From: Anaerolineales bacterium
GTDB lineage: Bacteria > Chloroflexota > Anaerolineae > Anaerolineales > Villigracilaceae
Reading direction: 5' to 3'
Length of the DNA: 56,747 bases
Assembly: GCA_022865905.1 (NCBI GenBank)
Contig: JALHUM010000040.1
Coordinates: forward strand, 1 to 56,747
In this document: in pieces, positions 1-56,747 of the stretch
How the letters are laid out: the number at the start of each line of letters is the position of its first letter
Position numbering within the stretch: the stretch's first letter is position 1
Program-made: the position numbers and the translations under genes
The notes under the pieces: model-generated
The model's input: only the letters and a program-made list of their open reading frames with translations
Databases searched by the model: none
Told to the model about the DNA's origin: nothing

Positions 1-862
1 ATTTATCACCCTGCACCGAGACGACCGTGATCGTCCCACCCGCGAACCAGGGGCGGTGCAACTTGCCGAGCACTTGCCTGCGGGCGATCAGCGCTCCGAC
101 GCCGGTCGGGTAGCCAAACATTTTGTAGAACGAGACCGGCACGAAGTCCGGTTGGACTACGCTCAGGTCGAGGCGGTTGGTGGGGACGAAGGCGGCCGCG
201 TCCAGCAGCACGTCCCAGCCTTTGGTGTGGGCGCGCTCGATCCATTCGAGCGGGTGTTGCACGGCCGAGAAGTTGGATTGGGCCGGGTAAGCGAACAGGT
301 CCTTGCTCGAAGAGTGCTGTGCACAGGAGCCGGCCGAGAGGTCCAGGTACGCATCGAGCTGGCTTTCGTCCACGCGCAGTTCCGGCAGGGCGACCGGGAT
401 GTAGGTCACCTCCGCACCTTTGGCGTGGGCGAATTCGCGGATACCGTTGACCGAGTTGTGGTTGTCGAAGGTCAGCAGGTAGTGGCAGCCCTGTCCGAAG
501 GGATATGCCTCGCCGACCAGTTTGAGCGCGCCGCTGGCGTTCTGGGTGAAGATGACAACGTACTCTTCCGGCGAGGCGTTGAAGAATTGCAGAACGTACT
601 CGCGTGCGCTCTCGATCAGGCGGGTGACGGTCAGCGAGGTCGGGTTGGACGAATGCGGGTTGCCGAAGACGTTCTCGTCAAGCAGCTCGTGATGCCGGTG
701 GATCTGCGATTCGGCGTACAGCCCGCCGCCGGTGTAATCCAGGTAGATGTGGCCGAGCCGATCGAGGCGGGCATATTCACGCTGGCGCAATTCGTCAATG
801 TCGTGGGTGGTGTCGTAGAGGGGATAAGATTGGACGAAGTCGGCATAGGTTGGGTCGAACAT
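1..862 (-). CDS. class V aminotransferase-fold PLP enzyme (cysteine desulfurase / MOCOS N-terminal-domain-like), partial; C-terminus beyond left edge
   Basis: Hand translation of the minus strand from ATG 862-860 stays open to the window edge. It is absent from the ORF track because no stop lies in the window. Sequence: MFDPTYADFVQSYPLYD..LDYTGGGLYAESQIHRH..GNPHSSNPTS..VSFYKMFGYPTGVGALIARR..WFAGGTITVVSVQGDK. The + ORF 56..955 is its antisense shadow. Confidence 0.75.
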   Translation of the reverse strand, partial: MFDPTYADFVQSYPLYDTTHDIDELRQREYARLDRLGHIYLDYTGGGLYAESQIHRHHELLDENVFGNPHSSNPTSLTVTRLIESAREYVLQFFNASPEEYVVIFTQNASGALKLVGEAYPFGQGCHYLLTFDNHNSVNGIREFAHAKGAEVTYIPVALPELRVDESQLDAYLDLSAGSCAQHSSSKDLFAYPAQSNFSAVQHPLEWIERAHTKGWDVLLDAAAFVPTNRLDLSVVQPDFVPVSFYKMFGYPTGVGALIARRQVLGKLHRPWFAGGTITVVSVQGDK

Positions 863-908
863 GGCGATCTCCTCCTCCCGATTCTACCCTATGGGACACG
901 AATTATTT

Positions 909-1691
909 TTACTGCGCCGTATTACCCCCGTCCACGAGCAGGGTTGTGCCGGTGACGAAGGACGAGTCGTCGCAGGCCAGGAACAGCACGGCGCGGGCGA
1001 TCTCATCCGGGCGGCCAAAGCGTTTCATCGGCAGGTGACCGGCCTCGGCGACTGCCTGCTCGTAGGTCACCGCGCCCGAATCCTTGAAATAACCCTGTTC
1101 GATCCAGCGATCCACGAAGGTATCCCCCGGGCAGATGGCGTTGACGCGGACGCCCTCGGCGGCGTGGTCGAGCGCCATGCTCTTGGTCATCAGCACGACC
1201 GCGCCCTTGCTGGTGGCGTAAGCCAGCGCGTCCGCCGCCCCAACCACGCCCCAATCGGAGGCGTTGTTGACGATCACGCCCTTGCCCTGGGCACGCATGT
1301 GCGGCAGCGCTAGCCGGCTCATGCGCCAGACGGCGGTCACGTTGAGATTCATGAGATATGCCCAATCCTCCTCGGACGTTCCCTCCGCCGTGCCTTTCAT
1401 CACCACCCCGGCGTTGTTGAACAGGATGTCAATCCGTCCGAACTGGATGACGGTCTCGGCGACGACGCGTTCGCAATCTTCGAGTTTGCCGTGGTCAGCG
1501 ACGACAAAAGCGGAGCGGACGCCCCGACGCCTGATCTCTTCGGCGACGGCTTCGCCTAGTTCCACGCGGCGTCCCGTTATGACCACATCCGCGCCTTCTT
1601 CTGCAAAAACGAAGGCGGTTGCTTTACCGATGCCGGAGGTAGCGCCAGTGATGAGGGCGACTTTGCCAGTGAGTTTGCCGGTCATTGTCAT
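909..1691 (-). CDS. short-chain dehydrogenase/reductase (SDR) family oxidoreductase
   Basis: ORF 909..1742. TGKVALITGATSGIGKA Rossmann motif, NNAG, and Y-x3-K in AYATSKGAV. Start trimmed to the MTMTG ATGs (1691 or 1685) next to AAGGAG. Confidence 0.85.
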   Translation of the reverse strand: MTMTGKLTGKVALITGATSGIGKATAFVFAEEGADVVITGRRVELGEAVAEEIRRRGVRSAFVVADHGKLEDCERVVAETVIQFGRIDILFNNAGVVMKGTAEGTSEEDWAYLMNLNVTAVWRMSRLALPHMRAQGKGVIVNNASDWGVVGAADALAYATSKGAVVLMTKSMALDHAAEGVRVNAICPGDTFVDRWIEQGYFKDSGAVTYEQAVAEAGHLPMKRFGRPDEIARAVLFLACDDSSFVTGTTLLVDGGNTAQ

Positions 1692-1759
1692 CTCCTTGCT
1701 CTGAATGTCGTCAGGAGTCCGTTTTTTTATGAAGTGATTCAAGATTATGCGTCACTAAT

Positions 1760-1935
1760 GTCACCCTGAGCCCTTCGCCTGTCATTCTCCCGGAAGGACA
1801 CCGGGACGGTGTGAGCGAAGCGAAGAATCTCCTCGGCTCAGGGTAAACTCCGCGAAGGGTCTCCCGCCCTGCGGGCGGGGATTCTTCGCCCCTTCGGGGC
1901 TCCCTGGCCTAGCCCGCCAGGGCAGGCAGAATGAC
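1760..1935. repeat. compound palindromic intergenic repeat (GTCACCCTGAGC / GTCATTCT...AGAATGAC, GAAGAATCTCC core family)
   Basis: Fills the SDR-GNAT spacer. Shares the core strings GTCATTCT, CGAAGAATCTCC, GGTCTCCC/GAGACCC and CTCAGGGT with elements at 10568..10699, 36107..36290 and 55523..55653. The ORF 1782..2045 inside it is repeat-derived. Confidence 0.7.
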
Positions 1936-1956
1936 AACAAATGAAAAAACAGGTTC

Positions 1957-3090
1957 CTAATCAATCTGTTTCCTATAAATTCGGTAACGCTTGTAAATCT
2001 TTGCGCCCATGTGCGTGGCCAGCGGATAGGTATCTTCGTTGTCATCGCCGGTGATGGAAAGGTCAGCCCACATGTAGCCTTTGGCGGCGGCGCGTTTTGC
2101 CATTTCGTCGAAGAGCAGGACGGCCACGCCGGTATCCCAATATTCCGGCAGGACGAGCACGCTTTTGATCGCTACGCACTGCGGCTTGCGGCGCGAGTAC
2201 CAGAGCAGTTTCAGGTAATCCCAGGGATAGCGCAGCCCGTTGACGTGGATCAGGATCTCGTTGAAGTTCGGCACGCCGGGGAACCAGCCGACGGGTTGCC
2301 CGTCCATCTCGGCGAAGAGAACAAGCTCCGGGTCCACCACATCGCGCAGCGGAGCGACCATCCCCTCGATAGCCTCACGCGGCCAGGGCGTGAAATCTGG
2401 GAAATGCGCCAGCGCTTTGTTGGTCAGCTCGAGGATGCGGTCAATCTCGCCGTCCCACTCGTCCAGCCGCCCGCCGCGCACGGTGATATTCTTACGTGAG
2501 CGTATCTTCTCGGCCAGGCGCATCATGCGCTGCACCTGCGGCGTAGAGAGGTCAACGCTGATAGCGTAGGCCAGTCCGTCGCCGCCGAACTGTCCCATCC
2601 CGAAGCGCTCGAAGAATTCAGCGTAATAAGGCGGAGTGTGGCCGCACATCACGACGGGTGGACGGTCGCGGCCTTCCATCAGCAGGCCGCGTGAGTCGTC
2701 GCGGTCGAGGTTGTACGGGCCGTAGAGGGCGGTCAGGCCATGCGCCCGCGCCCAGTCTTCGGCTTGCCCAAGCAGCGCCTCGGCCACGGCGTAATCCTCG
2801 ACGCACTCGAAGAAGCCGATCATGCACTCGCCATGGCCGCGGCCGCGCGTGGCGGCCAAATCCTCGGCGCAGCAGATCGTGCCAACTGGCTCTCGTCCGC
2901 GCCAGGCGATGAAGAACTCGGCGTAGCCGTTCTTGAAAAAGAGGCCGCGCGCAGGATCAATCACTTTGGCACGTTCCGGTAAAAGCGGCGGCACCCATAG
3001 CAGGTCGCCTTTATAGATGCGCCACGGGAAGGTCAGGAAGAGTCGCTTTTCGCGGCGCGTCTGGACGGGTTTGACTTCGATCTCGTTCAT
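1957..3090 (-). CDS. GNAT-fold acyltransferase-like protein (377 aa)
   Basis: Intact ORF with a TAG stop. The C-terminal VLVLPEYWDTGVAVLLFDEMAKRAAAKGY resembles the acyl-CoA-binding segment of GNAT proteins. Family call by eye only. Confidence 0.55.
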   Translation of the reverse strand: MNEIEVKPVQTRREKRLFLTFPWRIYKGDLLWVPPLLPERAKVIDPARGLFFKNGYAEFFIAWRGREPVGTICCAEDLAATRGRGHGECMIGFFECVEDYAVAEALLGQAEDWARAHGLTALYGPYNLDRDDSRGLLMEGRDRPPVVMCGHTPPYYAEFFERFGMGQFGGDGLAYAISVDLSTPQVQRMMRLAEKIRSRKNITVRGGRLDEWDGEIDRILELTNKALAHFPDFTPWPREAIEGMVAPLRDVVDPELVLFAEMDGQPVGWFPGVPNFNEILIHVNGLRYPWDYLKLLWYSRRKPQCVAIKSVLVLPEYWDTGVAVLLFDEMAKRAAAKGYMWADLSITGDDNEDTYPLATHMGAKIYKRYRIYRKQID

Positions 3091-3100
3091 GGCTGTAGTC

Positions 3101-3955
3101 TCATAAGGCGATCAAGAGAATGGAGGCTAATCCCAAGAAGATGCCGATTGCCTGAAGGCGGGTAATGCGCTCTTTCAACACCAGCCGCGCCAGCGCCACT
3201 GTCGAGCCGGGGTACAGCGAGCCAAGCACGGCTGCCACGTCAAGGCGGCCAATCTGCCCGGCGAGGATGAAGAAAGCGTTACCCCCCACGTCCAGTATGC
3301 CGCTCAGAATGATCAGCGGCCAGCGACTACGCGCCAGATGCCAGGGCTGGCGCGTGACCAGTGCATAGACCAGCAGGCTGGCGATGGAAGTGATTCGCGA
3401 GGCGACAATCGGCCACAGGACGGATTCGCTCCCGGCCTGGTGCATGAAAACGAAAAACAGACCGAAGGTTAGGCCGGCTGCCAGCGGCAGGCGCAATTCT
3501 CCAAAGCGAAAAGTGGTTCCATCTTCGCCGCGTGAAATTAGCCAGATGGCCGCCAGCGCCAATGCGAAACCGAGGAGCGTCCATCTTCCCGCGAATCCTT
3601 CCACCACCGCACTGACCAGCACTGGGATGATGGCAGCCAGCAGGGCGGAAACCGGCGCGGCCACGCTCATCCGCCCGCTTGCTAGGGCGCGGTACAGGAT
3701 CGAGAGGCCAATCCCGCCGCACAGCCCAGCCGCTCCGCCCCACAGCCAGGCAGTCATGGACGGAACTGCCTCGCGGCTCAACCCCGCCAGAGCAAGCAGC
3801 AATGCCATCCCACTCGCCTGTCCGCAAATGACCACAACATGGGCGTCGGTGCGCCTGGAGGCCAGCCCGCCGTTGAAATCCGCCGCACCCCAGGTCAATG
3901 CCGAGAGGAGGCCAAAGAAGATGGTAAGCAAAGAGACTCCAAAGAAAATTAACAC
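3101..3955 (-). CDS. EamA/DMT-superfamily transporter
   Basis: 284 aa, about 10 predicted TM helices in two similar halves (..ALTWGAADFNGG.. and ..ILDVGGNAFF..), GTG start. The overlapping ORF 3327..4130 is an Arg/Pro-rich alternative frame. Confidence 0.8.
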   Translation of the reverse strand: MLIFFGVSLLTIFFGLLSALTWGAADFNGGLASRRTDAHVVVICGQASGMALLLALAGLSREAVPSMTAWLWGGAAGLCGGIGLSILYRALASGRMSVAAPVSALLAAIIPVLVSAVVEGFAGRWTLLGFALALAAIWLISRGEDGTTFRFGELRLPLAAGLTFGLFFVFMHQAGSESVLWPIVASRITSIASLLVYALVTRQPWHLARSRWPLIILSGILDVGGNAFFILAGQIGRLDVAAVLGSLYPGSTVALARLVLKERITRLQAIGIFLGLASILLIAL

Positions 3956-3982
3956 AACCCCCCGAAAAGCGGGGGCGAGAGG

Positions 3983-4024
3983 GCACGAAGGCGCACAAAT
4001 TTTTCCTCTTTGTGTTCCTTGGGC
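3983..4024. repeat. CACGAAGG..ACAAA / TTTGT..CCTTG palindromic repeat
   Basis: GCACGAAGGCGCACAAATTTTTCCTCTTTGTGTTCCTTGGGC. Same family as 45491..45538 and 51006..51072. Confidence 0.6.
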
Positions 4025-4062
4025 TGCCCTGGTGGCCAGGCCAGGGTGTCCTTTGTGGTGAA

Positions 4063-4932
4063 CTATACCTTCCCGGCGGTGTGCGCCCGCGCCAGCACAT
4101 TCTGGGCGGCCTTGACCAGCGGCATGTCAATCATCTTGCCATCCAGCGCAAACGCCCCGGACCCTTTGGCCTGATGCTCATCAAAAGCCTCCACCAACCG
4201 CCGCGCGTGGGCGATAGCCTCGTCATCCGGCGTGAAGGCCTCCTGCACCGGCGCGACCTGGTTGGGATGGATGATCTGTTTGCCAGTGTAACCCAGCAGC
4301 GCCCCATATTCGGCCTCGCGGCGAACTCTCTCGATGTCGCGAAAATCAATCGTCACCATGTCAATGGCATGCAAGCCATAAGCCGACGCGGCCGTGACCA
4401 CTGCGCTGCGCGCGTAGAAGACCTCCCAGGCTTCCGCGGTGCGTGTCGCGCCGACCGAGGCTGCGAAATCCTCCGCGCCGAAGATGAGGGCGTCCAAACG
4501 AGAATGGGATGCAATCTCTTTGAGATTAAGGATTCCCCTGGCAGTCTCCATGTCCACGATCAGGCGGATCGAGTTGACCGGCCAGCCGTTAGCGAGTTCG
4601 GCGGCTTCGATTTTCCCGCTTGCCCACTGGATTTGTTCCGGCGATTCGATTTTGGGAATGACAATGCCGTCAGGATGATGGGGCAAGACTGCCTCGATAT
4701 CATCCTTTTCCAGCCCTGAGCCGACAGGGTTGATGCGCGCCAATCGCTCAGACCGGCCAAAGTCCAGTTCCTGCAAGGCGCGGGCGATGGTGGCGCGCGC
4801 CTCGGCCTTGCGATTCAAAGCCACGCCGTCTTCCATGTCCATGCAGATGCAGTCCACGCCCAGGGTGAGGGATTTTTCGATCTTGTGCCGGTCATCGCCG
4901 GGTACGTAGAGCAGGGCGCGTCGGGCGCGCAT
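4063..4932 (-). CDS. HpcH/HpaI aldolase - citrate lyase beta subunit-like CoA-ester lyase (CitE/malyl-CoA lyase family)
   Basis: 289 aa. RRALLYVPGDD.., ..CMDMEDGVA.., ..IFGAEDFAASVG.., ..GKQIIHPNQV.. are typical CitE-family blocks. Confidence 0.8.
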   Translation of the reverse strand: MRARRALLYVPGDDRHKIEKSLTLGVDCICMDMEDGVALNRKAEARATIARALQELDFGRSERLARINPVGSGLEKDDIEAVLPHHPDGIVIPKIESPEQIQWASGKIEAAELANGWPVNSIRLIVDMETARGILNLKEIASHSRLDALIFGAEDFAASVGATRTAEAWEVFYARSAVVTAASAYGLHAIDMVTIDFRDIERVRREAEYGALLGYTGKQIIHPNQVAPVQEAFTPDDEAIAHARRLVEAFDEHQAKGSGAFALDGKMIDMPLVKAAQNVLARAHTAGKV

Positions 4933-5108
4933 GAAACTCCAATTCTAGGGGATTGCGGTGACTCTGTCGCCGCGTTTGTTTCCGAAATTCACGCCCTGAT
5001 GATAACATCTTTCCATGAAAAATAGGTGCAAAGCCACTATCATTTCGAGCATTTTCCGGTAAAATGGACTTGCCTGGCGCACAAAATCTACTCAAGGAGG
5101 AACAACGC

Positions 5109-6473
5109 ATGAGACCCGTGTATGCCATTTCGGGCGGGGTATCCAAGTTTGCCAAGTCCCGGCCCGACAAAACCTTTCAAGCGGTCATCAAAGAGGCGTA
5201 TGACTACGCCATCGCCGACATCGGCCTGGGCTTCGAGACGTTCACGCGCATCGTGGACGGTTCAGTGGCCTCGTATTTCTCGGACCACTTCACCCGCCAA
5301 CTGATGGCTGGCATCATGGCCCAGGATTACCTGGGGCTGTGCCCCAAGCCGGGCCACCGCGTGGAAGGCGGCGGCGCGACCGGCGGCATCTGTTTCCAGG
5401 AAGCCTGGAAGTCGGTCGCCAGCGGCCACATGGACGTGTGCGTGGCCTACGGTTTCGAGACCATGTCCCACGTGGAAACCTGGAAGGGCAACGAGTTCAT
5501 CGCCCTGGCCTCTGATGTTTCATTCGATTATCCCGTCGGGGGCTTCTATTCAGGTTACTACGCCATGATGGTGACGCGTCACATGAAAGAGTTCGGCACC
5601 ACCGTCGAGCAGCTGGCGCACGTCAGCGTCAAGAACCACATCAACGCCTATCACAATCCCTACGCCCAGAAGCGGGACCGCTACACCATCCAGGATGTGC
5701 GCAATGCTCCGATGGTGGCATGGCCGCTGACCCGCCTGGACATCTGCGTGATGTCCGACGGCGCGGCAGTGACGATCCTCGTCTCGGAGGAAGGCTTGCA
5801 GAAACTGGAAGCCGCCGGGGCGAAGATCACCCGTCCGCTCGTGCGCGTGACCGGCATCGGGCGCGGCACGGATGCCATGCGCATGGCCGACCGTCCGCAC
5901 TTCGACTACGACACCTTCATGCGCGATTATGCCACCGAGCAGGAAAAGAACTCGGACGAAACGCGCTCCTACTATAAAAAACTGTGGGAGCACGGCACGC
6001 GCTACCCGGGCATCCATTCCTTCCGCGCCGGACGAACGGCCGGTAACATGGCCTACAGGCACGCCGGGATTAAAGACCCGCTCCTCGAGCTGAACTTTGT
6101 CGAGCTGCACGACGCCTATACCTCCAGCGAAATCCAGACTTACGAGGATATGGGCCTGTGCCGCTATGGCGAGGGCGGCCCCTTCGCCGCCTCGGGCAAG
6201 GCCTTCATGCCCGGTCTGGACTATGGCCTGAAACTGCCCGAGAAGCCGGTCTGCCCCGTTAACCCCTCCGGCGGGTTGATCGCCTGCGGACACCCTGTCG
6301 GTGCGACCGGGTTGATGCAGGCCGTCTTCGCCATCTGGCAGTTGCAGGGCACGGTCAAGAAGCATTTCCGCGATGACAAGCTCCAGGTCAAGGATGCGGA
6401 GCGGGGCGCGATCCACTCGCACGCTGGTACCGGTACTTACGTCACCGTTTCTGTTCTGGAACGGGAAGGCTGA
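5109..6473 (+). CDS. thiolase-fold (SCP-x/Ltp-like) protein, apparently lacking the nucleophilic cysteine
   Basis: ORF 5064..6473, with the start moved to ATG 5109 preceded by AAGGAGG. C-terminal thiolase block NPSGGLIACGHPVGATGL is present. The position of the active-site C-A-S/T-G reads VEGGGATGG. See finding. Confidence 0.75.
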   Translation: MRPVYAISGGVSKFAKSRPDKTFQAVIKEAYDYAIADIGLGFETFTRIVDGSVASYFSDHFTRQLMAGIMAQDYLGLCPKPGHRVEGGGATGGICFQEAWKSVASGHMDVCVAYGFETMSHVETWKGNEFIALASDVSFDYPVGGFYSGYYAMMVTRHMKEFGTTVEQLAHVSVKNHINAYHNPYAQKRDRYTIQDVRNAPMVAWPLTRLDICVMSDGAAVTILVSEEGLQKLEAAGAKITRPLVRVTGIGRGTDAMRMADRPHFDYDTFMRDYATEQEKNSDETRSYYKKLWEHGTRYPGIHSFRAGRTAGNMAYRHAGIKDPLLELNFVELHDAYTSSEIQTYEDMGLCRYGEGGPFAASGKAFMPGLDYGLKLPEKPVCPVNPSGGLIACGHPVGATGLMQAVFAIWQLQGTVKKHFRDDKLQVKDAERGAIHSHAGTGTYVTVSVLEREG

Positions 6474-6550
6474 TTATGTTTTACGTTTCACGCTTTACGG
6501 GCAGCAAAAACGTAATGGTAGCCTTAGGCTACCATAATGCGAAAACATAA
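6474..6550. repeat. palindromic element (TTACGTTTCACGC ... ATGGTAGCC/GGCTACCAT core)
   Basis: Exactly fills the spacer between the thiolase stop and the DUF35 SD. Termini are TTATGTTTT..AAAACATAA. It shares TTACGTTTCACGC and the ATGGTAGCC..GGCTACCAT stem with 51751..51800. Confidence 0.65.
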
Positions 6551-6560
6551 GGAGACTCAC

Positions 6561-7112
6561 ATGGCTAAATTACCCTCTCGAAGAGAAGAAACCCTGGGCG
6601 GATACGTTGTCCACGGCCTGCCGTTCCCGGCCGATACCGACCCGGATTCGCTGGCTTTCCTAAAGAAGATGGCCCCCATCCTGATCGAGCAAGAATACAA
6701 AATTACTTACTTACATTCATACGGACAAGACAGCCCCTGGTTCGCTGGCCTGACCAACCGCCGCTTCCTGGGTAGCCAAGACACGAAGTCAGGCTACACC
6801 TACGCCAACCCGCGCGGCCATGACATGTTCAGCGGCGCAGAGACCGAGTGGATTGACATCACCGAGCGCCCGGCCAAAGTCCATGCCTTCACCGTCTGTC
6901 ACTTCGGTTCGGAGGAGTTCCTGCCAGAGTGCCCGTTCGTGTTGGCGTTGATCGAAATCGAGGGCGTGAACACGCTCTTCCTGACGCGGCTGATGGGCGT
7001 GGACCCCTACCAGGCCTCGCTGGATTGGATTGGCATGGAGGTGGGCCCGAATTTCCTGCGCAATTCCAAACTCAAGCCGACGGATGTCTATTTTTCGCCC
7101 CTGGAGAAATGA
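6561..7112 (+). CDS. DUF35-like OB-fold protein (thiolase partner)
   Basis: ORF 6537..7112, with the start moved to ATG 6561 after AAGGAG. The OB-fold segment ..KVHAFTVCHFGSEEFLPECPFVLALIEIEGVNTLFLTRLMGVDP..IGMEV.. sits immediately downstream of a thiolase-fold gene. The usual Zn-ribbon cysteines are not evident. Confidence 0.6.
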   Translation: MAKLPSRREETLGGYVVHGLPFPADTDPDSLAFLKKMAPILIEQEYKITYLHSYGQDSPWFAGLTNRRFLGSQDTKSGYTYANPRGHDMFSGAETEWIDITERPAKVHAFTVCHFGSEEFLPECPFVLALIEIEGVNTLFLTRLMGVDPYQASLDWIGMEVGPNFLRNSKLKPTDVYFSPLEK

Positions 7113-7152
7113 GTGACGAGGCGAATGCTTATAACATGTACTAAAAAAAACC

Positions 7153-7181
7153 TTGCATTTTGAATAAGTTTAGTGTATCAT
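7153..7181 (+). promoter_or_regulatory. sigma70-like promoter candidate (TTGCAT-17-TATCAT)
   Basis: TTGCAT at 7153..7158, a 17-nt AT-rich spacer, TATCAT at 7176..7181. It lies upstream of the class V aminotransferase gene. Confidence 0.4.
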
Positions 7182-7185
7182 AATG

Positions 7186-7226
7186 GCACGAACGCTTGGG
7201 TGCCCCCCTCACCCAGGCGTTCGTGC
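7186..7226 (+). promoter_or_regulatory. 16-bp stem-loop at the predicted 5' end of the transcript
   Basis: GCACGAACGCTTGGGT (7186..7201) pairs with ACCCAGGCGTTCGTGC (7211..7226), with one G-U pair and a 9-nt C-rich loop. No U-tract follows. Confidence 0.45.
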
Positions 7227-7268
7227 TTAATGGTTGCGCAGTCAGCAACTATAACTGGAGAAAACAAT

Positions 7269-8531
7269 ATGAGACTCGACATTGACGCCATACGAAAACA
7301 GTTCCCTTCTCTCGGCCGCCCGGCGATTTTCTTCGATAATCCCGGCGGTACGCAGATTGCCAAACAATCCCTCGACCGGATTACCAGATACCTGCTGGAG
7401 TGCAATGCCAATCACGATGGGGCTTTTGCCACCAGCGTCGCTTCAGACGCCATCCTGGACGAAGCCCACCGCGCCATGGCTGATTTCCTGAACGCCTGCG
7501 GGCCTGAGGAAATCGTCTTCGGTGCGAACATGACCACCTTGACCCTGTACATCAGCCGGTCCATTTCGCGGGGTTGGAAGGCTGGCGATGAGATCGTCGT
7601 GACCCGCCTGGATCACGATGCCAACGTCACGCCATGGGTGTTGGCCGCACAGGATCAAGGCTGCAAAGTTATTTGGGTGGATTTCCATCCCGAAGACGGC
7701 ACGCTGAACATGGAGGAGATGCAGGCCGCGCTGGAGCGTAAACCGCGCCTGATTGCCATTGGGTATGCTTCGAACTCACTGGGTACGATCAACCCGACGG
7801 CAAAGATCATCGAGATGGCGCACGCCGTCGGGGCGCTGGTCTACGTGGATGCAGTGCAGTATGCCCCGCACGGCCCGATTGATGTCCAGAAACTGGATTG
7901 CGATTTCCTGGTGTCCTCCGCCTATAAATTCTTTGGGCCCCATGCTGGTATCCTGTACGGCAAGCGCGAAATGATGGACGAATTGTTCGCCTACAAAGTC
8001 CGGCCGGCGACGAATGAGTTGCCCGGCAAGTTCGAGACCGGAACCCAAAACCACGAAGGGATTGCCGGTGTGCTGGGCGCGATCGAGTATTTCGAGTGGG
8101 TCGGGCGGGAATTCGGCTGCGAACACGTCGAGGGGTTGGCGGAAGATAGCTATCAGGGCCGCCGCATGGAATTGAAGAAGGCAATGACCGCTATCCGGTC
8201 GAATGAATTCGAACTCAGCCGTGCCCTGCTGGCTGCCCTGCAATCCATCCCCGGTTTGACCTTGTACGGACTTTCGGACGTGCGCCGCCTGGAACAGCGC
8301 GTGCCGACTTTTTCCTTCACGCTGAAAGGACAACATCCCCGGCAGGTGGCCGAGAAGTTGGCACAGAACGGCATCTACGTCTGGGATGGCAATTACTACG
8401 CCATAGGCGTCACGGAACGGCTCGAACTTGAGGAAAGGGGCGGCATGGTACGCGTCGGTGCGGTGCACTACAACTCGCTCGACGAAGTAGAAATGCTACG
8501 AGAGGCTCTGACCAGAATTGTTGCGGGGTGA
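7269..8531 (+). CDS. class V aminotransferase-fold cysteine desulfurase-family protein
   Basis: ORF 7173..8531, with the start moved to ATG 7269 (MRLDIDAIRKQFPSL..). Motifs: FFDNPGGTQ, TRLDHDANV, and the PLP lysine context VSSAYKFFGPH. Confidence 0.8.
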   Translation: MRLDIDAIRKQFPSLGRPAIFFDNPGGTQIAKQSLDRITRYLLECNANHDGAFATSVASDAILDEAHRAMADFLNACGPEEIVFGANMTTLTLYISRSISRGWKAGDEIVVTRLDHDANVTPWVLAAQDQGCKVIWVDFHPEDGTLNMEEMQAALERKPRLIAIGYASNSLGTINPTAKIIEMAHAVGALVYVDAVQYAPHGPIDVQKLDCDFLVSSAYKFFGPHAGILYGKREMMDELFAYKVRPATNELPGKFETGTQNHEGIAGVLGAIEYFEWVGREFGCEHVEGLAEDSYQGRRMELKKAMTAIRSNEFELSRALLAALQSIPGLTLYGLSDVRRLEQRVPTFSFTLKGQHPRQVAEKLAQNGIYVWDGNYYAIGVTERLELEERGGMVRVGAVHYNSLDEVEMLREALTRIVAG

Positions 8532-8543
8532 GGTTTGCAGGGT

Positions 8544-9707
8544 TTATTTTCTCAAAACGGATTGGATCCGCTGAAGCCCGCGCCGAATGTTCTCGATCGA
8601 GGTCGCGTACGACAGGCGCAGATAGCCTTCGCCGTACTTTCCGAAGGATGAGCCGGGCAACAGGGAGACCTTCCCCTGTTCCAGGAGCATATTCGCTAGT
8701 TCGGTCGAGCCTGTTCCGGTCGCCTGGATGTTGGGGAAAACGTAGAAGGCCCCCTGAGGTTTCTGGCAGCGTATGCCGGGAATGGCGTTCAACCCAGATA
8801 CGATCACATCTCTACGGCGCTGGTACTCTGCGACGACTACATCCACCTGCTCTTGCGGCCCGGTAAGAGCCTCTACACCGGCATCCTGCGTGAATTGAGC
8901 TGTGGAGCCGATGGAATGGGTGAGCAGCAATCCTACGCGCTGCGCCAGCTCGCGCGGCATAATACCGTATCCCAACCGCCAGCCGGTCATGGCGTAGGTT
9001 TTGGAAAAACCGTCCACGATGACCGTGCGGGCTTGCATCCCGGGCAAAGAAGCAATGGATGATGCCTTCAGCCCATCGTACACGATGCGGGAGTAGATTT
9101 CATCCGACATCACCCAGCAGTCGTATCGCCTGGCTCGGTCGGCGATGTGTTCCAGGTCGGCGGATGGGATCACGCCGCCTGTGGGGTTGCTGGGGGAATT
9201 CAGGATGATCAACCTGGTGCGTGTGCTCACCAATCGGTCGAAGGCTTCCAGATCGAAGGAGAAGTTGTTCTCCTCGCGCAGCGGCACGGGGACAGGCACG
9301 CCGCCCGCGACCCGGATCATGGCTTCGTATGTCGGAAAGCCTGGGTCGGGATAGATGACCTCATCTCCGGGTTCGACCAGTGCCAGGGTGGGGAAAAATA
9401 GGTTTGGCTTGGCGCCCGGGCTGACCACTACCTCATCAGGCTGGAACTGTAACCCCCGCTGCCGTCCGCCATCCTCGGCGATGATTTCACGCAAGGAGGA
9501 CGTCCCGGCCGGCGGGGTGTAGCGGGTGCGCCCCGCGGCGATGGCGCGGATGCCCGCCAGGCTGACGTTGGAGAAGGTCTCGAAATCCGGTTGGCCGATT
9601 TCCAGGTGGATGATTTCGTTCCCTTCGGCCTCCATCTGCTGGGCGCGGGCAAGCACTTGATAGGCGCCTTCAGGTTTGAGGTGGTCGGTCCGCTGTGCGT
9701 AGGTCAT
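8544..9707 (-). CDS. class I/II pyridoxal-phosphate aminotransferase (aspartate/aromatic aminotransferase-like)
   Basis: 387 aa. ..IHLEIGQPDF.., ..LNSPSNPTGG.., ..DEIYSRIVYDG.., ..FSKTYAMTGWRLGY.. (PLP Lys), ..LRLSYA.. Confidence 0.85.
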   Translation of the reverse strand: MTYAQRTDHLKPEGAYQVLARAQQMEAEGNEIIHLEIGQPDFETFSNVSLAGIRAIAAGRTRYTPPAGTSSLREIIAEDGGRQRGLQFQPDEVVVSPGAKPNLFFPTLALVEPGDEVIYPDPGFPTYEAMIRVAGGVPVPVPLREENNFSFDLEAFDRLVSTRTRLIILNSPSNPTGGVIPSADLEHIADRARRYDCWVMSDEIYSRIVYDGLKASSIASLPGMQARTVIVDGFSKTYAMTGWRLGYGIMPRELAQRVGLLLTHSIGSTAQFTQDAGVEALTGPQEQVDVVVAEYQRRRDVIVSGLNAIPGIRCQKPQGAFYVFPNIQATGTGSTELANMLLEQGKVSLLPGSSFGKYGEGYLRLSYATSIENIRRGLQRIQSVLRK

Positions 9708-9710
9708 AGC

Positions 9711-10337
9711 TCACGCTACTAACTGGCGGGCTATGCGGGCAGCGCTGGAAGCATCCGGGGCAAATGCATCCGCCCCGATCCGGTTGGCAAAGTCCTGGGT
9801 CACCGGCGCGCCGCCAATGAGCACCTTCACTTTCCCGCGCAGTCCGGCTGCTCTTAACGCCTCAATCGTGTCCTCCATTTTGTTCATGGTCGTCGTGAGC
9901 AGCGCGGACATGCCGATCACCTGGGCGCCATCCTGAGCTGCTTTTACGAAGGCTTCCGGCGGTACGTCTACGCCCAAGTCGCGGACCTCGAAGCCAGTCC
10001 CCTCCAGCATCATGGCGACCAGGTTCTTGCCAATATCATGCAGGTCGCCCTTCACCGTGCCGATGGCAACCTTCCCCGCGGACTTGACATTGGCTTCCAT
10101 CAAACGGGGCTTGAGGAGTTTCAAACCTGCTTGCATGGCGCGGGCGGCGATCAGCATCTCCGGCACGAAAAAGTCGCCATTCTCGAAGCGCCGGCCGACT
10201 TCGTCCATGGCGGTGATCAGCGACTGGTTGAGAATGGCATCCGCGGGGATGCCCGCTTCGAGAGCAGCTTTGACCCCCGCTTCCGCCTCTGCGGCCTGTC
10301 CATCAATCACGTTCTGGTAGATTGCTTTCAGGTCCAT
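9711..10337 (-). CDS. corrinoid (cobalamin)-binding protein, MtaC/MtbC-like
   Basis: ORF 9711..10364, with the start at MDLKAIYQ (10337). It has an N-terminal B12-binding-2 helical cap and a Rossmann-like domain with the DxHxxG motif (GDLHDIGKN) and ..MSALLTTT... It ends 4 nt before the aminotransferase start. Confidence 0.8.
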   Translation of the reverse strand: MDLKAIYQNVIDGQAAEAEAGVKAALEAGIPADAILNQSLITAMDEVGRRFENGDFFVPEMLIAARAMQAGLKLLKPRLMEANVKSAGKVAIGTVKGDLHDIGKNLVAMMLEGTGFEVRDLGVDVPPEAFVKAAQDGAQVIGMSALLTTTMNKMEDTIEALRAAGLRGKVKVLIGGAPVTQDFANRIGADAFAPDASSAARIARQLVA

Positions 10338-10366
10338 GTTTTGTCCTCGAGTGACGATTCTCATCT

Positions 10367-10480
10367 AAGTACTTCACGAAAGTTGAGAAAATACCCGTTT
10401 TTGGGGGTGCGGGGCGGGCGTATGCCCGCCCCACACCCCCAAAAACGGACTTCTACCAGCCATTACGTGAACTACTGATT
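10367..10480. mobile_element. MITE-like composite element: AGTAnTTCACG-type termini around a GC-rich giant hairpin
   Basis: The left end is AAGTACTTCACGAAAG. The right end is CGTGAACTACTGATT, whose reverse complement is AATCAGTAGTTCACG. The core at 10395..10448 is a hairpin of about 24 bp (CCGTTTTTGGGGGTGCGGGGCGGGC..GCCCGCCCCACACCCCCAAAAACGG). The termini resemble those of 32745..32880. Confidence 0.5.
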
Positions 10481-10567
10481 CTAGCTGGTATCGTAGCATA
10501 AAAGTGGCGCTTAGGCAAATGCGTCTGGGCTGCAGGGCTTTACATTCTCCATTAACCTGTCAATCTG

Positions 10568-10699
10568 AGGGGCATTCTTCCCTGGTACCGCCCGCCACCT
10601 GTACCTGCGTCAGGTGCAGGCAGGGCAGGTGTGCCCCGAAGCATCTCCGTAGCCACGCGGGAGACCCTTCGGTCGCAGAAAACGCTCCCTCAGGGTGAC
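10568..10699. repeat. partial copy of the GAGACCCTTCG..CTCAGGGTGAC palindromic repeat family
   Basis: ..GGGAGACCCTTCGGTCGCAGAAAACGCTCCCTCAGGGTGACA matches the right half of the MITE at 36107..36290 almost base for base. The outer TIR is absent. ORF 10504..10698 is repeat-derived. Confidence 0.6.
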
Positions 10700-10777
10700 A
10701 CGATAGGTAGGATTTCGATACTTTGTAAAAGCCTTATCCCGGGCCGATGAACTACTTTGCGTCGCAGGCTGGCATGA

Positions 10778-10808
10778 TAAAATATGGGATATTAGACTGT
10801 AAATATCC
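10778..10808 (+). promoter_or_regulatory. extended -10 (TGATAAAAT) followed by inverted repeat GGATATT-N8-AATATCC; candidate operator of the iron permease gene
   Basis: TAAAAT at 10778..10783 is preceded by TGA. The inverted repeat at 10787..10793 and 10802..10808 would overlap the predicted transcription start, 25 nt upstream of the FTR1 start codon. Confidence 0.35.
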
Positions 10809-10832
10809 AAATTGGTAAACCTAAAGGATCTT

Positions 10833-11654
10833 ATGCTCCCCTCTTACATCCTTTCCCTGCGCGAGGGACTCGAAGCCGCGCTGATTATCGGTATCGTCCT
10901 GGGTGCGCTGCGCCAGATGCGCCGCCGCGACCTGGCCTCGCCTGTCTGGAGCGGCGCTCTCAGCGCGGCGCTGCTCAGCTTGCTGGCGGCTATCTTTCTC
11001 ACCTACTTTGGCCTCGAACTGCAGGATCCAGTAGAAGCCATCTTCGATGGCCTCACCATGCTGCTGGCGGCCGGCGTCCTGACCTGGATGATCTTTTGGA
11101 TGAGCCGCCGGGCGCGCACCTTGAAAAGCACCCTGGAATCCAATGTTCAACATGGATCCCAGGGCGGTAAACGTGCGCTCTTTGGCTTGGCTTTCCTGGC
11201 TGTGCTGCGCGAAGGGGTTGAGCTGGCCCTTTTCCTGACCGCCGCGACATTTGCCTCGGATGCCCGGCAAACGATCTTCGGCTCTCTCCTTGGCCTCGGC
11301 ACGGCGATCCTGCTCGGCTGGTCGCTGTTTGCCACCACAGCCCGCCTCGATCTGCGGCGTTTCTTCCAGGTGACCGGCGTTCTGCTCATCTTTTTTGCCG
11401 CCGGGTTGGTGGCGCACGGCGTGCACGAGTTCAACGAGGTCGGCTGGATTCCGCCCGTCATCCAGCATGTCTGGAATATCAATCCCCTCCTGGACGAAAA
11501 GTCAACCCTCGGTCAGATGCTCGTGGCGCTGTTCGGCTACAACGGCGACCCTTCGCTGACCGAGATCGCTGCCTACCTGGCCTACTTTGCCGCTATCCTT
11601 TTTGGCCTGCGCCGGCCTGCCCAAAATGAGACTGCGCCCGAGTCACAAGGGTAA
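10833..11654 (+). CDS. FTR1/EfeU-family high-affinity iron permease
   Basis: ORF 10812..11654 (TTG). ATG 10833 is preferred because it follows AAGGA. It has two REGxE motifs (SLREGLEAAL and VLREGVELAL) and 7 TM segments. Confidence 0.85.
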   Translation: MLPSYILSLREGLEAALIIGIVLGALRQMRRRDLASPVWSGALSAALLSLLAAIFLTYFGLELQDPVEAIFDGLTMLLAAGVLTWMIFWMSRRARTLKSTLESNVQHGSQGGKRALFGLAFLAVLREGVELALFLTAATFASDARQTIFGSLLGLGTAILLGWSLFATTARLDLRRFFQVTGVLLIFFAAGLVAHGVHEFNEVGWIPPVIQHVWNINPLLDEKSTLGQMLVALFGYNGDPSLTEIAAYLAYFAAILFGLRRPAQNETAPESQG

Positions 11655-11715
11655 AAAAAAGCGGGTTTCCTGACACTCTAAGGGGTGATGCAGGAGAAAC
11701 CCGCTCCTCTTTTTA
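11653..11715. terminator. bidirectional rho-independent terminator
   Basis: An A8 run, then the stem GCGGGTTTCCTG / CAGGAGAAACCCGC, then TCCTCTTTTTA. It lies between the convergent genes ending at 11654 (+) and 11730 (-). Confidence 0.7.
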
Positions 11716-11729
11716 TCGAGATGATATGC

Positions 11730-12389
11730 TTACGGCCGATACACGTAGAAGTTGTCAAACAGGATGTCGGTGCCGAGTGTACCAAAGGTGCCGGCCATCA
11801 GGCCAACGTCGCCGCTGGTGAAGCTGCTGTCCGTCGCCGTGGCCGCCAGGTTGCCATTGACATACAGCTTCATATCGCTGCCGATGCAATCCGCGCGGAT
11901 GTGGTTGGTCGCCGCGCCGAGAGTAATACCTTCCGCCTTTACCATATCGTCGGACGAAATCAACTGCTGGCTCCCGCCCTCGTACTTACCGATCGCGGCA
12001 TAACCGTCGCTGCTGATCAGGAAGAAATAAAAGTTATCAGTATCCTGATAGCGGCAGATGAGGCCGAAATCGTTGTCATCTGGCCCGCCGGCTTTGGTGG
12101 CATCCACCTCGACGCGCACATCGCCCGGAAAAGATTTGCTCGGATTGGCCCAGATGTCATAATTGGTGTCATTCACGTAGAGGCGGTAACCGCCGTTGGC
12201 GTAATCGGAAACATAGTTGGTGTCCTGACGCTGGTCCCAGCCGCTGCCGGTGTTGGAAAAGTTGTCAGAGAACAAAACGTTGCTCGGCTGCCCTCCTCCG
12301 CCACCGCTTGCCGGTGTAGAGACGGGAGAAATGCTGCAAGCCAAAGCGACCAACACCAAGACAGCTAGGATTGCAAATATCTTTTTCAT
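11730..12389 (-). CDS. secreted lipoprotein with concanavalin/LamG-like jelly-roll domain (DUF1080-like)
   Basis: Signal peptide plus lipobox (LVALAC), a Gly-rich linker, then ..LFSDNFSN..GW...Y..GGY......DF....R......FYFF.IS.DG......LYVNG......GDVGL...G.....FDNF.V.. Confidence 0.6.
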   Translation of the reverse strand: MKKIFAILAVLVLVALACSISPVSTPASGGGGGQPSNVLFSDNFSNTGSGWDQRQDTNYVSDYANGGYRLYVNDTNYDIWANPSKSFPGDVRVEVDATKAGGPDDNDFGLICRYQDTDNFYFFLISSDGYAAIGKYEGGSQQLISSDDMVKAEGITLGAATNHIRADCIGSDMKLYVNGNLAATATDSSFTSGDVGLMAGTFGTLGTDILFDNFYVYRP

Positions 12390-12555
12390 TTGTTCCTCCT
12401 GAAATAGAAATTTGGATAAAAATTCTCTCTATTAGTATACATTAGAACCGGTTTTTCTACAAAGCAACTCCCCGTCAGATTTGGTGTTTGCCTTTTTGTA
12501 ACACGGTTTACTCGCATTCTGTGATTCTCATATTGACCTATCAGGAGGCTGCCGA

Positions 12556-13800
12556 ATGGAACAAGACAACTTCAAAGTTTACAGCTACCGCTGGATCGTA
12601 CTGCTGGCGTTCATGTTCGTCGTGGCCGTCAACCAGCTCCTGTGGATCACCTTTGCCTCGATCACGGGCGACGCCGCCAAATTCTATGGTGTTTCGGACC
12701 TGAGCATTGGTCTCCTGTCCATGAGCTTTATGATCGTCTACATCCTTGTCTCGATCCCGGCCTCCTGGGCGATTGACACTTACGGGCTGCGCGTTGCGGT
12801 CGGCATCGGCGCCGCTCTGACTGGCATCTTTGGCTTGATGCGCGGCCTCGTCGCGGCGAACTACACGATGGTGCTCGTTGCGCAAATCGGGATCGCTATC
12901 GGGCAGCCATTCATCCTCAACGCAGTGACCACGGTGGCAGCGCGCTGGTTCCCGGTCCGGGAACGAGCGACCGCCTCCGGGCTGGGATCGCTGGCGATCT
13001 ACCTCGGCATCCTACTGGGCCTGGTGCTCACACCTTATCTTGCGCTCCATGCCGGAATCGGCAACATGCTGGTTATCTATGGGGTCATCGCTGTGGTGTC
13101 CGCAGTCCTATTTTTCGGATTTGCCAAAGAACATCCGCCGACGCCTCCCTGCCCGCCGGGAATGGAAGTGCGCTCGCTGGTCCTGGACGGCCTCAAGCAG
13201 ACCTTTCGCGAGAGGAACTTCATCCTGCTCATGATCATCTTCTTTGTGGGGCTGGGCGCGTTCAACGCGGTAACGACCTGGATCGAGGATATCCTCAGGC
13301 CGCGCGGCTTCTCCAGCACGCAGGCGGGAATCGTCGGCGGGCTGATGATCGCGGGCGGTATTCTCGGTGCGCTGGTCCTGCCGAGCCTCTCCGACCGGTT
13401 CCGCAAGCGGACGCCTTTCCTAATCGCTGCCATCCTGGGTGCAGCGGTAGGGCTTATCGGCGTCACCTACGTCACGGTCTACTGGCTTTTGCTCGTCGCG
13501 GCCTTTGTCATGGGATTCTTCTTATTGAGCGCAGGCCCAATCGGATTCCAGTATGGGGCTGAGGTGACCTACCCGACCCCGGAGGGCACATCGAATGGCC
13601 TGCTCCTGCTGATGGGACAAATCTCGGGCATCGTCTTCATTTTTGCGATGGATAGTCTCAAATCCCCTACGACCGGTTCGATGACCACCTCTTTGGTCAT
13701 GCTTGTCGTCCTTTTGTTCTTGTGCTTGCTGCTGGGGGCTCGCCTCAAGGAGCCGAAGAACCTGCTCACGGAACAGGCGAGCCAACAAGATAACCTGTAG
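12556..13800 (+). CDS. MFS transporter
   Basis: 414 aa, 12 predicted TM helices. The loop 2-3 motif is near GLRVAVGIGAAL, and there is a central cytoplasmic loop. SD AGGAGG lies upstream. Confidence 0.8.
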   Translation: MEQDNFKVYSYRWIVLLAFMFVVAVNQLLWITFASITGDAAKFYGVSDLSIGLLSMSFMIVYILVSIPASWAIDTYGLRVAVGIGAALTGIFGLMRGLVAANYTMVLVAQIGIAIGQPFILNAVTTVAARWFPVRERATASGLGSLAIYLGILLGLVLTPYLALHAGIGNMLVIYGVIAVVSAVLFFGFAKEHPPTPPCPPGMEVRSLVLDGLKQTFRERNFILLMIIFFVGLGAFNAVTTWIEDILRPRGFSSTQAGIVGGLMIAGGILGALVLPSLSDRFRKRTPFLIAAILGAAVGLIGVTYVTVYWLLLVAAFVMGFFLLSAGPIGFQYGAEVTYPTPEGTSNGLLLLMGQISGIVFIFAMDSLKSPTTGSMTTSLVMLVVLLFLCLLLGARLKEPKNLLTEQASQQDNL

Positions 13801-13808
13801 TGCCGATT

Positions 13809-13858
13809 GTAGTGGCGACTTTAGTCGCTAATAACGGAACGGCTGAAGCCGTCACTAC
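13809..13858. repeat. TAGTGGCGACT..GTCACTAC palindromic repeat
   Basis: GTAGTGGCGACTTTAGTCGC...GGCTGAAGCCGTCACTAC. The same core appears in 32745..32880 (CGTAGTGGCGACTTC..GACTGAAGTCGCCACTACG). Confidence 0.6.
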
Positions 13859-13915
13859 GGCATCATTCTTGATTTTGCCAGGGATCTACTAAAACCAAAG
13901 CGGGCTGGAAGTTAG

Positions 13916-13948
13916 AAGGCTCTTCGGGAAACTCCCGAAGAGCCTTCG
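13916..13948. other. perfect 15-bp hairpin (GAAGGCTCTTCGGGA-AAC-TCCCGAAGAGCCTTC)
   Basis: Read directly from the sequence. It lies downstream of the MFS gene and has no U-tract, so it may be a REP-like element or a factor-dependent terminator. Confidence 0.6.
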
Positions 13949-13998
13949 ACTGCATTTCTATAGCCCGCGCGCTGCCAACAACAGATATAATTCGCAAT

Positions 13999-14613
13999 AT
14001 GCCAAACGCTGTTCAAGACGCCAAACGCCATTTACGGGCGCAGAGCCGGCAGGTGCGCAAAGCCCTCGGCGAGGACTTCCAGCGTCAGGCCAGCGCCGCG
14101 ATCTGCTGTCACATCGAAACCTGGCCGCTCTTTCAAAGATCTGAAACCGTCTTGACCTACATGCCCGTGCGCGGCGAAGTGGACCTGCGTCCGCTGCTGG
14201 AACGCCATCCGTACAAGCGCTGGCTGCTGCCTCGCATCCTGCCGGAAGGCCGCATGAACTTTCACCTCTACGATCCAGGGCGTCTGATCCGGCATCCCTA
14301 TGGAATGCTCGAGCCGGACCCGGACCTGCCAATCGTCCCCGTGGAAGACATCCAACTGGCGCTGGTGCCCGGCCTGGCCTTCGACCGTCAAGGCTGGCGG
14401 CTCGGTTACGGGGGCGGATTCTTTGACCGCTTCCTGGCCGGATTCGCGCACGGCGTCAGCCTGGGCGTCACGTATCATGCTCTCCTCTTCGACCAGTTAC
14501 CGCATCACCAGGATGACATCCCGGTGCAATATCTCGTGATGGAAGAGGGTTTGTTGGCGTGCGGCGATAGCCCTGGAACAACCCGAATCGAGTATGCAAA
14601 TGAGCAACCATAA
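13999..14613 (+). CDS. 5-formyltetrahydrofolate cyclo-ligase
   Basis: ..VLTYMPVRGEVDLRPLL.., ..GMLEP.., ..LALVPGLAFDRQGWRLGYGGGFFDRFL.. are the family signature blocks. Confidence 0.85.
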   Translation: MPNAVQDAKRHLRAQSRQVRKALGEDFQRQASAAICCHIETWPLFQRSETVLTYMPVRGEVDLRPLLERHPYKRWLLPRILPEGRMNFHLYDPGRLIRHPYGMLEPDPDLPIVPVEDIQLALVPGLAFDRQGWRLGYGGGFFDRFLAGFAHGVSLGVTYHALLFDQLPHHQDDIPVQYLVMEEGLLACGDSPGTTRIEYANEQP

Positions 14614-15322
14614 AAAAACTATTCGAAACCTGGCGATATTTTTCTTTTCTGTAGGCGTTTTGCTCGGCATGTTCCTGGCCGGGGCTGCCACCTGGACAGA
14701 CCTGGAAGCAACCTTTTACGGCTTTGGGAAAGTAGCGGATAATCCGCTCACGACCCTGAGATGCCCCGTGCTGATGATGGCGACAGAGACCGGTATCATC
14801 CGCGCCACCCTCTCCAACAATTCAGAACTTCCGGTTGACGCCAGGGTGCGGGTCTACGTCAGTAATCCCGGCCCGATACGGATCATCGAGACGATCACCT
14901 CTCTCGCTCCAGGTGAAATCAAAATGTTGGAATGGACGGTGACTTCAGAGGATGTGGATTTCGGGAACCTGATCCTGTTAAAAGTATTGGCATTCGCCTA
15001 CTATAAGGCCCCCGTTCGCGAGGAATGGTGTGGCATCCTGGTGCTAAACTTGCCCCACCTTTCAGGGAATCAGGTTTTCACCTCTGCACTGGGGCTCAGT
15101 TTAGCGGGTTTGTTGATTGGGATTGCCTTATGGGTGATCGGCGGCCGTCCGCTGACAGGGAAGACGCTTTTTGCTTTCCGCGCTATGATCTGGCTGGCGG
15201 CCTTCGTGCTGGCGGACATGGTTTTCAGCTTTATGGGTTTGTGGTTATTTGGCCTTGTCCTTTTCGTGGTGGCCGTATTGCTGATCCTCGGCGTTCTTAC
15301 GAGCGCAATCCTAGCTTGGTAG
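14594..15322 (+). CDS. membrane protein, unknown function
   Basis: 242 aa. An N-terminal TM helix, an extracytoplasmic domain of about 110 aa, and 3 C-terminal TM helices. It overlaps the previous gene by 20 nt. Confidence 0.55.
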   Translation: MQMSNHKKTIRNLAIFFFSVGVLLGMFLAGAATWTDLEATFYGFGKVADNPLTTLRCPVLMMATETGIIRATLSNNSELPVDARVRVYVSNPGPIRIIETITSLAPGEIKMLEWTVTSEDVDFGNLILLKVLAFAYYKAPVREEWCGILVLNLPHLSGNQVFTSALGLSLAGLLIGIALWVIGGRPLTGKTLFAFRAMIWLAAFVLADMVFSFMGLWLFGLVLFVVAVLLILGVLTSAILAW

Positions 15323-15332
15323 GGGAGAGCTT

Positions 15333-15575
15333 CTAAAACAAGCCGCGCAATACCAGTAGGAGACCGACGATCGCCAGCGGAACGCCGACGATTGCCCCTA
15401 CGACCGTCAGGCTGACCACCACGCCGACGATCATCAGCACCAGCCCGAGGATGACGGCCACCAATCGCCCGGTCAGCGCGACGATGCCGGCGACCAGTTT
15501 CCAGAGCGCTACAAAAGGCCAGAGGTACCAGGGGGTATGCTTGTCTTGTTTAGCTGTGGACATTTTTGCCTCCAA
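15333..15575 (-). CDS. small membrane protein, unknown function
   Basis: 80 aa with two long hydrophobic helices (..WYLWPFVALWKLVAGIVALTG..VILGLVLMIVGVVVSLTVVGAIVGVPLAIVGLLLVL..). An alternative start is at 15563. Confidence 0.5.
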   Translation of the reverse strand: MEAKMSTAKQDKHTPWYLWPFVALWKLVAGIVALTGRLVAVILGLVLMIVGVVVSLTVVGAIVGVPLAIVGLLLVLRGLF

Positions 15576-15615
15576 ACCAGGTATACGTAGAATGTACCCC
15601 CCGGTTTCGATGCTC

Positions 15616-17493
15616 TTACTTCATAGGGATGATGCGCGGCTTGGGTTTTTCGGGCGGCTTGCGCAGCATGAAGCGGTAGGATAATTGCCCCAAGTGGATG
15701 ATGTCGCCATGTTGGAGACGTTGGGGCTTATCCGTCAGCGCTTCGTAGTTGACCCATGTACCGGCGGTTGAGTTCTGATCCAGCAAGTAAAACCTGCCAT
15801 CCCGCTCCTTCTTGAGGCGGGCATGCAACGGCGAGACGGAGGGATCGTCAAGTACGTGCGTGGCTTGGGTTGGGTCGGTGCCAAAGGTCATCTCGCTACC
15901 GGTCAGGGGGATGGGCGGCGCAGTCACCGGCTGGCCGTCGCCCTTCAGGCGAACGAGGTAGGCCGGTGCGGCCTTGCGTCGCTGCGCCCAGGGTAATTGC
16001 ATTCCGTGTTTTTCTGTACGGGGGACTATCGGCTGAGTGAGCGGATCCAGGCGCATCTTACGTTCCAGGCGGCGCGCTGCGCTCGAGGAGCGGCGCAATC
16101 TCCCGCCTGTGACCAGGACGAGGGCTAACGCGGCCCCCGCCAGCAGTACTGCGCCGCCGGCTACCCACAGGCTGTTACGGGTCAGGAACGCCTGCAAACC
16201 GCGCGGCGGCCTGACGACCGTGACCGTCACCGGCACGCCCAGGCTGACCTTGCTCAGTCCCAGGCTGTCCACCGCCTCGACCTGCAGATTGTGCTGGCCG
16301 CTGGAGGTATAGCTGCTCAAATCCCAGGTGAATTTGTCGAACGGCGCGGCCGTGTTCTCGGCGGCGATTTGTCCATCCACGTACAATGTGGTGCGGACGA
16401 GCGGGCGCGAGTGGCTGTCGGGGAACTCGATGATGATCTCGACCGGCTGTTCGGTTGGCGCCAGCCTCAATGCGTTGTTCGTCTCCACGTCCGGACTCTG
16501 GCGAACGATCTGTTCAGGCAGCGAGACCAGGATCGGGTTGGGGGGCTGAACGTCCAAGTTGAAGGTCGAGGGCGCGGACAAAACGATCTGCCCGTTCAGG
16601 TCAACCTGTACCACCAGCTTGTGGCTGCCAGGCGTGCTAATGCCAGAGGTATAGGTCAATGTGTAGGAATGACGCAGCGGGGAGAGATAAGTTTCCAGGT
16701 CGGGGAGGTTTTCCTCGCCTGAGTAGGGGAAAGCTTGACCGCCCGTCTGGATGGCCAGGTCTTTGAGGGCGGTGGCACCGCTGGTAGAAAAATAATCTTT
16801 CGGGGCAACCATCCAGACGTAGACGTGGATTTTCAACTGGACGGCACGCGCCGTCAGGCTTTGCAGGGTCGAGATGGAATCGTAATCTAGGAGGGGTGTG
16901 ATGAAAAGGACTGCCCGCTTCATGCCGGATTGCTCTGCCGGCTCCGCGGCGATATCGAGCGCCTGGGCGAGCGTGCCCAACGAGGGGGTTATGGAACGCG
17001 CCTCGGGCTGGTAAGCAGACAGGATGTTCAGAAAGTCGCCGACAGCCGGCAGGTGCAGGGAAACCAGTCCATCGGTTGTGACCAAGCTCAAGTCGTCAGT
17101 GGCATCGCCGGGACGCGCCGCGGCCCAGTCGCGCAGGGCTGAGAGAAGCTTGTCGCAACGTGAGACGGCGTTGGCGTTGCGGGTGGCGAAGACTGGGCCT
17201 GGATTGAAGGCCACCACGAACTGCGCGCCAGGCTCGAGTTCCTGGAGCGAATCGAGGAGGCGCGGCTGGTCGTCTTCCAGCATAGTGATCTTTTCCCCTG
17301 ACAGCCCGGAGACGAACCCGCCCGCCGCGTCGAACACATCCAGCGTGGTGGTCATAGCAGGGAAAGCGCCCGTCTGCAGGTCGTAAAGGTCAATCCTCGC
17401 CTCGCCCTGGGCGCTTGAGTGCAGGAAAAATGCAAACGCCAGGGCCAAGCTGGTGAGAACCGCCAGGAACTTCCGCCTCAGCTCACGCTTCAC
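15616..17493 (-). CDS. FHA-domain membrane protein with extracytoplasmic vWA-like and Ig-like domains
   Basis: 625 aa. Signal or TM segment, a vWA-like alpha/beta region, beta-rich repeats, one TM helix (WVAGGAVLLAGAALALVLV), then a C-terminal FHA domain (..MTFGTDP..VSPLHARL..GRFYLLDQNSTAGTWVN..GDIIHLG..). The GTG start overlaps the upstream stop (GTGA). Confidence 0.75.
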   Translation of the reverse strand: MKRELRRKFLAVLTSLALAFAFFLHSSAQGEARIDLYDLQTGAFPAMTTTLDVFDAAGGFVSGLSGEKITMLEDDQPRLLDSLQELEPGAQFVVAFNPGPVFATRNANAVSRCDKLLSALRDWAAARPGDATDDLSLVTTDGLVSLHLPAVGDFLNILSAYQPEARSITPSLGTLAQALDIAAEPAEQSGMKRAVLFITPLLDYDSISTLQSLTARAVQLKIHVYVWMVAPKDYFSTSGATALKDLAIQTGGQAFPYSGEENLPDLETYLSPLRHSYTLTYTSGISTPGSHKLVVQVDLNGQIVLSAPSTFNLDVQPPNPILVSLPEQIVRQSPDVETNNALRLAPTEQPVEIIIEFPDSHSRPLVRTTLYVDGQIAAENTAAPFDKFTWDLSSYTSSGQHNLQVEAVDSLGLSKVSLGVPVTVTVVRPPRGLQAFLTRNSLWVAGGAVLLAGAALALVLVTGGRLRRSSSAARRLERKMRLDPLTQPIVPRTEKHGMQLPWAQRRKAAPAYLVRLKGDGQPVTAPPIPLTGSEMTFGTDPTQATHVLDDPSVSPLHARLKKERDGRFYLLDQNSTAGTWVNYEALTDKPQRLQHGDIIHLGQLSYRFMLRKPPEKPKPRIIPMK

Positions 17494-17897
17494 CTTTCGC
17501 CATTCACTGTTGACTGATCACTGATAACTGATGACTGGTCACTGTCCTTCGGAGGCGGCAGCTTGATCCACTGGTGCGCGCCGGCCCAGGCCAGTAGCGG
17601 AATCCCGATAGCCGTGCCGGTCACCTGGTAAGGCACGCCGGCCATCACGCCCATCACCAGTCCCTTTGCGATCGAAGCCCCCCAACCATCTTTCGCCAGG
17701 TAACGCTGCACGAACATCGTCATGAGAAAGCCAACCGCACCGACCGAGACGCTGGTCAGGGCCAGCGCCAGCGGGTCAACAAGCTCGATCCAGCCGAAGA
17801 CGTTATCCAGCACAATGGTCGTCAGGGCGGCCAGAGGGTGGATCGGAGGGGGCGGGATCGGGCGGCGGGGTTCGATGGTCATTGGTATCATTCCCAT
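17490..17897 (-). CDS. membrane protein, unknown function (C-terminal tail encoded by heptamer repeat array)
   Basis: 135 aa with 3-4 TM segments. An alternative ATG at 17891 gives an ATGA overlap with the guaA stop. The tail ..[18 protein letters not shown] is read from the array at 17505..17546. Confidence 0.55.
17505..17546. repeat. heptanucleotide tandem array (6 units)
   Basis: CACTGTT GACTGAT CACTGAT AACTGAT GACTGGT CACTGTC. Confidence 0.8.
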
Positions 17898-18478
17898 TCA
17901 ATCGTTGCAGGTGGTTTGCTGGTAATATCATACACCACTCTGTTGATCCCGTGCACTTCATTCACGATGCGATTTGCCACGCGTGCCAGCAGCTCATGTG
18001 GCAACCGCGCCCAATCGGCGGTCATGAAATCCTCGCTAACGACGGCGCGGATGGCGGCCGCTTCCTGGTACGTGCGCTGGTCGCCCATCACGCCGACCGA
18101 ACGCACCGGCAGCAGTACGACGAACGCTTGCGCCACGGGCTGTCTGGCAGTTGAACTACCGGACAACACAGGTTTGTCCATCAGCCCGGCGGCGGATAAC
18201 TCTTCGATCAGGATGGCATCCGCAGCCCGTAGACGCGCCAGCCGCTCGGTGGTCACCTCGCCCAGGCAGCGCACGGTCAACCCCGGACCCGGGAACGGCT
18301 GCCGCCAAACCAACTCAGGGGGCAGCCCGAGCGCCTCGCCAACGGCGCGCACCTCATCCTTGAACAGATACCGCAGCGGCTCGACCAACTCGAATTGCAT
18401 CTCCTCTGGCAAGCCACCGACGTTGTGGTGCGTATTGATGCGCTCTACCTTGTCCCGCTCCGGCGCGCTGGATTCGAC
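17888..18478 (-). CDS. guaA: GMP synthase, C-terminal part (downstream of in-frame TAG)
   Basis: The frame stays open from the codon after the TAG: [44 protein letters not shown]...GDQRTY...[16 protein letters not shown]. This is collinear with the E. coli GuaA C-terminus. Confidence 0.8.
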
Positions 18479-19498
18479 CTAGTCTGGGTAGATCGTTCCC
18501 TGTACCAGGTAGTGGGCGCCCTCACCCCTAGCCCCTCTCCCACCAGAGGGAGAGGGGTATCCTGCTATTTGCATGGCCTGGCGCTCGAAAATGCGGATGA
18601 ATTTCTCGCCGACGATCTTGCGCTTCTGCTCCGGGTCGGTGACGCCCCGCAAAGCGCTCAAAAATTCTCCGGCGGCATCCACCGCGACCAACTCTGCGCC
18701 CAGCAGCCTGCGGAAAGCCGAAACGACCTGCTCCGGCTCGCCCTGTCGCAGCAGACCGGTATCCACGAACACGGCCACCAATTGGTCGCCAACCGCATCA
18801 TGCACCATCGCCGCGGCGACCGCCGAATCCACCCCGCCGCTGACCGCCGCCAGCACGCGCGCGCCGCCCACTTGCTTGCGGATGCGTGCCACGCTCTCCT
18901 CGATGATGGAGGCCGGCGTCCATTCCGGTTTTGCGCCGCAAACGTCCACCACGAAGTGGCGCAGGATCTCCGCGCCAGAGGGTGTATGTTTCACTTCAGG
19001 ATGGAACTGTACGCCATAATATTTGCGCTGCAAATCGCCCATCGCTGCGATGGGACTGTTCTCCGATCTTGCCAGCGGCGCGAATCCCTCCGGCGGACGC
19101 GTGATGCGGTCACCATGCGACATCCAGGCCGGGAAGGGAGCGGAGGGGAGCAGGGGAGCAGGGGAGAGAGGGTGAACGGTAGCCGAGCCGTATTCGCGCT
19201 CGGCGGAAGGATGGACTTTGCCGCCCAGGGCGAACGTCAGGGCTTGCATCCCGTAACATATCCCAAAGATCGGCAGGCCGGAATCCAGGATAAATTTCTG
19301 GATATGCGGTGCGCCATCCTCGTAAACGGATCTCGGCCCACCGGACAGAATAAAGCCCTTGGGCTTGAGTGCCATTACCTTATCCGCAGGCGCATCCCAG
19401 GGGAAGAGTTCGCAGTAAACGTGCGCCTCGCGCACCCGGCGTGCGATCAGTTGGGCGTATTGCGAACCGAAGTCGAGGATGGCGATTGAATCAGTCAT
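18479..19498 (-). CDS. guaA: GMP synthase, GATase plus ATP-pyrophosphatase part, ending at an in-frame TAG
   Basis: MTDSIAILDFGSQY.., GICYGMQ, FHPEV, SGGVDSAV (PP-loop), ..LVQGTIYPD then TAG at 18479..18481 in the conserved GT(I/L)YPD-x-(I/V)ES motif. It also contains a repeat-derived insertion (18516..18563). Confidence 0.85.
   Translation of the reverse strand: MTDSIAILDFGSQYAQLIARRVREAHVYCELFPWDAPADKVMALKPKGFILSGGPRSVYEDGAPHIQKFILDSGLPIFGICYGMQALTFALGGKVHPSAEREYGSATVHPLSPAPLLPSAPFPAWMSHGDRITRPPEGFAPLARSENSPIAAMGDLQRKYYGVQFHPEVKHTPSGAEILRHFVVDVCGAKPEWTPASIIEESVARIRKQVGGARVLAAVSGGVDSAVAAAMVHDAVGDQLVAVFVDTGLLRQGEPEQVVSAFRRLLGAELVAVDAAGEFLSALRGVTDPEQKRKIVGEKFIRIFERQAMQIAGYPSPSGGRGARGEGAHYLVQGTIYPD
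18516..18563. repeat. CCCTCACCCC..CCCCTCTCCC/GGGAGAGGGG palindromic repeat inside guaA
   Basis: CCCTCACCCCTAGCCCCTCTCCC-ACCAGA-GGGAGAGGGG. It is translated in frame as GYPSPSGGRGARGEGAH. Same family as 48689..48759. Confidence 0.65.
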
Positions 19499-19524
19499 CA
19501 GTTATCAGCGATCAGTCATCATTC
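19490..19524. repeat. heptanucleotide tandem array (5 units)
   Basis: ATCAGTC ATCAGTT ATCAGCG ATCAGTC ATCATTC. It covers the guaA start codon (19498) and the HIT-gene stop (19519). Confidence 0.8.
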
Positions 19525-19824
19525 GTTAGAAATTGGAAATTCAGAAATGAGTTGAAAATGCAAATGCGGAAAATCCTGAAACTTGCCGCCGTTGACAATC
19601 AACCGGTAGCCGCTCTCGGCTAAGCCGAATTCTTTGACCAGGCTTTGCACTGCGTTGAACAGGTCGGCCAGAAAAGCCGAATCCGCCGCGTACAGGTCTT
19701 CGAGGCGGGGAATGGCCTTTTTCGGGACGAGCACTACGTGGAACGGATACGAAGGCTTTGGATGGCGAAAGGCCAACAACGTATCCGTCTCGCACAAGCG
19801 TTTGACTGGAATAGCGAAACTCAT
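19519..19824 (-). CDS. HIT-superfamily protein (HxHxQ variant)
   Basis: ORF 19519..19887, with the start moved to MSFAIPV.. (19824). Motifs: ..LAFRHPKPSYPFHVVLVPKK.. and the C-terminal ..FPHLHFQLI. Confidence 0.7.
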   Translation of the reverse strand: MSFAIPVKRLCETDTLLAFRHPKPSYPFHVVLVPKKAIPRLEDLYAADSAFLADLFNAVQSLVKEFGLAESGYRLIVNGGKFQDFPHLHFQLISEFPISNE

Positions 19825-19883
19825 GTAGGTAAACAGCCAACTATTCAGGCGTGACACATTATACGTGGCACGTGACACTTTAC

Positions 19884-20462
19884 TCATTCACATCCGCCGA
19901 AAATGATCTTATCGCCCTCCAACGAGGTGATGCACACCAGCGATTCGACCGGCACGCCCAGCGACTTGAGCGCGGAGCGCCCGCCCTCGAAGGTTTTCTC
20001 GATTAACGCGCCGACGCCGACGATGGTCGCCCCGGCGGCTTGCGCCAGTCGGACCAGTCCCATGATGGTCGCGCCGCTGGCGAGGAAATCGTCAATGATG
20101 AGGATACGCTCGTTTCCAGCCAGGTACTCCGGCGCGACGAGAAGCTCCGTCATCACGCCCTTGGTGTGCGAGGGCGCCAGCGTCAGCAAGACGGCGTTCG
20201 TCATCGTGACCGGCTTGGTCTTACGGGCATAGACCACCGGCAATCCAAGGTGCATGGCAGTCATCAATGCCGGGGCAATGCCGGAAATTTCGGCAGTCAG
20301 GATCTTGGTCGCGCCGACACCCGCGAAACGACGCGCCAACTCATGCCCGCAGGCATCCATCAGCCGTGGGTCCACCTGGTGATTGACGAAGCTATCAACT
20401 TTCAAAATGCCGTTGCCGAGATTCTTCCCGTCACGTAAAATGCGCTCTTTGAGTTCTTCCAT
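19884..20462 (-). CDS. xpt: xanthine phosphoribosyltransferase
   Basis: ORF 19884..20594, with the start at MEELKERI (20462) after GGAGGAG. It is collinear with B. subtilis Xpt: ..ILKVDSFVNHQVDP.., ..ILTAEISGIAPA.., ..ILIIDDFLASGAT.. Confidence 0.9.
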   Translation of the reverse strand: MEELKERILRDGKNLGNGILKVDSFVNHQVDPRLMDACGHELARRFAGVGATKILTAEISGIAPALMTAMHLGLPVVYARKTKPVTMTNAVLLTLAPSHTKGVMTELLVAPEYLAGNERILIIDDFLASGATIMGLVRLAQAAGATIVGVGALIEKTFEGGRSALKSLGVPVESLVCITSLEGDKIIFGGCE

Positions 20463-20559
20463 TGCTCCTCCATAAATCAATGAACTGGTCACTGGATTGT
20501 ACAACGGCCTGAAAGAACCTGCCAGAGGTACGACGGGAGAGTATGTTAGAATCCTCCCC

Positions 20560-21231
20560 GTGAACGAGAAACCCCACCTGGTGCTGGCCTCCAATTCGTC
20601 GCGCCGGAGACAGTTGCTGGCGCTGACCGGCTGGGCGTTCAGCGTGGTGCCCGCCGAGGTGGATGAGAGTCAGTGCCCCGGCGAAGCACCCGGCGACTAC
20701 GTGCTGCGCCTGGCCCGGGGCAAAGCGCGCGCCTGCGCCGGACAAGCTGAAGAAGACGAACTCATCCTGGCCGCCGATACAGCCGTCGTGGATGGGGAGG
20801 AGATCCTCGGCAAACCAAAGAACAAAGCCGAGGCGGCCAAAATGTTAGCCGCGCTGCGCGGGCACAGCCACCAGGTTTGCACCGGCGTTGCCCTCTTGCG
20901 GGTGAAGGATTGGCATCTGGTGACAGACCTGTGCGTCACCGAGGTGCCGATGCGGGCTTACGGTGATGAAGAGATCGCCGCCTATGTCGCTACTGGCGAT
21001 CCGCTGGACAAGGCCGGCGCGTATGGTATCCAGCATCCACAGTTCCAGCCGGTAGAGAAGTTGAGCGGTTGCTATGCCAGCGTGATGGGCCTGCCGCTCT
21101 GCCATCTGGTGCGCAGCCTGAGCCGATTCGAGGTCACGCCTGCCGCGGACGTGCCCGGCAACTGCCAGTCTGCGCTGAATTATCCCTGCCTAATCTCCCG
21201 CGCCGTTCTGAACGGTGAACAGGTTGGTTGA
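20560..21231 (+). CDS. maf: Maf-family nucleoside triphosphate pyrophosphatase
   Basis: ..LVLASNSSRRRQLL.., ..LAADTAV.., ..ILGKP.., ..DKAGAYGIQ... The start is uncertain: GTG 20560 is chosen, and the longest ORF starts at TTG 20497. Confidence 0.8.
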   Translation: MNEKPHLVLASNSSRRRQLLALTGWAFSVVPAEVDESQCPGEAPGDYVLRLARGKARACAGQAEEDELILAADTAVVDGEEILGKPKNKAEAAKMLAALRGHSHQVCTGVALLRVKDWHLVTDLCVTEVPMRAYGDEEIAAYVATGDPLDKAGAYGIQHPQFQPVEKLSGCYASVMGLPLCHLVRSLSRFEVTPAADVPGNCQSALNYPCLISRAVLNGEQVG

Positions 21232-21247
21232 TACGAAAAGGTAATCC

Positions 21248-23470
21248 ATGAAGCGAATTTGCTGGTTTTACCTTGTCTTGACTTTCATTCTGTTGGCGGC
21301 TTGCAGTAACAGCAGCGGTAATGGCAATGCCGGGAATTCCACCTCCATGCCCACAGCCGTGGTTGTTACCACGCCTGCGCCCAACGCAGAGGCTGCCATG
21401 AGCGCTTACCTGGATGCGCTGATGGTCGAAGACTACGCCGCAATGTACAACATGCTGACCCAATCTGTCCGCGCCAGCATCTCGCAGGATGATTTTACTA
21501 CTCGTTATGAAAGCGCTCTGGCAGCCATGAGTGTAAGCCAGATGGAATACAGCATCCTCTCCACGCTGACCAATCCCGGCAACGCGCAAGTGGCTTACCG
21601 CATCACTTATCATTCCAGCTTGTACGGCGACTTACAGCACGATATGACCGTTCACTTAAGCCTGGAGAACGGCCAGTGGCGACTCCAATGGGACGAGAGT
21701 CTGATCCTGCCTGAACTGGCGGGCGGCAACAAGCTGTTGAGCGATTACAGAATCCCAGCGCGCGGTGACATCTACGACCGCAGTGGGAACGCCCTGGTCA
21801 CGCAAACGAACGCCGTGGCGATTGGCCTGGTCGCCGGGCAGATTCCCCCGGATAACGAAGAGTTCCTGTTCACCGAACTATGGCGACTGACCGGCGTCCG
21901 CCCAGAGGCCATCCGCACCGCTTACGAAAATTACCCCTCCGGTTTGTACGTCCCGGTCGGCGAGGCCAGCCAGGAGGCAGTGGATAGCCGCTATAACATC
22001 CTATCGGCCTTCAGCGGCCTGCGGTTGAGCGCCTATACTTCCCGCTATTACTACACCGCCTCGCAGGCCATCGGGTATACGCAGGCGATCTTCCCGGAGG
22101 AGTTGGATGCCTACCGCCGCTTGGGATACAGCGGGGGCGAGCGCGTCGGCAAGATCGGCGTCGAGAAATGGGGAGAGCCATACCTGGCCGGCAAGAACGG
22201 CGCGACGCTCTATCTCGTGGATGCGAATGGGAATATTGGGAATTCGCTCACACAGACCGAATCCGAACCGGCCGCATCCATCTACTTGACGATCAATAAG
22301 GATTGTCAAGAACAAGCCCAACAGGCGATGGACGGCCTGCCTGGCGCCATCGTGGTTCTGGAGCGCGATACGGGCCGTGTGCTGGCAATGGTCTCTTCAC
22401 CGGGTTTCGACCCCAACCTGTTCGACCCGAACAACTACAACAGCATGAACCTGGCAAACATGGTCAATGACCCGAATCAGCCGCTCTACAACCGCGCTTC
22501 GCAAGGACAGTATCCGCTTGGCTCGGTGTTCAAGGTTGTTACTATGGCCGCCGCCCTGGAAAGCGGCGCATTCACGCCCGAATCGACTTACGATTGTCAA
22601 TACGATTTTACCGAACTCGGTCCGACTCACATCCTTCACGACTGGACCTGGGAACACTGCCAGAACGAGCTGCAGGAAGACCCAACCCTGCAGCAGTGCA
22701 AAACCAAACCCAGCGGCATGTTGACCTTACCGCAAGGTCTGATGCGTTCCTGTGATCCCTGGTTCTTCCATATTGGTTTCGACCTGTTCAATCAAGGCAA
22801 GGCTACAGCCATCTCAGATATGGCGACCGGCTTCGGCTTGGGACAGGCAACCGGCATAGAGCAGGTGGCCGAGTCGGAGGGACAGGTGCCGGTGCCGGGC
22901 GATGGCGTCCAGGCGACCAGTTTGGCCGTCGGCCAGGGGGATCTGCAAGTCACGCCCTTACAGGTAGCTGATTTTATGGCTGCAATCGGCAACGGCGGCA
23001 CCCTCTACCGGCCGCAATTGGTGGAAAAAGTTGTTTCGGCAAGCGGCGAGAAGTTGCTTGATTTCCGCCCGGAAGTGCGCGGGACGCTGCCCCTCAAGCA
23101 GGAAAACTTGAAGGTCATCCAGGATGCCATGCGCGAAGTGGTTACGAACCCGCGCGGCACGGCCTACTTCCGCCTGAGCACGCTCAACATCCCCATGGCG
23201 GGTAAGACCGGCACCGTCGAAACCGGCTTCACGGAACCCCACGCCTGGTTTGCGGGCTACACCCTGGCGAACCGTCAAGGCAAGCCGGACATTGCCATCG
23301 CGGTGGTCGTCGAGAACAAAGGGGAAGGCTCCGACTGGGCCGCGCCCATTTTCCGACGCATTGTGGAGATCTATTTCTACGGCAAGCCGCAAAGCGTGTA
23401 CTGGTGGGAATCGGGCATCGGTATCGTCCCCCCGCCCACTCCTCAAGGCCAGGAAACGCCTACACCATAG
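21248..23470 (+). CDS. penicillin-binding protein 2-type D,D-transpeptidase with N-terminal NTF2-like domain
   Basis: Lipoprotein-like signal (LLAAC), an NTF2/MecA_N-like region, a PBP dimerisation region, and a transpeptidase domain with SxxK (GSVFK) and KTG (GKTGT). Confidence 0.85.
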   Translation: MKRICWFYLVLTFILLAACSNSSGNGNAGNSTSMPTAVVVTTPAPNAEAAMSAYLDALMVEDYAAMYNMLTQSVRASISQDDFTTRYESALAAMSVSQMEYSILSTLTNPGNAQVAYRITYHSSLYGDLQHDMTVHLSLENGQWRLQWDESLILPELAGGNKLLSDYRIPARGDIYDRSGNALVTQTNAVAIGLVAGQIPPDNEEFLFTELWRLTGVRPEAIRTAYENYPSGLYVPVGEASQEAVDSRYNILSAFSGLRLSAYTSRYYYTASQAIGYTQAIFPEELDAYRRLGYSGGERVGKIGVEKWGEPYLAGKNGATLYLVDANGNIGNSLTQTESEPAASIYLTINKDCQEQAQQAMDGLPGAIVVLERDTGRVLAMVSSPGFDPNLFDPNNYNSMNLANMVNDPNQPLYNRASQGQYPLGSVFKVVTMAAALESGAFTPESTYDCQYDFTELGPTHILHDWTWEHCQNELQEDPTLQQCKTKPSGMLTLPQGLMRSCDPWFFHIGFDLFNQGKATAISDMATGFGLGQATGIEQVAESEGQVPVPGDGVQATSLAVGQGDLQVTPLQVADFMAAIGNGGTLYRPQLVEKVVSASGEKLLDFRPEVRGTLPLKQENLKVIQDAMREVVTNPRGTAYFRLSTLNIPMAGKTGTVETGFTEPHAWFAGYTLANRQGKPDIAIAVVVENKGEGSDWAAPIFRRIVEIYFYGKPQSVYWWESGIGIVPPPTPQGQETPTP

Positions 23471-23480
23471 ACTGAACTGT

Positions 23481-24413
23481 ATGCCGATGCGAAGCACCTA
23501 CTCGGCAAAAGGGCTTGTCCCTGGCCTCATCGTCCGCGCCCAATCGGGCTTTTTCACCGTCCAGACCGAAAGCGGCTCCCTGACCTGTCAACTGCGCGGC
23601 CGCCTCAAGCAAGGCCCCCGCCTGGGCGACATCGCCGCCGTCGGCGACCGGGTGCAGGTGACACCTCTCACCGACGGGACGGGGATGATCGAGTCCATCG
23701 AACCGCGCGCCAGGTCCCTGGTCCGGCTCGACCCGAGGCCGAAGGGCGTCTACCAGCAAATCATCCTGTCCAACCCCGATCAGGCTGTGTTCGTCTTCGC
23801 CTGCGCCAATCCCAGCCCACACACGCGTATGCTCGACCGCTTCTTGGTCATCGCCGAGAAGCAAGGCCTGCCAGCCATCGTCGTCGCCAATAAGCTCGAC
23901 CTGGTGGACCGCGAAGAGGCTGAGGCAACCTTTGGCTACTACCCGGCGCTCGGCTATCCGGTGCTCTATATTTCGGCCAAGACCGGCGAGGGGATCGAAC
24001 TCCTGCGGGCGCGGCTGACGGGCAAAGTATCCGCCCTGGCCGGGCCGAGCGGGGTGGGCAAGTCCAGCCTGCTCAACGCCATCCAGCCTGGGCTGGGACT
24101 GGCCGTGCGCGAGGTCGGCGAGGCGACCGATCGAGGCCGCCACACCACCAACGTGCGCCAGCTCTTCCCGCTCGATGGTGGCGGTTACGTGGCCGATACG
24201 CCCGGCCTGCGCACGCTGGCGCTTTGGGATACCGAGCCGGAAGAACTGGACGGCTACTTCCCGGAGATCGCCCCGCTGGTGGCGCAGTGTGCGTTCAGCG
24301 ATTGCACCCACAGCCACGAGCCGGACTGCGCCGTGCGGGCCGCGGTGGAAGCGGGCAGCGTACAGCCGGAACGGTATGATTCTTACTTGCGGTTACGGGC
24401 AGGGGAGGAGTGA
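23481..24413 (+). CDS. rsgA: ribosome small-subunit biogenesis GTPase RsgA
   Basis: ORF 23250..24413, with the start moved to ATG 23481 just after the PBP stop. It has an OB domain, a circularly ordered GTPase (NKLDL.., GPSGVGKSSLLN) and a C-terminal zinc knuckle (CAFSDCTHSHEPDC). Confidence 0.9.
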   Translation: MPMRSTYSAKGLVPGLIVRAQSGFFTVQTESGSLTCQLRGRLKQGPRLGDIAAVGDRVQVTPLTDGTGMIESIEPRARSLVRLDPRPKGVYQQIILSNPDQAVFVFACANPSPHTRMLDRFLVIAEKQGLPAIVVANKLDLVDREEAEATFGYYPALGYPVLYISAKTGEGIELLRARLTGKVSALAGPSGVGKSSLLNAIQPGLGLAVREVGEATDRGRHTTNVRQLFPLDGGGYVADTPGLRTLALWDTEPEELDGYFPEIAPLVAQCAFSDCTHSHEPDCAVRAAVEAGSVQPERYDSYLRLRAGEE

Positions 24414-24445
24414 TCAGTGACCAGTGAACAGTTATCAGTGACCAG
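24411..24445. repeat. heptanucleotide tandem array (5 units)
   Basis: TGATCAG TGACCAG TGAACAG TTATCAG TGACCAG. It spans the rsgA stop and the first 10 codons of holB. Confidence 0.8.
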
Positions 24446-25445
24446 TCAGAATTGGGGATTTTTAGGACATGAATGGGCGGTGGAGATGCTGAAACAGCAC
24501 ATTGCCCACCAGGCGGTACGCCATGCGTACCTCTTTACCGGCCCCCCCGGCCTGGGCCGCCGCAGCCTAGCTTTGCGCTTTGCCCAGGCCTTGAACTGTC
24601 CCCAGCCCCCTACCCCGGGCGAACCGTGCCGCAATTGCCGAACTTGCAAGCAAATCGAAGCTATGCAATATCCAGACCTTGCGGTCGTGCAGGCTGAAAA
24701 AGAGGGTGGCGTGCTCAAAGTCGAGCAAATCCGCGAGGTGCGGCACAGCCTGTCGCTGGCGCCGTACCAGGGGAGATACCGCGTCGCCCTTTTCCTGCGC
24801 TTTCAGGAGGCGAATCCCAACGCGGCCAACGCCCTGCTCAAGACCCTCGAAGAAGCCCCTCCGCAGGTTATCCTGCTCCTGACCGCCGACAGCGTTGACC
24901 TGCTCCTGCCAACCATCCTCTCGCGCTGCGAGGTGATGCGCCTGCGGCCGCCGTCCATCGAAACCGTGCAGGCTTATCTACAGGAACGTGGAGCAGACGA
25001 AGCCAAAGCACGCCTGATCGCGCATCTTTCGGGTGGGCGTCCCGGTTATGCCCTGCGGCTGATGCAGGATAAGGCTGCATTGGAGTTCCGCCAGACACGG
25101 CTGGAAGATTTTCAAAGACTGCTCAAGTCCACTCGCCGCGAGCGCTTCGCCTATGCCGAGAAATTGACAGACCGAAAAAACGAGGCGAAAGAACGCTTCC
25201 GCGAAACGCTGCTCATCTGGGTCTCGTTCTGGCGGGACGTGATGCTGCGCGCCGCCAAAGCGGATGCCCCACCTACCAACATTGATCGCACAAATGAGAT
25301 TGAAGTACTGGCCGCACAGTTATCTCTACCCGAGACGCGCCGCGTGGTCACAGACATGGAGCACGCAGTAGACCGGCTGGAGAGGAACGTCAATGCCCGG
25401 CTGCTGGCAGAAGTACTGTTACTGGATTGGCCGCACATAAAATAG
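24417..25445 (+). CDS. holB: DNA polymerase III delta-prime subunit
   Basis: ..HAYLFTGPPGLGRRSLA.., a zinc module (CPQPPTPGEPCRNCRTCKQ), ..ANALLKTLEEPP.., ..SRC.. sensor. GTG start within the heptamer array. Confidence 0.85.
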   Translation: MTSEQLSVTSQNWGFLGHEWAVEMLKQHIAHQAVRHAYLFTGPPGLGRRSLALRFAQALNCPQPPTPGEPCRNCRTCKQIEAMQYPDLAVVQAEKEGGVLKVEQIREVRHSLSLAPYQGRYRVALFLRFQEANPNAANALLKTLEEAPPQVILLLTADSVDLLLPTILSRCEVMRLRPPSIETVQAYLQERGADEAKARLIAHLSGGRPGYALRLMQDKAALEFRQTRLEDFQRLLKSTRRERFAYAEKLTDRKNEAKERFRETLLIWVSFWRDVMLRAAKADAPPTNIDRTNEIEVLAAQLSLPETRRVVTDMEHAVDRLERNVNARLLAEVLLLDWPHIK

Positions 25446-25808
25446 ACCCGACAGGCTAGTCATGACCTGACACACCGATTTCTCTGGAGTGTTAACGCCT
25501 GGCAAATATTCTGTAGTGGATGCCATCGAAATTGACCGTTGAGAGCCGTCACATCTGGATAACCCAGGCGAAATCGTGCGCGGGAGCCCATATCTGGGGT
25601 TTTCTTGATCGACGATGCCGCCAGGAATACTTGCCAATTTTGAGGCCCCAAAAATCTCCCAGGGAAATCGGTGTGACAGCAAAAGGAAACTGTCCCCACT
25701 GCGGCATCATGATCGCCGGCATATGGCCTGAAGATCCCAAACGTGTCTGGTTAAATAGTTTTGGCATGCCGATACCAATTTATTAGACCAAATTCTAGAG
25801 AGCTCAAC

Positions 25809-25853
25809 AAAAAAAACGTAGATGGCGAGGGAGCTTGCCAGCTACGTTTTTTC
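25809..25853. terminator. bidirectional rho-independent terminator
   Basis: An A-run, then the stem AACGTAGATGGC / GCCAGCTACGTT, then T6. It lies downstream of the OppF remnant. Confidence 0.65.
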
Positions 25854-25873
25854 TAACCCCTCCAAAGATATGT

Positions 25874-26107
25874 CTACTTCAAGTTTTGGTCGGCGTAGTG
25901 ACACGCCACGAAGTGACCCGGTACCAACTCCTCATAGGGTGGCTCCTCCACGTAACAGCGATCGGTCGCGACCGGACAGCGGGTGTTGAAATTGCAGCCA
26001 ATAGGTGGATTGACTGGGCTGGGGATATCCCCCATCAGGATGATGCGCTTGCTTTTTTTAGTAACATCTGGGTCGGGAACGGGGACGGCTGACATCACCG
26101 CCCGTGT
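25874..26107 (-). pseudogene. remnant of an OppF/DppF-type ABC ATPase (last 70 or so codons only)
   Basis: ..[65 protein letters not shown].. matches only the C-terminal oligopeptide-ATPase extension. No Walker A/B region is upstream. Confidence 0.7.
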
Positions 26108-26371
26108 TCGGATTGATAAATCAAATCGTGTTCTTGTCTAGCCATACCTCGGCGGCCATTGAGCCGTTGCGGATTGACGCGCGCTCTGCGTTGATTTCGA
26201 TTTGGACGGTTGTGGCGGGGGGGCGACCAGTGCCTGCGGCAGATCGTCACGGATTTCGGCATTCTCAGTGGCGCGCACACGCAGACTGTCAGACCCCCAG
26301 GGTTCGATCCGCACGGTCTGATGTCCCAGGTTCCAGACAAGTGTCTGATCCTGCCGCTCAAAGCCAGCCAA
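26108..26371 (-). pseudogene. remnant of a GH31-family glycoside hydrolase N-terminus (about 85 codons, frameshifted)
   Basis: MAGFERQDQTLVWNLGHQTVRIEPWGSDSLRVRATENAEIRDDLPQALVAPP.. The sense continues in another frame as [28 protein letters not shown]. Adding one C to the C7 run (G7 on + at 26217..26223) restores continuity. The fragment then abuts the OppF remnant. Confidence 0.5.
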
Positions 26372-26413
26372 GATTCACTCCTTAATCACTGCTTCCCTGT
26401 TCCTATTAACTCG

Positions 26414-27334
26414 TTAGATATTCAAACGCGGGTCCAGCGCGTCACGCAGGCCGTCGCCAAGTAGGTTGAACCCCAGCACGGTAATCACGATGGCAATGCC
26501 AGGAATGAACAGCAGGTGTGGAGCATTGAACAAATTGTTGCGCTCCTCGCCCAGCATCAGTCCCCACTCGGGTGTGGGCGGTTGTGCCCCCAGCCCCAGA
26601 AATGAGAGGGCTGCGGCGTCGAGTATAGCTGTCGCAATACCGAGTGTTCCCTGAACGATGAGGGGGGGCATGGCATTAGGCAGAATGTGGCGGAATAAGA
26701 TATGGGAGGGAGACGCACCCAGAGCGCGATCGGCGGTCACAAAGTCCAGCTCTTTGACCGAGAGCACGCTGGAGCGCACAATGCGGGCGTATTGCGGAAT
26801 GGAAACGATACTGATCGCCAGGAGCGTGTTGATCAATCCCGGCCCCAATACAGCGACGATGGCGATGGCGAGAAGCAGACTCGGAAAGGCCAACAGTACG
26901 TCCATCATACGCATGATCAGGTTATCCAACCAGCCCCCCACGTAACCGGATACCGCGCCGAGCAAGGTTCCCACCACGATCGCAAACGTTACGCATACAA
27001 ACCCGATCTGCAATGAGAGTCGGGAGCCAAAAACCACCCGGCTGAAAAAGTCCCGGCTGTTACCGTCAATTCCAAAGTAGTGCTCAGTCTGATCGGCGGG
27101 ACATCCCAGCAAATGGATGCACGGGGGGGTGTTGCGTTTGGCGTCGTCCAAAATCTTGGTCGGGTCGTACGTGGCGATAAACGGGGCAAAGATCGCAATC
27201 AGGATCAGCGTGCCCAACATCAATAGCCCTGTGACAGCGGAGCGTTTTTTAAGTAGATGGCGCAGTGCGTTGCGCCACAAACTGTTCGGCGGCCCAGCTG
27301 AAGCCTGGGTCTCCAGCGCGTTATCGAGTTTCAT
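26414..27334 (-). CDS. ABC transporter permease, OppC/DppC type (cassette 1)
   Basis: 306 aa. An N-terminal OppC_N-like segment, 6 TM helices, and an EAA-loop region (..SIVSIPQYARIVRSSVLSVKELDFVTADRALGAS..). Confidence 0.85.
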   Translation of the reverse strand: MKLDNALETQASAGPPNSLWRNALRHLLKKRSAVTGLLMLGTLILIAIFAPFIATYDPTKILDDAKRNTPPCIHLLGCPADQTEHYFGIDGNSRDFFSRVVFGSRLSLQIGFVCVTFAIVVGTLLGAVSGYVGGWLDNLIMRMMDVLLAFPSLLLAIAIVAVLGPGLINTLLAISIVSIPQYARIVRSSVLSVKELDFVTADRALGASPSHILFRHILPNAMPPLIVQGTLGIATAILDAAALSFLGLGAQPPTPEWGLMLGEERNNLFNAPHLLFIPGIAIVITVLGFNLLGDGLRDALDPRLNI

Positions 27335-27345
27335 TCAGTGCTCCA

Positions 27346-28422
27346 CTATTGAAGATGAATGCGCGGATCGAGATAAGCATAGGATGCATCCACGATGAGA
27401 TTGACCGTTACAAAAATGAGTGCGATGATGACAGTGAAAGCCTGCACGACAGAATAATCGCGCGCAAAGATGGAAGCCACGAGGAAGGTACCTACCCCCG
27501 GCAAGCTGAACACGGTTTCCGTCAGAACTGCGCCGCCCAGCAAAGTGCCTAGCTGCAGCCCGACAATGGTGATGATCGGCAGCATGGCGTTGCGCAGGGC
27601 ATGGCGAAGGATGACCACGCGCTCGGGTAGCCCTTTAGCGCGAGCAGTGCGAATATAGTCCAGTCCCATTACCTCCAAAAGACTGGAGCGCGTCATGCGG
27701 GCGATGATGGACATCGGGATCGTGCCTACAGCTATAGAGGGGAGGATCAAGTGGCGCAGTGCATCTCCCAGCACCTTCCAGTTCCCGGAGATGAGCGAGT
27801 TAAAGACGACCAGATTCGAAGCAAAGGTGACCAGAGCCAGTGGAATGCCGCTCAGGTTTTGGAGATGAAAGGTAACGGTGAGCGGCGTCACAGTCGTGCC
27901 CGGGGTGAGACGCCCTGAAGGCGCCAGCCAGAGTGGTGTACCTTTGAGCATGATCGCGAACAGATAAGCCAGCATAAGTCCCAACCAGAACACCGGCATC
28001 GAGACACCAAAGTTCGCAAGGATCATCGTCAGCACATCAATGATTGAATTGTGTCTGGTGGCGGAGATTATTCCCAATATAATGCCAACTACGGTCGCGA
28101 ACAGCATGGCGAAGATGGTCAACTCTACTGTCATAGGCAGGCGGAGCAGTACGATACCAACGACGGGCTGGCTGGTGCGCAGTGAGGTTCCCAGGTTTCC
28201 CTGCGCCAGATTGCCAAGGTAACGAACAAACTGAACAGCGATGGAATCATTGAGGCCTGTGCGTTCGCGGTATTGAAAGCACGACTCGGGTGTGAAATGT
28301 TCGCCTAGCGCCATCATGCAGGGGTCGCCTGGAATGAGCCGGCCCAGAGCGAAGGTGCTTAGCAAAATGCCAAACAGCACCGGGATAACCAGTATCAATC
28401 GCCGAACGAGAAAGCTTATCAT
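27346..28422 (-). CDS. ABC transporter permease, OppB/DppB type (cassette 1)
   Basis: ORF 27346..28506, with the start at MISFLVRRL (28422). EAA loop: ..MSIIARMTRSSLLEVMGLDYIRTARAKGLPE... Confidence 0.85.
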   Translation of the reverse strand: MISFLVRRLILVIPVLFGILLSTFALGRLIPGDPCMMALGEHFTPESCFQYRERTGLNDSIAVQFVRYLGNLAQGNLGTSLRTSQPVVGIVLLRLPMTVELTIFAMLFATVVGIILGIISATRHNSIIDVLTMILANFGVSMPVFWLGLMLAYLFAIMLKGTPLWLAPSGRLTPGTTVTPLTVTFHLQNLSGIPLALVTFASNLVVFNSLISGNWKVLGDALRHLILPSIAVGTIPMSIIARMTRSSLLEVMGLDYIRTARAKGLPERVVILRHALRNAMLPIITIVGLQLGTLLGGAVLTETVFSLPGVGTFLVASIFARDYSVVQAFTVIIALIFVTVNLIVDASYAYLDPRIHLQ

Positions 28423-28520
28423 TGTGTTGGACCGACCTCCGAACCAGAGTAAGGAGCGATGGGGCATTGCCCGGTGCAATGCCCCATCGCCAACACGATC
28501 ATACAAGAAGCAATCTGTTA

Positions 28521-30194
28521 CTACGGTGCGTTCAGCTGCTTGGCAAAGTAGCCGCTGAAGTATTCAAAGACGCCTGTGTTGCCCTTGTGCAGCGGATTCA
28601 AAGCATCCCACATCACGATAAAGGTCTCCACGACGTCATTCGCATCCATAGCTGTCTCGTCGCTGAACTTGGCGTTCTTGTTCAGGGTGAACGTCCACTC
28701 TTTCAAGTCTGCACTAGCCGTATAGCTTTCGGCAGCCGAAGGCACGAGTTCCGTCGTATCTGGCTTGTACCAATACAACGTGTCAAAGATGTGGTAACAG
28801 GGACGCAGCGTTTCACCGTCGGTCTCGTCGTTGCAGTACAGGCTGATCGGCTCGCCGTTCTGTATAAAGTTCAATTGATCCTGGCCCGGCACCGACATAA
28901 GGTTGAACATTTCGTCGGCCAGCGGGCTAGCCTGGGCGCCATCCACGGTCGCCTTATAGGCGATGCCGTTGGTGCCATGTGCAATGGGGATCATCGGTAT
29001 ATGCTGCTTGACTAACTCAGCGACTTTGGCGTATAGCGTATTGCGCTGAGCGGGGTCGGCCACCTGGCCGGCTGCGTGGATCGCATCGACGAGGTCGGGA
29101 TATACATCGCCGAAGTTCTTGGACGCGCCGGTAAAGTGAAAGTCGTAAAAGTTGGTCGGGTCGGGATAATCTGCGCCCCAACCCAGCATGAACATGCCTT
29201 GTTCGCCGGCGGCAACAGAGGCCAGGAATTTGCCGGATTCGATCGGTTCGAGCGTGACATTGACGCCGATCTGAGCCAATTGCGACTGGATCTCCTGCCC
29301 CACCTTACCGGGCAGCGGCAGATAAACGCGCACTACGTCGCGATAGGACAGGGTTGTCGAGAACCCGTTCGGGAAGCCCGCATCGGCCAATAGGCTCTTG
29401 GCCGCGGTGACATCATAGTCATACCACTTGAAGCCATCGATGTAGCCAGGCACCATTACAGGCGGGACGAACTGTTCAGCAATAATCGAGCCAGCCGGGT
29501 AATAGTTGTCTACAATGCGATTCTTATCGATCGCCATGGCCAGGGCTTGGCGCACTTTTTCGTTGTCGAACGGTTTGATGGTATTGTTAAAGCCCAGGTA
29601 AAAGACGTTGAGCCCGGTTCGCGGAAGCAATTTGAGCGTGGGATCGGCTTGTATCTTGGCAAAGTCATCCGGGCTGGGGTTGTCAATAATATCTGCTGTG
29701 CCAGCCTGCAGTTCCAGCAAGCGGGCGGCAGCTTCACTGTTCCAGCGAATGATGAACTCCTTGTTCTTGGGCGCGGGGCCCCAATAGTTCGGATTAGGAA
29801 CGAGAGTCAGGTGATCGCCGCGCACCCATTCCTTAACCATGTAAGGGCCGGTGCCAATGGGATTGTTGAGCAAATCAGCCCCGCCGCCCCCGGTCTTTTC
29901 CAGGTATGCAGCGCTCTGGATGCCGAATGCCGGGAAGGCCACCTTGGACAGGAAGGCTGGATCCGGCGTGCACAACGTGAACTTCACTGTGTATTGATCG
30001 ATGGCCTCAATGGACTTTATCTCTCCGCCATATGTGCAATCCGGGGCGGCCAGGCTCAACGGCTGGAAGGCAACCGGAGGGCTAGTTGGGACTTGCGTTG
30101 CCGGGACCACAGTGGTGGTTTTTGGCCCGCAGGCCGCCAGAATCATGCTGGTCAAAACGACCAGCGCTATGAGCAAAAACATTGAGCGTTTCAC
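28521..30194 (-). CDS. family-5 (OppA/DppA-type) solute-binding lipoprotein, apparently circularly permuted
   Basis: ORF 28521..30272, with GTG 30194 after GGAGAAAG preferred. Lipobox ILAAC. The usual N-terminal 117 or so aa (..QNGEPISL..DETDGETL..WTFTLNKNAKF..FEYFSGYF..) are at the C-terminus. See finding. Confidence 0.8.
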   Translation of the reverse strand: MKRSMFLLIALVVLTSMILAACGPKTTTVVPATQVPTSPPVAFQPLSLAAPDCTYGGEIKSIEAIDQYTVKFTLCTPDPAFLSKVAFPAFGIQSAAYLEKTGGGGADLLNNPIGTGPYMVKEWVRGDHLTLVPNPNYWGPAPKNKEFIIRWNSEAAARLLELQAGTADIIDNPSPDDFAKIQADPTLKLLPRTGLNVFYLGFNNTIKPFDNEKVRQALAMAIDKNRIVDNYYPAGSIIAEQFVPPVMVPGYIDGFKWYDYDVTAAKSLLADAGFPNGFSTTLSYRDVVRVYLPLPGKVGQEIQSQLAQIGVNVTLEPIESGKFLASVAAGEQGMFMLGWGADYPDPTNFYDFHFTGASKNFGDVYPDLVDAIHAAGQVADPAQRNTLYAKVAELVKQHIPMIPIAHGTNGIAYKATVDGAQASPLADEMFNLMSVPGQDQLNFIQNGEPISLYCNDETDGETLRPCYHIFDTLYWYKPDTTELVPSAAESYTASADLKEWTFTLNKNAKFSDETAMDANDVVETFIVMWDALNPLHKGNTGVFEYFSGYFAKQLNAP

Positions 30195-30344
30195 AATCTT
30201 TCTCCTCTCAAAATTTGGAAAAACTAAAGGTTGGGTTTGGGGGGAAACAAAAATAGTATCGCTGCCTGGCACCTCCTCTATCTAGTAATAAGGAACATTA
30301 GAGTTTATGCACAATAATGTTTTGATACAAAAGTAGGCTATGCT

Positions 30345-30444
30345 GTCATTGCGAGGAGCGTTCTTTGCGACGAAGCAATCCCCAGGTGGTCTGTTTTGCC
30401 TCATAATCGGGAGATTGCTTCGCCAAAGTGCGGCTCGCAATGAC
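30345..30444. repeat. GTCATTGCGAG...CTCGCAATGAC palindromic repeat
   Basis: GTCATTGCGAGGAGCG..CGAAGCAATCCCC....GGGAGATTGCTTCG..CGGCTCGCAATGAC. It is a variant of the GTCAYY..GAG family. Confidence 0.65.
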
Positions 30445-30479
30445 ACCTACGAGCGAATCTCTTATTGTGAATAGAATTT

Positions 30480-30507
30480 ATTATACAGCAAATTTACTAA
30501 AATGCGA
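30480..30507 (-). promoter_or_regulatory. candidate promoter of cassette 1 (TCGCAT-16-TATAAT)
   Basis: The minus-strand TATAAT is at 30485..30480 and TCGCAT at 30507..30502. The motif block AATTTGCTGTATAAT is conserved with 34902..34929. Confidence 0.35.
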
Positions 30508-30578
30508 CGTGTGGAATGCCGGGGCCGCGCAGATTTACCTCCGCCGGATTCGAGGGCCACACGCCAGCCACCGGCGCG
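30497..30578 (-). pseudogene. 3'-terminal fragment of a second AmmeMemoRadiSam-type radical SAM gene
   Basis: It encodes ..APVAGVWPSNPAEVNLRGPGIPHVAF-stop. The intact gene ends ..APVAGVWTANPESVNLQGHGIPRVAFL-stop at 34916. Homology stops abruptly at 30578. Confidence 0.75.
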
Positions 30579-30684
30579 TCGCCTGGTCAGCGACCTGGAA
30601 CGCGCGGTAGGTCGGCTGGAGAAGAACGTCAACGCCCGTTTGTTGGCTGAGGTGCTGCTGTTGGATTGGCGGAAGATAAAATAA
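30579..30684 (+). pseudogene. 3'-terminal fragment of a second holB
   Basis: It encodes ..RRLVSDLERAVGRLEKNVNARLLAEVLLLDWRKIK-stop. The intact holB ends ..RRVVTDMEHAVDRLERNVNARLLAEVLLLDWPHIK-stop at 25445. Confidence 0.75.
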
Positions 30685-30715
30685 ACCCGACAGGCATGTA
30701 ATGGCCTGTCGGGTT
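30684..30715. terminator. hairpin terminator between the holB fragment and cassette 2
   Basis: AACCCGACAGGC-ATGTAATG-GCCTGTCGGGTT is a perfect 12-bp stem. Downstream of the intact holB only the left arm survives (GACCCGACAGGC at 25446 onward). Confidence 0.55.
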
Positions 30716-30737
30716 CGCGTTTGCTGGAATACAGCGA

Positions 30738-31697
30738 TTACATGTGCCGCGAGCTGTGCGGGTCGAAGGCGTCCCGCATCCCATCTCCCATCAGGTTGAT
30801 GCTAAGGATGGTAAAGATGATGAACAGGCTCGGGAAGACCCACATCCACCAGGCGCCTCTTTGTATAAAGGACTGGGCGCTGGTGAGCATGTTGCCCCAC
30901 GAGGCGGTCGGCGGTTGGACGCCCAGGCCGAGGAAGGATACGTAGGCCTCCATCAGGATGGCGCCCGCAAGGCCCAGGGTGGCCGAAACGATGATGATGC
31001 CCAACGTATTCGGCACCAGGTGATTGAAGAAAATGCGGGAATTACTGGCGCCGAGCGATCTGGCAGCAGAAATATAATCCATTTCCTTCAACGAAAGAAC
31101 ATTCGCCCGCACGATACGCGCCAGGTACATCCAGGAGGTCAGACCGATGACCAGGATGACAATCCCTACACTTCCGCTGAAGGATAGGCCGAAGATATTG
31201 ATTGTTTGAACATCCTTGCCCAGGAACTTGCCCAAAACGATCAGCAGGAAAAGGGACGGGATGGAGAGCATCGCTTCGGTAAAGCGCATCAGGATCGCAT
31301 CCACCCAGCCGCCATAATAAGCGGCTACGCCTCCCAGAACGGTTCCAACAGAGATCTCGATAACGACCGCTAGAAGGCCAACGATCAAGGAGATCTGCCC
31401 ACCATAGACGACCCGGCTGAAACTATCCCGCCCGATGCTGTCGGTTCCGAACCAGTTTTCGGCGGAAGGCGGCGTTAAGTTCGCTTTCAAATCTACTGAG
31501 TTCGCCTTTTCGAGAGGGATGAAAATCGAACCGACGATGATGAAAAGCAATAGAAGAGCAATCCCAATCCCCCCGGCCAGCGCCATCTTGTGCTTACGGA
31601 AACGCCTCCAGATCAATTGACCGGGGGTCAGCGCGGCGCCGGTAGATTCTGCTTTTAGCGTAGAAATTCCGTTTGAGTTCAAGGTATCCGACGACAT
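30738..31697 (-). CDS. ABC transporter permease, OppC/DppC type (cassette 2)
   Basis: ORF 30738..31715, with the start at MSSDTL (31697). EAA loop: ..TSWMYLARIVRANVLSLKEMDYISAARSLGAS... Confidence 0.85.
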   Translation of the reverse strand: MSSDTLNSNGISTLKAESTGAALTPGQLIWRRFRKHKMALAGGIGIALLLLFIIVGSIFIPLEKANSVDLKANLTPPSAENWFGTDSIGRDSFSRVVYGGQISLIVGLLAVVIEISVGTVLGGVAAYYGGWVDAILMRFTEAMLSIPSLFLLIVLGKFLGKDVQTINIFGLSFSGSVGIVILVIGLTSWMYLARIVRANVLSLKEMDYISAARSLGASNSRIFFNHLVPNTLGIIIVSATLGLAGAILMEAYVSFLGLGVQPPTASWGNMLTSAQSFIQRGAWWMWVFPSLFIIFTILSINLMGDGMRDAFDPHSSRHM

Positions 31698-31711
31698 AGG
31701 CTCTCCGTAGA

Positions 31712-32671
31712 TCAACCCAAACGAATACGCGGGTCAACGAGGGTATAGACCATATCCGTGATGATCGTGAACAGTACCACCGCAGTAGAAACGATCAACA
31801 GCACGCCGAGCACCACCGGGAAGTCGCCGCGCTGGGCGTATTCCCAGAACAGCCGTCCCATGCCGGGCCAGGCAAAAACGGACTCGGTCACCAGCGCGCC
31901 GCCGAGCAAATAGGGAATGTCCAATCCGATAATGGTCACAAACGGCAGGGCGGCATTGCGCAAGGCGTGCTTATAGAGCACGGCCCGTTCGGTGAGCCCC
32001 TTGGCGCGCGCCGTGCGGACATAGTCCATGCCAAGAACTTCCAGGATACTGGAGCGAATAAAGCGGGAATAGTTGGCCGTTGTGATGATGACCAGCGCCG
32101 ATACAGGCAAGACCATGTGGCGTACTAACTGGCCCAGATCTTTTGGATCCCAAATATCTGCTCCAGTCGGCATGTAAGGCCAGCCCATCTGTTTAAACTT
32201 GACCGCAAAGATCAAGATCAGTCCCAAAGCGATGAAAAAGATCGGCATGGAATAGCCGACGAATGAAAAGGTTGTGATCAGGTTGTCCAGAAAAGAATAT
32301 TGCTTGACGGCTGAAATGATCCCCAGTATCAAAGCGACTGCCAGGGTGATGATCTCGGCCGTTACCATGAGGATGAGTGTCATCGGAAGGCGTTGGGCGA
32401 TCATCAATGAAACAGGCTGCTTGGAAAAGAAAGATTTACCCAACTCGCCTTGCACAGCCAACCCCAGCCAGCGCAGATATTGCACCGGCAAGGGCCGGTT
32501 CAGCCCCAGGCGCTCACGCAGCGCGGCGCGGTCAGCGGCGCTCATGTTCGGGTTGGTCGCATACTGGGCCAGGGGGTCCGCCGAAAGGCGTGTGAGGATA
32601 AAGCACAAGACGGTGATGATTAAAAGAGTGAAGAGGGCTTGGACCAAACGACGTGCCAGGTAAGACCACAT
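31712..32671 (-). CDS. ABC transporter permease, OppB/DppB type (cassette 2)
   Basis: ORF 31712..32707, with the start at MWSYLARRL (32671) after GAGGAG. EAA loop: ..SRFIRSSILEVLGMDYVRTARAKGLTE... Confidence 0.85.
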   Translation of the reverse strand: MWSYLARRLVQALFTLLIITVLCFILTRLSADPLAQYATNPNMSAADRAALRERLGLNRPLPVQYLRWLGLAVQGELGKSFFSKQPVSLMIAQRLPMTLILMVTAEIITLAVALILGIISAVKQYSFLDNLITTFSFVGYSMPIFFIALGLILIFAVKFKQMGWPYMPTGADIWDPKDLGQLVRHMVLPVSALVIITTANYSRFIRSSILEVLGMDYVRTARAKGLTERAVLYKHALRNAALPFVTIIGLDIPYLLGGALVTESVFAWPGMGRLFWEYAQRGDFPVVLGVLLIVSTAVVLFTIITDMVYTLVDPRIRLG

Positions 32672-32744
32672 GCGCAACTCCTCGGCTTTCTCATGGAATT
32701 TGACCAAGTATGCTACAGGCTGGGTTTTGCGTCAATGGTATTCA

Positions 32745-32880
32745 TTATCAGTAATTCACGAAAAGGCTTCGTAGTGGCGACTTCCCTGGCACCGCCCGCC
32801 AGGGCAGGTGTAGTCGCTTTTTCGCCGCACGACTGAAGTCGCCACTACGATTTCGTGATCTACTGATTATACAGAGTTTA
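32745..32880. mobile_element. MITE-like element with 19-bp imperfect TIRs (ATCAGTAnnTCACGAAA) around a TAGTGGCGAC palindrome
   Basis: The left end is TTATCAGTAATTCACGAAA. The reverse complement of the right end is ATAATCAGTAGATCACGAAA (17 of 19 match). The core is CGTAGTGGCGACTTC...GACTGAAGTCGCCACTACG. No TSD could be identified by eye. Confidence 0.55.
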
Positions 32881-32941
32881 TATGGCATGAGAGGCAGGGA
32901 GATTTCCCTGCCTCTCAATGTCATTCTACAACTTTGACTTG

Positions 32942-34750
32942 CTACTTGACGTCCCAGACCTCGGAGTTCCAGTCCAGGTTGCTCGCAAAGCCGAAGGGGC
33001 CGGGCACAAAGCGATCCACCATGCCGTAGACGTTGGCACGGGCGTACATCATGACAACTAAGTAGTTGTCGAAGATGTATTTCTGCAACTCATCAATGGC
33101 TACCTTGCGGGCGGCCGGGTCAGCGGTAGCGTTCACCGCTGCCATCAGTGTATCCAGGGCGGGATCGCAGATATGATAGTTGTTCGCGCCGGATGGGTTG
33201 CCCGTACTCGGTACGGTTTTGCAGGCGTAGCTATCCTCCACGCCCGTCATCGGGTCGGGATAAAAGCCAGTGGTGTATCCATCCATATCGAACTTGCCAG
33301 TCGCCATGTTACCGCCGTCGCTATAACCAGCGAAGAAGGTGCCAGCCGGGGTGTGGATCGGCTTGAACTCGATGCCAATTTTCGCCAGGTCAGACTGAAC
33401 CGCAGTGGCAATATCAATACGAATCGGCGCAGTGGTGGTCTCGAAATTGAAGGACAGCTTGGTTTCCACACCATTGCACATACCAACGCGGATGCCATCC
33501 GCGCCGAGGGTGTAGCCGGCCTGGTCGAGCAAGGCGGCGGCCTCGGTGGGATTGTAGGCGTCCGGCGTCAGGCTGGCGTTCGTCCATGACGAGTTTGGCC
33601 ACTGCGTGGCGGGAACGATTGTCTCGCCAGCCAGAAGGCTATCCACAATGGTCTGGCGGTCGATGCCGAGGGTAATGGCCTTACGGACGCGTACATCCTT
33701 GAACGGGCAGAAGCCGTCCAAATCGGAGATGCCCTTGCCATCCACGCCGGCGGTGGTGCCCAGGTTGAAGAAGTAGTGCTCGAAGTCAAAACCGGGCTTT
33801 ACCACCAGGTGGACAGCCGGTTCGAGGGCGCCCACGGTAGTGATATCAGACTCTGCAAAGTTCGGATACCAGTCCAGATCGCCGGTTTGCAATGCTGCCA
33901 GAGCGGTGTTCGAATCGGGTACGAACTTGATTTGGACTTGATCGAGCTTGGCGCGGCCCGAAAAGAAGTTCGCGTTGGGCAGCAAGGTCATGTGATCGCC
34001 CGCGACCCATTCTGCGATCACCCACGGCCCGGATGAAATGGTCGGCCAGTGAATAAAGGGATCGCCCTCCAGGGCAGTATGGCCTTCCAGTATGTGCTTG
34101 GGCATGAGGGAACCATAGTTGTTTGGGCCCTGGGTGAACAGGGTCTGCCATGGCGGGTATAACTCGCTGAAGTGAAGCACAACGGTTGTATCGTCAGGGG
34201 TGTCTATGCTGGTGATCTTGTCATAGCCTACACGGGTCATGGGGGCATTGCCGGGATCCATGATGGCCTGCCAGGTAAACAAGACATCTGCGGAAGTAAG
34301 CGGCTGGCCATCCGACCAGAACAGGCAGGGCTTGAGGTGCCAGGTAATGGTCAGGCCGTCCGCTGAGACTCCGCCATTGGCTGCACTCGGAACCTCAGCG
34401 GCGAGTTCAGGCACGAAGGTGCCATTCTCATCCCATTCCCCCAGTCCAACCACGGTCAACTGGGAGATCCAGGCGGCATAAGACATCTGAGTAAACTCAG
34501 AAATAATGTTGTCAGGCTCCTGATCCCAGGCGCCGGTCACGGACTTGCCGCCGGATGGGAAGGGAATCGGCTCAGTGCCTACGGGTGTGCAGGCTGCCAC
34601 GGGAGGCTGGGTGGCCTCAGGCGGTTGGGTCGCAGCAACGGGTGGTTGGGTTGCAGGCGCCGTTGTGGGTGTGGTCGTCGGACCACAAGCCGCCAGTGCC
34701 AGGCTTGCCAGCACCAGCAGCGAAAACAGTAGATAAAATGAACGTTTCAC
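32942..34750 (-). CDS. family-5 (OppA/DppA-type) solute-binding lipoprotein, canonical topology (cassette 2)
   Basis: 602 aa. Lipobox LALAAC, a Pro/Thr/Gln linker with repeated ATQPP, then the normal order of SBP_bac_5 blocks (..LTITWHLKPCLFWSDGQPLTSADV.. early, ..GPWVIAEWVAGDHMTL.. in the middle). Confidence 0.85.
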   Translation of the reverse strand: MKRSFYLLFSLLVLASLALAACGPTTTPTTAPATQPPVAATQPPEATQPPVAACTPVGTEPIPFPSGGKSVTGAWDQEPDNIISEFTQMSYAAWISQLTVVGLGEWDENGTFVPELAAEVPSAANGGVSADGLTITWHLKPCLFWSDGQPLTSADVLFTWQAIMDPGNAPMTRVGYDKITSIDTPDDTTVVLHFSELYPPWQTLFTQGPNNYGSLMPKHILEGHTALEGDPFIHWPTISSGPWVIAEWVAGDHMTLLPNANFFSGRAKLDQVQIKFVPDSNTALAALQTGDLDWYPNFAESDITTVGALEPAVHLVVKPGFDFEHYFFNLGTTAGVDGKGISDLDGFCPFKDVRVRKAITLGIDRQTIVDSLLAGETIVPATQWPNSSWTNASLTPDAYNPTEAAALLDQAGYTLGADGIRVGMCNGVETKLSFNFETTTAPIRIDIATAVQSDLAKIGIEFKPIHTPAGTFFAGYSDGGNMATGKFDMDGYTTGFYPDPMTGVEDSYACKTVPSTGNPSGANNYHICDPALDTLMAAVNATADPAARKVAIDELQKYIFDNYLVVMMYARANVYGMVDRFVPGPFGFASNLDWNSEVWDVK

Positions 34751-34901
34751 GTTTCTCTCCTCCTACAAAGAGAATGATTGGGGTTGGGTTATGGTTGCCG
34801 GTTGCGCAACCATTGTCGAGCGAGTCGGACAGTTTGGTCAAAACTAGCGATAGACCACCTCCTTTTATCGAAAACGACGGTTTCTTAGAATGTGAGGATA
34901 C

Positions 34902-34929
34902 ATTATACAGCAAATTCATAAAAATGCTA
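34902..34929 (-). promoter_or_regulatory. candidate promoter of cassette 2 (TAGCAT-16-TATAAT)
   Basis: The minus-strand TATAAT is at 34907..34902 and TAGCAT at 34929..34924. It overlaps the stop region of the radical SAM gene, and the block is conserved at 30480..30507. Confidence 0.35.
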
Positions 34930-36031
34930 CACGCGGAATCCCATGTCCTTGAAGGTTCACAGACTCAGGATTCGCTGTCCAAACCCCGGCCACCGGCGCG
35001 CCGCATTTCGGACAGGCGCCCTGCGCGGTGATCTGGTAATCCGTAATGGTGTAGGCCAGACGCCGGACGAGGGGATGATTGCACTTCGAGCAAAGGGTCG
35101 CCTCGTAATCCTCCACCCGTCCCGGCAGGTTGCCGGCATAGACGTGGCGCAGACCGGCCTCCCGTCCGATATCCGCCGCCCGGAGCAAGGTACGGGCTGG
35201 CGTCGGGTCTGGATCGGTCATCTGGTAATCCGGGTGGAAGGCCGTCACGTGCCAGGGAATGTCTGGCGAAACAGCGGCCAAGAAGCGCGCCGCCTCCCAC
35301 AGTTCCTCGTTGCTGTCGTTGAAGTCGGGCACGATCAGCGTCACCACCTCCACCCACAGCCCCATTTCGCGCGCCCGCCGGATGGTATCCAGCACGTTCT
35401 TGAGCACCCCGCCCAGCCGACGGTAGTTCTTGTCCTGCATGGATTTCAAATCTACTTTGTAGGCGCTCAGGTAGGGGCGCAAGTATTCCAGGGCTTCCGG
35501 CGTGGCGTTGCCGTTGGAGACGTAGACGCACTTCATCCCGGCCGCAACGGCCTTTTTAAAAATAGCCACCGCCCACTCGCTGGTGATTAGTGGCTCGTTG
35601 TAAGAGGAGGCAACCAATTCTGCGCCCATGCGCCGCCCGAAGGCCACGATCTGCTGTGGCGTGATCTTGCGAATGAAGTTGATGGAATCATCCGCCTGCG
35701 GGTCGCGCAACGCCTGCGAGGTCAACCAGTTCTGGCAGAAACCGCAATGGAAATCGCAGCCCAACATGCCGAAGGTCAGCGCGGTCGCGCCGGGCAGCAC
35801 GTGGAAGAACGGCTTTTTTTCGATCGGATCGGCCTGCAGACCGGCCACGTAGCCCCACGGGACGCGCAACTTCCCACCCGCGTTGAAACGCACCTGGCAG
35901 ATGCCGCGTTTACCTTCCCGGATGAGGCAGCGATGAGCACAAGCTGTGCAGCGCACTACGCCCTCTTCTTGTTTTGTGTAAAGCTCGCCCTCGATCGTCA
36001 ATTCGTCTAACATCTTTGCCAATGCCACCAT
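34916..36031 (-). CDS. AmmeMemoRadiSam-system radical SAM enzyme (PFL-activase-like)
   Basis: N-terminal CTACAHRC cluster, a radical SAM CDFHCGFCQNW motif, and a C-terminal CSKC..CPKC zinc-ribbon-like tail. Confidence 0.8.
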   Translation of the reverse strand: MVALAKMLDELTIEGELYTKQEEGVVRCTACAHRCLIREGKRGICQVRFNAGGKLRVPWGYVAGLQADPIEKKPFFHVLPGATALTFGMLGCDFHCGFCQNWLTSQALRDPQADDSINFIRKITPQQIVAFGRRMGAELVASSYNEPLITSEWAVAIFKKAVAAGMKCVYVSNGNATPEALEYLRPYLSAYKVDLKSMQDKNYRRLGGVLKNVLDTIRRAREMGLWVEVVTLIVPDFNDSNEELWEAARFLAAVSPDIPWHVTAFHPDYQMTDPDPTPARTLLRAADIGREAGLRHVYAGNLPGRVEDYEATLCSKCNHPLVRRLAYTITDYQITAQGACPKCGAPVAGVWTANPESVNLQGHGIPRVAFL

Positions 36032-36047
36032 CTCAACCTGCCTTCAA

Positions 36048-36106
36048 CCATCAGCCATCAGCTATCAGCTATCTGCCATCAGCTATCTGCCATTCGTCAT
36101 CGTCAT
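36048..36106. repeat. heptanucleotide tandem array (about 8 units, YATCAGC variant)
   Basis: CCATCAG CCATCAG CTATCAG CTATCTG CCATCAG CTATCTG CCATTCG TCATCGT. Its last unit supplies the target site of the adjacent MITE. Confidence 0.8.
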
Positions 36107-36290
36107 GTAACTACTCAGCCAGGGTGTCATTCTGCCTGCACCGTGCGCAGGCACGTGTGAGCCGCCGATGCTCTTCCGGCGGCGAAGAATCTCCTCCTAC
36201 TGGGGGGGAGACCCTTCGGTCGCACACTTGCCCTGGCATGCAAGTGCCAGGGAAGACCGCTCCCTCAGGGTGACATGCCTGAGTAGTTAC
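36107..36290. mobile_element. MITE (184 bp) with 12-bp perfect TIR GTAACTACTCAG and 8-bp TSD ATCGTCAT
   Basis: The TIRs are at 36107..36118 and 36279..36290. The direct repeat ATCGTCAT is at 36099..36106 and 36291..36298. It has no coding capacity, and ORF 36111..36311 is repeat-derived. Confidence 0.85.
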
Positions 36291-36313
36291 ATCGTCATTT
36301 ATAATACACAATT

Positions 36314-36916
36314 ATGATAACCCTGGCAATACAGGCCGGAGGCGAATCCAGCCGCATGGGAAAGGATAAAGCCCTCCTGCCCTTCCTGGGCCACCCGCTA
36401 ATTCTGCGGGTGGTGGACCGTCTCGCCGCGTTCGCGGACGAGGTCGTCGTCACGGCCAACAACCCGGCCGACTATGCTTTCCTCGGCCTGCTGCTCTTCG
36501 CGGACCTCCTGCCTGGTCGCGGCGCCCTGGGTGGACTCTACACTGCGATAAACGTCGCCAAAAACCCTCTGGTGGCCGTCGCGGCCTGCGACATGCCCTT
36601 TGCCAGCCGCGCCCTCTTCGAGTACGAACGCGACCTGCTCATCGAAACGGGCGCGGATGTGGTCATTCCATCCTCCGCCGAAGGCTTGGAACCGCTGCAC
36701 GCCGTCTATCGGCGCGCGACCTGCCTGCCTGCGATTCAAGACGCGCTGGCGGCGGGCGAGTGGAAGCTGATCGCCTGGTTCCCGGCGGTAAAGGTGCGCA
36801 TGCTCACCCCCGCAGAGACAGCTCGACACGATCCGCAAGGCCTGGCTTTTTTGAACCTGAACACGCCCGAAGAGTTCCGCCGGGCCGAACGCCTTGCAAC
36901 GGAATCGGCGACTTGA
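36314..36916 (+). CDS. mobA: molybdenum cofactor guanylyltransferase
   Basis: MITLAIQAGGESSRMGKDKALLPF.. is the N-terminal MobA signature. Also ..AACDMPF.., 200 aa. Confidence 0.8.
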   Translation: MITLAIQAGGESSRMGKDKALLPFLGHPLILRVVDRLAAFADEVVVTANNPADYAFLGLLLFADLLPGRGALGGLYTAINVAKNPLVAVAACDMPFASRALFEYERDLLIETGADVVIPSSAEGLEPLHAVYRRATCLPAIQDALAAGEWKLIAWFPAVKVRMLTPAETARHDPQGLAFLNLNTPEEFRRAERLATESAT

Positions 36917-36934
36917 TTGATCTATTGGGGTGAT

Positions 36935-38332
36935 CTATTTCTTTCCCCTCTTGCTTCTCGCCCCATGATACGCCGGCGCGGTGATCGCATAGATCGTGCA
37001 CAGGCGTGCATCCAGCATCCGCGAGCGGATTCTGGCATCTATCTCTTCGAGCGTTTCGGCGGTGGTGATGACGGTCGGCAGTTCGGCGTTGTAGCGGTAG
37101 TTGAATAACTGGTAGAGTTTTTCGCGTACCCAGGTACTCACCGACTTCGTGCTAAGGTCGTCCAGGATCAGTAATGGCGCAGTGCGGATTTCGTCGAAGC
37201 GGCGGTCATAACTGACAGTGCTCGTGGGGCTGAAAGTGGCGCGCAGGTGGTCGAACAAATCTGGCGCGGTGACGAAGATCGGCGGCGTGCCCATGCCCGC
37301 ACGGTGGTTGGCAATTGCTGCAGCCAGATGGGTTTTACCGCAGCCATAGGAACCGGTGATGACCAGCCAGCCGTTCGGCCTCTCTGCAAAGGCAACCGCG
37401 GCTTTGTTGGCTTTTTCCATTGATCTGATCTTATCCGCTTCCAGGCCCTCGTCTTCGCGCAGGGAGAAATTGGCGAAAGAGCACTTGGCAAGCAGGCCGA
37501 GGGAAGATAGATTGGGGTGGCCGGTGTCGTCGGTCGGGCGGCGGTAATCGGGGACAATGATCCGCAATACGCTAACGAGTTCAGGGTCTTTTAAACGTGA
37601 GCGGATACGATCTTCGATTTCATCGAGAGATACGTTGGCTGTAACCACCAGCGGCAGGCGATTGATGTAGCGGTAGTTGACGATCTGGAACAGTTTTTCC
37701 TGCGCCCAGGCGGTGGCGTTCTGCGTGCCGAAATCATCCAACACCAACAAAGGCGCATTGCGAATTTCATTGAAGCGATCTTCGAAAGTCGTGTCCTCGC
37801 TATTGAAGGAAAAACGCAGCAGGTCGAGCAGGTCAGGGACGGTCAGGAACAGCGTAGGCACACCCATGCCGACGGCGAAATTGGCGATGGCAGCTGCCAG
37901 GTGAGTCTTGCCGCAGCCGAAACCGCCCTGCAGGAGCAACCAGCCGTGCAGTGAGGCGGCGTACTGGCGGGCAGTGTTGTAGGCGATCTCCAGCAGATTA
38001 GCCTGCCATTCTCCCAGGCCAATCCGGCCGCGCGGCTGAAAGGTCTCGAAGGTCAGCTCTATGAGTTCGTCAAGGTGGCTCAGGGAAAAGAGCCGCTCCC
38101 GCACCGCGCGCATCACGTCCGCCCGGCGGCAGGTGCAAATTTCAAGTTTACCGAAATCGGGGTGGCCGAGCGGCAGGTCGCGGCGCAGGTAACCGGCCCC
38201 GTGACAATGGGGACAGTTCGGGTCGCCGAGGGCTTCGATAAGCCGTTCAATGTTCGATGTACTCGGCGTACTCGCCTTCGACGTACCGGCGGCCATCTTC
38301 TTGAGCGTTTTGTCTATCTTGCTTTTTGACAT
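36935..38332 (-). CDS. tandem-duplicated DnaC/DnaI (IstB-like) AAA+ helicase-loader protein with N-terminal zinc ribbon
   Basis: Zinc ribbon CPHCHG..CTC. Module 1: GGFGCGKTHLAAAIAN / LLVLDDFG / VVTAN. Module 2: GSYGCGKTHLAAAIAN / LLILDDLS / VITTA. It follows the dnaB and DnaD-domain genes. Confidence 0.8.
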   Translation of the reverse strand: MSKSKIDKTLKKMAAGTSKASTPSTSNIERLIEALGDPNCPHCHGAGYLRRDLPLGHPDFGKLEICTCRRADVMRAVRERLFSLSHLDELIELTFETFQPRGRIGLGEWQANLLEIAYNTARQYAASLHGWLLLQGGFGCGKTHLAAAIANFAVGMGVPTLFLTVPDLLDLLRFSFNSEDTTFEDRFNEIRNAPLLVLDDFGTQNATAWAQEKLFQIVNYRYINRLPLVVTANVSLDEIEDRIRSRLKDPELVSVLRIIVPDYRRPTDDTGHPNLSSLGLLAKCSFANFSLREDEGLEADKIRSMEKANKAAVAFAERPNGWLVITGSYGCGKTHLAAAIANHRAGMGTPPIFVTAPDLFDHLRATFSPTSTVSYDRRFDEIRTAPLLILDDLSTKSVSTWVREKLYQLFNYRYNAELPTVITTAETLEEIDARIRSRMLDARLCTIYAITAPAYHGARSKRGKK

Positions 38333-38942
38333 GGCCTTCCACCTTCCAACGTTTCAAAATTGCTTCCACATAACGCCAGTTGCGCTTGTTATTCTTGACG
38401 GCGATCTCCAGCGCCTCGGCCACCCACTCCGGCGCATAGGTCTGCTCGGCGTCTTTCAGGGCGTCAGCGATGAGCGGCGTCAGCGGACCGATGTTTTCCT
38501 CGTATAGCTTGAAAATATTGGGGCGTTCCGCTAGAGGCGCAGAGGGGGGACGCATGGCGGCGCGCCACTCACCCTTTTGCATGGATGCGGCGGCGGCGCG
38601 GCCGCGCGGCGTGTTCAGGAAGTAAAAGACGCCCGCCTCACTCTCGACCCCTCGATCTTCGCCTCGGGGCGACGCCCTGAGTAGGCTGCCGCGCTGGACG
38701 GCTTTTTCCAAGGCTGCATCTAAATCTGCCCCGCCCAGCCCGCGTATGAAATCGGCATCCTCGGCGAACTCAGTGCGGCACAGGAAGTGCGCCCCGCCTT
38801 CCATATGCGTGATGCGCCACAAGGCATACAGCGTGACCTTCAACTCAGCCAGGTCGTCTATCTCGTTCAATAGCTTGCGGAAGAACGAGTCGGGCACCTG
38901 GGTAAAGGTTTCGGAGCCGGTGAAACCCTGGAACATGTCCAT
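38247..38942 (-). CDS. DnaD-domain (DnaB_2) replication initiation / primosome protein
   Basis: A winged-helix-like N-terminus (..LKVTLYALWRI..) and a C-terminal DnaD domain ..NIFKLYEENIGPLTPLIADALKDAEQTYAPEWVAEALEIAVKNNKRNWRYVEAILKRW... It overlaps the longest form of the loader ORF by 86 nt. Confidence 0.7.
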   Translation of the reverse strand: MDMFQGFTGSETFTQVPDSFFRKLLNEIDDLAELKVTLYALWRITHMEGGAHFLCRTEFAEDADFIRGLGGADLDAALEKAVQRGSLLRASPRGEDRGVESEAGVFYFLNTPRGRAAAASMQKGEWRAAMRPPSAPLAERPNIFKLYEENIGPLTPLIADALKDAEQTYAPEWVAEALEIAVKNNKRNWRYVEAILKRWKVEGHVKKQDRQNAQEDGRRYVEGEYAEYIEH

Positions 38943-38971
38943 GCTCTGTTACGGCAGCCGCATGGCTACCA

Positions 38972-40480
38972 CTATTGGCTATCCTCACCCGGCGGTTCTT
39001 CGGGCGGTTTCGGTTCACGGCGTGATTTGGCGGACCGCTGAGGTTCGGCGAAGTCAATGGTGCGCGTGGCCGCGTTCTCGAACTTTGCCAGTGTGCTGCG
39101 GAAGATGAGTTCGATGCTGCCGGTCGGGCCGTTGCGGTGCTTGGCGATAATGATCTCGGCCACGTTCTGTTTGACCGTATCCTTCTCGTATTGGTCTGGG
39201 CGGTAGATGAACATGACCACGTCCGAATCCTGTTCCAAGGATCCAGATTCTCTCAAGTCTGAGAGCACCGGGCGCTTGTCAGTGCGCTGCTCGACGGCGC
39301 GGGAGAGCTGGGCGGCGGCCAGCACGGGTACGTTCAGCTCGCGTGCCAGCACCTTGAGATTGCGTGAGATATACGAGACCTCCTGGACACGGTTCTCGGT
39401 ACGGACGTCGCCGCCCATCAGTTGCAGGTAGTCCACCAGCACCAGGTCGAGGCCGAATTCCATGTGCAGGCGGCGGCACTTCGTCCGCAGTTGCAGTGGG
39501 GAGATGGCAGGCGTATCGTCCAGGAAGATGTGCGTGTCGGACAGCACTTCGACCGCCTGGGTGAAGAGCGGCCACTCGTCCTGGTTCAGCTTTCCGGTGC
39601 GCAGACGCTGGGAATCGATCCCAGTCTCCTGCGCCACCAGGCGTTGGACCACCTGTTCGTTGGACATCTCCAGCGAGAAGATGGCGACGTGTTTCTTGTG
39701 CAGCATGGCGGCGTTCTTGGCCGCCGAGAGCAGGAAGCCGGATTTTCCCTGACCGGGGCGGCCGGCAATGATGAGGAAATCGGAGGCCTGCATACCGGTG
39801 AGCATCCGGTCGAGGTCGATGAAGCCGGTTGGGACGCCGAAGATTTCCTCCGGGCGGCGGGCCAGCTCGTCAATCCGGTCGTAGTACTCGCTCAGCACCA
39901 CGGAGATCGGTTGGAGGTCGTGACGCAGTCGCCGTTGGCTGACGTCGAAAACCGATTTTTCGGCTTCCACCATCACCTGTTCGACGCTCTCGTGCTCGTC
40001 GTAGGCCAATGTGGCGATCTGGTTGGCGGCGTTGAGCATCCGGCGGCGGATGGCGGCCGCCTCCACCATGTGACCGTAGGCCTCGGCATGGAGCGAAGTG
40101 GGCACCTGGTTGAGCAGAGCGGTCAGGTAGGCCGGGCCGCCGATCTCGCCCAATTGTCCGGCGCGGTCGAGTTCCTCAGTGACGGTCAGGATGTCGAGCG
40201 GGGTGCGTTGCTCGTGCATACGGGTGAAGGCCTCCCAGATCCAGCGGAGGCGGTGGATGTAGAAATCGTCCGCCTGCAGGAACTGGGCCAAGTCGTAATA
40301 CACCTCCGGGTTAATCAACACGGCCCCCACAACAGCTTCTTCGGCTTCTCGGTTGTGGGGGATGGTGGGCATCGAGGGGAAGCTCCCTGTTGGGGGGAAG
40401 GAGATCCCTTCGACAGGCTCCTCGACAGGTTCAGGGCTTCGGCTCAGGGCAGGTTCTTCGGGAGGCGGCAGGTCGCTCAT
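38972..40480 (-). CDS. dnaB: replicative DNA helicase DnaB
   Basis: ..PHNREAEEAVVGAVL.., Walker A GRPGQGKSGF, ..IFSLEMS.., ..LVLVDYLQLM.., ..LSRAVEQR.., ..LRESGSLEQDSD... No intein. It has Pro/Glu-rich N- and C-terminal extensions. Confidence 0.95.
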   Translation of the reverse strand: MSDLPPPEEPALSRSPEPVEEPVEGISFPPTGSFPSMPTIPHNREAEEAVVGAVLINPEVYYDLAQFLQADDFYIHRLRWIWEAFTRMHEQRTPLDILTVTEELDRAGQLGEIGGPAYLTALLNQVPTSLHAEAYGHMVEAAAIRRRMLNAANQIATLAYDEHESVEQVMVEAEKSVFDVSQRRLRHDLQPISVVLSEYYDRIDELARRPEEIFGVPTGFIDLDRMLTGMQASDFLIIAGRPGQGKSGFLLSAAKNAAMLHKKHVAIFSLEMSNEQVVQRLVAQETGIDSQRLRTGKLNQDEWPLFTQAVEVLSDTHIFLDDTPAISPLQLRTKCRRLHMEFGLDLVLVDYLQLMGGDVRTENRVQEVSYISRNLKVLARELNVPVLAAAQLSRAVEQRTDKRPVLSDLRESGSLEQDSDVVMFIYRPDQYEKDTVKQNVAEIIIAKHRNGPTGSIELIFRSTLAKFENAATRTIDFAEPQRSAKSRREPKPPEEPPGEDSQ

Positions 40481-40486
40481 CGAATC

Positions 40487-41080
40487 CTATTTCTTGGGTT
40501 TTTCCTTGGGCTTGTCTTTCGGTTTGTTCTTGTCATCATGGTCATTTTTCTTGTTGTCCAGTTGACTCAAGAAATCCTCGAATACCGACAGGCGTCCATC
40601 GTCTGCTCCTACGCTTTTCACCTGGCGGGCGGAAGTGACGGAAGGCGGAGGTTCTTCCTGCTGCATGTCTCGCTCCGGGAAGATGCTGGCGGCCTCCATG
40701 ACCGCGCCGCCGACCAGGATCGGGACGTGCGCCCGCACAGCCAGGGCGATGGCGTCCGAGGGGCGCGAGTCAATGTTGACGGTCTTGCCATCCACTTCGG
40801 CGACGATGTTTCCGTAGAAGATGTCATCGCGCAGCGAGACGATCTCGACGCGCATCAGCAAGGCGTCGAAGGTGGTGAAGACGTTCTTGAGCAGATCGTG
40901 GGTCAACGGGCGGACCATCTCCACCTCTTGCAAAGCGACGGTGATGGCTTCGGCTTCGTACGGCCCGACCCAGACGGGCAGGTAGCGCTCGACTTCTTTC
41001 TGGCGCAAGATGACGATACGCTGGGGTGACATCAGGCTGACGCGCACGCTGTCAATCACAACTTCGACCATGTCAGGCAT
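40487..41080 (-). CDS. bifunctional nuclease (DUF151/BFN) family protein with Lys-rich tail
   Basis: ..RIVILRQKEVERYLPVWVGPYEAEAI..RPLTHDLL..V.IVSL.DDIFYG......GKTVNIDSRPSDAIALAVR... ATG 41080 is preferred because it follows GGAG. The longest ORF extends to 41092. Confidence 0.75.
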   Translation of the reverse strand: MPDMVEVVIDSVRVSLMSPQRIVILRQKEVERYLPVWVGPYEAEAITVALQEVEMVRPLTHDLLKNVFTTFDALLMRVEIVSLRDDIFYGNIVAEVDGKTVNIDSRPSDAIALAVRAHVPILVGGAVMEAASIFPERDMQQEEPPPSVTSARQVKSVGADDGRLSVFEDFLSQLDNKKNDHDDKNKPKDKPKEKPKK

Positions 41081-41140
41081 AACAGGCTCCACGGATACCG
41101 AATAAAGGTAATGTTAGTATCATCTCAATAAACTGGGAGC

Positions 41141-41202
41141 GGGGGTTGTGCGGGCGGTCGCGAAGCATACCCGAAGGGTGCGAAGCCGCCCGCACAACCC
41201 CC
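41141..41202. repeat. 17-bp perfect-stem hairpin (GGGGGTTGTGCGGGCGG ... CCGCCCGCACAACCCCC)
   Basis: Read directly. The 28-nt loop is itself partly self-complementary. It is the same type as the hairpin at 10395..10448. It lies downstream of the LOG-family gene and may act as its terminator. Confidence 0.7.
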
Positions 41203-41306
41203 ATCCTCCCCTACTATTGAAAAGACACTAATGTTATTCTATCACGGCGTGAGGGGTGATGCAATAAAAAAGTTCTTACCTATGGCCGTGAATCACTTCC
41301 CGCGCA

Positions 41307-41888
41307 TCATCCCTGCCGCATCCAGCGTTTGACCGCTTCCACGGGCGGCTCGTGATTTTTCATGGCATCCAGCAGCGCGCCAGGGTCCGAGGCGCATAGC
41401 AGGCTCTTCCGGTGTTCTGGGAAGACGAAGCCCTCCTTTTCAGCCCGGTCGAGCATGGCCAGCAGCGGGTCGAAGTAGCCGCCCACGTTCAGCAATCCAA
41501 CCGGCTTGGCATGGACGCCGATCTGCGCCCAGGTCAGCGTCTCGAACAGTTCGTCCAGTGTGCCGTACCCGCCTGGCAGGGCGATGTAAGCGTCGGCCAG
41601 CTTGTACATGCGCGCCTTGCGCTGTTGGATGAGCGGGGTGACTTCCATGCGCGTGACGCCGGGATGCGCCAGGGCGGGCGTGTTCATGCTCTCCACGATC
41701 ACGCCGATGACCTGGCCGCCGCTTTCTAGGACCCCGTCCGCCAGTGCGCCCATCAGCCCGGTGCGCCCGCCACCGTAGATCAGCGTTAAGCCGCGCCGGG
41801 CCAGGGTCTCGCCCATTTGACGCGCCGCGAGCAGATAGTCCGGGTGGACGTGGTCAGCCGAGCCGCAGTAAACGCAGATGGATTTCAT
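41307..41888 (-). CDS. LOG-family (TIGR00730) nucleotide phosphoribohydrolase
   Basis: ..ICVYCGS.., ..LIYGGGRTGLMGA.., ..PGGYGTLDELFE... Start at ATG 41888 (MKSICVY) after GGAGGAA. Confidence 0.85.
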   Translation of the reverse strand: MKSICVYCGSADHVHPDYLLAARQMGETLARRGLTLIYGGGRTGLMGALADGVLESGGQVIGVIVESMNTPALAHPGVTRMEVTPLIQQRKARMYKLADAYIALPGGYGTLDELFETLTWAQIGVHAKPVGLLNVGGYFDPLLAMLDRAEKEGFVFPEHRKSLLCASDPGALLDAMKNHEPPVEAVKRWMRQG

Positions 41889-41907
41889 GGATGTTTCCTC
41901 CACCTAG

Positions 41908-41953
41908 CCCCCATCCCCCCTTCCCTTGTAGGGAAGGGAGCCAGGGGGATAGG
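41908..41953. repeat. C/G-rich palindromic repeat (CCCTTCCC-TTGTA-GGGAAGGG core)
   Basis: CCCCCATCCCCCCTTCCCTTGTAGGGAAGGGAGCCAGGGGGATAGG. It is related in style to 18516..18563 and 48689..48759. Confidence 0.55.
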
Positions 41954-42024
41954 TTCGACATAGTATACTGCTATCCTTCCCAAGGCGAACAGGTTAGAGT
42001 TGCATTAGACCCGCCGTCATGCGC

Positions 42025-42054
42025 TTGACTTCAGGATAGAATGCGGCATAGAAT
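42025..42054 (+). promoter_or_regulatory. sigma70-like promoter candidate (TTGACT-18-TAGAAT)
   Basis: TTGACT at 42025..42030 and TAGAAT at 42049..42054, 22 nt upstream of the J-protein start codon. Confidence 0.45.
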
Positions 42055-42076
42055 AGTAATGTGAAAGTATAGCGGT

Positions 42077-43024
42077 ATGGATTATAAAGACTATTACAAG
42101 ATTCTTGGCGTCGAGCGTAACGCCAGCGCGGATGAGATCAAGCGCGTTTACCGTAAACTGGCGATGCAGTACCATCCGGATCGCAACCCGGGGGATAAAC
42201 GCGCCGAAGAACGATTTAAGGAAATTAACGAAGCCTACCAGGTTTTGAGCGACACCCAGAAGCGTTCCCGTTACGACCAGCTTGGCGATTCGTACTCGCA
42301 CTGGCAGCAAAGCGGCGCGCCAGGCGGATTCGACTGGTCGCAGTGGTTTAGCTCCGAAGGGCAGGGGTTCGGCAGCCAGCCTAGATCGGGCGGAACAACG
42401 GTGCAATACGGTGATCTCAATGATCTCTTCGGCGATGGCATGTTCTCGGACTTCTTTCGTGCCATCTTTGGCGGGATGGGCACCGGCCCCGTTTCACGCG
42501 GACGTGGACGCCAGCGTACCGCACCTGCCTATCAACAACCAGTGACCATCAGCCTGCGCGAGGCCTATGCGGGTACCAGCCGCCAAATCAAGATGGATCA
42601 CCGCCGCATCGAGGTAACGATCCCGGCCGGCGCGCGTAGCGGGACGAAGGTGCGCGTCGCCGGTGGCGTTCCGGCCGGCCCAGGTAGTCAAGCAGGCGAC
42701 CTCTATCTGGTGCTGGAAGTCGCCGCCGCCCCGAACTTCGAGCGGCAGGGCGATGATCTCCACACCCAGATTGGCGTCAATGTCTTTACCGCCATACTGG
42801 GTGGAGAGGTTCAGGTGGACACCTTGAGCGGCAGGGTGATCCTGACCATCCCGCCCGGGACCCAGCCGGAACAGGTTTTCCGCCTGGCCGGACGCGGCAT
42901 GCCGCAGTTGAAGAATCCGCAGGTCAAAGGCGACCTGTTCGTACGCGTCAAAGTCCAGGTGCCGCTCCAGCTCAATGCCAAACAAAAGACCTTGCTGGAA
43001 GAGGCGGCGCACCTGAAATTATAG
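42077..43024 (+). CDS. DnaJ-class co-chaperone without zinc-finger domain (CbpA-like)
   Basis: A J domain with HPD (YHPDRNPGD), a G/F-rich linker, and two C-terminal beta domains. No CxxCxGxG repeats. Confidence 0.85.
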
Positions 43025-43043
43025 TAGCTCTTCGAGCTACTAT
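43021..43043 (+). other. perfect 10-bp hairpin overlapping the stop codon (ATAGTAGCTC-TTC-GAGCTACTAT)
   Basis: Read directly. It lies in the 34-nt spacer between the J-protein and HtrA genes and is followed by TAATGGAG (SD). Confidence 0.6.
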
Positions 43044-43058
43044 AATGGAGAATAAGTT

Positions 43059-44231
43059 ATGAATATGAAAGGGAAAGCAACTTTACTTGTATTCCTCTCT
43101 GTGCTGGTGCTTACGTTGATGGCCTGTCAGATTACCGGCCTTATCCCGTTCCAACTGACTGCTTCGCCGACTGCTGCACCCCAGACAACCCTGGCACCCC
43201 TTCCCGGTGGCCAGACCGACCTGGTCAGCCAGCAGGATCGGATGGTGGCGATCTATGGCCAGGTCAGCCCAGGCGTGGTGACGATCCAGACCTCCCAGTT
43301 GGATGGCACGCCGGTCGGCCTCGGCTCCGGCTGGGTCTACAGCGCCGACGGCTACATCGTGACCAACCAGCATGTCGTAGAAGGGGCGGACAAGGTCGAG
43401 GTGGACTTCCCCTCCGGCGATAAGGCCTTCGGGAACGTGGTGGGCACCGACCTGGATTCTGATCTGGCCGTGATCAAGGTGGATGTCCCTGCGGCGGTAT
43501 TGCATCCGCTCACTTTGGGTGATTCTGACCAGCTCAAGGTCGGGCAGATCGTGGTAGCCATCGGCAATCCATTCGGGCTGAACGGCACGATGACGACCGG
43601 CATCGTCTCTGCCCTGGGCCGGGCTCTTCAATCGAAACGCCAGGCGCCGGGCGGAAGCGGTTCTTACTTCTCGGCCGGCGACATCATCCAGACCGACGCG
43701 GCGCTCAATCCCGGCAACTCGGGCGGGCCGCTACTGAACCTGAACGGCGAGGTGGTCGGCGTGAACCGCGCCATCCGCACGACCAGTACCACCACGAGCG
43801 GCGATCTGACCAACTCAGGGATTGGTTTTGCCATCTCGATCAATATCGTCAAGCGGGTCGTGCCATATTTGATCCAGGATGGGAAGTATGATTATCCCTA
43901 TTTGGGCATCACTTCCATTGACGATTTGCCGCTTCAATATCTCCAGGAATTAGCGCTGACGCAATATACCGGGGCCTATGTCACCAGTGTGGCGCCCGGC
44001 AGCCCGGCGAACCAGGCTGGGGTGCGCGCCGGTACACAGGCGACCAGCATTCAAGGCCTGGAGGCCGGTGGAGACCTGATCATTGCGATTGATGGTCATA
44101 CCGTGCTGCATTTCGATGATCTGCTCAAATACCTGTTTAATAATAAGTCGCCCGGCGAAACGGTCGTGTTGACCGTTCTGCGCGGCGATCAGCAGGTGGA
44201 TCTGACCTTGACCCTGGGCAGGCGCCCTTGA
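43059..44231 (+). CDS. HtrA/DegP-family serine protease with PDZ domain
   Basis: A signal or anchor segment, a trypsin-like domain (..VTNQHVV.., ..DLAVIK.., GNSGGPLLN), and a C-terminal PDZ domain (..GAYVTSVAPGSPANQAGV..). Confidence 0.9.
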   Translation: MNMKGKATLLVFLSVLVLTLMACQITGLIPFQLTASPTAAPQTTLAPLPGGQTDLVSQQDRMVAIYGQVSPGVVTIQTSQLDGTPVGLGSGWVYSADGYIVTNQHVVEGADKVEVDFPSGDKAFGNVVGTDLDSDLAVIKVDVPAAVLHPLTLGDSDQLKVGQIVVAIGNPFGLNGTMTTGIVSALGRALQSKRQAPGGSGSYFSAGDIIQTDAALNPGNSGGPLLNLNGEVVGVNRAIRTTSTTTSGDLTNSGIGFAISINIVKRVVPYLIQDGKYDYPYLGITSIDDLPLQYLQELALTQYTGAYVTSVAPGSPANQAGVRAGTQATSIQGLEAGGDLIIAIDGHTVLHFDDLLKYLFNNKSPGETVVLTVLRGDQQVDLTLTLGRRP

Positions 44232-44336
44232 TATTCTGGAAGGAGGTAGAACGCCGCTTTCTTAGCCGGAAACTCTGATTCACCCGGCCAGACCGGTCAT
44301 CCTTCTGGATGATCGAAAATTCCACAGGAGGTTAAC

Positions 44337-45434
44337 ATGATCGCTGATCGCGAACTGCAGGAATTGCTCAATTTTTCCAGCCCAGAGACGGTACTCAGCG
44401 TTTACCTGAATACAGATCCAGCGGAGGGCAATGCCGAAGCGCACAAGCTGCGCTTACGCAGTATGCTCGAGGTGGTTAGCCTGCCAGAAGATAAGGCCGC
44501 AGTATTGGAATACTTTGAACACGCGCGCGAATGGAAAGGACGCAGTGTAGCGATCTTTTCCTGTACGGCGCGTGATTTTTTCCGCGCCTACCCGCTAGCC
44601 GTGCCGTTGCGCAGCCGGGTGCGGGTGGGGGATCATCCCCACGTCAAGCCGCTGGCCGATCTTCTGGACGCCTTCGGCGCGTATGGCGTGGCGCTGGTTG
44701 ACAAGCAGGGCGCGCGGCTGTTTTTGTTTCACCTTGGGGAGCTGATCGAACAGGAAGGTGTTTTAGGCGAGGCAGTCCGTCACACCAAGCGCGGCGGGGC
44801 TTCGAGCGTCCGGGGGCAGCGCGGCGGCACAGCCGGGCAGACGCGTTATTCGGAGGAGGTGGTTGCCCGTAACATCAAGGACGCGGTGGAATTTGCCGTC
44901 CGTTTTTTCGAGGAGAACCGGGTGCGCCGTATCCTGATCGGCGGCACGGACGATAACGTGGCACAGTTCCGCACCTATTTGACCAAGGCCTGGCAGAGTC
45001 TGGTGGTGGGCACTTTCCCGATGAGCATGACGGCGAAACATACCGAGGTGTTGGCCCGTGCGATGGAAATCGGTCAGCAGGCCGAACGTCGCCGCGAGGC
45101 GCGGTTGGTGGATGAGGTCATCACCAAAGCAGCCAAGGGCGCGGGCGGTGTCGTCCGCCTGGATGAGACATTGAGCGCAGTCCACGAGGGGCGCGTCCAG
45201 ACCCTGATCGTGCAAGAGGGCTACCAATCAGCTGGTTATCAGTGCGCTGGCTGTGGCTACCTGACCACGCAGGAACTGGATGCCTGCCCCTTCTGTAGCA
45301 AGGATTTTGCCCGGATCGAGGACGCGGTCGAGATGGCCGTTCGCAAGGTGATGCAATCCGGCGGGGATGTGGAGATCGTGCGCGATAATCCCTCACTGGA
45401 AAAAGTGGGGATTGGCGCGTTGCTGCGATATTGA
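44337..45434 (+). CDS. bacterial archaeo-eukaryotic release factor 1-like (baeRF/VLRF1-type) protein with zinc-ribbon insert
   Basis: 365 aa. ..VLSVYLNTDP.., a central loop HTKRGGASSVRGQRGGTAGQTRY reminiscent of the eRF1 GGQ loop, and a C-terminal eRF1_3-like domain with CAGCG..CPFC. Confidence 0.6.
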   Translation: MIADRELQELLNFSSPETVLSVYLNTDPAEGNAEAHKLRLRSMLEVVSLPEDKAAVLEYFEHAREWKGRSVAIFSCTARDFFRAYPLAVPLRSRVRVGDHPHVKPLADLLDAFGAYGVALVDKQGARLFLFHLGELIEQEGVLGEAVRHTKRGGASSVRGQRGGTAGQTRYSEEVVARNIKDAVEFAVRFFEENRVRRILIGGTDDNVAQFRTYLTKAWQSLVVGTFPMSMTAKHTEVLARAMEIGQQAERRREARLVDEVITKAAKGAGGVVRLDETLSAVHEGRVQTLIVQEGYQSAGYQCAGCGYLTTQELDACPFCSKDFARIEDAVEMAVRKVMQSGGDVEIVRDNPSLEKVGIGALLRY

Positions 45435-45490
45435 AAAAGAGTGGGGCGGGATCCAATCCCGCTACACTTGGACCGAAAGAAGGTCAAAAT

Positions 45491-45538
45491 CACGAAGGTA
45501 CAAAGACATGAAGGAAAGTGATTCTTTGTGCCTTCTTG
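45491..45538. repeat. CACGAAGGTACAAAGA / TCTTTGTGCCTTCTTG palindromic repeat
   Basis: 16-bp arms with 2 mismatches and a 16-nt loop. Same family as 3983..4024 and 51006..51072. Confidence 0.65.
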
Positions 45539-45613
45539 TAATCGAGGTGATGCTATGGATTATTCTTGTATCTTTGCCAGGAGGGCAAAGCCCGACGAAG
45601 CAATCCCCCCTGT

Positions 45614-46255
45614 TTACGCAAATCGTTCTTCCTTCCAGACATCCGCGCTGTTGTGATATCCCGCCTGTTCCCAAAAGCCCAAACGGTCCAGGCGCATGAA
45701 CTCCAGCCCGCGCAGCCATTTGGCGCCCTTCCAAAAGTAGGGCGCTTTGATTTCCTCGTGGCCGGGGATGGCGCCAACCACCCCGCGCAAGGGAGAGCCG
45801 TGATTGGGCGTGAGCGGCTCGCCGTTGAAGTGGGTCGCTAATAAGAAGTTATCCTGCAAGACCACCTCGAGCGGCAAATTAACAGTGAAGCCATACTCGG
45901 TGTGCTGCATGACGAACCTGGCGCTCGGCAGGGGTTTGATCAGACCCTGCTCGACCAGCATTCGCACCGAAACACCTTCCCAAACGGTATCGAACTTACT
46001 CCAGCGCGTCACGCAATGGATATCTAGGTTGATTTTGGCGTGCGGCAGTTCGTTGAACTCAGCCCATGTCCAGTGCGCTTCCTTCTCGACCTCGCCCCAG
46101 ACGCGGAAATCCCACGTCGCCGGGTTGAAGGGTGGCACCGGCCCGTAGTGCAGGACAGGGAACTTGAGCGTCAGCACCTGGCCGGGGGGCAGGCGGCCTT
46201 CATCGCCGACGCGTTCCTCTTCTTTGCGGCGGTCAGGGCCTTCGAAGTTGAGCAT
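45614..46255 (-). CDS. sulfite-oxidase-like molybdopterin oxidoreductase domain protein
   Basis: 213 aa. ..LPPGQ.., ..FPVLHYG.., ..IHCVTRWS.., ..FNGEPLTPNHG.PLR.VV..... resemble the Oxidored_molyb (YedY/SorA-like) domain. Confidence 0.7.
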   Translation of the reverse strand: MLNFEGPDRRKEEERVGDEGRLPPGQVLTLKFPVLHYGPVPPFNPATWDFRVWGEVEKEAHWTWAEFNELPHAKINLDIHCVTRWSKFDTVWEGVSVRMLVEQGLIKPLPSARFVMQHTEYGFTVNLPLEVVLQDNFLLATHFNGEPLTPNHGSPLRGVVGAIPGHEEIKAPYFWKGAKWLRGLEFMRLDRLGFWEQAGYHNSADVWKEERFA

Positions 46256-46320
46256 AAGTAGAGTACTCCTGTCCGAATTATAACACGCCTGTGAAATCCA
46301 CCTTACGGTATAATTTCCTC

Positions 46321-47328
46321 GTGTCCCGTATCTGTATTATTCCCCAAGCCTCCAATGTGGGGGGTGTCACTACCTTCCAGCAGAAGCTCACCATAGGTTT
46401 GGCGCGGCGCGGCGTGGAGGTCAGTCATGACCTCGGCGACATGCCCTACGAGGCCGTGCTGCTGACCAGTGGCACGCGTCAGCTATTGGGGTTGTGGCAG
46501 GCCAAACAGCGCGGCATTCCCATCGTCCAGCGGCTGGATGGGGTCAATTGGATCCATCGCCAGCGGCGCACGGGCTGGCGTCACTTCCTGCGCGCCGAGT
46601 ATGGCAACCGGCTGCTGGCCTTCGTTCGCGCTCGCATCGCCAGCCGGATCGTCTACCAGTCCGAGTTCGTGCGCGGCTGGTGGGAGGACTGGTTCGGCGC
46701 GGGGCGCGTCCCGAGCGTTGTCATCCACAATGGTGTGGATTTGCAGATATATTCACCGGTGGGCCAGATTGCCAATTTGCCCTACAGATTGCTGGTCGTG
46801 GAAGGCAGCTTGGGCGGCGGGTATGATTTGGGATTGGAATGGGCTGTCCGGCTGGCAGAACTGTTGACCGAGAAGCACAAGATTCCGATGGAATTGATGG
46901 TCGTCGGCCGCCTCTCCTCAGATCTTCAGTCTGCCTGGCAGAACCGCAGCCGCGTGCCCATCCTGTGGGCTGGGATCGTGCCCGGCGAGCGCATCCCAGA
47001 GATTGACCGCTCGGCGCACCTGCTCTTTTCGGCTGACCTGAACTCGGCCTGCCCGAACTCGGTTATCGAGGCGCTGGCCTGTGGCCTACCGGTCGTGTCC
47101 TTCAGCACCGGCGCTTTGCCGGAACTTGTGACCGGCGATGCCGGCCGCCTGGTCCCATACGGCGGCAACCCCTGGCGGATTGATCCTCCCGATCTGCCCG
47201 GCCTGGCTGCGGCTGCGGCGCAAATTCTTCAGGATATGCCGCGCTTCCGGGCCGCGGCGCGGGCGCGCGCCGTGGATGCGTTTTCGTTAGGGAGGATGGT
47301 TGATAATTACCTGGAGGCCTTGCTATGA
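46321..47328 (+). CDS. GT4-family (GT-B fold) glycosyltransferase
   Basis: ORF 46291..47328, with GTG 46321 preferred (VSRICIIPQ..GGV). C-terminal E-x7-E-like region: ..CPNSVIEALACGLPVV... Confidence 0.75.
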   Translation: MSRICIIPQASNVGGVTTFQQKLTIGLARRGVEVSHDLGDMPYEAVLLTSGTRQLLGLWQAKQRGIPIVQRLDGVNWIHRQRRTGWRHFLRAEYGNRLLAFVRARIASRIVYQSEFVRGWWEDWFGAGRVPSVVIHNGVDLQIYSPVGQIANLPYRLLVVEGSLGGGYDLGLEWAVRLAELLTEKHKIPMELMVVGRLSSDLQSAWQNRSRVPILWAGIVPGERIPEIDRSAHLLFSADLNSACPNSVIEALACGLPVVSFSTGALPELVTGDAGRLVPYGGNPWRIDPPDLPGLAAAAAQILQDMPRFRAAARARAVDAFSLGRMVDNYLEALL

Positions 47329-47765
47329 ACGATCCTGAAGTTCTTGCTTTTCTACAAAAGCATTTGCAATCCATTCAAGAAAATGACCTAAAAACTTATC
47401 ATGAGACCACCGCCGAAGGCCTGACCTTATACGAGTGGTGGGTCACGCCGCACCGCATTGACGGCATCCCTTTTCATGATTTCATGATGAGTGCCAATGC
47501 AAAGCAGGGCACGGTCTTCGGCATGGAGGGGCGGGAGAAAGATGAGACCCCTATCCGCATTGACCTCTCGAACCTGCACATTCAACGCTATGGGGATGCT
47601 GCTATTGCCAGTTACACGCTGCTGGTCAGCACCGCCCTGCCCGAAGGCGTGCGAGTGGCTTCCCACAACGAAAGCCGCGTGATGGTCAAAGTGGATGGCG
47701 CGTGGAAGGTTGTCCATGTGCATAAATCTCCGGCCTGGAATGCGCCACACGTAAGTAACCAGTAA
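47325..47765 (+). CDS. NTF2-like (SnoaL/DUF4440-type) small protein
   Basis: 146 aa with the alpha+beta cone pattern (..A.ASYTLLV.........SRVMVKVDGAWKVVHVH..). 4-nt overlap with the GT4 stop. Confidence 0.55.
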   Translation: MNDPEVLAFLQKHLQSIQENDLKTYHETTAEGLTLYEWWVTPHRIDGIPFHDFMMSANAKQGTVFGMEGREKDETPIRIDLSNLHIQRYGDAAIASYTLLVSTALPEGVRVASHNESRVMVKVDGAWKVVHVHKSPAWNAPHVSNQ

Positions 47766-47841
47766 TCAGTCATCAGCGATCGGTTCTTAGACTAGTAACT
47801 GGTCACTGATAACTGGTAAATGATCACTGGCAACCGATGAC
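47751..47841. repeat. two opposed heptanucleotide arrays
   Basis: The first block is GTAAGTA ACCAGTA ATCAGTC ATCAGCG ATCGGTT. The second, in opposite orientation, is AGTAACT GGTCACT GATAACT GGTAAAT GATCACT GGCAACC GATGACT. Together they span the NTF2-like stop and the FkbM start. Confidence 0.75.
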
Positions 47842-48766
47842 TAACCCTCTAATTTCTCTCGCCGCTTTTACCGCCCGGATTTTGCCCACACCTGTCAAAC
47901 AGGCTGTTTACAAGATCGGTCCGCTGGCGCGCTGGATACGCGGCTCGCTGAATAAGGCCGCTCCAACTGGATTGACTCCGGTCAAAGTCGCGGCGGGCGG
48001 CTTGGCCGGGTTCACGCTCTTGCTCGACATGCAGACCGAGAAGGATTACTGGCTGGGCACCTATGAGCCTGAATTGGAAGCAGCCTTGCGCGACCTGGTC
48101 AAGCCCGGCATGGTCGCCTACGATGTCGGCGCGAACATCGGCTACGTGACTTTGCTCCTGGCACGTGCCGTAGGAGAGAGGAGCCATGTCTTCGCCTTCG
48201 AAGCCCTGCCATCCAACGTCGAGCGTCTGCGCACCAACATTGGACTTAACAGCATGGAGGCGCGGGTGACGGTCGTCGCCAGGGCGGTGGGAGCAAGCTC
48301 AGCCTCCGTCCGCTTCCTGGTGCACGAATCGGGGGGCATGGGCAAGGCCGAAGGGTCGGCTGGACGCGCGGGCCAGTACGAGTCGTCAATTACCGTTCCG
48401 GGAATCTCACTGGACGAGTTCGTCTATGGCCAGGTCAATCCCCCTCCGCAGGTCATCAAAATGGACATCGAGGGCGGGGAGGTGCTGGCCCTGCCTGGGA
48501 TGCGCCGCCTGCTGGTGAAGGCGCGTCCGCTAATGTTGATGGAGCTGCACGGCCCGGAATCAGCGGGCGCGGCCTGGGATGCGCTGACCGTCGCCGGGTA
48601 TCAGATTTGCTGGATGAAGCCTGGTTATCCGCCGGTGCCTTCGCTGGAGGCGCTGGACTGGAAGGCTTATCTCATTGCAGAACCGAAACCCCTCACTCCT
48701 GCCTCTCTCCCGCTTGCCCCCTCCGGGGGTGCTTCGCGAGGAGAGGGGGTGAGGGAGAGTGGTTGA
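47837..48766 (+). CDS. FkbM-family SAM-dependent methyltransferase
   Basis: ..AYDVGANIGYVTLLLA.., ..VFAFEALP.., ..IKMDIEGGEVLAL... The last 25 aa (PLTPASLPLAPSGGASRGEGVRESG) are read from a palindromic repeat. Confidence 0.75.
   Translation: MTNPLISLAAFTARILPTPVKQAVYKIGPLARWIRGSLNKAAPTGLTPVKVAAGGLAGFTLLLDMQTEKDYWLGTYEPELEAALRDLVKPGMVAYDVGANIGYVTLLLARAVGERSHVFAFEALPSNVERLRTNIGLNSMEARVTVVARAVGASSASVRFLVHESGGMGKAEGSAGRAGQYESSITVPGISLDEFVYGQVNPPPQVIKMDIEGGEVLALPGMRRLLVKARPLMLMELHGPESAGAAWDALTVAGYQICWMKPGYPPVPSLEALDWKAYLIAEPKPLTPASLPLAPSGGASRGEGVRESG
48689..48759. repeat. CCCCTCACTCC..CTCTCC / GGAGAG..GGGTGAGGG palindromic repeat
   Basis: CCCCTCACTCCTGCCTCTCTCCCGCTTGCCCCCTCCGGGGGTGCTTCGCGAGGAGAGGGGGTGAGGGAGAG. 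Same family as 18516..18563. Confidence 0.65.
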
Positions 48767-48768
48767 GA

Positions 48769-50226
48769 ATGCAAAAAAGCCCTGCTCTTCTCTCGAAAAA
48801 CAGTGGGGATTGGCTCTACCTGGGCCTGGTTTTGTTCTTCATCCTGACGATTGCTTTCTTATTGCTGGTCACGCCCAACGATTACTGGTGGTACGTGCGC
48901 ATCGGGCGGGACACGTTGCAGTCTGGCGCGGTTCCTACCGTTGACGCCTTGAGTACCACCCAGGCTGGCTCGCTGGTGGTTTACCACTCCTGGCTTTCGG
49001 CGGTGCTTTTCTGGCTGCTCTACTGCGCCGGAGGCCTCCCGTTGACGGTGCTGGCACGCGGAGTATGCCTCGCCCTGGCTTACGCGCTGATCTGGCGCCT
49101 GGCGCGCCGGGCCGGGAGCGGCGCGAAGCTGGCCAGCCTGCTGACCCTGTTGGCGGCGCTGGCTTCCTTCAATAACTGGTCCATGCGCCCGCAGATTTTT
49201 GCATACCCACTTTTTACGCTCGCGTTGTGGGCATTATACCGTTGGCAGCAAGGGGAAGGAAAAATAGCTTGGCTGCTGCCGGTTGCCAGCCTGCTGTGGG
49301 TCAACCTGCACGGCTCGTTTGTCATGCTATTTCTGTTGGCAGGAGCCGCGCTGGTCTTCGGCGCGGGTAATCGCAAAGAGCTTGTTCTGGCGCTGGGAGC
49401 CTCGCTCGCTGTGACCCTGGTCAACCCGCGTGGCTTCGGCGCGTGGACGTACGTGGTTACCTCCTTGAGCGCCCCCTCCAGCCAGGTGTTCAGCGTGGAG
49501 TGGAGTCCACCGATTAACACTGGCTGGCAGATGAACCTGTTTTTCATCTGGCTGCTGGGCTTCCCTTTCCTGGCGGCTTTCTCGCCGCGCAAGCTCTCCC
49601 GCCTGGAATGGGTTTGGTTCCTGGGCTTTGGCCTGCTTGCACTATGGGGCGAGCGGTACGTCATCTGGTTCGTCTTGATCTTGACTGTACTGACAGCTTC
49701 TTTGGTGGCCGAATGGGGCCAAAGATGGATGGACCGCCCGCGCCGGGGTGGAATCCCAGCTTTAGATTTCTCGCTGGCGATCCTGTTCATCGTCATGCCG
49801 CTGGCTGTTCTGCCAAGCCTGCGCGAGGGCTGGTGGGACAAGGCTCCAACTCCGCTCGAAAATACGCCTGTCCAGGCGGTGGAATGGCTGGCGAGGCACC
49901 CCGAATTGCCCGGCCCGCTGTGGAGTGAGATCGGCTTTTCGAGTTACCTCGAATTCGCCTTGCCCTCCCGTCCGACCTGGATAGACACCCGTTTCGAGGT
50001 CTTCCCGGTGGAACAATGGGAGCAATACCGGGCGATCAACAGAGGCGAGTGGAACTGGCAGGCGCTTCTGGACGAGGCGGCGGTCAATTTGCTGATGGTT
50101 TCGAAGAGCGAGCAGCCGCGCCTGCTTTCCGCGCTGGAGGCCTCTCCGGCCAGGTGTCCTGTCTACCGTGACGAGGTGGCGGTCATCTATCAGCGGAATA
50201 CAAGTGATTTGTGCGGGGGAAAATAA
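48769..50226 (+). CDS. polytopic membrane protein with C-terminal soluble domain (possible GT-C-like), unknown function
   Basis: ORF 48607..50226, with the start moved to ATG 48769 just after the FkbM stop. It has about 11 TM helices and a non-membrane domain of about 110 aa. The family was not recognisable by eye. Confidence 0.55.
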   Translation: MQKSPALLSKNSGDWLYLGLVLFFILTIAFLLLVTPNDYWWYVRIGRDTLQSGAVPTVDALSTTQAGSLVVYHSWLSAVLFWLLYCAGGLPLTVLARGVCLALAYALIWRLARRAGSGAKLASLLTLLAALASFNNWSMRPQIFAYPLFTLALWALYRWQQGEGKIAWLLPVASLLWVNLHGSFVMLFLLAGAALVFGAGNRKELVLALGASLAVTLVNPRGFGAWTYVVTSLSAPSSQVFSVEWSPPINTGWQMNLFFIWLLGFPFLAAFSPRKLSRLEWVWFLGFGLLALWGERYVIWFVLILTVLTASLVAEWGQRWMDRPRRGGIPALDFSLAILFIVMPLAVLPSLREGWWDKAPTPLENTPVQAVEWLARHPELPGPLWSEIGFSSYLEFALPSRPTWIDTRFEVFPVEQWEQYRAINRGEWNWQALLDEAAVNLLMVSKSEQPRLLSALEASPARCPVYRDEVAVIYQRNTSDLCGGK

Positions 50227-50227
50227 T

Positions 50228-51595
50228 ATGCGAGGTTACGCCCAGGCCGGCCTGGCTGGGGAATTAATTCCCCGGCTCAGCGTTCCCAAGTTGGCTAAAG
50301 CCGAATGGCGTGGACAGCCGGGTTCACCCGGCTTTGGGGAAAGTGCAAGGTTTTGGAAAAAAGAATGGACGACGATCCTTATCCTGTTCTTGTTTTTCCG
50401 CATCCTGTATTCACTCCTGGGCGTCCTCGAAGCCTCTGGCCCGGATCCAGAGCCGCTATCCGGCGGGCCGGTCTATGAGGCTGCGGCCACGCTTCTCAAG
50501 CAGGGCGCGGTCTCTCACGCGCTGGTCAACGTCTGGTTCCGCTGGGATACGGTCTGGTACCTCAAGATCGCCGCTTTTGGTTACAGCCCCCAGGACGGCA
50601 CGCTTGCCTTCATGCCGCTCTATCCCTGGTTGGTGCGCGGCCTGGGCGCTCTGACCGGAAATTACCTGCTCGCGGCGCTGATCATATCCAACCTGGCTTG
50701 CCTGCTCGCGCTGCTCCTGTTCTATGAGGTTGCTCTTGGCGAAGGAAGGGACAAAGAAACTGCCCTCCAGGCAACCTTTTTCCTTATCCTTTTCCCTTCT
50801 TCCTTCTTCCTTTATACTGCCTACACTGATTCGCTTTTCCTGGCGCTGGCGCTCGGGGCCTGGCTTTTTGCCCGGCACGGGAACTGGCTGGCGGCCGGTT
50901 TGCTCGCCGCGCTGGCCACCCTCTGCCGCCTGCAAGGCGCGCTGTTGAGCATTGTATTACTGTGGGCCTATTTGCCTGCCTGCGGGTTTGAGAGACTATC
51001 TAAAATTCACCACGAAGGAACACGAAGGAAAAGACTAATTTCCCCCTTTGTGACCCTTAATGTCCTTTGTGTTAAAAAGCTGAAAAAGCCAGATTGGCTG
51101 GCGCTCTTCCTTCCAGCCCTGACCTTCGCTGCCTATACCCTCTGGCTGCGGCTGACTGGTTGGGGTTCCATCCCGGCCACGCTCGAAACGCACTGGGGCA
51201 TCCGCACAGTTATGCCGGGGACGGGCTTCGGGCTGTTCCTGCAAAGGCTGGTCGGCGGGCAGCGCGTTTTCATTGACTACGTTGACCTGACACTCTTCCT
51301 CGTGATGTTGGTGCTCCTGGTCGTCGGCCTGTTCCGCCTCGATCCCGGCCTCTCACTTTACAACTTCCTGACCTTGTGCCTATTTTTTATGCGCGGCACG
51401 CCGCCCCACCTGTTGGATAGCTTTAGCCGTTACTTCCTGACCTTGTTCCCGGCGTTTATAATGGTAGCGCAGTTAGCTACCATTATCATCGGTAGTCTTC
51501 GTAACCGAATTTTGCAGATGGTTCTCTGGTCGGTTTCGATCGGTTTGCAGATTTTCCTGGTAATGGGTTTCTTGGATTGGAGATGGATCGCGTGA
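50228..51595 (+). CDS. PIG-V/GT-C-like membrane mannosyltransferase family protein
   Basis: ORF 50168..51595, with the start at ATG 50228. ..WFRWDTVWYLKIAAFGYS..DGTLAFMPLYPWLVR.. is the PIG-V-type signature. It has multiple TM helices and contains an in-frame repeat at 51006..51072. Confidence 0.65.
   Translation: MRGYAQAGLAGELIPRLSVPKLAKAEWRGQPGSPGFGESARFWKKEWTTILILFLFFRILYSLLGVLEASGPDPEPLSGGPVYEAAATLLKQGAVSHALVNVWFRWDTVWYLKIAAFGYSPQDGTLAFMPLYPWLVRGLGALTGNYLLAALIISNLACLLALLLFYEVALGEGRDKETALQATFFLILFPSSFFLYTAYTDSLFLALALGAWLFARHGNWLAAGLLAALATLCRLQGALLSIVLLWAYLPACGFERLSKIHHEGTRRKRLISPFVTLNVLCVKKLKKPDWLALFLPALTFAAYTLWLRLTGWGSIPATLETHWGIRTVMPGTGFGLFLQRLVGGQRVFIDYVDLTLFLVMLVLLVVGLFRLDPGLSLYNFLTLCLFFMRGTPPHLLDSFSRYFLTLFPAFIMVAQLATIIIGSLRNRILQMVLWSVSIGLQIFLVMGFLDWRWIA
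51006..51072. repeat. CACGAAGG-family palindromic repeat inside a coding sequence
   Basis: CACCACGAAGGAACACGAAGGAAAAGACTAATTTCCCCCTTTGTGACCCTTAATGTCCTTTGTG. It is translated as ..KIHHEGTRRKRLISPFVTLNVLCV... Confidence 0.55.
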
Positions 51596-52740
51596 CAACT
51601 CGCTTTCCTGGCCGGTTGGGAGTCCAGCAGCGCGTCCTGCCGCTCTACCGCGTCCCCTTCTTCGACGCCCTGGCTGCTGTCTGCGACGGCGGCCTGAGTC
51701 TCTTTGCTGGTACGCCGCGCCCCGACGAAGCCATCGCAACCTCCGACCAATTACGTTTCACGCATTATGGTAGCCTGAAACCGGGCTACCATTACGTTTT
51801 GGCGCGCAACCTCCATCTCTTGCGCGGCCCCCTTTCTCTTTGCTACCAACGCGGCCTGCTCGACTGGCTGGACGACTGGCAACCGGACGCGCTCATCGTG
51901 GAAGCCAATCCGCGCTATCTTTCGACTCCGGCGGCCTTGAACTGGGCGAAGCGGATGAACATCCCTGTGATTGGCTGGGGGCTGGGCGCGCCGCCGCTTT
52001 CGGGACCCGTATCCGCTGCGCGCCAGAATGGGCGTTTGCGCTTCCTGAGTCGCTTCGACGCCCTCGTCACCTACAGCCGACGCGGTGCGGACGAGTACGA
52101 CTCCCTCGGCTTCCCCCCCGACAGGATTTTCGTTGCCCCGAATGCCTCCGTCCCGCGTCCCTCTGTGCCCCCGCCCCCGCGCCCTCCTGCCTTTGACGGA
52201 AGACCTACCGTGGTATTCGTCGGTCGCCTCCAGGCCCGCAAGCGCGTAGACGATCTGTTGCGCTCCTGCGCCTCGTTGCCTGAAATGATGCAGCCGCGCC
52301 TGGTCATCGTCGGCGAGGGGCCGGAGCGCGAAAAATTGGAGAGCCTGGCAAAGATAGTTTACCTGCGCGCTGAATTCGTCGGCCCGAAATTCAAGGATGA
52401 ACTTGCTCCTTACTTTTCCGCCGCGGACCTGTTCGTCCTGCCCGGCACGGGCGGACTGGCAGTGCAGGAGGCCATGTACTACGGCCTGCCGGTCGTCATG
52501 GGCCAGGGCGATGGCACCAATGACGATCTCGTCCGTCCCGCCAACGGCTGGCAGATTTCATCGGACGATCCCGGCGCGCTGAAAGATGCACTCCGCGCGG
52601 CACTCTCCGACGCTCCACGCTTGAGGGCAATGGGCGCCGAATCCTACCGCATCGTGGCGGAGGAGATCAACTTGGAGAAGATGGTGGAAGTGTTTGTGGA
52701 TGTTCTGGCGTTCTGCTCTGGCGTAGTTCGCCGCGCGTGA
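51577..52740 (+). CDS. GT4-family (GT-B fold) glycosyltransferase
   Basis: ..VVFVGRLQARKRVDDLL.., ..LFVLPGTGGLAVQEAMYYGLPVV... It overlaps the previous gene by 19 nt and contains an in-frame repeat at 51751..51800. Confidence 0.8.
   Translation: MEMDRVTTRFPGRLGVQQRVLPLYRVPFFDALAAVCDGGLSLFAGTPRPDEAIATSDQLRFTHYGSLKPGYHYVLARNLHLLRGPLSLCYQRGLLDWLDDWQPDALIVEANPRYLSTPAALNWAKRMNIPVIGWGLGAPPLSGPVSAARQNGRLRFLSRFDALVTYSRRGADEYDSLGFPPDRIFVAPNASVPRPSVPPPPRPPAFDGRPTVVFVGRLQARKRVDDLLRSCASLPEMMQPRLVIVGEGPEREKLESLAKIVYLRAEFVGPKFKDELAPYFSAADLFVLPGTGGLAVQEAMYYGLPVVMGQGDGTNDDLVRPANGWQISSDDPGALKDALRAALSDAPRLRAMGAESYRIVAEEINLEKMVEVFVDVLAFCSGVVRRA
51751..51800. repeat. TTACGTTTCACGC / ATGGTAGCC..GGCTACCAT palindromic element inside a coding sequence
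   Basis: TTACGTTTCACGCATTATGGTAGCCTGAAACCGGGCTACCATTACGTTTT. It is translated as ..LRFTHYGSLKPGYHYVL... The other copy is intergenic at 6474..6550. Confidence 0.6.
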
Positions 52741-53572
52741 GCAGGAGGACCGCAGCCAGGATCAACCCGCCGCCCAGCAGGGTGACGGGCGGGAGAGCCT
52801 CGCCGAAGAGCAACGCGGCCAGCAATACCGTGACGACCGGCTCGAGGGTGGAAAGCATCGAGGCGTCCGTTGGTCCAATGCGTTTGAGTCCCGCCAGGAA
52901 GGTTGCGACCGGAATGACCGTGGCGATGAGAGTCACGGCAGCGAGGGCCAGCCAGCCCGCGCTCGTGACCGGCCAGTGTGGGCCGTTGATGGCTGTCAGC
53001 GCGCCGTAGACGATTCCTGCCGCCGCAAAAATGACCGTGGAAGATTGCACGGCAGAGACCTGCTGCATCACGCCCGTCCCGACGATGATATAGACCGAGT
53101 AAATCGCCGCAGCGGACAGCGCCAGCAGGATGCCTGTCCACTGGCCACCCTGCGGATTTGCGGTCAGGGCCGCGCCGAGGGTAGCCAGTCCGAGGGCGAT
53201 GATCTTGACGCGGTTGATTTTCTCTTTGAGGAAGATGGTGGATAGGACGGCGACGATAGTCGGGTAGAGATAGAGGAGCAGGGCCACCAATCCCGCTGAG
53301 GCGTATTTGATGGCGGTCAGGTAGGAGAAGGATTGTCCGACGTAGCCGAGCGCCCCCATCCCGACCAGGCGGCCGAACGTCCCGCCACGCGGGAGGGATT
53401 CGCGGCGGAATATAAGCAATACCGCCATCAGAAGGGCGGAGAAGGTGAAACGAAGAAAGAGCAGGGTGAAGATATCCAACCCAGCGGCGTAGGCGTAGCG
53501 GCCAAAGATGGCCAGCGTCCCAAACGAGGCAGCGGAGATGACGATGAGGATGACGCCAATGATGCGATTCAT
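52667..53572 (-). CDS. EamA/DMT-superfamily transporter
   Basis: 301 aa with 10 TM helices in two EamA halves. The Arg/Pro-rich ORF 52644..53588 is the wrong frame. Its 3' end overlaps the convergent GT4 gene by 74 nt. Confidence 0.8.
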   Translation of the reverse strand: MNRIIGVILIVISAASFGTLAIFGRYAYAAGLDIFTLLFLRFTFSALLMAVLLIFRRESLPRGGTFGRLVGMGALGYVGQSFSYLTAIKYASAGLVALLLYLYPTIVAVLSTIFLKEKINRVKIIALGLATLGAALTANPQGGQWTGILLALSAAAIYSVYIIVGTGVMQQVSAVQSSTVIFAAAGIVYGALTAINGPHWPVTSAGWLALAAVTLIATVIPVATFLAGLKRIGPTDASMLSTLEPVVTVLLAALLFGEALPPVTLLGGGLILAAVLLLTRGELRQSRTPEHPQTLPPSSPS

Positions 53573-53584
53573 ACGCCGATTGTA

Positions 53585-53914
53585 TCAATCCACAATAAAC
53601 AGTTTTGCTCCCATTTCTGTGTGGGAACGGTGCGGGGCAACGTCATCGGCGACTTCATAACTTGTCCCTGGGGTGAGTGTGAACACCCTGCCGTCTTTGA
53701 GTTCGGTGACCAGTTCTCCTTCCAGAACGAGGAGAACGTGCCCGCGATTGCACCAGTGATCGGCCAAATACCCTGGCGAGTATTCGACCATGCGGACGCG
53801 GATATTCCCAATTTCCAGCGTCCGCCAAAGCGCCATCCCTGTCTTGCCGGGGTGCTCGCTGGGCTTGATCTGGCTCCAATCGGTAAAGCAGAAGGGGACA
53901 TCTTGGATTTTCAT
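53585..53914 (-). CDS. DHCW-motif cupin-fold protein
   Basis: 109 aa. ..GYLADHWCNRGHVLLVLEGEL.. has the cupin beta-barrel pattern with the ADHWC motif. Confidence 0.7.
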   Translation of the reverse strand: MKIQDVPFCFTDWSQIKPSEHPGKTGMALWRTLEIGNIRVRMVEYSPGYLADHWCNRGHVLLVLEGELVTELKDGRVFTLTPGTSYEVADDVAPHRSHTEMGAKLFIVD

Positions 53915-53947
53915 ACTCGCCTCTGTTATCTACGAAGTCACACGTAG

Positions 53948-53990
53948 GGAAAAGAGAGACACCCGGTGTCTTCAAGACAACGGGTGTCTG
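53948..53990 (-). terminator. rho-independent terminator of sdhB
   Basis: On the minus strand, the stem AGACACCCG / CGGGTGTCT (9 bp) is followed by CTCTTTTCCC. It lies 11 nt after the sdhB stop. Confidence 0.6.
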
Positions 53991-54000
53991 CCGCCGCAGG

Positions 54001-54702
54001 TTACTTCAAACTACCCGTCGCAATGGACGCTTTGACCTCGCCGATGGCCTTGGTGATCTGGATTTCGCGCGGGCAGGCCAGGGTGCAGTTGAAGATGGTG
54101 TGGCAGCGGTAGACGCCGAACACGTCGTTCAGGATTTTCAGGCGCTCGGCTGCGGCGCGGTCGCGGCTGTCGAAGATGAAGCGATGCGCCGCGACGATAG
54201 CCGCCGGGCCGAGGTACTGGTCGTTGGCCCAGAAGGATGGGCAGGGGGTGGTGCAGCAGGCGCACAGGATGCACTTGGTGGTGTCGTCGAAGCGCTCGCG
54301 GTCTTCGGGACTCTGGTAGCGTTCCTGCGCCGGTTCGGGTTCGTCGTTGATGAACCAGGGCTTGACAGAGCGGTAATTCTCGAAGAACGGCTCCATGTCC
54401 ACGATCAGGTCTTTGATGACGCGCAGGCCGAGGATGGGTTCGACGGTGATCCGTGTGCCGACATCGCGCACCAGGGTCTTGCACGCCAGGCGGTTGAAGC
54501 CGTTGATGCGCATCGCATCCGAGCCGCAGATGCCGTGTGCGCACGAGCGGCGGAAGGAGAGGGTCCCATCCTGGTAGCCTTTGACCTTTTCGAGCAGGTC
54601 GAGCACGCGGTCGGTCTCGATGGCCTCTAGATTGTATGTGGCGTGATGCGGCTTCTTGTCCTTTTCAGGGTTGTAGCGGAAGATTTTTATAGTTACCTGC
54701 AT
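54001..54702 (-). CDS. sdhB: succinate dehydrogenase / fumarate reductase iron-sulfur subunit
   Basis: 2Fe-2S ligands in ..RRSCAHGICGSDAMRING..C.., 4Fe-4S in CILCACCTTPCP, 3Fe-4S in CHTIFNCTLACP. Confidence 0.95.
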   Translation of the reverse strand: MQVTIKIFRYNPEKDKKPHHATYNLEAIETDRVLDLLEKVKGYQDGTLSFRRSCAHGICGSDAMRINGFNRLACKTLVRDVGTRITVEPILGLRVIKDLIVDMEPFFENYRSVKPWFINDEPEPAQERYQSPEDRERFDDTTKCILCACCTTPCPSFWANDQYLGPAAIVAAHRFIFDSRDRAAAERLKILNDVFGVYRCHTIFNCTLACPREIQITKAIGEVKASIATGSLK

Positions 54703-54722
54703 GGCAGCCTTCCTCTCGTTTC

Positions 54723-54757
54723 CAGACCCTAAAGGTTTTCAAAACCTTTAGGGTCTG
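54723..54757. repeat. perfect 17-bp palindrome (CAGACCCTAAAGGTTTT-C-AAAACCTTTAGGGTCTG)
   Basis: Read directly. It lies in the sdhA-sdhB spacer. Confidence 0.75.
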
Positions 54758-54763
54758 CGTTGT

Positions 54764-54844
54764 TTAGTAAGTTCTCACCTTCGGCTCGTATTTGGTGATG
54801 ACGACCGGCTTATACTTCAGGTCAATCCTGCCGTTCCCGCGCGC
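54764..54844 (-). pseudogene. sdhA: displaced 3' end of the sdhA-family flavoprotein gene (last 26 or so codons)
   Basis: ..[26 protein letters not shown]-stop matches the canonical SdhA/FrdA C-terminus (..Y.PV......PK.R.Y). It is separated from the rest of the gene by the IS. Confidence 0.7.
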
Positions 54845-56118
54845 CCAGGCCAGGTAAGACTTTGAGCAGATAGTCTTGGCTCCAGCCTGCCAAAAGCCGT
54901 TTGCCTTTGATGCCTCGCGTGCAGGTTTTCTCCTGTTTGAGCAGGTTGAGGGCGAGATGTCGCAAGATTGCGAAGTTCTCAGCGCCATGATCTTTGCGCA
55001 CCCGGCAGCGGTCTTCGTCGAAGGCGGTGTCTAGGATCCAATGCAAGCCGTTCTCGATACCCTAGTGCGACCGCACGGCCCACAGCACCCGTTTGGCACC
55101 CGTGATGCTGGCGATGTGATAGCGGTCTTCGACCGATTTTTCTTCACCAACCCATCGCTGGGAGCGAATTCTGGAAACCGTGACCAGTTTCTTCCAGTTG
55201 CTGGCACCTCGCAAATGGCGCAGGACTTCTGGGTCTGAAATCGTCCAGCATTCTCGGATTTCGATGCGGCCATGGTTTTTGTCGACGGTCTTGGCGTAGT
55301 CGTAATCGTAGGCCTTGTAGCTGCTGTGTTCCAGATCATCAAACAGCAGCGTGACATCCTCACACAAATGGCCCTGATTGTCCTTGAGGGCCAGAACATA
55401 ATCGCCATCTTTGTCTACGATTTGTTCAGCGATCTCGGTCTGGCAACCCATTGCATCTATCGTGACAAGGCAGCCAGCGATCTCGAGTACCCACAGCAAC
55501 TCAGGAATGGCAGTGATTTCGTGTAACTACTCAGCCGGGGTGTCATTCTGAGCCGCTGGCGTTCTTCCAGCGGTGAAGAATCTCCCGCAATGCAGTTGGA
55601 GACCCTTCGCTCGCAAAGAACGCTCGCTCAGGGTGACATGCCTGAGTAGTTACGATTTCGTTGGACTTATCGTCCACTTTGACTTGCCCAAGCACCAGAC
55701 TGTTGGCTGAAGCCCAAGCACTTACCATGTCAATCGCCGCTTTGCCAATGCCTTTGTCATGCGAGCGTCGCAATACCTTGCCATCCATCGCAATCACCTG
55801 ACCTGATAGTGTACCGCTCACCGCCGTTGTCCAACCCAGGAAACACGTCTCGAACTGCTGCGGGTCTAAACGAGCAAACAAACGCCCAAACGTGTCATGC
55901 GATGGAATGCCGTTAGGAAGCTCCAAGATGGTCTTGAACCATTTCAGTTTGGCATTCCCGAAGTCTTCAACGTCTTCCCAACTGTCTGCGCTACAGATGA
56001 TCGCACAGATAGCAATGACCAGAATGTCCAACAACTTGTGCAGCTTCGTCCGGTCAAGTCGCGGATCTCGCAGGTCAGCAAAGTAATATCCGATGGATGC
56101 CGATACATTGGTCGCCAT
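54822..56118 (-). pseudogene. ISAs1-family (H-repeat-associated) DDE transposase, inactivated by a MITE insertion and an in-frame TAG
   Basis: Fragment 1: MATNVSASIGYYFADLRDPR..GIPSHDTFGRLF..KSNEI. The MITE follows. Fragment 2: TAIPELLWVLEIAGCLVTIDAMGCQ..AVRSH, then TAG at 55062..55064 where family members have W (HWGIEN), then [29 protein letters not shown]. All fragments are in one frame once the MITE is removed. Confidence 0.85.
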
Positions 56119-56205
56119 TTCGCTCTCCTCGTACAGGATTTTCTGCCGAGGATAAGCAGTCACCGCCAAATTGTCTAGACGTAAGATGCGTTTACCCTAC
56201 ATTCA
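54846..56205 (-). mobile_element. ISAs1-family insertion sequence (ends approximate) inserted in the 3' end of sdhA
   Basis: It is bounded by sdhA-derived coding sequence on both sides (..LLPSYAR at 56212 and above; ARGNGRIDL.. at 54844 and below). Imperfect direct repeats TTCC(C)G(C/T)GCG occur at both junctions. Terminal IRs could not be resolved by eye. Confidence 0.7.
55523..55653. mobile_element. MITE (131 bp) with 12-bp perfect TIR GTAACTACTCAG and 8-bp TSD GATTTCGT, nested in the IS transposase gene
   Basis: The TIRs are at 55523..55534 and 55642..55653. The direct repeat GATTTCGT is at 55515..55522 and 55654..55661. Removing the element plus one repeat restores ..KSNEITAIPELL... Confidence 0.9.
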
Positions 56206-56747
56206 CTCCTTCCGTGCGTAACTCGGCAACAAAATCGGTGACTTCACCGCCTCGTCAATCTCAGCCTCGTCCAGCTCCTTGTTCCAGGCGACCAGATGTT
56301 GCAGCGTCGGCTTGCCCGGCGTAACGCCCTGAGTCACGTAGGCCGCCGCCGTGCGCCCGGCGCGCCGCCCGAAGACGCACACGTCCAGCAGGCTGTTGCC
56401 CATCAGCCGGTTGCGCCCGTGCACGCCGCCGCTGACCTCCCCGCCGATGAACAGGCCGGGAATCTTCGTGCGGCAGTCGGCGTCAATGCGGATGCCGCCG
56501 TGCTGGTAATGCAGGGTGGGATAGACCAGCATAGGCAGCTTGGCGATGTCAATGTCAAAGCGCTTGAACTGCCGCACCATGGCGGGCAGCGCCTTCTGGA
56601 TAGTGCCTGGCCCGTGGATCATCTCGATCAACGGGGAATCCAGCCAGACCGCCGGCTGCCCGGTGGGGGTGGGGATGCCCAGCTTGCGCTCTTTACATTC
56701 CCGGATGAAGGCGGCCGCCTCCACGTCACGCGGCTCCAGGGGGTAAA
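56203..56747 (-). CDS. sdhA: SdhA/FrdA-family FAD flavoprotein, interrupted near its 3' end by the IS; N-terminus beyond right edge
   Basis: ..YPLEPRDVEAAAFIREC..VYPTLHYQHGGIRID..GLFIGGEVSGGVHGRNRLMGNSLLDVCVFGRRAG... The frame is open to the window edge. It ends ..LLPSYARKE-stop, the last 2 codons and the stop being read from the IS end. Confidence 0.8.
   Translation of the reverse strand, partial: YPLEPRDVEAAAFIRECKERKLGIPTPTGQPAVWLDSPLIEMIHGPGTIQKALPAMVRQFKRFDIDIAKLPMLVYPTLHYQHGGIRIDADCRTKIPGLFIGGEVSGGVHGRNRLMGNSLLDVCVFGRRAGRTAAAYVTQGVTPGKPTLQHLVAWNKELDEAEIDEAVKSPILLPSYARKE

Follow-up and report, generated by a model that had tools for sequence, protein, structure and literature searches.

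Natural circular permutation of a DppA-type solute-binding protein family in Chloroflexota

Results

The window, i.e., the whole 56.7-kb stretch of DNA analyzed here, carries on its minus strand a gene for a solute-binding protein of the SBP_bac_5 family (PF00496), followed by two permease genes. The open reading frame spans 28521..30272 on the minus strand, and its best-supported start is a GTG at 30194, which agrees with the MK.. consensus of homologues and is preceded by a Shine-Dalgarno sequence, GAGAGGAGA, at 30201-30209; the product is then 557 aa long. As originally predicted, the frame is intact (28521..30194) and dppB- and dppC-like genes lie downstream of it. The features are as follows.

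28521..30194, minus strand: complete gene (557 aa and a stop codon) for the permuted DppA-like solute-binding protein, a predicted lipoprotein, supported by the open reading frame, the Shine-Dalgarno sequence, PF00496 and 120 full-length homologues
30129..30194, minus strand: predicted signal peptide and lipobox, aa 1-22 (..MILAAC, Cys22), read from the sequence, with a helix at 2-20 in the structural model
30060..30128, minus strand: Pro/Thr-rich, probably flexible tether, aa 23-45, with pLDDT 45-52 and no secondary structure
28887..30059, minus strand: core, aa 46-436, equivalent to mature DppA residues ~124-507 by PF00496 positions 63-366, alignments to PDB sequences and Foldseek
29328-29330, minus strand: codon of R289, the equivalent of DppA Arg355
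29169-29171, minus strand: codon of D342, the equivalent of DppA Asp408
28878..28886, minus strand: junction, aa 437-439, joining the old C-terminus almost directly to the old N-terminus, by alignments and pLDDT
28524..28877, minus strand: relocated N-terminal block, aa 440-557, equivalent to mature DppA residues ~2-120 by PF00496 positions 1-52 and alignments to PDB sequences
27346..28422, minus strand: dppB-like permease gene, immediately downstream (NCBIfam DppB 285.8 bits, Opp2B 296.8 bits)
26414..27334, minus strand: dppC/gsiD-like permease gene (NCBIfam GsiD 320 bits, DppC 282.7 bits)

The start of the chain reads as that of a lipoprotein. The segment ..SMILAAC22G.. matches the lipobox consensus [LVI][ASTVI][GAS]C, A21 and C22 are nearly invariant across the permuted family, and the Pro/Thr linker that had been proposed to follow is present as a stretch of low pLDDT. 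Two further cysteines close to the new N-terminus, C53 and C75, are near-invariant in the family. By equivalence to DppA, the core comprises the remainder of domain II, the strands of domain I, lobe 2 (domain III) and the former C-terminal end, while the relocated block, whose limits are essentially those first proposed (28524..28874), consists of the first strand of domain I and the first part of domain II and forms the new C-terminus. An Rfam scan of 26000-36000 matched no family.

We then asked in which order the parts of the family profile occur. PF00496 matched the whole protein with 305.4 bits (gathering cutoff 32.4) in two stretches rather than in a single collinear alignment. Scanned separately, aa 46-436 matched profile positions 63-366 with 261.9 bits, while aa 437-557 alone matched positions 1-52 with 49.3 bits (E 5.3e-13), which is also above the gathering cutoff; at the residue level, positions 63-366 correspond to aa 57-359 and positions 1-52 to aa 482-533. 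The neighboring gene at 32942..34750, taken to be canonical in the original prediction, gave one collinear match (112-510 to profile 2-363). The same swap was found when the protein was compared with PDB sequences by phmmer. For Yersinia pestis DppA (5f1q), query residues 57-442 aligned with chain residues 150-541 and query 458-549 with chain 48-146 (i-E 1.9e-8); for Escherichia coli DppA (1dpe), query 59-434 aligned with 124-505 and query 469-551 with 32-120 (i-E 4.1e-8); and GbpA (3m8u) likewise aligned in two swapped stretches. The canonical topology, with the N-terminal block ahead of the core, is thus not that of this protein, in which DppA 32-120 comes after DppA 124-505. At the junction, query residue 434 corresponds to DppA 505 and query residue 435 to position 534/535 of the NCBIfam DppA model. 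That model, the equivalog NF043070, was the best-scoring one and also matched in two stretches; since it reached 242.4 bits against a cutoff of 1005, the exact ligand assignment is tentative. Together, the profile matches and the alignments to DppA structures bear out the proposed circular permutation.

The predicted structure is consistent with one continuous fold. AlphaFold2 gave a single fold with pLDDT 93 and pTM 0.86, in which residues 430-460 across the junction had pLDDT 89-97 and the relocated block 91-98, and in which a strand at 440-445 (QLNFIQ) stands in for DppA strand 1. The best Foldseek matches were DppA 5f1q and 1dpp, over ~390 columns at an rmsd of 2.1-2.4 Å, with TM scores of 0.70-0.71 normalized to the target (DppA); the superposed part is the core. 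By homology and the confident pTM, the relocated block would be positioned in space as the N-terminal block is in canonical proteins. The two termini of canonical proteins are neighbors within domain I (PMC10924461), in agreement with the earlier placement of both termini there, and a near-direct join between them is therefore feasible.

We also examined selection and the residues that clamp the ligand. Both pieces of the protein are under purifying selection, with dN/dS of 0.06-0.30 in the block and 0.04-0.21 in the core. In DppA, an Arg and an Asp (R355/D408 in mature numbering, R383/D436 in the precursor) hold the dipeptide by its carboxyl and amino termini (PMC12136057). Residue mapping places DppA R355 at R289 and D408 at D342, both of which are invariant in 116 family members, and these two residues are the putative terminus-binding pair here.

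The swapped order extends well beyond this genome. It was present in 120/120 of the closest database relatives, with the block at the C-terminus in each; in 101 of the 150 top cluster representatives (50% identity clustering), at identities down to ~31%; and in each of the 119 members of a second, more divergent subfamily of the Limnocylindrales type, seeded from locus L040. Related genomes with the same order, one of the checks first proposed, are therefore plentiful. Loci L001-L038 and L040, all from Chloroflexota genomes, carry the permuted form, and taxon labels on permuted proteins named Chloroflexota in every case seen. The locus L039, also from a Chloroflexota genome, is canonical, so the phylum holds both forms. 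Candidate permuted relatives from Firmicutes and other groups outside Chloroflexota (L041, L042, L047, L050, L057 and L063), in which tblastn matches reached query residue ~520-540, had the canonical order on translation and were rejected. The rearrangement is common to hundreds of Chloroflexota proteins from several classes; it is ancient and family-wide.

We next considered how the permuted form arose. The original prediction had pointed to duplication scars in the locus. Such a scar exists, in that a 106-nt repeat occupies 30473-30578 and 34895-35000, but it does not bear on the origin of the permutation. The scar at about 30473-30600 is a relic of the last ~27 codons (the 3' end) of a radical-SAM gene, which lies directly upstream of the permuted gene in the relatives L003, L013 and L014; in the relative L005 the arrangement is that of the window. 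The scar marks the insertion of a second, canonical SBP-permease module beside an already permuted gene, and as a cause of the permutation it was rejected, given that the permutation is ancient and shared by the family.

Duplication followed by trimming, the route first proposed, is an inference. Most simply, a canonical DppA-like ancestor would have passed through a head-to-tail tandem fusion and then lost both outer ends; the one piece of support found for this route is that natural head-to-tail SBP_bac_5 fusions exist. We found such fusions in P0145 (1202 aa) and in P0245, P0222, P0223 and P0238 (1600-3461 aa), in which an N-block follows the core at each internal junction, the canonical domains being joined directly, with no signal peptide between them. 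Unlike the permuted protein, the fusions keep complete canonical copies on both sides; they represent the intermediate that duplication and trimming requires, while direct ancestry to the permuted family is conjecture. A single origin of the permuted form is likely, as the identical breakpoints favor it. In a rough neighbor-joining tree of the cores, 79 permuted representatives fell in one clade and seven divergent ones lay, without a clear placement, beside canonical sequences on very short internal branches.

The same topology could also result from a mosaic history, in which the gene lost its N-terminal block and acquired a C-terminal one from another SBP gene. The history of the gene is not directly observable, the neighbor-joining tree is poorly resolved, and this route was considered for the permuted protein TpMglB-2 by its authors (Brautigam et al., PMC4990184). 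Against it, block and core resemble one and the same set of canonical DppA-like representatives about equally closely (37% and 35% identity, respectively), which fits one ancestor for both, and DppA-type structures were the best PDB match for each piece. Furthermore, the old termini are joined almost without a linker, as in the natural fusion P0145 and as duplication followed by trimming predicts. We therefore regard the mosaic history as unlikely.

As for function, we consider it highly probable that the gene encodes a functional, lipid-anchored, circularly permuted DppA-type peptide-binding protein that serves as substrate receptor of the adjoining dppB/dppC ABC importer. The association with OppBC/DppBC-type permeases is that of SBP_bac_5 (cluster C) proteins. 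In comparison with every characterized cluster C binding protein, the chain is circularly permuted: the cut would lie in a domain II surface loop, near mature DppA residues 120-124, and a link of only 2-4 residues connects the former C-terminus (DppA ~507) with the former N-terminus (DppA ~1), so that the first ~120 canonical residues come last. The ligand would be a short peptide, bound by Venus-flytrap closure and delivered to DppBC. The main consequence would be that the lipid anchor and the Pro/Thr linker are attached to domain II and no longer to strand 1 of domain I.

A different main role, as a tethered peptide sensor for membrane receptors to which the permease link is secondary, was weighed against this assignment. 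Some relatives are fusions that combine N-terminal Ser/Thr kinase, TIR or caspase-plus-FHA domains and a single TM helix with a C-terminal, apparently extracytoplasmic permuted module, the helix being followed by P/T-rich linkers equivalent to the aa 23-45 tether. Canonical DppA, too, signals to the chemoreceptor Tap (PMC8050422). In the 56.7-kb window, moreover, no ABC ATPase gene was found under a strict filter for Walker A and LSGGQ motifs, so the transporter is incomplete locally. The copy in the window, however, is a stand-alone predicted lipoprotein, and its genes are ordered as is standard for importers: dppB-dppC follow the permuted gene in every related locus whose flank is long enough, and an ABC ATPase gene follows dppC in at least nine related loci, among them L004, L006, L009 and L011. 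These observations make signalling a very improbable main role for this protein and leave that of importer receptor as the preferred one.

In the weakest reading, misassembly or a recent deletion has brought the start of a neighboring or duplicated SBP gene into frame as the C-terminal block, and the product is non-functional. This reading could draw on tandem permuted SBP genes in the relatives L032, L033 and L035, on a database protein (P0124) that looks like a fusion between the last part of one copy and the first part of another that follows it, and on the duplication scar in the locus. Conservation has effectively refuted it already: several hundred independent sequences, which come from many different assemblies and more than one class of Chloroflexota, have identical order and breakpoints, and this excludes an assembly chimera. 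In addition, the dN/dS of the block is far below 1, the junction is confidently folded in the model and synteny with the permeases is conserved.

Discussion

The closest known proteins, in both sequence and structure, are the canonical cluster C receptors DppA (1DPP/1DPE, 5F1Q) and GbpA/HbpA (3M8U, 3TPA). The protein described here shares with them 30-34% identity in the core, the Pfam family, the Arg/Asp clamp and partners of the DppB and DppC type. It differs from them in that the equivalent of DppA 1-120 stands after that of DppA 124-507, in its new termini, which would lie in domain II, in its predicted lipid anchor and Pro/Thr tether, and in the cysteines particular to its family, C53 and C75.

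No permuted order was seen in a solved structure among the PDB entries searched, and a full-text literature search for natural permutation in OppA/DppA-type proteins returned only TpMglB-2 and engineered permutants, in line with the earlier statement that no permuted SBP_bac_5 member had been described. TpMglB-2, a cluster B protein, is the only natural precedent found. This protein of Treponema pallidum (Tp0684) is a naturally circularly permuted ABC binding protein ('Cluster Bc'): in one lobe, strands that are normally N-terminal stand at the C-terminus, and the protein still binds its ligand; proteins of its type form a family found mostly in organisms in which the protein is membrane-tethered (PMC4990184). 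It is of the glucose/galactose type and belongs to another Pfam family with other breakpoints, and its permuted segment has poor similarity to the canonical N-terminus, whereas that of the protein described here is clear (E 1e-8 to 1e-21). The present protein, being of SBP_bac_5 and cluster C, is an analogue of TpMglB-2 and not a member of its family.

Engineered permutants illustrate that the folds of binding proteins can accommodate both the joining of the native termini and the creation of new ones in surface loops. Such permutants of periplasmic binding proteins serve as biosensors (e.g., PMC6335823). They were constructed in the laboratory from cluster B, D or F proteins, whereas the protein described here belongs to a natural, conserved family; no engineered permutant of the OppA/DppA fold was found reported in the literature.

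DppA-type receptors are a well-studied protein class, and a large, conserved, natural permutant of it constitutes a new topological subclass of binding proteins, parallel to 'cluster Bc'. It provides a natural experiment on folding order and tether position in a Venus-flytrap protein that has to dock with its permease. For the engineering of permuted cluster C scaffolds, it offers a breakpoint and a junction of almost no length that evolution has already validated. It is also a warning for annotation, in that profile matches to such proteins are split and logic based on domain boundaries or equivalogs will truncate or under-score them.

The occurrence of the permuted module on Ser/Thr kinases, TIR and caspase-FHA proteins points to peptide sensing among the Chloroflexota, in which signalling has been little studied by experiment. 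A more speculative idea, which we put forward as doubtful, is that the permutation was an adaptive re-wiring that shifted the tether to domain II, away from strand 1 of domain I, and so gave an N-terminally anchored module. The permuted proteins would then form a phylum-wide system of tethered peptide uptake and sensing, a 'cluster Cc' parallel to 'cluster Bc'. If true, this could explain why the permuted form, as lipoprotein receptor in importers of the Dpp type, has spread in several classes of Chloroflexota and why it was recruited repeatedly for extracytoplasmic sensing by single-pass Ser/Thr kinases, TIR and caspase-FHA proteins.

A DppA-type binding protein with swapped chain order

When the whole permuted protein was scanned against Pfam SBP_bac_5, it scored 305 bits over two stretches. 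The core (aa 46-436), scanned alone, corresponded to profile positions 63-366 with 261.9 bits, while the last 121 residues, containing the relocated N-terminal block, corresponded to positions 1-52 with 49.3 bits (E 5e-13), exceeding the gathering score of 32.4 bits. Two partial matches in swapped order are what the original prediction of a circular permutation had called for, and the neighbouring family-5 gene (32942..34750), which it had taken to be canonical, gave a single collinear Pfam match. Using phmmer against PDB sequences, query residues 57-442 aligned with Yersinia pestis DppA 150-541 and residues 458-549 with 48-146 (i-E 1.9e-8); for E. coli DppA (mature numbering), the corresponding pairs were 59-434 with 124-505 and 469-551 with 32-120. 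Query residue 435 corresponds to the end of the NCBIfam DppA model (position 534/535), and the strand QLNFIQ (440-445) occupies the place of DppA strand 1, so the old C and N termini are joined via only 2-4 residues. The chain was opened at about DppA 120-124, i.e., in a loop of domain II, which we take to comprise DppA residues 34-182. Together, these alignments show that the permuted order is real.

The protein is encoded by a minus-strand ORF (28521..30272), in which the GTG at 30194 is most likely the start: a Shine-Dalgarno sequence (GAGAGGAGA) lies 6 nt before it, and homologues begin MK.., in agreement with this choice. The 557-aa product carries an N-terminal signal peptide and lipobox (..MILAAC22), followed by a Pro/Thr-rich segment (aa 23-45) that is unstructured in the AlphaFold2 model.

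Conservation of the permuted order in Chloroflexota

Related genomes had been proposed as a place to look for the same order, and it recurred widely there. The 120 best database relatives (53-95% identity, many independent assemblies) were collinear over 90-100% of the protein, and the DppA N-terminal block matched once, C-terminally, in every one. When 1.84 billion representatives of clusters at 50% identity were searched exhaustively, 101 of the top 150 were permuted, with identities down to ~31%, and canonical two-stretch proteins entered only from E ~1e-72. A second search, seeded with a divergent member at locus L040 (28% identity), placed the block after the core in 119/119 matches, of which the named ones were Candidatus Limnocylindrales or Chloroflexota. 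Breakpoints were identical throughout the permuted relatives. Together, these comparisons show that the permuted order is no artefact.

Among GTDB species genomes, the permuted form was present at loci L001-L038 and L040, all from Chloroflexota; the Chloroflexota locus L039 was canonical on translation, as were candidates from Firmicutes and elsewhere. The source genome itself is Chloroflexota, the closest loci being from MAGs labeled 'uncultured Chloroflexia bacterium' (90-93% protein identity), and named close homologues carry an Anaerolineales label. One representative, P0124 (575 aa), looks as if the end of one copy had been joined to the beginning of a second.

Predicted structure and comparison with known binding proteins

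An AlphaFold2 model built with a 116-sequence alignment reached a pLDDT of 93 and a pTM of 0.86, with pLDDT values of 89-97 over the junction and 91-98 in the relocated block. The best Foldseek match was DppA (5f1q, 1dpp; ~390 columns, rmsd 2.1-2.4 Å), with a target-normalized TM score of 0.70-0.71, as expected since the collinear part, ~77% of the target, is all that a sequential aligner sees. DSSP assigned a short strand to residues 47-49 of the model and a bridge to residue 554, which suggests that the two new ends would lie side by side.

Two conserved cysteine pairs were also noted in the permuted family, C53 (30034-30036) with C75 (29968-29970) and C455 with C466. C53, C75, and C466 are conserved at ≥90% and C455 is in the family consensus; none aligns with DppA cysteines. 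C53 and C75 flank the first hairpin behind the new N terminus, which a disulfide between them may staple.

By its sequence, the protein is assigned to Pfam SBP_bac_5 and is predicted to work like DppA; it departs from the canonical topology of that family and scored 242 bits vs. the DppA equivalog cutoff of 1005 bits. No PDB chain was collinear with the permuted protein or with the family profile past profile position ~449, and in the best 60 of 96 and the best 60 of 101 PDB matches the core corresponded to chain positions ~105-540, in canonical order. Full-text literature searches likewise returned no description of a natural permutation of OppA/DppA-type proteins, in keeping with the original prediction, in which no permuted SBP_bac_5 member was known to have been described. 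Sequence, conservation, and prediction give good support to a known kind of protein in a new topological form. Among ABC binding proteins, one natural precedent was found: TpMglB-2 from Treponema pallidum, a naturally permuted cluster B glucose-binding lipoprotein. The study describing it put forward a 'cluster Bc' and offered, as a speculation, that tethering had selected for the topology (PMC4990184). The permuted Chloroflexota family is the cluster C counterpart of TpMglB-2, with tethering in both.

Genomic context and predicted ligand-binding residues

Features of the window surrounding the permuted gene
26414..27334, dppC-like gene
27346..28422, dppB-like gene
28521..30194, minus strand, permuted binding-protein gene
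30343-30441, minus strand, leader hairpin
30473-30600, minus strand, radical-SAM pseudogene relic
30738..34750, canonical binding protein-permease module
34916..36031, radical-SAM gene
36935-40480, minus strand, replication genes unrelated to the permuted protein: a 465-aa protein with IstB/DnaC-like and DnaA-type AAA+ matches, a DnaB_2 (DnaD-like) domain protein, and a DnaB helicase

Cognate permeases had been noted downstream, and dppB- and dppC-like genes do follow the permuted gene in the window and at every related locus with enough flank. An ABC ATPase gene comes directly after dppC in at least nine loci (L004, L006, L009, L011, L017, L020, L032, L033, and L036). No such gene was found by Walker A plus LSGGQ motifs anywhere in the 56,747-nt window, where both adjacent binding protein-permease modules are without one; their ATPases must come from genes at another site or be shared. 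At L032, L033, and L035 (about 4100-7720), two tandem permuted genes lie upstream of one dppBC pair.

Compared with ten orthologues, dN/dS was 0.06-0.30 in the relocated block and 0.04-0.21 in the core. In E. coli DppA, R383 and D436 (precursor numbering; R355 and D408 in the mature protein) bind the dipeptide carboxyl and amino termini, respectively (PMC12136057). The corresponding residues, R289 and D342, are invariant across 116 family members.

The leader of the permuted gene contains a near-perfect hairpin of ~100 nt (GUCAUUGCGAG...CUCGCAAUGAC; MFE -50.4 kcal/mol, z = -5.5 vs. shuffles). It had no Rfam match and was absent upstream of the permuted gene at related loci; it may be a palindromic element of a mobile or REP-like type, or else a stem with a regulatory role.

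Origin of the permutation

Identity to the nearest canonical DppA-like representatives was 37% for the block and 35% for the core, and DppA-type proteins were the best match of both, which favors a single ancestral gene over a mosaic. The N and C termini of canonical oligopeptide-binding proteins are close neighbours next to the domain I sheet (PMC10924461), in line with the original prediction, which placed both OppA termini in domain I; a near-direct join is therefore feasible. In a rough neighbor-joining tree, 79 permuted representatives formed one clade, and the position of seven divergent ones was not resolved.

Complete canonical domains fused head to tail, with no signal peptide at the joint, occur naturally (P0145). 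Such proteins resemble the intermediate that a duplication-and-trimming route would need, and we claim no direct ancestry. P0145 (1202 aa) has two complete canonical SBP_bac_5-type copies; overall, two to five tandem copies were seen in P0145, P0245 (1600 aa), and P0222, P0223, and P0238 (2754-3461 aa).

The duplication scar that had been linked to the permutation is real but unrelated to it. Upstream of the permuted gene, the relic comprises the last ~27 radical-SAM codons and sequence just past the stop; it translates to APVAGVWPSNPAEVNLRGPGIPHVAF followed by two stops, where the true gene ends APVAGVWTANPESVNLQGHGIPRVAFL and one stop, and is 72% identical over 106 nt to 34895-35000 (minus strand). 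It marks an insertion in which the canonical module separated the radical-SAM gene from the already permuted gene: the order of these two is uninterrupted at L003, L013, and L014, while L005 has the window's arrangement with the insert.

Tether position and fused sensor-like proteins

Some 20 of the 101 permuted representatives reach lengths of 700-1400 aa and carry the permuted DppA-like module at the C terminus, behind either a cytoplasmic signaling domain, one predicted transmembrane helix, and a Pro/Thr-type linker or a further binding-protein domain. Among the 19 long representatives tested, eight carried a Ser/Thr kinase (Pkinase; P0126, P0128, P0146, P0160, P0187, P0191, P0202, and P0210), two a TIR domain (TIR_2; P0132 and P0162), and one a caspase with FHA (Peptidase_C14 plus FHA; P0129); in two, Peripla_BP_6 lies ahead of the permuted module (P0122 and P0152). 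Zinc ribbons precede the module in P0177.

The permutation moves the lipid anchor and linker to domain II, away from the first strand of domain I, a change that we infer may be adaptive. In these fused Chloroflexota proteins, the permuted module looks like a sensor ectodomain, both in the receptor kinases and in the proteins with TIR or caspase domains.

What the first reader, a model, noticed from the sequence alone, without database searches (positions are those of the whole stretch)
30480..30715. Chimeric scar (radical-SAM 3' end fused to holB 3' end) shows two ABC cassettes stacked between duplicated conserved flanks
On the minus strand, 30497..30578 encodes ..APVAGVWPSNPAEVNLRGPGIPHVAF-stop. 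This is a diverged copy of the last 26 codons of the radical SAM gene (..APVAGVWTANPESVNLQGHGIPRVAFL-stop at 34916). Both copies are followed by the same non-coding block ATTATACAGCAAATT, which contains a TATAAT on the operon strand. At 30578/30579 the similarity switches abruptly. The plus strand then reads ..RRLVSDLERAVGRLEKNVNARLLAEVLLLDWRKIK-stop, a diverged copy of the holB C-terminus at 25340..25445. Both holB copies are followed by ACCCGACAGGC. The hairpin is intact only at 30684..30715. The layout is therefore holB | cassette 1 | radical-SAM fragment + holB fragment | cassette 2 | radical SAM gene. Each permease/SBP cassette carries the same pair of flanks. By eye the flank copies are only about 75-80% identical, with many synonymous differences. 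The two cassettes are not close paralogues: one SBP is permuted, the other canonical. This argues against a recent tandem duplication. It fits capture of an allelic version of the locus from a relative by recombination in the conserved flanks. GCGCG microhomology sits at the junction.
Basis: seen in the sequence. Interest (0 to 1): 0.65.

Follow-up and report, generated by a model that had tools for sequence, protein, structure and literature searches.

The report
Recombination scar from a stacked transporter cassette
A 240-base relic, made of the tail of a radical-SAM gene fused to the tail of the holB gene, marks where an uncultured Anaerolineales bacterium added a foreign 5.3-kb peptide-transporter cassette next to its own; this is a well-resolved natural example of a known mechanism, not a new one.

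Summary
30575-30708 copies the holB 3' end plus terminator (78%, E 7e-27). 30480-30582 copies the radical-SAM (AmmeMemoRadiSam) 3' end plus a conserved TATAAT block (73%, E 1e-11). The two fragments meet head to head.

The fragments differ from the resident genes mostly at synonymous sites (pN/pS 0.23, neutral expectation 0.95). They were therefore cut from working orthologues and did not decay in place. Relatives carry one cassette of either type between holB and the radical-SAM gene.

Public metagenome contigs hold both parents:
- An uninserted allele: holB identical to the window up to about 25190-25270, running into the scar's holB fragment, terminator and OppC2.
- An intact donor-type radical-SAM gene, 98% identical to the scar's other fragment.

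Both parents carry GGCGCGTCGC (30573-30582), and the join lies there. Contigs from two independent studies span the junction.

Best explanation: one homologous crossover in holB plus one illegitimate join at a 10-bp microhomology. This resembles homology-facilitated illegitimate recombination. It added about 5.3 kb (cassette 1) ahead of the native cassette 2. The mechanism is known, so interest is moderate.

The parts
24417..25445 (+). holB (DNA polymerase III delta'). It is intact but chimeric: native up to about 25190-25270, and donor-derived from 25271 to the stop.
   Evidence: TIGR00678 scores 190 bits against a cutoff of 180.6. Contigs of X4-X7 are 99-100% identical over 24300-25187 and about 92% over 25191-25270. 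From 25271 they are unlike the window.
25190..25270 (.). Zone of the left, homologous crossover inside holB.
   Evidence: Identity to the uninserted allele falls stepwise here. Loose ends after 25270 read CCCCGTCAACGCAGATCGCACGGACGAGAT in X4, X5, X6 and X7. This is an inferred crossover.
25446..25469 (+). Degraded copy of the holB terminator. The left arm is kept and the right arm is broken. From about 25460 to 25980 the sequence is 97-99% identical to L005.
25589..25786 (+). A third, older radical-SAM 3' fragment, on the opposite strand and of the L096-type lineage. It lies inside the donor block.
   Evidence: tblastn to the L096 radical-SAM protein, E 3e-8. tblastx hits to the radical-SAM genes of L003, L001, L029, L006 and L080.
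25874..26098 (-). Remnant of an OppF ATPase gene: the last 74 codons only.
   Evidence: Pfam oligo_HPY. NCBIfam OppF positions 264-332 of 334, E 2e-19.
26414..30272 (-). Cassette 1, the newcomer. OppC-like permease at 26414-27334, OppB-like permease at 27346-28506, and a circularly permuted family-5 solute-binding protein at 28521-30272. It has no ATPase genes.
   Evidence: dN/dS against the nearest relatives L081 and L082 is 0.07-0.24.
30344..30449 (.). Pair of short inverted repeat units in the cassette-1 leader (GTCATTGCGAG ... CTCGCAATGAC). The units are highly repeated in metagenomes.
   Evidence: Depth reaches 290 with loose ends on both sides. Copies occur in L041 and L135.
30480..30494 (-). 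Conserved block (AATTTGCTGTATAAT on the minus strand) just after the radical-SAM stop. It is the probable -10 element of the cassette promoter, and this is the donor copy.
   Evidence: Identical to 34902-34916. TTGCTGTATAAT follows the radical-SAM stop in L006, L018, L096, L097 and L131.
30497..30572 (-). Fragment of a donor radical-SAM gene: the last 26 codons plus the stop.
   Evidence: 98% identical to intact radical-SAM genes in X12, X24, X27 and X38.
30573..30582 (.). Junction: the 10-bp microhomology GGCGCGTCGC, present in both parents.
   Evidence: Native holB contigs match from 30573 onwards. Donor radical-SAM contigs match up to 30582.
30583..30684 (+). Fragment of the native holB: the last 34 codons plus the stop.
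   Evidence: 99-100% identical to the 3' end of intact holB genes in X4-X7.
30683..30716 (.). Intact 13-pair hairpin. It is the native terminator between the convergent holB and OppC2 genes.
   Evidence: Contiguous with the holB 3' end and OppC2 in X6 record 13 and X7 record 16, and colinear with L001.
30738..34750 (-). Cassette 2, native. OppC-like permease at 30738-31715, OppB-like permease at 31712-32707, and a canonical family-5 solute-binding protein at 32942-34750. It has no ATPase genes.
   Evidence: Same order and position as in L001. dN/dS is 0.12-0.17.
34902..34916 (-). Native copy of the promoter block.
34916..36031 (-). Intact native radical-SAM gene (AmmeMemoRadiSam system radical SAM enzyme).
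   Evidence: TIGR04337 scores 298.7 bits against a cutoff of 220. Contigs of X4-X7 cover it continuously at about 95-100% with no sharp break.

Best explanation
The scar is the right-hand joint of an additive integration of foreign DNA.

**Before the event.** The recipient had holB -> terminator <- OppC2-OppB2-SBP2 <- promoter block <- radical-SAM gene.

**The donor.** DNA came from a diverged Anaerolineales relative, about 22-27% different in these gene ends. It carried holB 3' end, older debris, cassette 1, the promoter block and the radical-SAM 3' end.

**The event.**
- On the left, the donor DNA paired with the recipient by ordinary homologous recombination inside holB, at about 25190-25270.
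- On the right, there was no homology in the required orientation. The donor radical-SAM strand was joined to the recipient's holB at a shared 10-bp, 90% G+C microhomology, GGCGCGTCGC.
- About 60-140 bp of native holB was replaced by about 5.3 kb of donor DNA.

**The result.**
- holB stays intact, with a donor C-terminus.
- The native holB tail is left stranded as a fragment next to its terminator.
- The donor's radical-SAM tail is left as a fragment that still carries the promoter block in front of cassette 1.
- The cell now has two different ATPase-less peptide/nickel-type importer cassettes. Each has its own copy of the promoter block, and the native terminator separates them.

**Shown:** the duplicated ends, the joint, both parental alleles, the uninserted allele, and the shared microhomology.

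**Inferred:** that both crossovers happened in one event (as in homology-facilitated illegitimate recombination), that the left one was RecA-type, that the block is a promoter, and how the DNA entered the cell.
For: 1. The flank copies are significant and ungapped.
2. Divergence of the fragments from the resident gene ends is synonymous-biased. pN/pS is 0.23 against 0.95 for random placement (0 of 5000 simulations), dS is about 1.2, and there are no indels or stops. The fragments therefore diverged while part of working genes.
3. The cassettes are only 27-39% identical in protein.
4. Relatives carry one cassette. L001 has type 2; L003, L006 and L018 have type 1; L029 has none.
5. The scar's holB fragment, hairpin and OppC2 are colinear with holB-OppC2 of L001.
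6. The uninserted allele is present in X4, X5, X6, X7, X12, X24, X27, X52, X53 and X54.
   - Contigs match from exactly 30573, preceded by in-frame holB (…GGCGGCGCGGCTGTCTCTTGCCGA).
   - They are 99-100% identical to the fragment.
   - Those strains' holB 5' part is 99-100% the window's up to 25187 and diverges at 25271.
7. Intact donor-type radical-SAM genes occur in X12, X24, X27 and X38. They are 98% identical over 30480-30582 and then continue as radical-SAM sequence (ACTTCGGACAAGTCC…).
8. The junction is spanned with 0-1 differences in X1, X2 and X3, which come from two studies.
9. There is no comparable break in the radical-SAM gene.
10. These features match published descriptions of homology-facilitated illegitimate recombination: a one-sided anchor and 3-10 bp joints (PMC6382021, PMC2884548, PMC5361080).
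Against: - The parental alleles were reconstructed from short Logan contigs and 22-30-nt loose ends. They are not contiguous haplotypes.
- Identity to the uninserted allele declines in steps (100%, 99%, 92%, 67%). The left crossover is therefore located only to within about 80-100 bp, and a conserved patch could blur it.
- Cassette 2 and the radical-SAM gene are about 95-98% identical to the X4-X7 contigs, not 100%. Those strains are close relatives, not the exact ancestor.
- No contig was found with the complete donor arrangement. The donor-type radical-SAM contigs differ from the window beyond 30480, and the nearest cassette-1 relatives lie in other contexts.
- Whether Anaerolineales take up DNA by transformation is unknown.
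Confidence: 0.8

Rival explanations
1. Mirror image. Cassette 1 and the whole of holB are native. A foreign block (holB 3' fragment, terminator, cassette 2, radical-SAM 3' part) came in with its homologous anchor in the radical-SAM gene, and the illegitimate joint formed in the recipient's radical-SAM tail.
For: The scar itself is symmetric and fits either direction. In the flanks the window is closest overall to L006, which carries a type-1-like cassette.
Against: Strains in four or more other samples combine a holB 5' part that is 99-100% the window's with the scar-type holB 3' end and OppC2. The identity break lies in holB, about 70 nt upstream of the joint position. No such break is seen in the radical-SAM gene. 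L006's cassette is only 48-67% identical in protein to cassette 1. Part of the block left of cassette 1 is 97-99% identical to L005, whose holB is only about 79% identical, so that block has moved recently.
Confidence: 0.07
2. Two steps. First, an unequal exchange between sister chromosomes at the microhomology made a tandem duplication of the native locus. Later, the left copy was replaced by a foreign allele through double homologous recombination.
For: A tandem-duplication joint has exactly this head-to-head geometry.
Against: The native radical-SAM gene reads GGCGCGCCGC at this point. The scar and the donor-type genes read GGCGCGTCGC. The radical-SAM fragment is donor-type (98%) right up to the joint. 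The second step would therefore need a crossover within the last few bases of an 80-nt fragment. No duplicated-identical intermediate was seen. Other joints between the same kinds of partners exist in X4 and X52.
Confidence: 0.05
3. Old in-place tandem duplication of the whole interval, followed by divergence of the two copies.
For: The geometry of the joint.
Against: The flanks are 73-78% identical in DNA, while the cassettes are 27-39% identical in protein and one binding protein is permuted. pN/pS is 0.23 in fragments that would have been non-coding from the start. The fragments are 98-100% identical to intact genes elsewhere.
Confidence: 0.01
4. Assembly chimera between two co-occurring strains, or chance similarity of GC-rich sequence.
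For: The source is probably a metagenome-assembled genome, and several strains co-occur in these samples.
Against: Independent Logan contigs of X1, X2 and X3 (two studies) cross the joint with 0-1 differences. A 10-nt overlap is too short to mislead a k-mer assembler. E-values are 7e-27 and 1e-11.
Confidence: 0.01

Closest known systems
Homology-facilitated illegitimate recombination (HFIR), shown experimentally in Acinetobacter baylyi, Streptococcus pneumoniae and Pseudomonas stutzeri (de Vries & Wackernagel 2002; Prudhomme et al. 2002; Meier & Wackernagel 2003; as summarised in PMC6382021 and PMC2884548)
   Same: One end of the incoming DNA is anchored by homology. The other end is joined at a short (3-10 bp) microhomology. 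Foreign DNA is added, and a short stretch of recipient DNA between anchor and joint is lost.
   Different: This case is inferred from natural sequences of uncultured Chloroflexota, not observed in transformation assays. RecA dependence and the route of DNA entry are unknown. The joint falls in the same gene that served as the anchor, so a visible duplicate of the gene's tail remains.
Arrays of orphan immunity genes and effector 3' remnants in Vibrio cholerae T6SS clusters, and orphan Rhs/CDI toxin tips (PMC5361080)
   Same: A conserved upstream region serves as the anchor. Incoming modules push the old module downstream instead of replacing it, leaving 3' remnants of the displaced gene. HFIR was proposed as the mechanism.
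   Different: The cargo here is nutrient-uptake permease and binding-protein cassettes, not toxin/immunity pairs. Both parental alleles and the exact 10-bp joint could be recovered here.
Swapping of variable loci by recombination in conserved flanking genes, for example pneumococcal cps between dexB and aliA, or the O-antigen locus between galF and gnd (from general knowledge, not tested here)
   Same: Among relatives the holB to radical-SAM interval holds alternative cassettes between conserved flanks. holB itself is a mosaic of tracts closest to different relatives.
   Different: A clean swap needs two homologous crossovers and leaves no scar. Here one crossover was illegitimate, so the result is a stack of two cassettes.
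Tandem-duplication (amplification) joints formed at microhomology
   Same: The 3' part of the downstream flank is fused head to head with the 3' part of the upstream flank at a short GC-rich repeat.
   Different: The two units are not copies of each other, and the two sides of the joint come from different lineages.

Membership tests
HFIR-type additive integration | One end integrated by homologous recombination in a shared anchor sequence | tested here: met
   holB is colinear and in frame throughout. Identity to the uninserted allele is 99-100% up to 25187, about 92% over 25191-25270, and about 67% from 25271.
HFIR-type additive integration | The other end joined at a short microhomology (3-10 bp, usually G+C-rich) between otherwise unrelated sequences | tested here: met
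   GGCGCGTCGC (10 bp, 9 of 10 G/C) is shared by native holB contigs (match from 30573) and donor radical-SAM contigs (match to 30582).
HFIR-type additive integration | Net gain of foreign DNA, with loss of a short recipient stretch between anchor and joint | tested here: met
   About 5.3 kb (25271-30572) replaces about 63-144 nt of native holB. The native stretch was reconstructed from loose ends.
HFIR-type additive integration | Donor and recipient are distinct lineages | tested here: met
   Flank copies differ by 22-27% with pN/pS 0.23. Each fragment is 98-100% identical to an intact gene in other metagenomes.
HFIR-type additive integration | RecA dependence, and entry by natural transformation as a single event | not testable with these tools
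   There is no culture and no genetics. Sequence cannot exclude a one-step against a two-step history, except by parsimony.
Tandem duplication | The two units are copies of one another, with equal divergence across the unit | tested here: not met
   Cassette proteins are 27-39% identical and one SBP is permuted, while the flanks are 73-78% identical in DNA.
Site-specific cassette systems (integron, transposon, integrative element) | Integrase or transposase gene, and specific attachment or terminal repeats at both ends of the inserted block | tested here: not met
   The only long ORFs in 25271-30582 are the three transporter genes, plus antisense ORFs inside them. The ends of the block lie inside holB and inside a radical-SAM gene and share no repeat. 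The rest of the window was not screened for integrases.

The most novel reading that the evidence does not exclude
The holB to radical-SAM interval of these Anaerolineales may be a recurrent landing site. The tail of an essential gene with its terminator on one side, and the radical-SAM tail with the promoter block on the other, act as homology arms. ATPase-less importer cassettes are repeatedly swapped and, when one crossover is illegitimate, stacked.

Contigs of other samples show at least one, and perhaps two, further independent joints between the same kinds of partners:
- OppC2 stop | GTGGGT | radical-SAM codon ~286 onwards, in X4 and X52.
- Radical-SAM fragment cut at 30531 | holB ~25139, in X4.

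If real, these would make the locus a natural record of many HFIR events in an uncultured population.
Probability: 0.35. Interest if true: 0.55.

Novelty: new member of a known kind. Interest (0 to 1): 0.4.

Why it matters
Illegitimate joints that add genes are thought to be a major but poorly documented source of bacterial genome novelty. They are rarely caught with both parents and the product in hand. Here the recombinant, the uninserted allele and a donor-type allele can all be read from public metagenomes of an uncultured lineage, down to the 10 shared bases at the joint.

The case shows how a cell can gain a second, different substrate-uptake cassette without losing the first and without any mobile-element machinery. 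It also gives an internal clock. The fragments are 98-100% identical to their parents, so the event is recent. The mechanism itself is established, so the value lies in a clean natural example and in a locus worth mining at population level.

Tried and rejected
- An exact-sequence look-up of OppC1 in the contig index found nothing.
- The species-representative genome scan gave no relative closer than about 82%, so it could not identify donor or recipient by itself. Comparing the 100-nt fragments with those loci was inconclusive (84% against 79%).
- The idea that cassette 1 is a plain allele from a sister strain was dropped. Its nearest relatives are in other contexts:
  - L081 (91% nt) has a nucleotidyltransferase gene upstream and no radical-SAM gene.
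  - L102 is a full five-gene operon with OppD and OppF.
- A search for similar holB or radical-SAM fragments in all 160 fetched loci found none outside the window.
- The 77-aa ORF at 26138-26371 looked to me like a glycosidase N-terminus. It has no Pfam or NCBIfam hit, so the idea is unsupported.
- The consensus promoter scan did not call the TATAAT block, because its -35 is poor. Its status as a promoter rests on conservation only.
- No Rfam family matches anywhere in 25300-36400.
- A second X4 joint (30531 | holB ~25139) could not be confirmed from the holB side. Only a contig end at 25135 was seen there.

Full report
**1. The observation**

blastn of 30400-30800 against the whole window gives two strong, ungapped matches and nothing else of note.
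- 30575-30708 matches 25336-25469: 78.4% over 134 nt, E 7e-27. This is the last 35 codons of holB plus the start of its terminator.
- 30480-30582 matches 34902-35004: 72.8% over 103 nt, E 1e-11. This is the last 26 codons of the radical-SAM gene plus the 15-nt block ATTATACAGCAAATT.

The two matches overlap at 30575-30582, so the two gene tails are fused at their truncated ends.

Only the copy at 30683-30716 still folds into a 13-pair hairpin. The one after the full-length holB has lost its right arm.

Family searches confirm the layout:
- holB: TIGR00678, 190 bits, cutoff 180.6.
- A radical-SAM gene of the AmmeMemoRadiSam type: TIGR04337, 299 bits.
- Two OppC/OppB/family-5 binding-protein cassettes without ATPase genes.

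**2. Not a duplication that decayed in place**

The cassette proteins are distant paralogues: SBP 27%, OppC 39%, OppB 36%. SBP1 is circularly permuted relative to solved DppA. Residues 484-575 align to DppA 48-146, and residues 83-468 align to 150-541.

The fragments differ from the resident gene ends mainly at synonymous sites:
- 10, 10 and 27 differences at codon positions 1, 2 and 3.
- pN 0.14 and pS 0.60, so pN/pS is 0.23.
- Random placement of the same number of changes gives 0.95 ± 0.30, and none of 5000 simulations was as low.
- There is no indel or stop in 237 nt.

Divergence of this kind accumulates in working genes, not in a dead fragment.

**3. Relatives**

A scan of one genome per species with holB returned 80 Anaerolineales loci. 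Mapping the window's proteins on them gives:

| Locus | Content between holB and the radical-SAM gene |
|---|---|
| L001 | type-2 cassette |
| L003, L006, L018 | type-1-like cassette |
| L029 | none; holB is directly next to the radical-SAM gene |

The stretch from the scar's holB fragment through the hairpin into OppC2 is colinear with holB-OppC2 of L001. The block TTGCTGTATAAT follows the radical-SAM stop in L006, L018, L096, L097 and L131. It also occurs in front of a type-1 SBP in L127. It is better conserved than synonymous sites, so it is probably the -10 element of the cassette promoter, although the consensus scan did not call it.

**4. The junction is real**

Logan contigs of three public runs from two studies cross 30578/30579 with 0-1 differences:
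- X1 record 3: 30532-30800.
- X2: 29815-30867.
- X3 record 6: 30523-30707.

**5. The uninserted allele**

In X4, X5, X6 and X7, and in X12, X24, X27, X52, X53 and X54, contigs begin to match the scar at exactly 30573. They are preceded by …GGCGGCGCGGCTGTCTCTTGCCGA. In the holB frame this reads AARLSLAE, followed by ARRLVSD….

These contigs are 99-100% identical to the holB fragment (X6 record 9, 0 of 70; X4 and X5, 1 of 98). They run on through the hairpin into OppC2 (X6 record 13, 1 of 158; X7 record 16).

Laid on the full-length holB, contigs of X4-X7 show this profile:

| Window region | Identity to the window |
|---|---|
| 24300-25187 | 99-100% |
| 25191-25270 | about 92% |
| from 25271 | no longer match |

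- The loose ends after 25270 read CCCCGTCAACGCAGATCGCACGGACGAGAT.
- In X7 the loose end after 25300 reads CGAGGCGCTGGCGGCGCGGCTG.
- These join colinearly, base for base (offset 5239), onto the 24 nt that precede 30573.

So strains exist whose holB is the window's 5' part followed by the scar's 3' part, with cassette 2 directly behind. Coverage of 25284-25365 is zero in X4 and X5, so the window's own holB tail is absent there.

**6. The donor-type allele**

In groundwater and aquifer runs X12, X24, X27 and X38, contigs match 30480-30582 with 2 differences in 103. They then continue as ACTTCGGACAAGTCCCTTGCGCGGTGATCT. The resident radical-SAM gene reads ATTTCGGACAGGCGCCCTGCGCGGTGATCT at the same place. 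These are therefore intact radical-SAM genes of the lineage that gave the fragment.

Native holB matches from 30573 and donor radical-SAM matches to 30582. Both parents therefore share GGCGCGTCGC, and the exchange lies within these ten bases. The resident radical-SAM gene has GGCGCGCCGC instead.

**7. Reconstruction**

| Sequence | Reading across the joint |
|---|---|
| Native holB | …CTTGCCGA-GGCGCGTCGC-CTGGTCAGC… |
| Donor radical-SAM strand | …CCAGCCACC-GGCGCGTCGC-ACTTCGGAC… |
| Window | …CCAGCCACC-GGCGCGTCGC-CTGGTCAGC… |

The left end of the foreign block lies in holB at about 25190-25270 and keeps the reading frame. This is what a homologous crossover gives. Roughly 5.3 kb (25271-30572) replaced 63-144 nt of native holB.

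This is the pattern described for homology-facilitated illegitimate recombination: a one-sided anchor and 3-10 bp joints (PMC6382021, PMC2884548). The same mechanism was proposed for module stacking in T6SS clusters (PMC5361080).

The radical-SAM gene shows no comparable break. This argues against the mirror-image history.

**8. The donor block is itself a patchwork**

- 25460-25674 and 25840-25980 are 97-99% identical to L005, whose holB is only about 79% identical. The switch lies at the holB stop and terminator.
- 25589-25786 is a third, older radical-SAM tail on the plus strand.
- 25874-26098 is the last 74 codons of an OppF gene.
- 26101-30300 is 89-91% identical to L082 and L081, which lie in other contexts. 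L102 shows the full SBP-B-C-D-F operon.
- 30344-30449 holds short repeat units that are very abundant in metagenomes.
- holB itself is a mosaic: about 91% to L006 over 24642-24956, and about 92% to L001 over 25002-25271.

**9. Consequences**

- Both cassettes have intact reading frames. Their dN/dS against their nearest relatives is 0.07-0.24.
- Each has its own copy of the promoter block, and the native hairpin lies between them.
- Neither cassette has ATPase genes, and there are none in the window. The ATPases must therefore be supplied from elsewhere, as in the single-cassette relatives.

**10. Possible recurrence**

- X4 and X52 hold a contig in which the OppC2 stop is followed by GTGGGT and then radical-SAM sequence from about codon 286.
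- X4 holds a contig in which the scar-type radical-SAM fragment ends at 30531 and continues as holB from about 25139.
- Neither joint can be derived from the window's joint by deletion. Both rest on short contigs.
- L127 shows OppC2, terminator, promoter and a type-1 SBP without any scar.
- No other holB or radical-SAM fragments were found in the 160 fetched loci.

**11. Verdict**

The mechanism is a known one. What is unusual is how completely it can be resolved here. Novelty: a new member of a known kind. Interest: 0.4.

Noticed in passing
window 28521-30272 (minus strand): SBP1 is a circularly permuted family-5 solute-binding protein. The segment that is N-terminal in DppA (5f1q residues 48-146) sits at its C-terminus (residues 484-575). 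The same full-length architecture is shared by dozens of metagenome relatives (L081-L118).
   Followed up: partly
window 25460-25980 and L005 4309-4677: This block is 97-99% identical to contig JBDRTP010000135.1 (L005), while the adjacent holB genes are only about 79% identical. The switch is at the holB stop and terminator. L005 lacks 25675-25839. This suggests recent exchange of the block between lineages.
   Followed up: partly
window 25589-25786 (+) and 25874-26098 (-): Two further gene relics lie just downstream of holB. One is a radical-SAM C-terminal fragment of a different lineage (ends …GMPIPIY*, like L096). The other is the last 74 codons of an OppF ATPase. They face each other across a hairpin at 25823-25840.
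   Followed up: partly
window 24417-25445: holB is a mosaic of tracts closest to different relatives: about 91% to L006 over 24642-24956 and about 92% to L001 over 25002-25271.
   Followed up: partly
window 30344-30449; also 36016-36100: Short repeat units (GTCATTGCGAG… in inverted pairs) have very high depth in metagenome contigs, up to about 290 at 30360 and about 1000 at 36016-36100, with loose ends on both sides. They look like REP- or MITE-like elements spread through these communities.
   Followed up: partly
window 34840-34860 and relatives (L006, L018, L096, L097, L131, L127): A conserved AAAGGAGGTGG motif lies about 45 nt downstream of the TATAAT block and about 100 nt upstream of the SBP start codon. 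It is absent from the cassette-1 leader. Its role is unknown and there is no Rfam match.
   Followed up: no
Runs X4 and X52 (contigs laid on window 30737 and 35174); run X4 (30531): Other joints between the same partners occur in other samples. One is OppC2 stop | GTGGGT | radical-SAM from about codon 286, in two runs. The other is a radical-SAM fragment cut at 30531 joined to holB at about 25139, in one run.
   Followed up: partly
L127 1-1906: This is another stack: OppB2-OppC2, a terminator hairpin, a GCTGTATAAT promoter, then a type-1 SBP (69% identical). There are no holB or radical-SAM remnants in its 208-nt spacer.
   Followed up: partly
L001 15345-15430 and L003 14148-14234: In these two relatives the radical-SAM protein ends early (…GVWPEHPRRV/G*), and the conserved promoter block is missing after the stop.
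   Followed up: no
window 30502-30684 (+): A 60-codon ORF starts at an ATG antisense to the radical-SAM fragment and runs in frame through the joint into the holB tail. There is no evidence that it is expressed.
   Followed up: no
window 26138-26371 (-): A 77-codon ORF lies between OppC1 and the OppF remnant. This stretch is shared with L082 and L089. It has no family match and its origin is unknown.
   Followed up: partly
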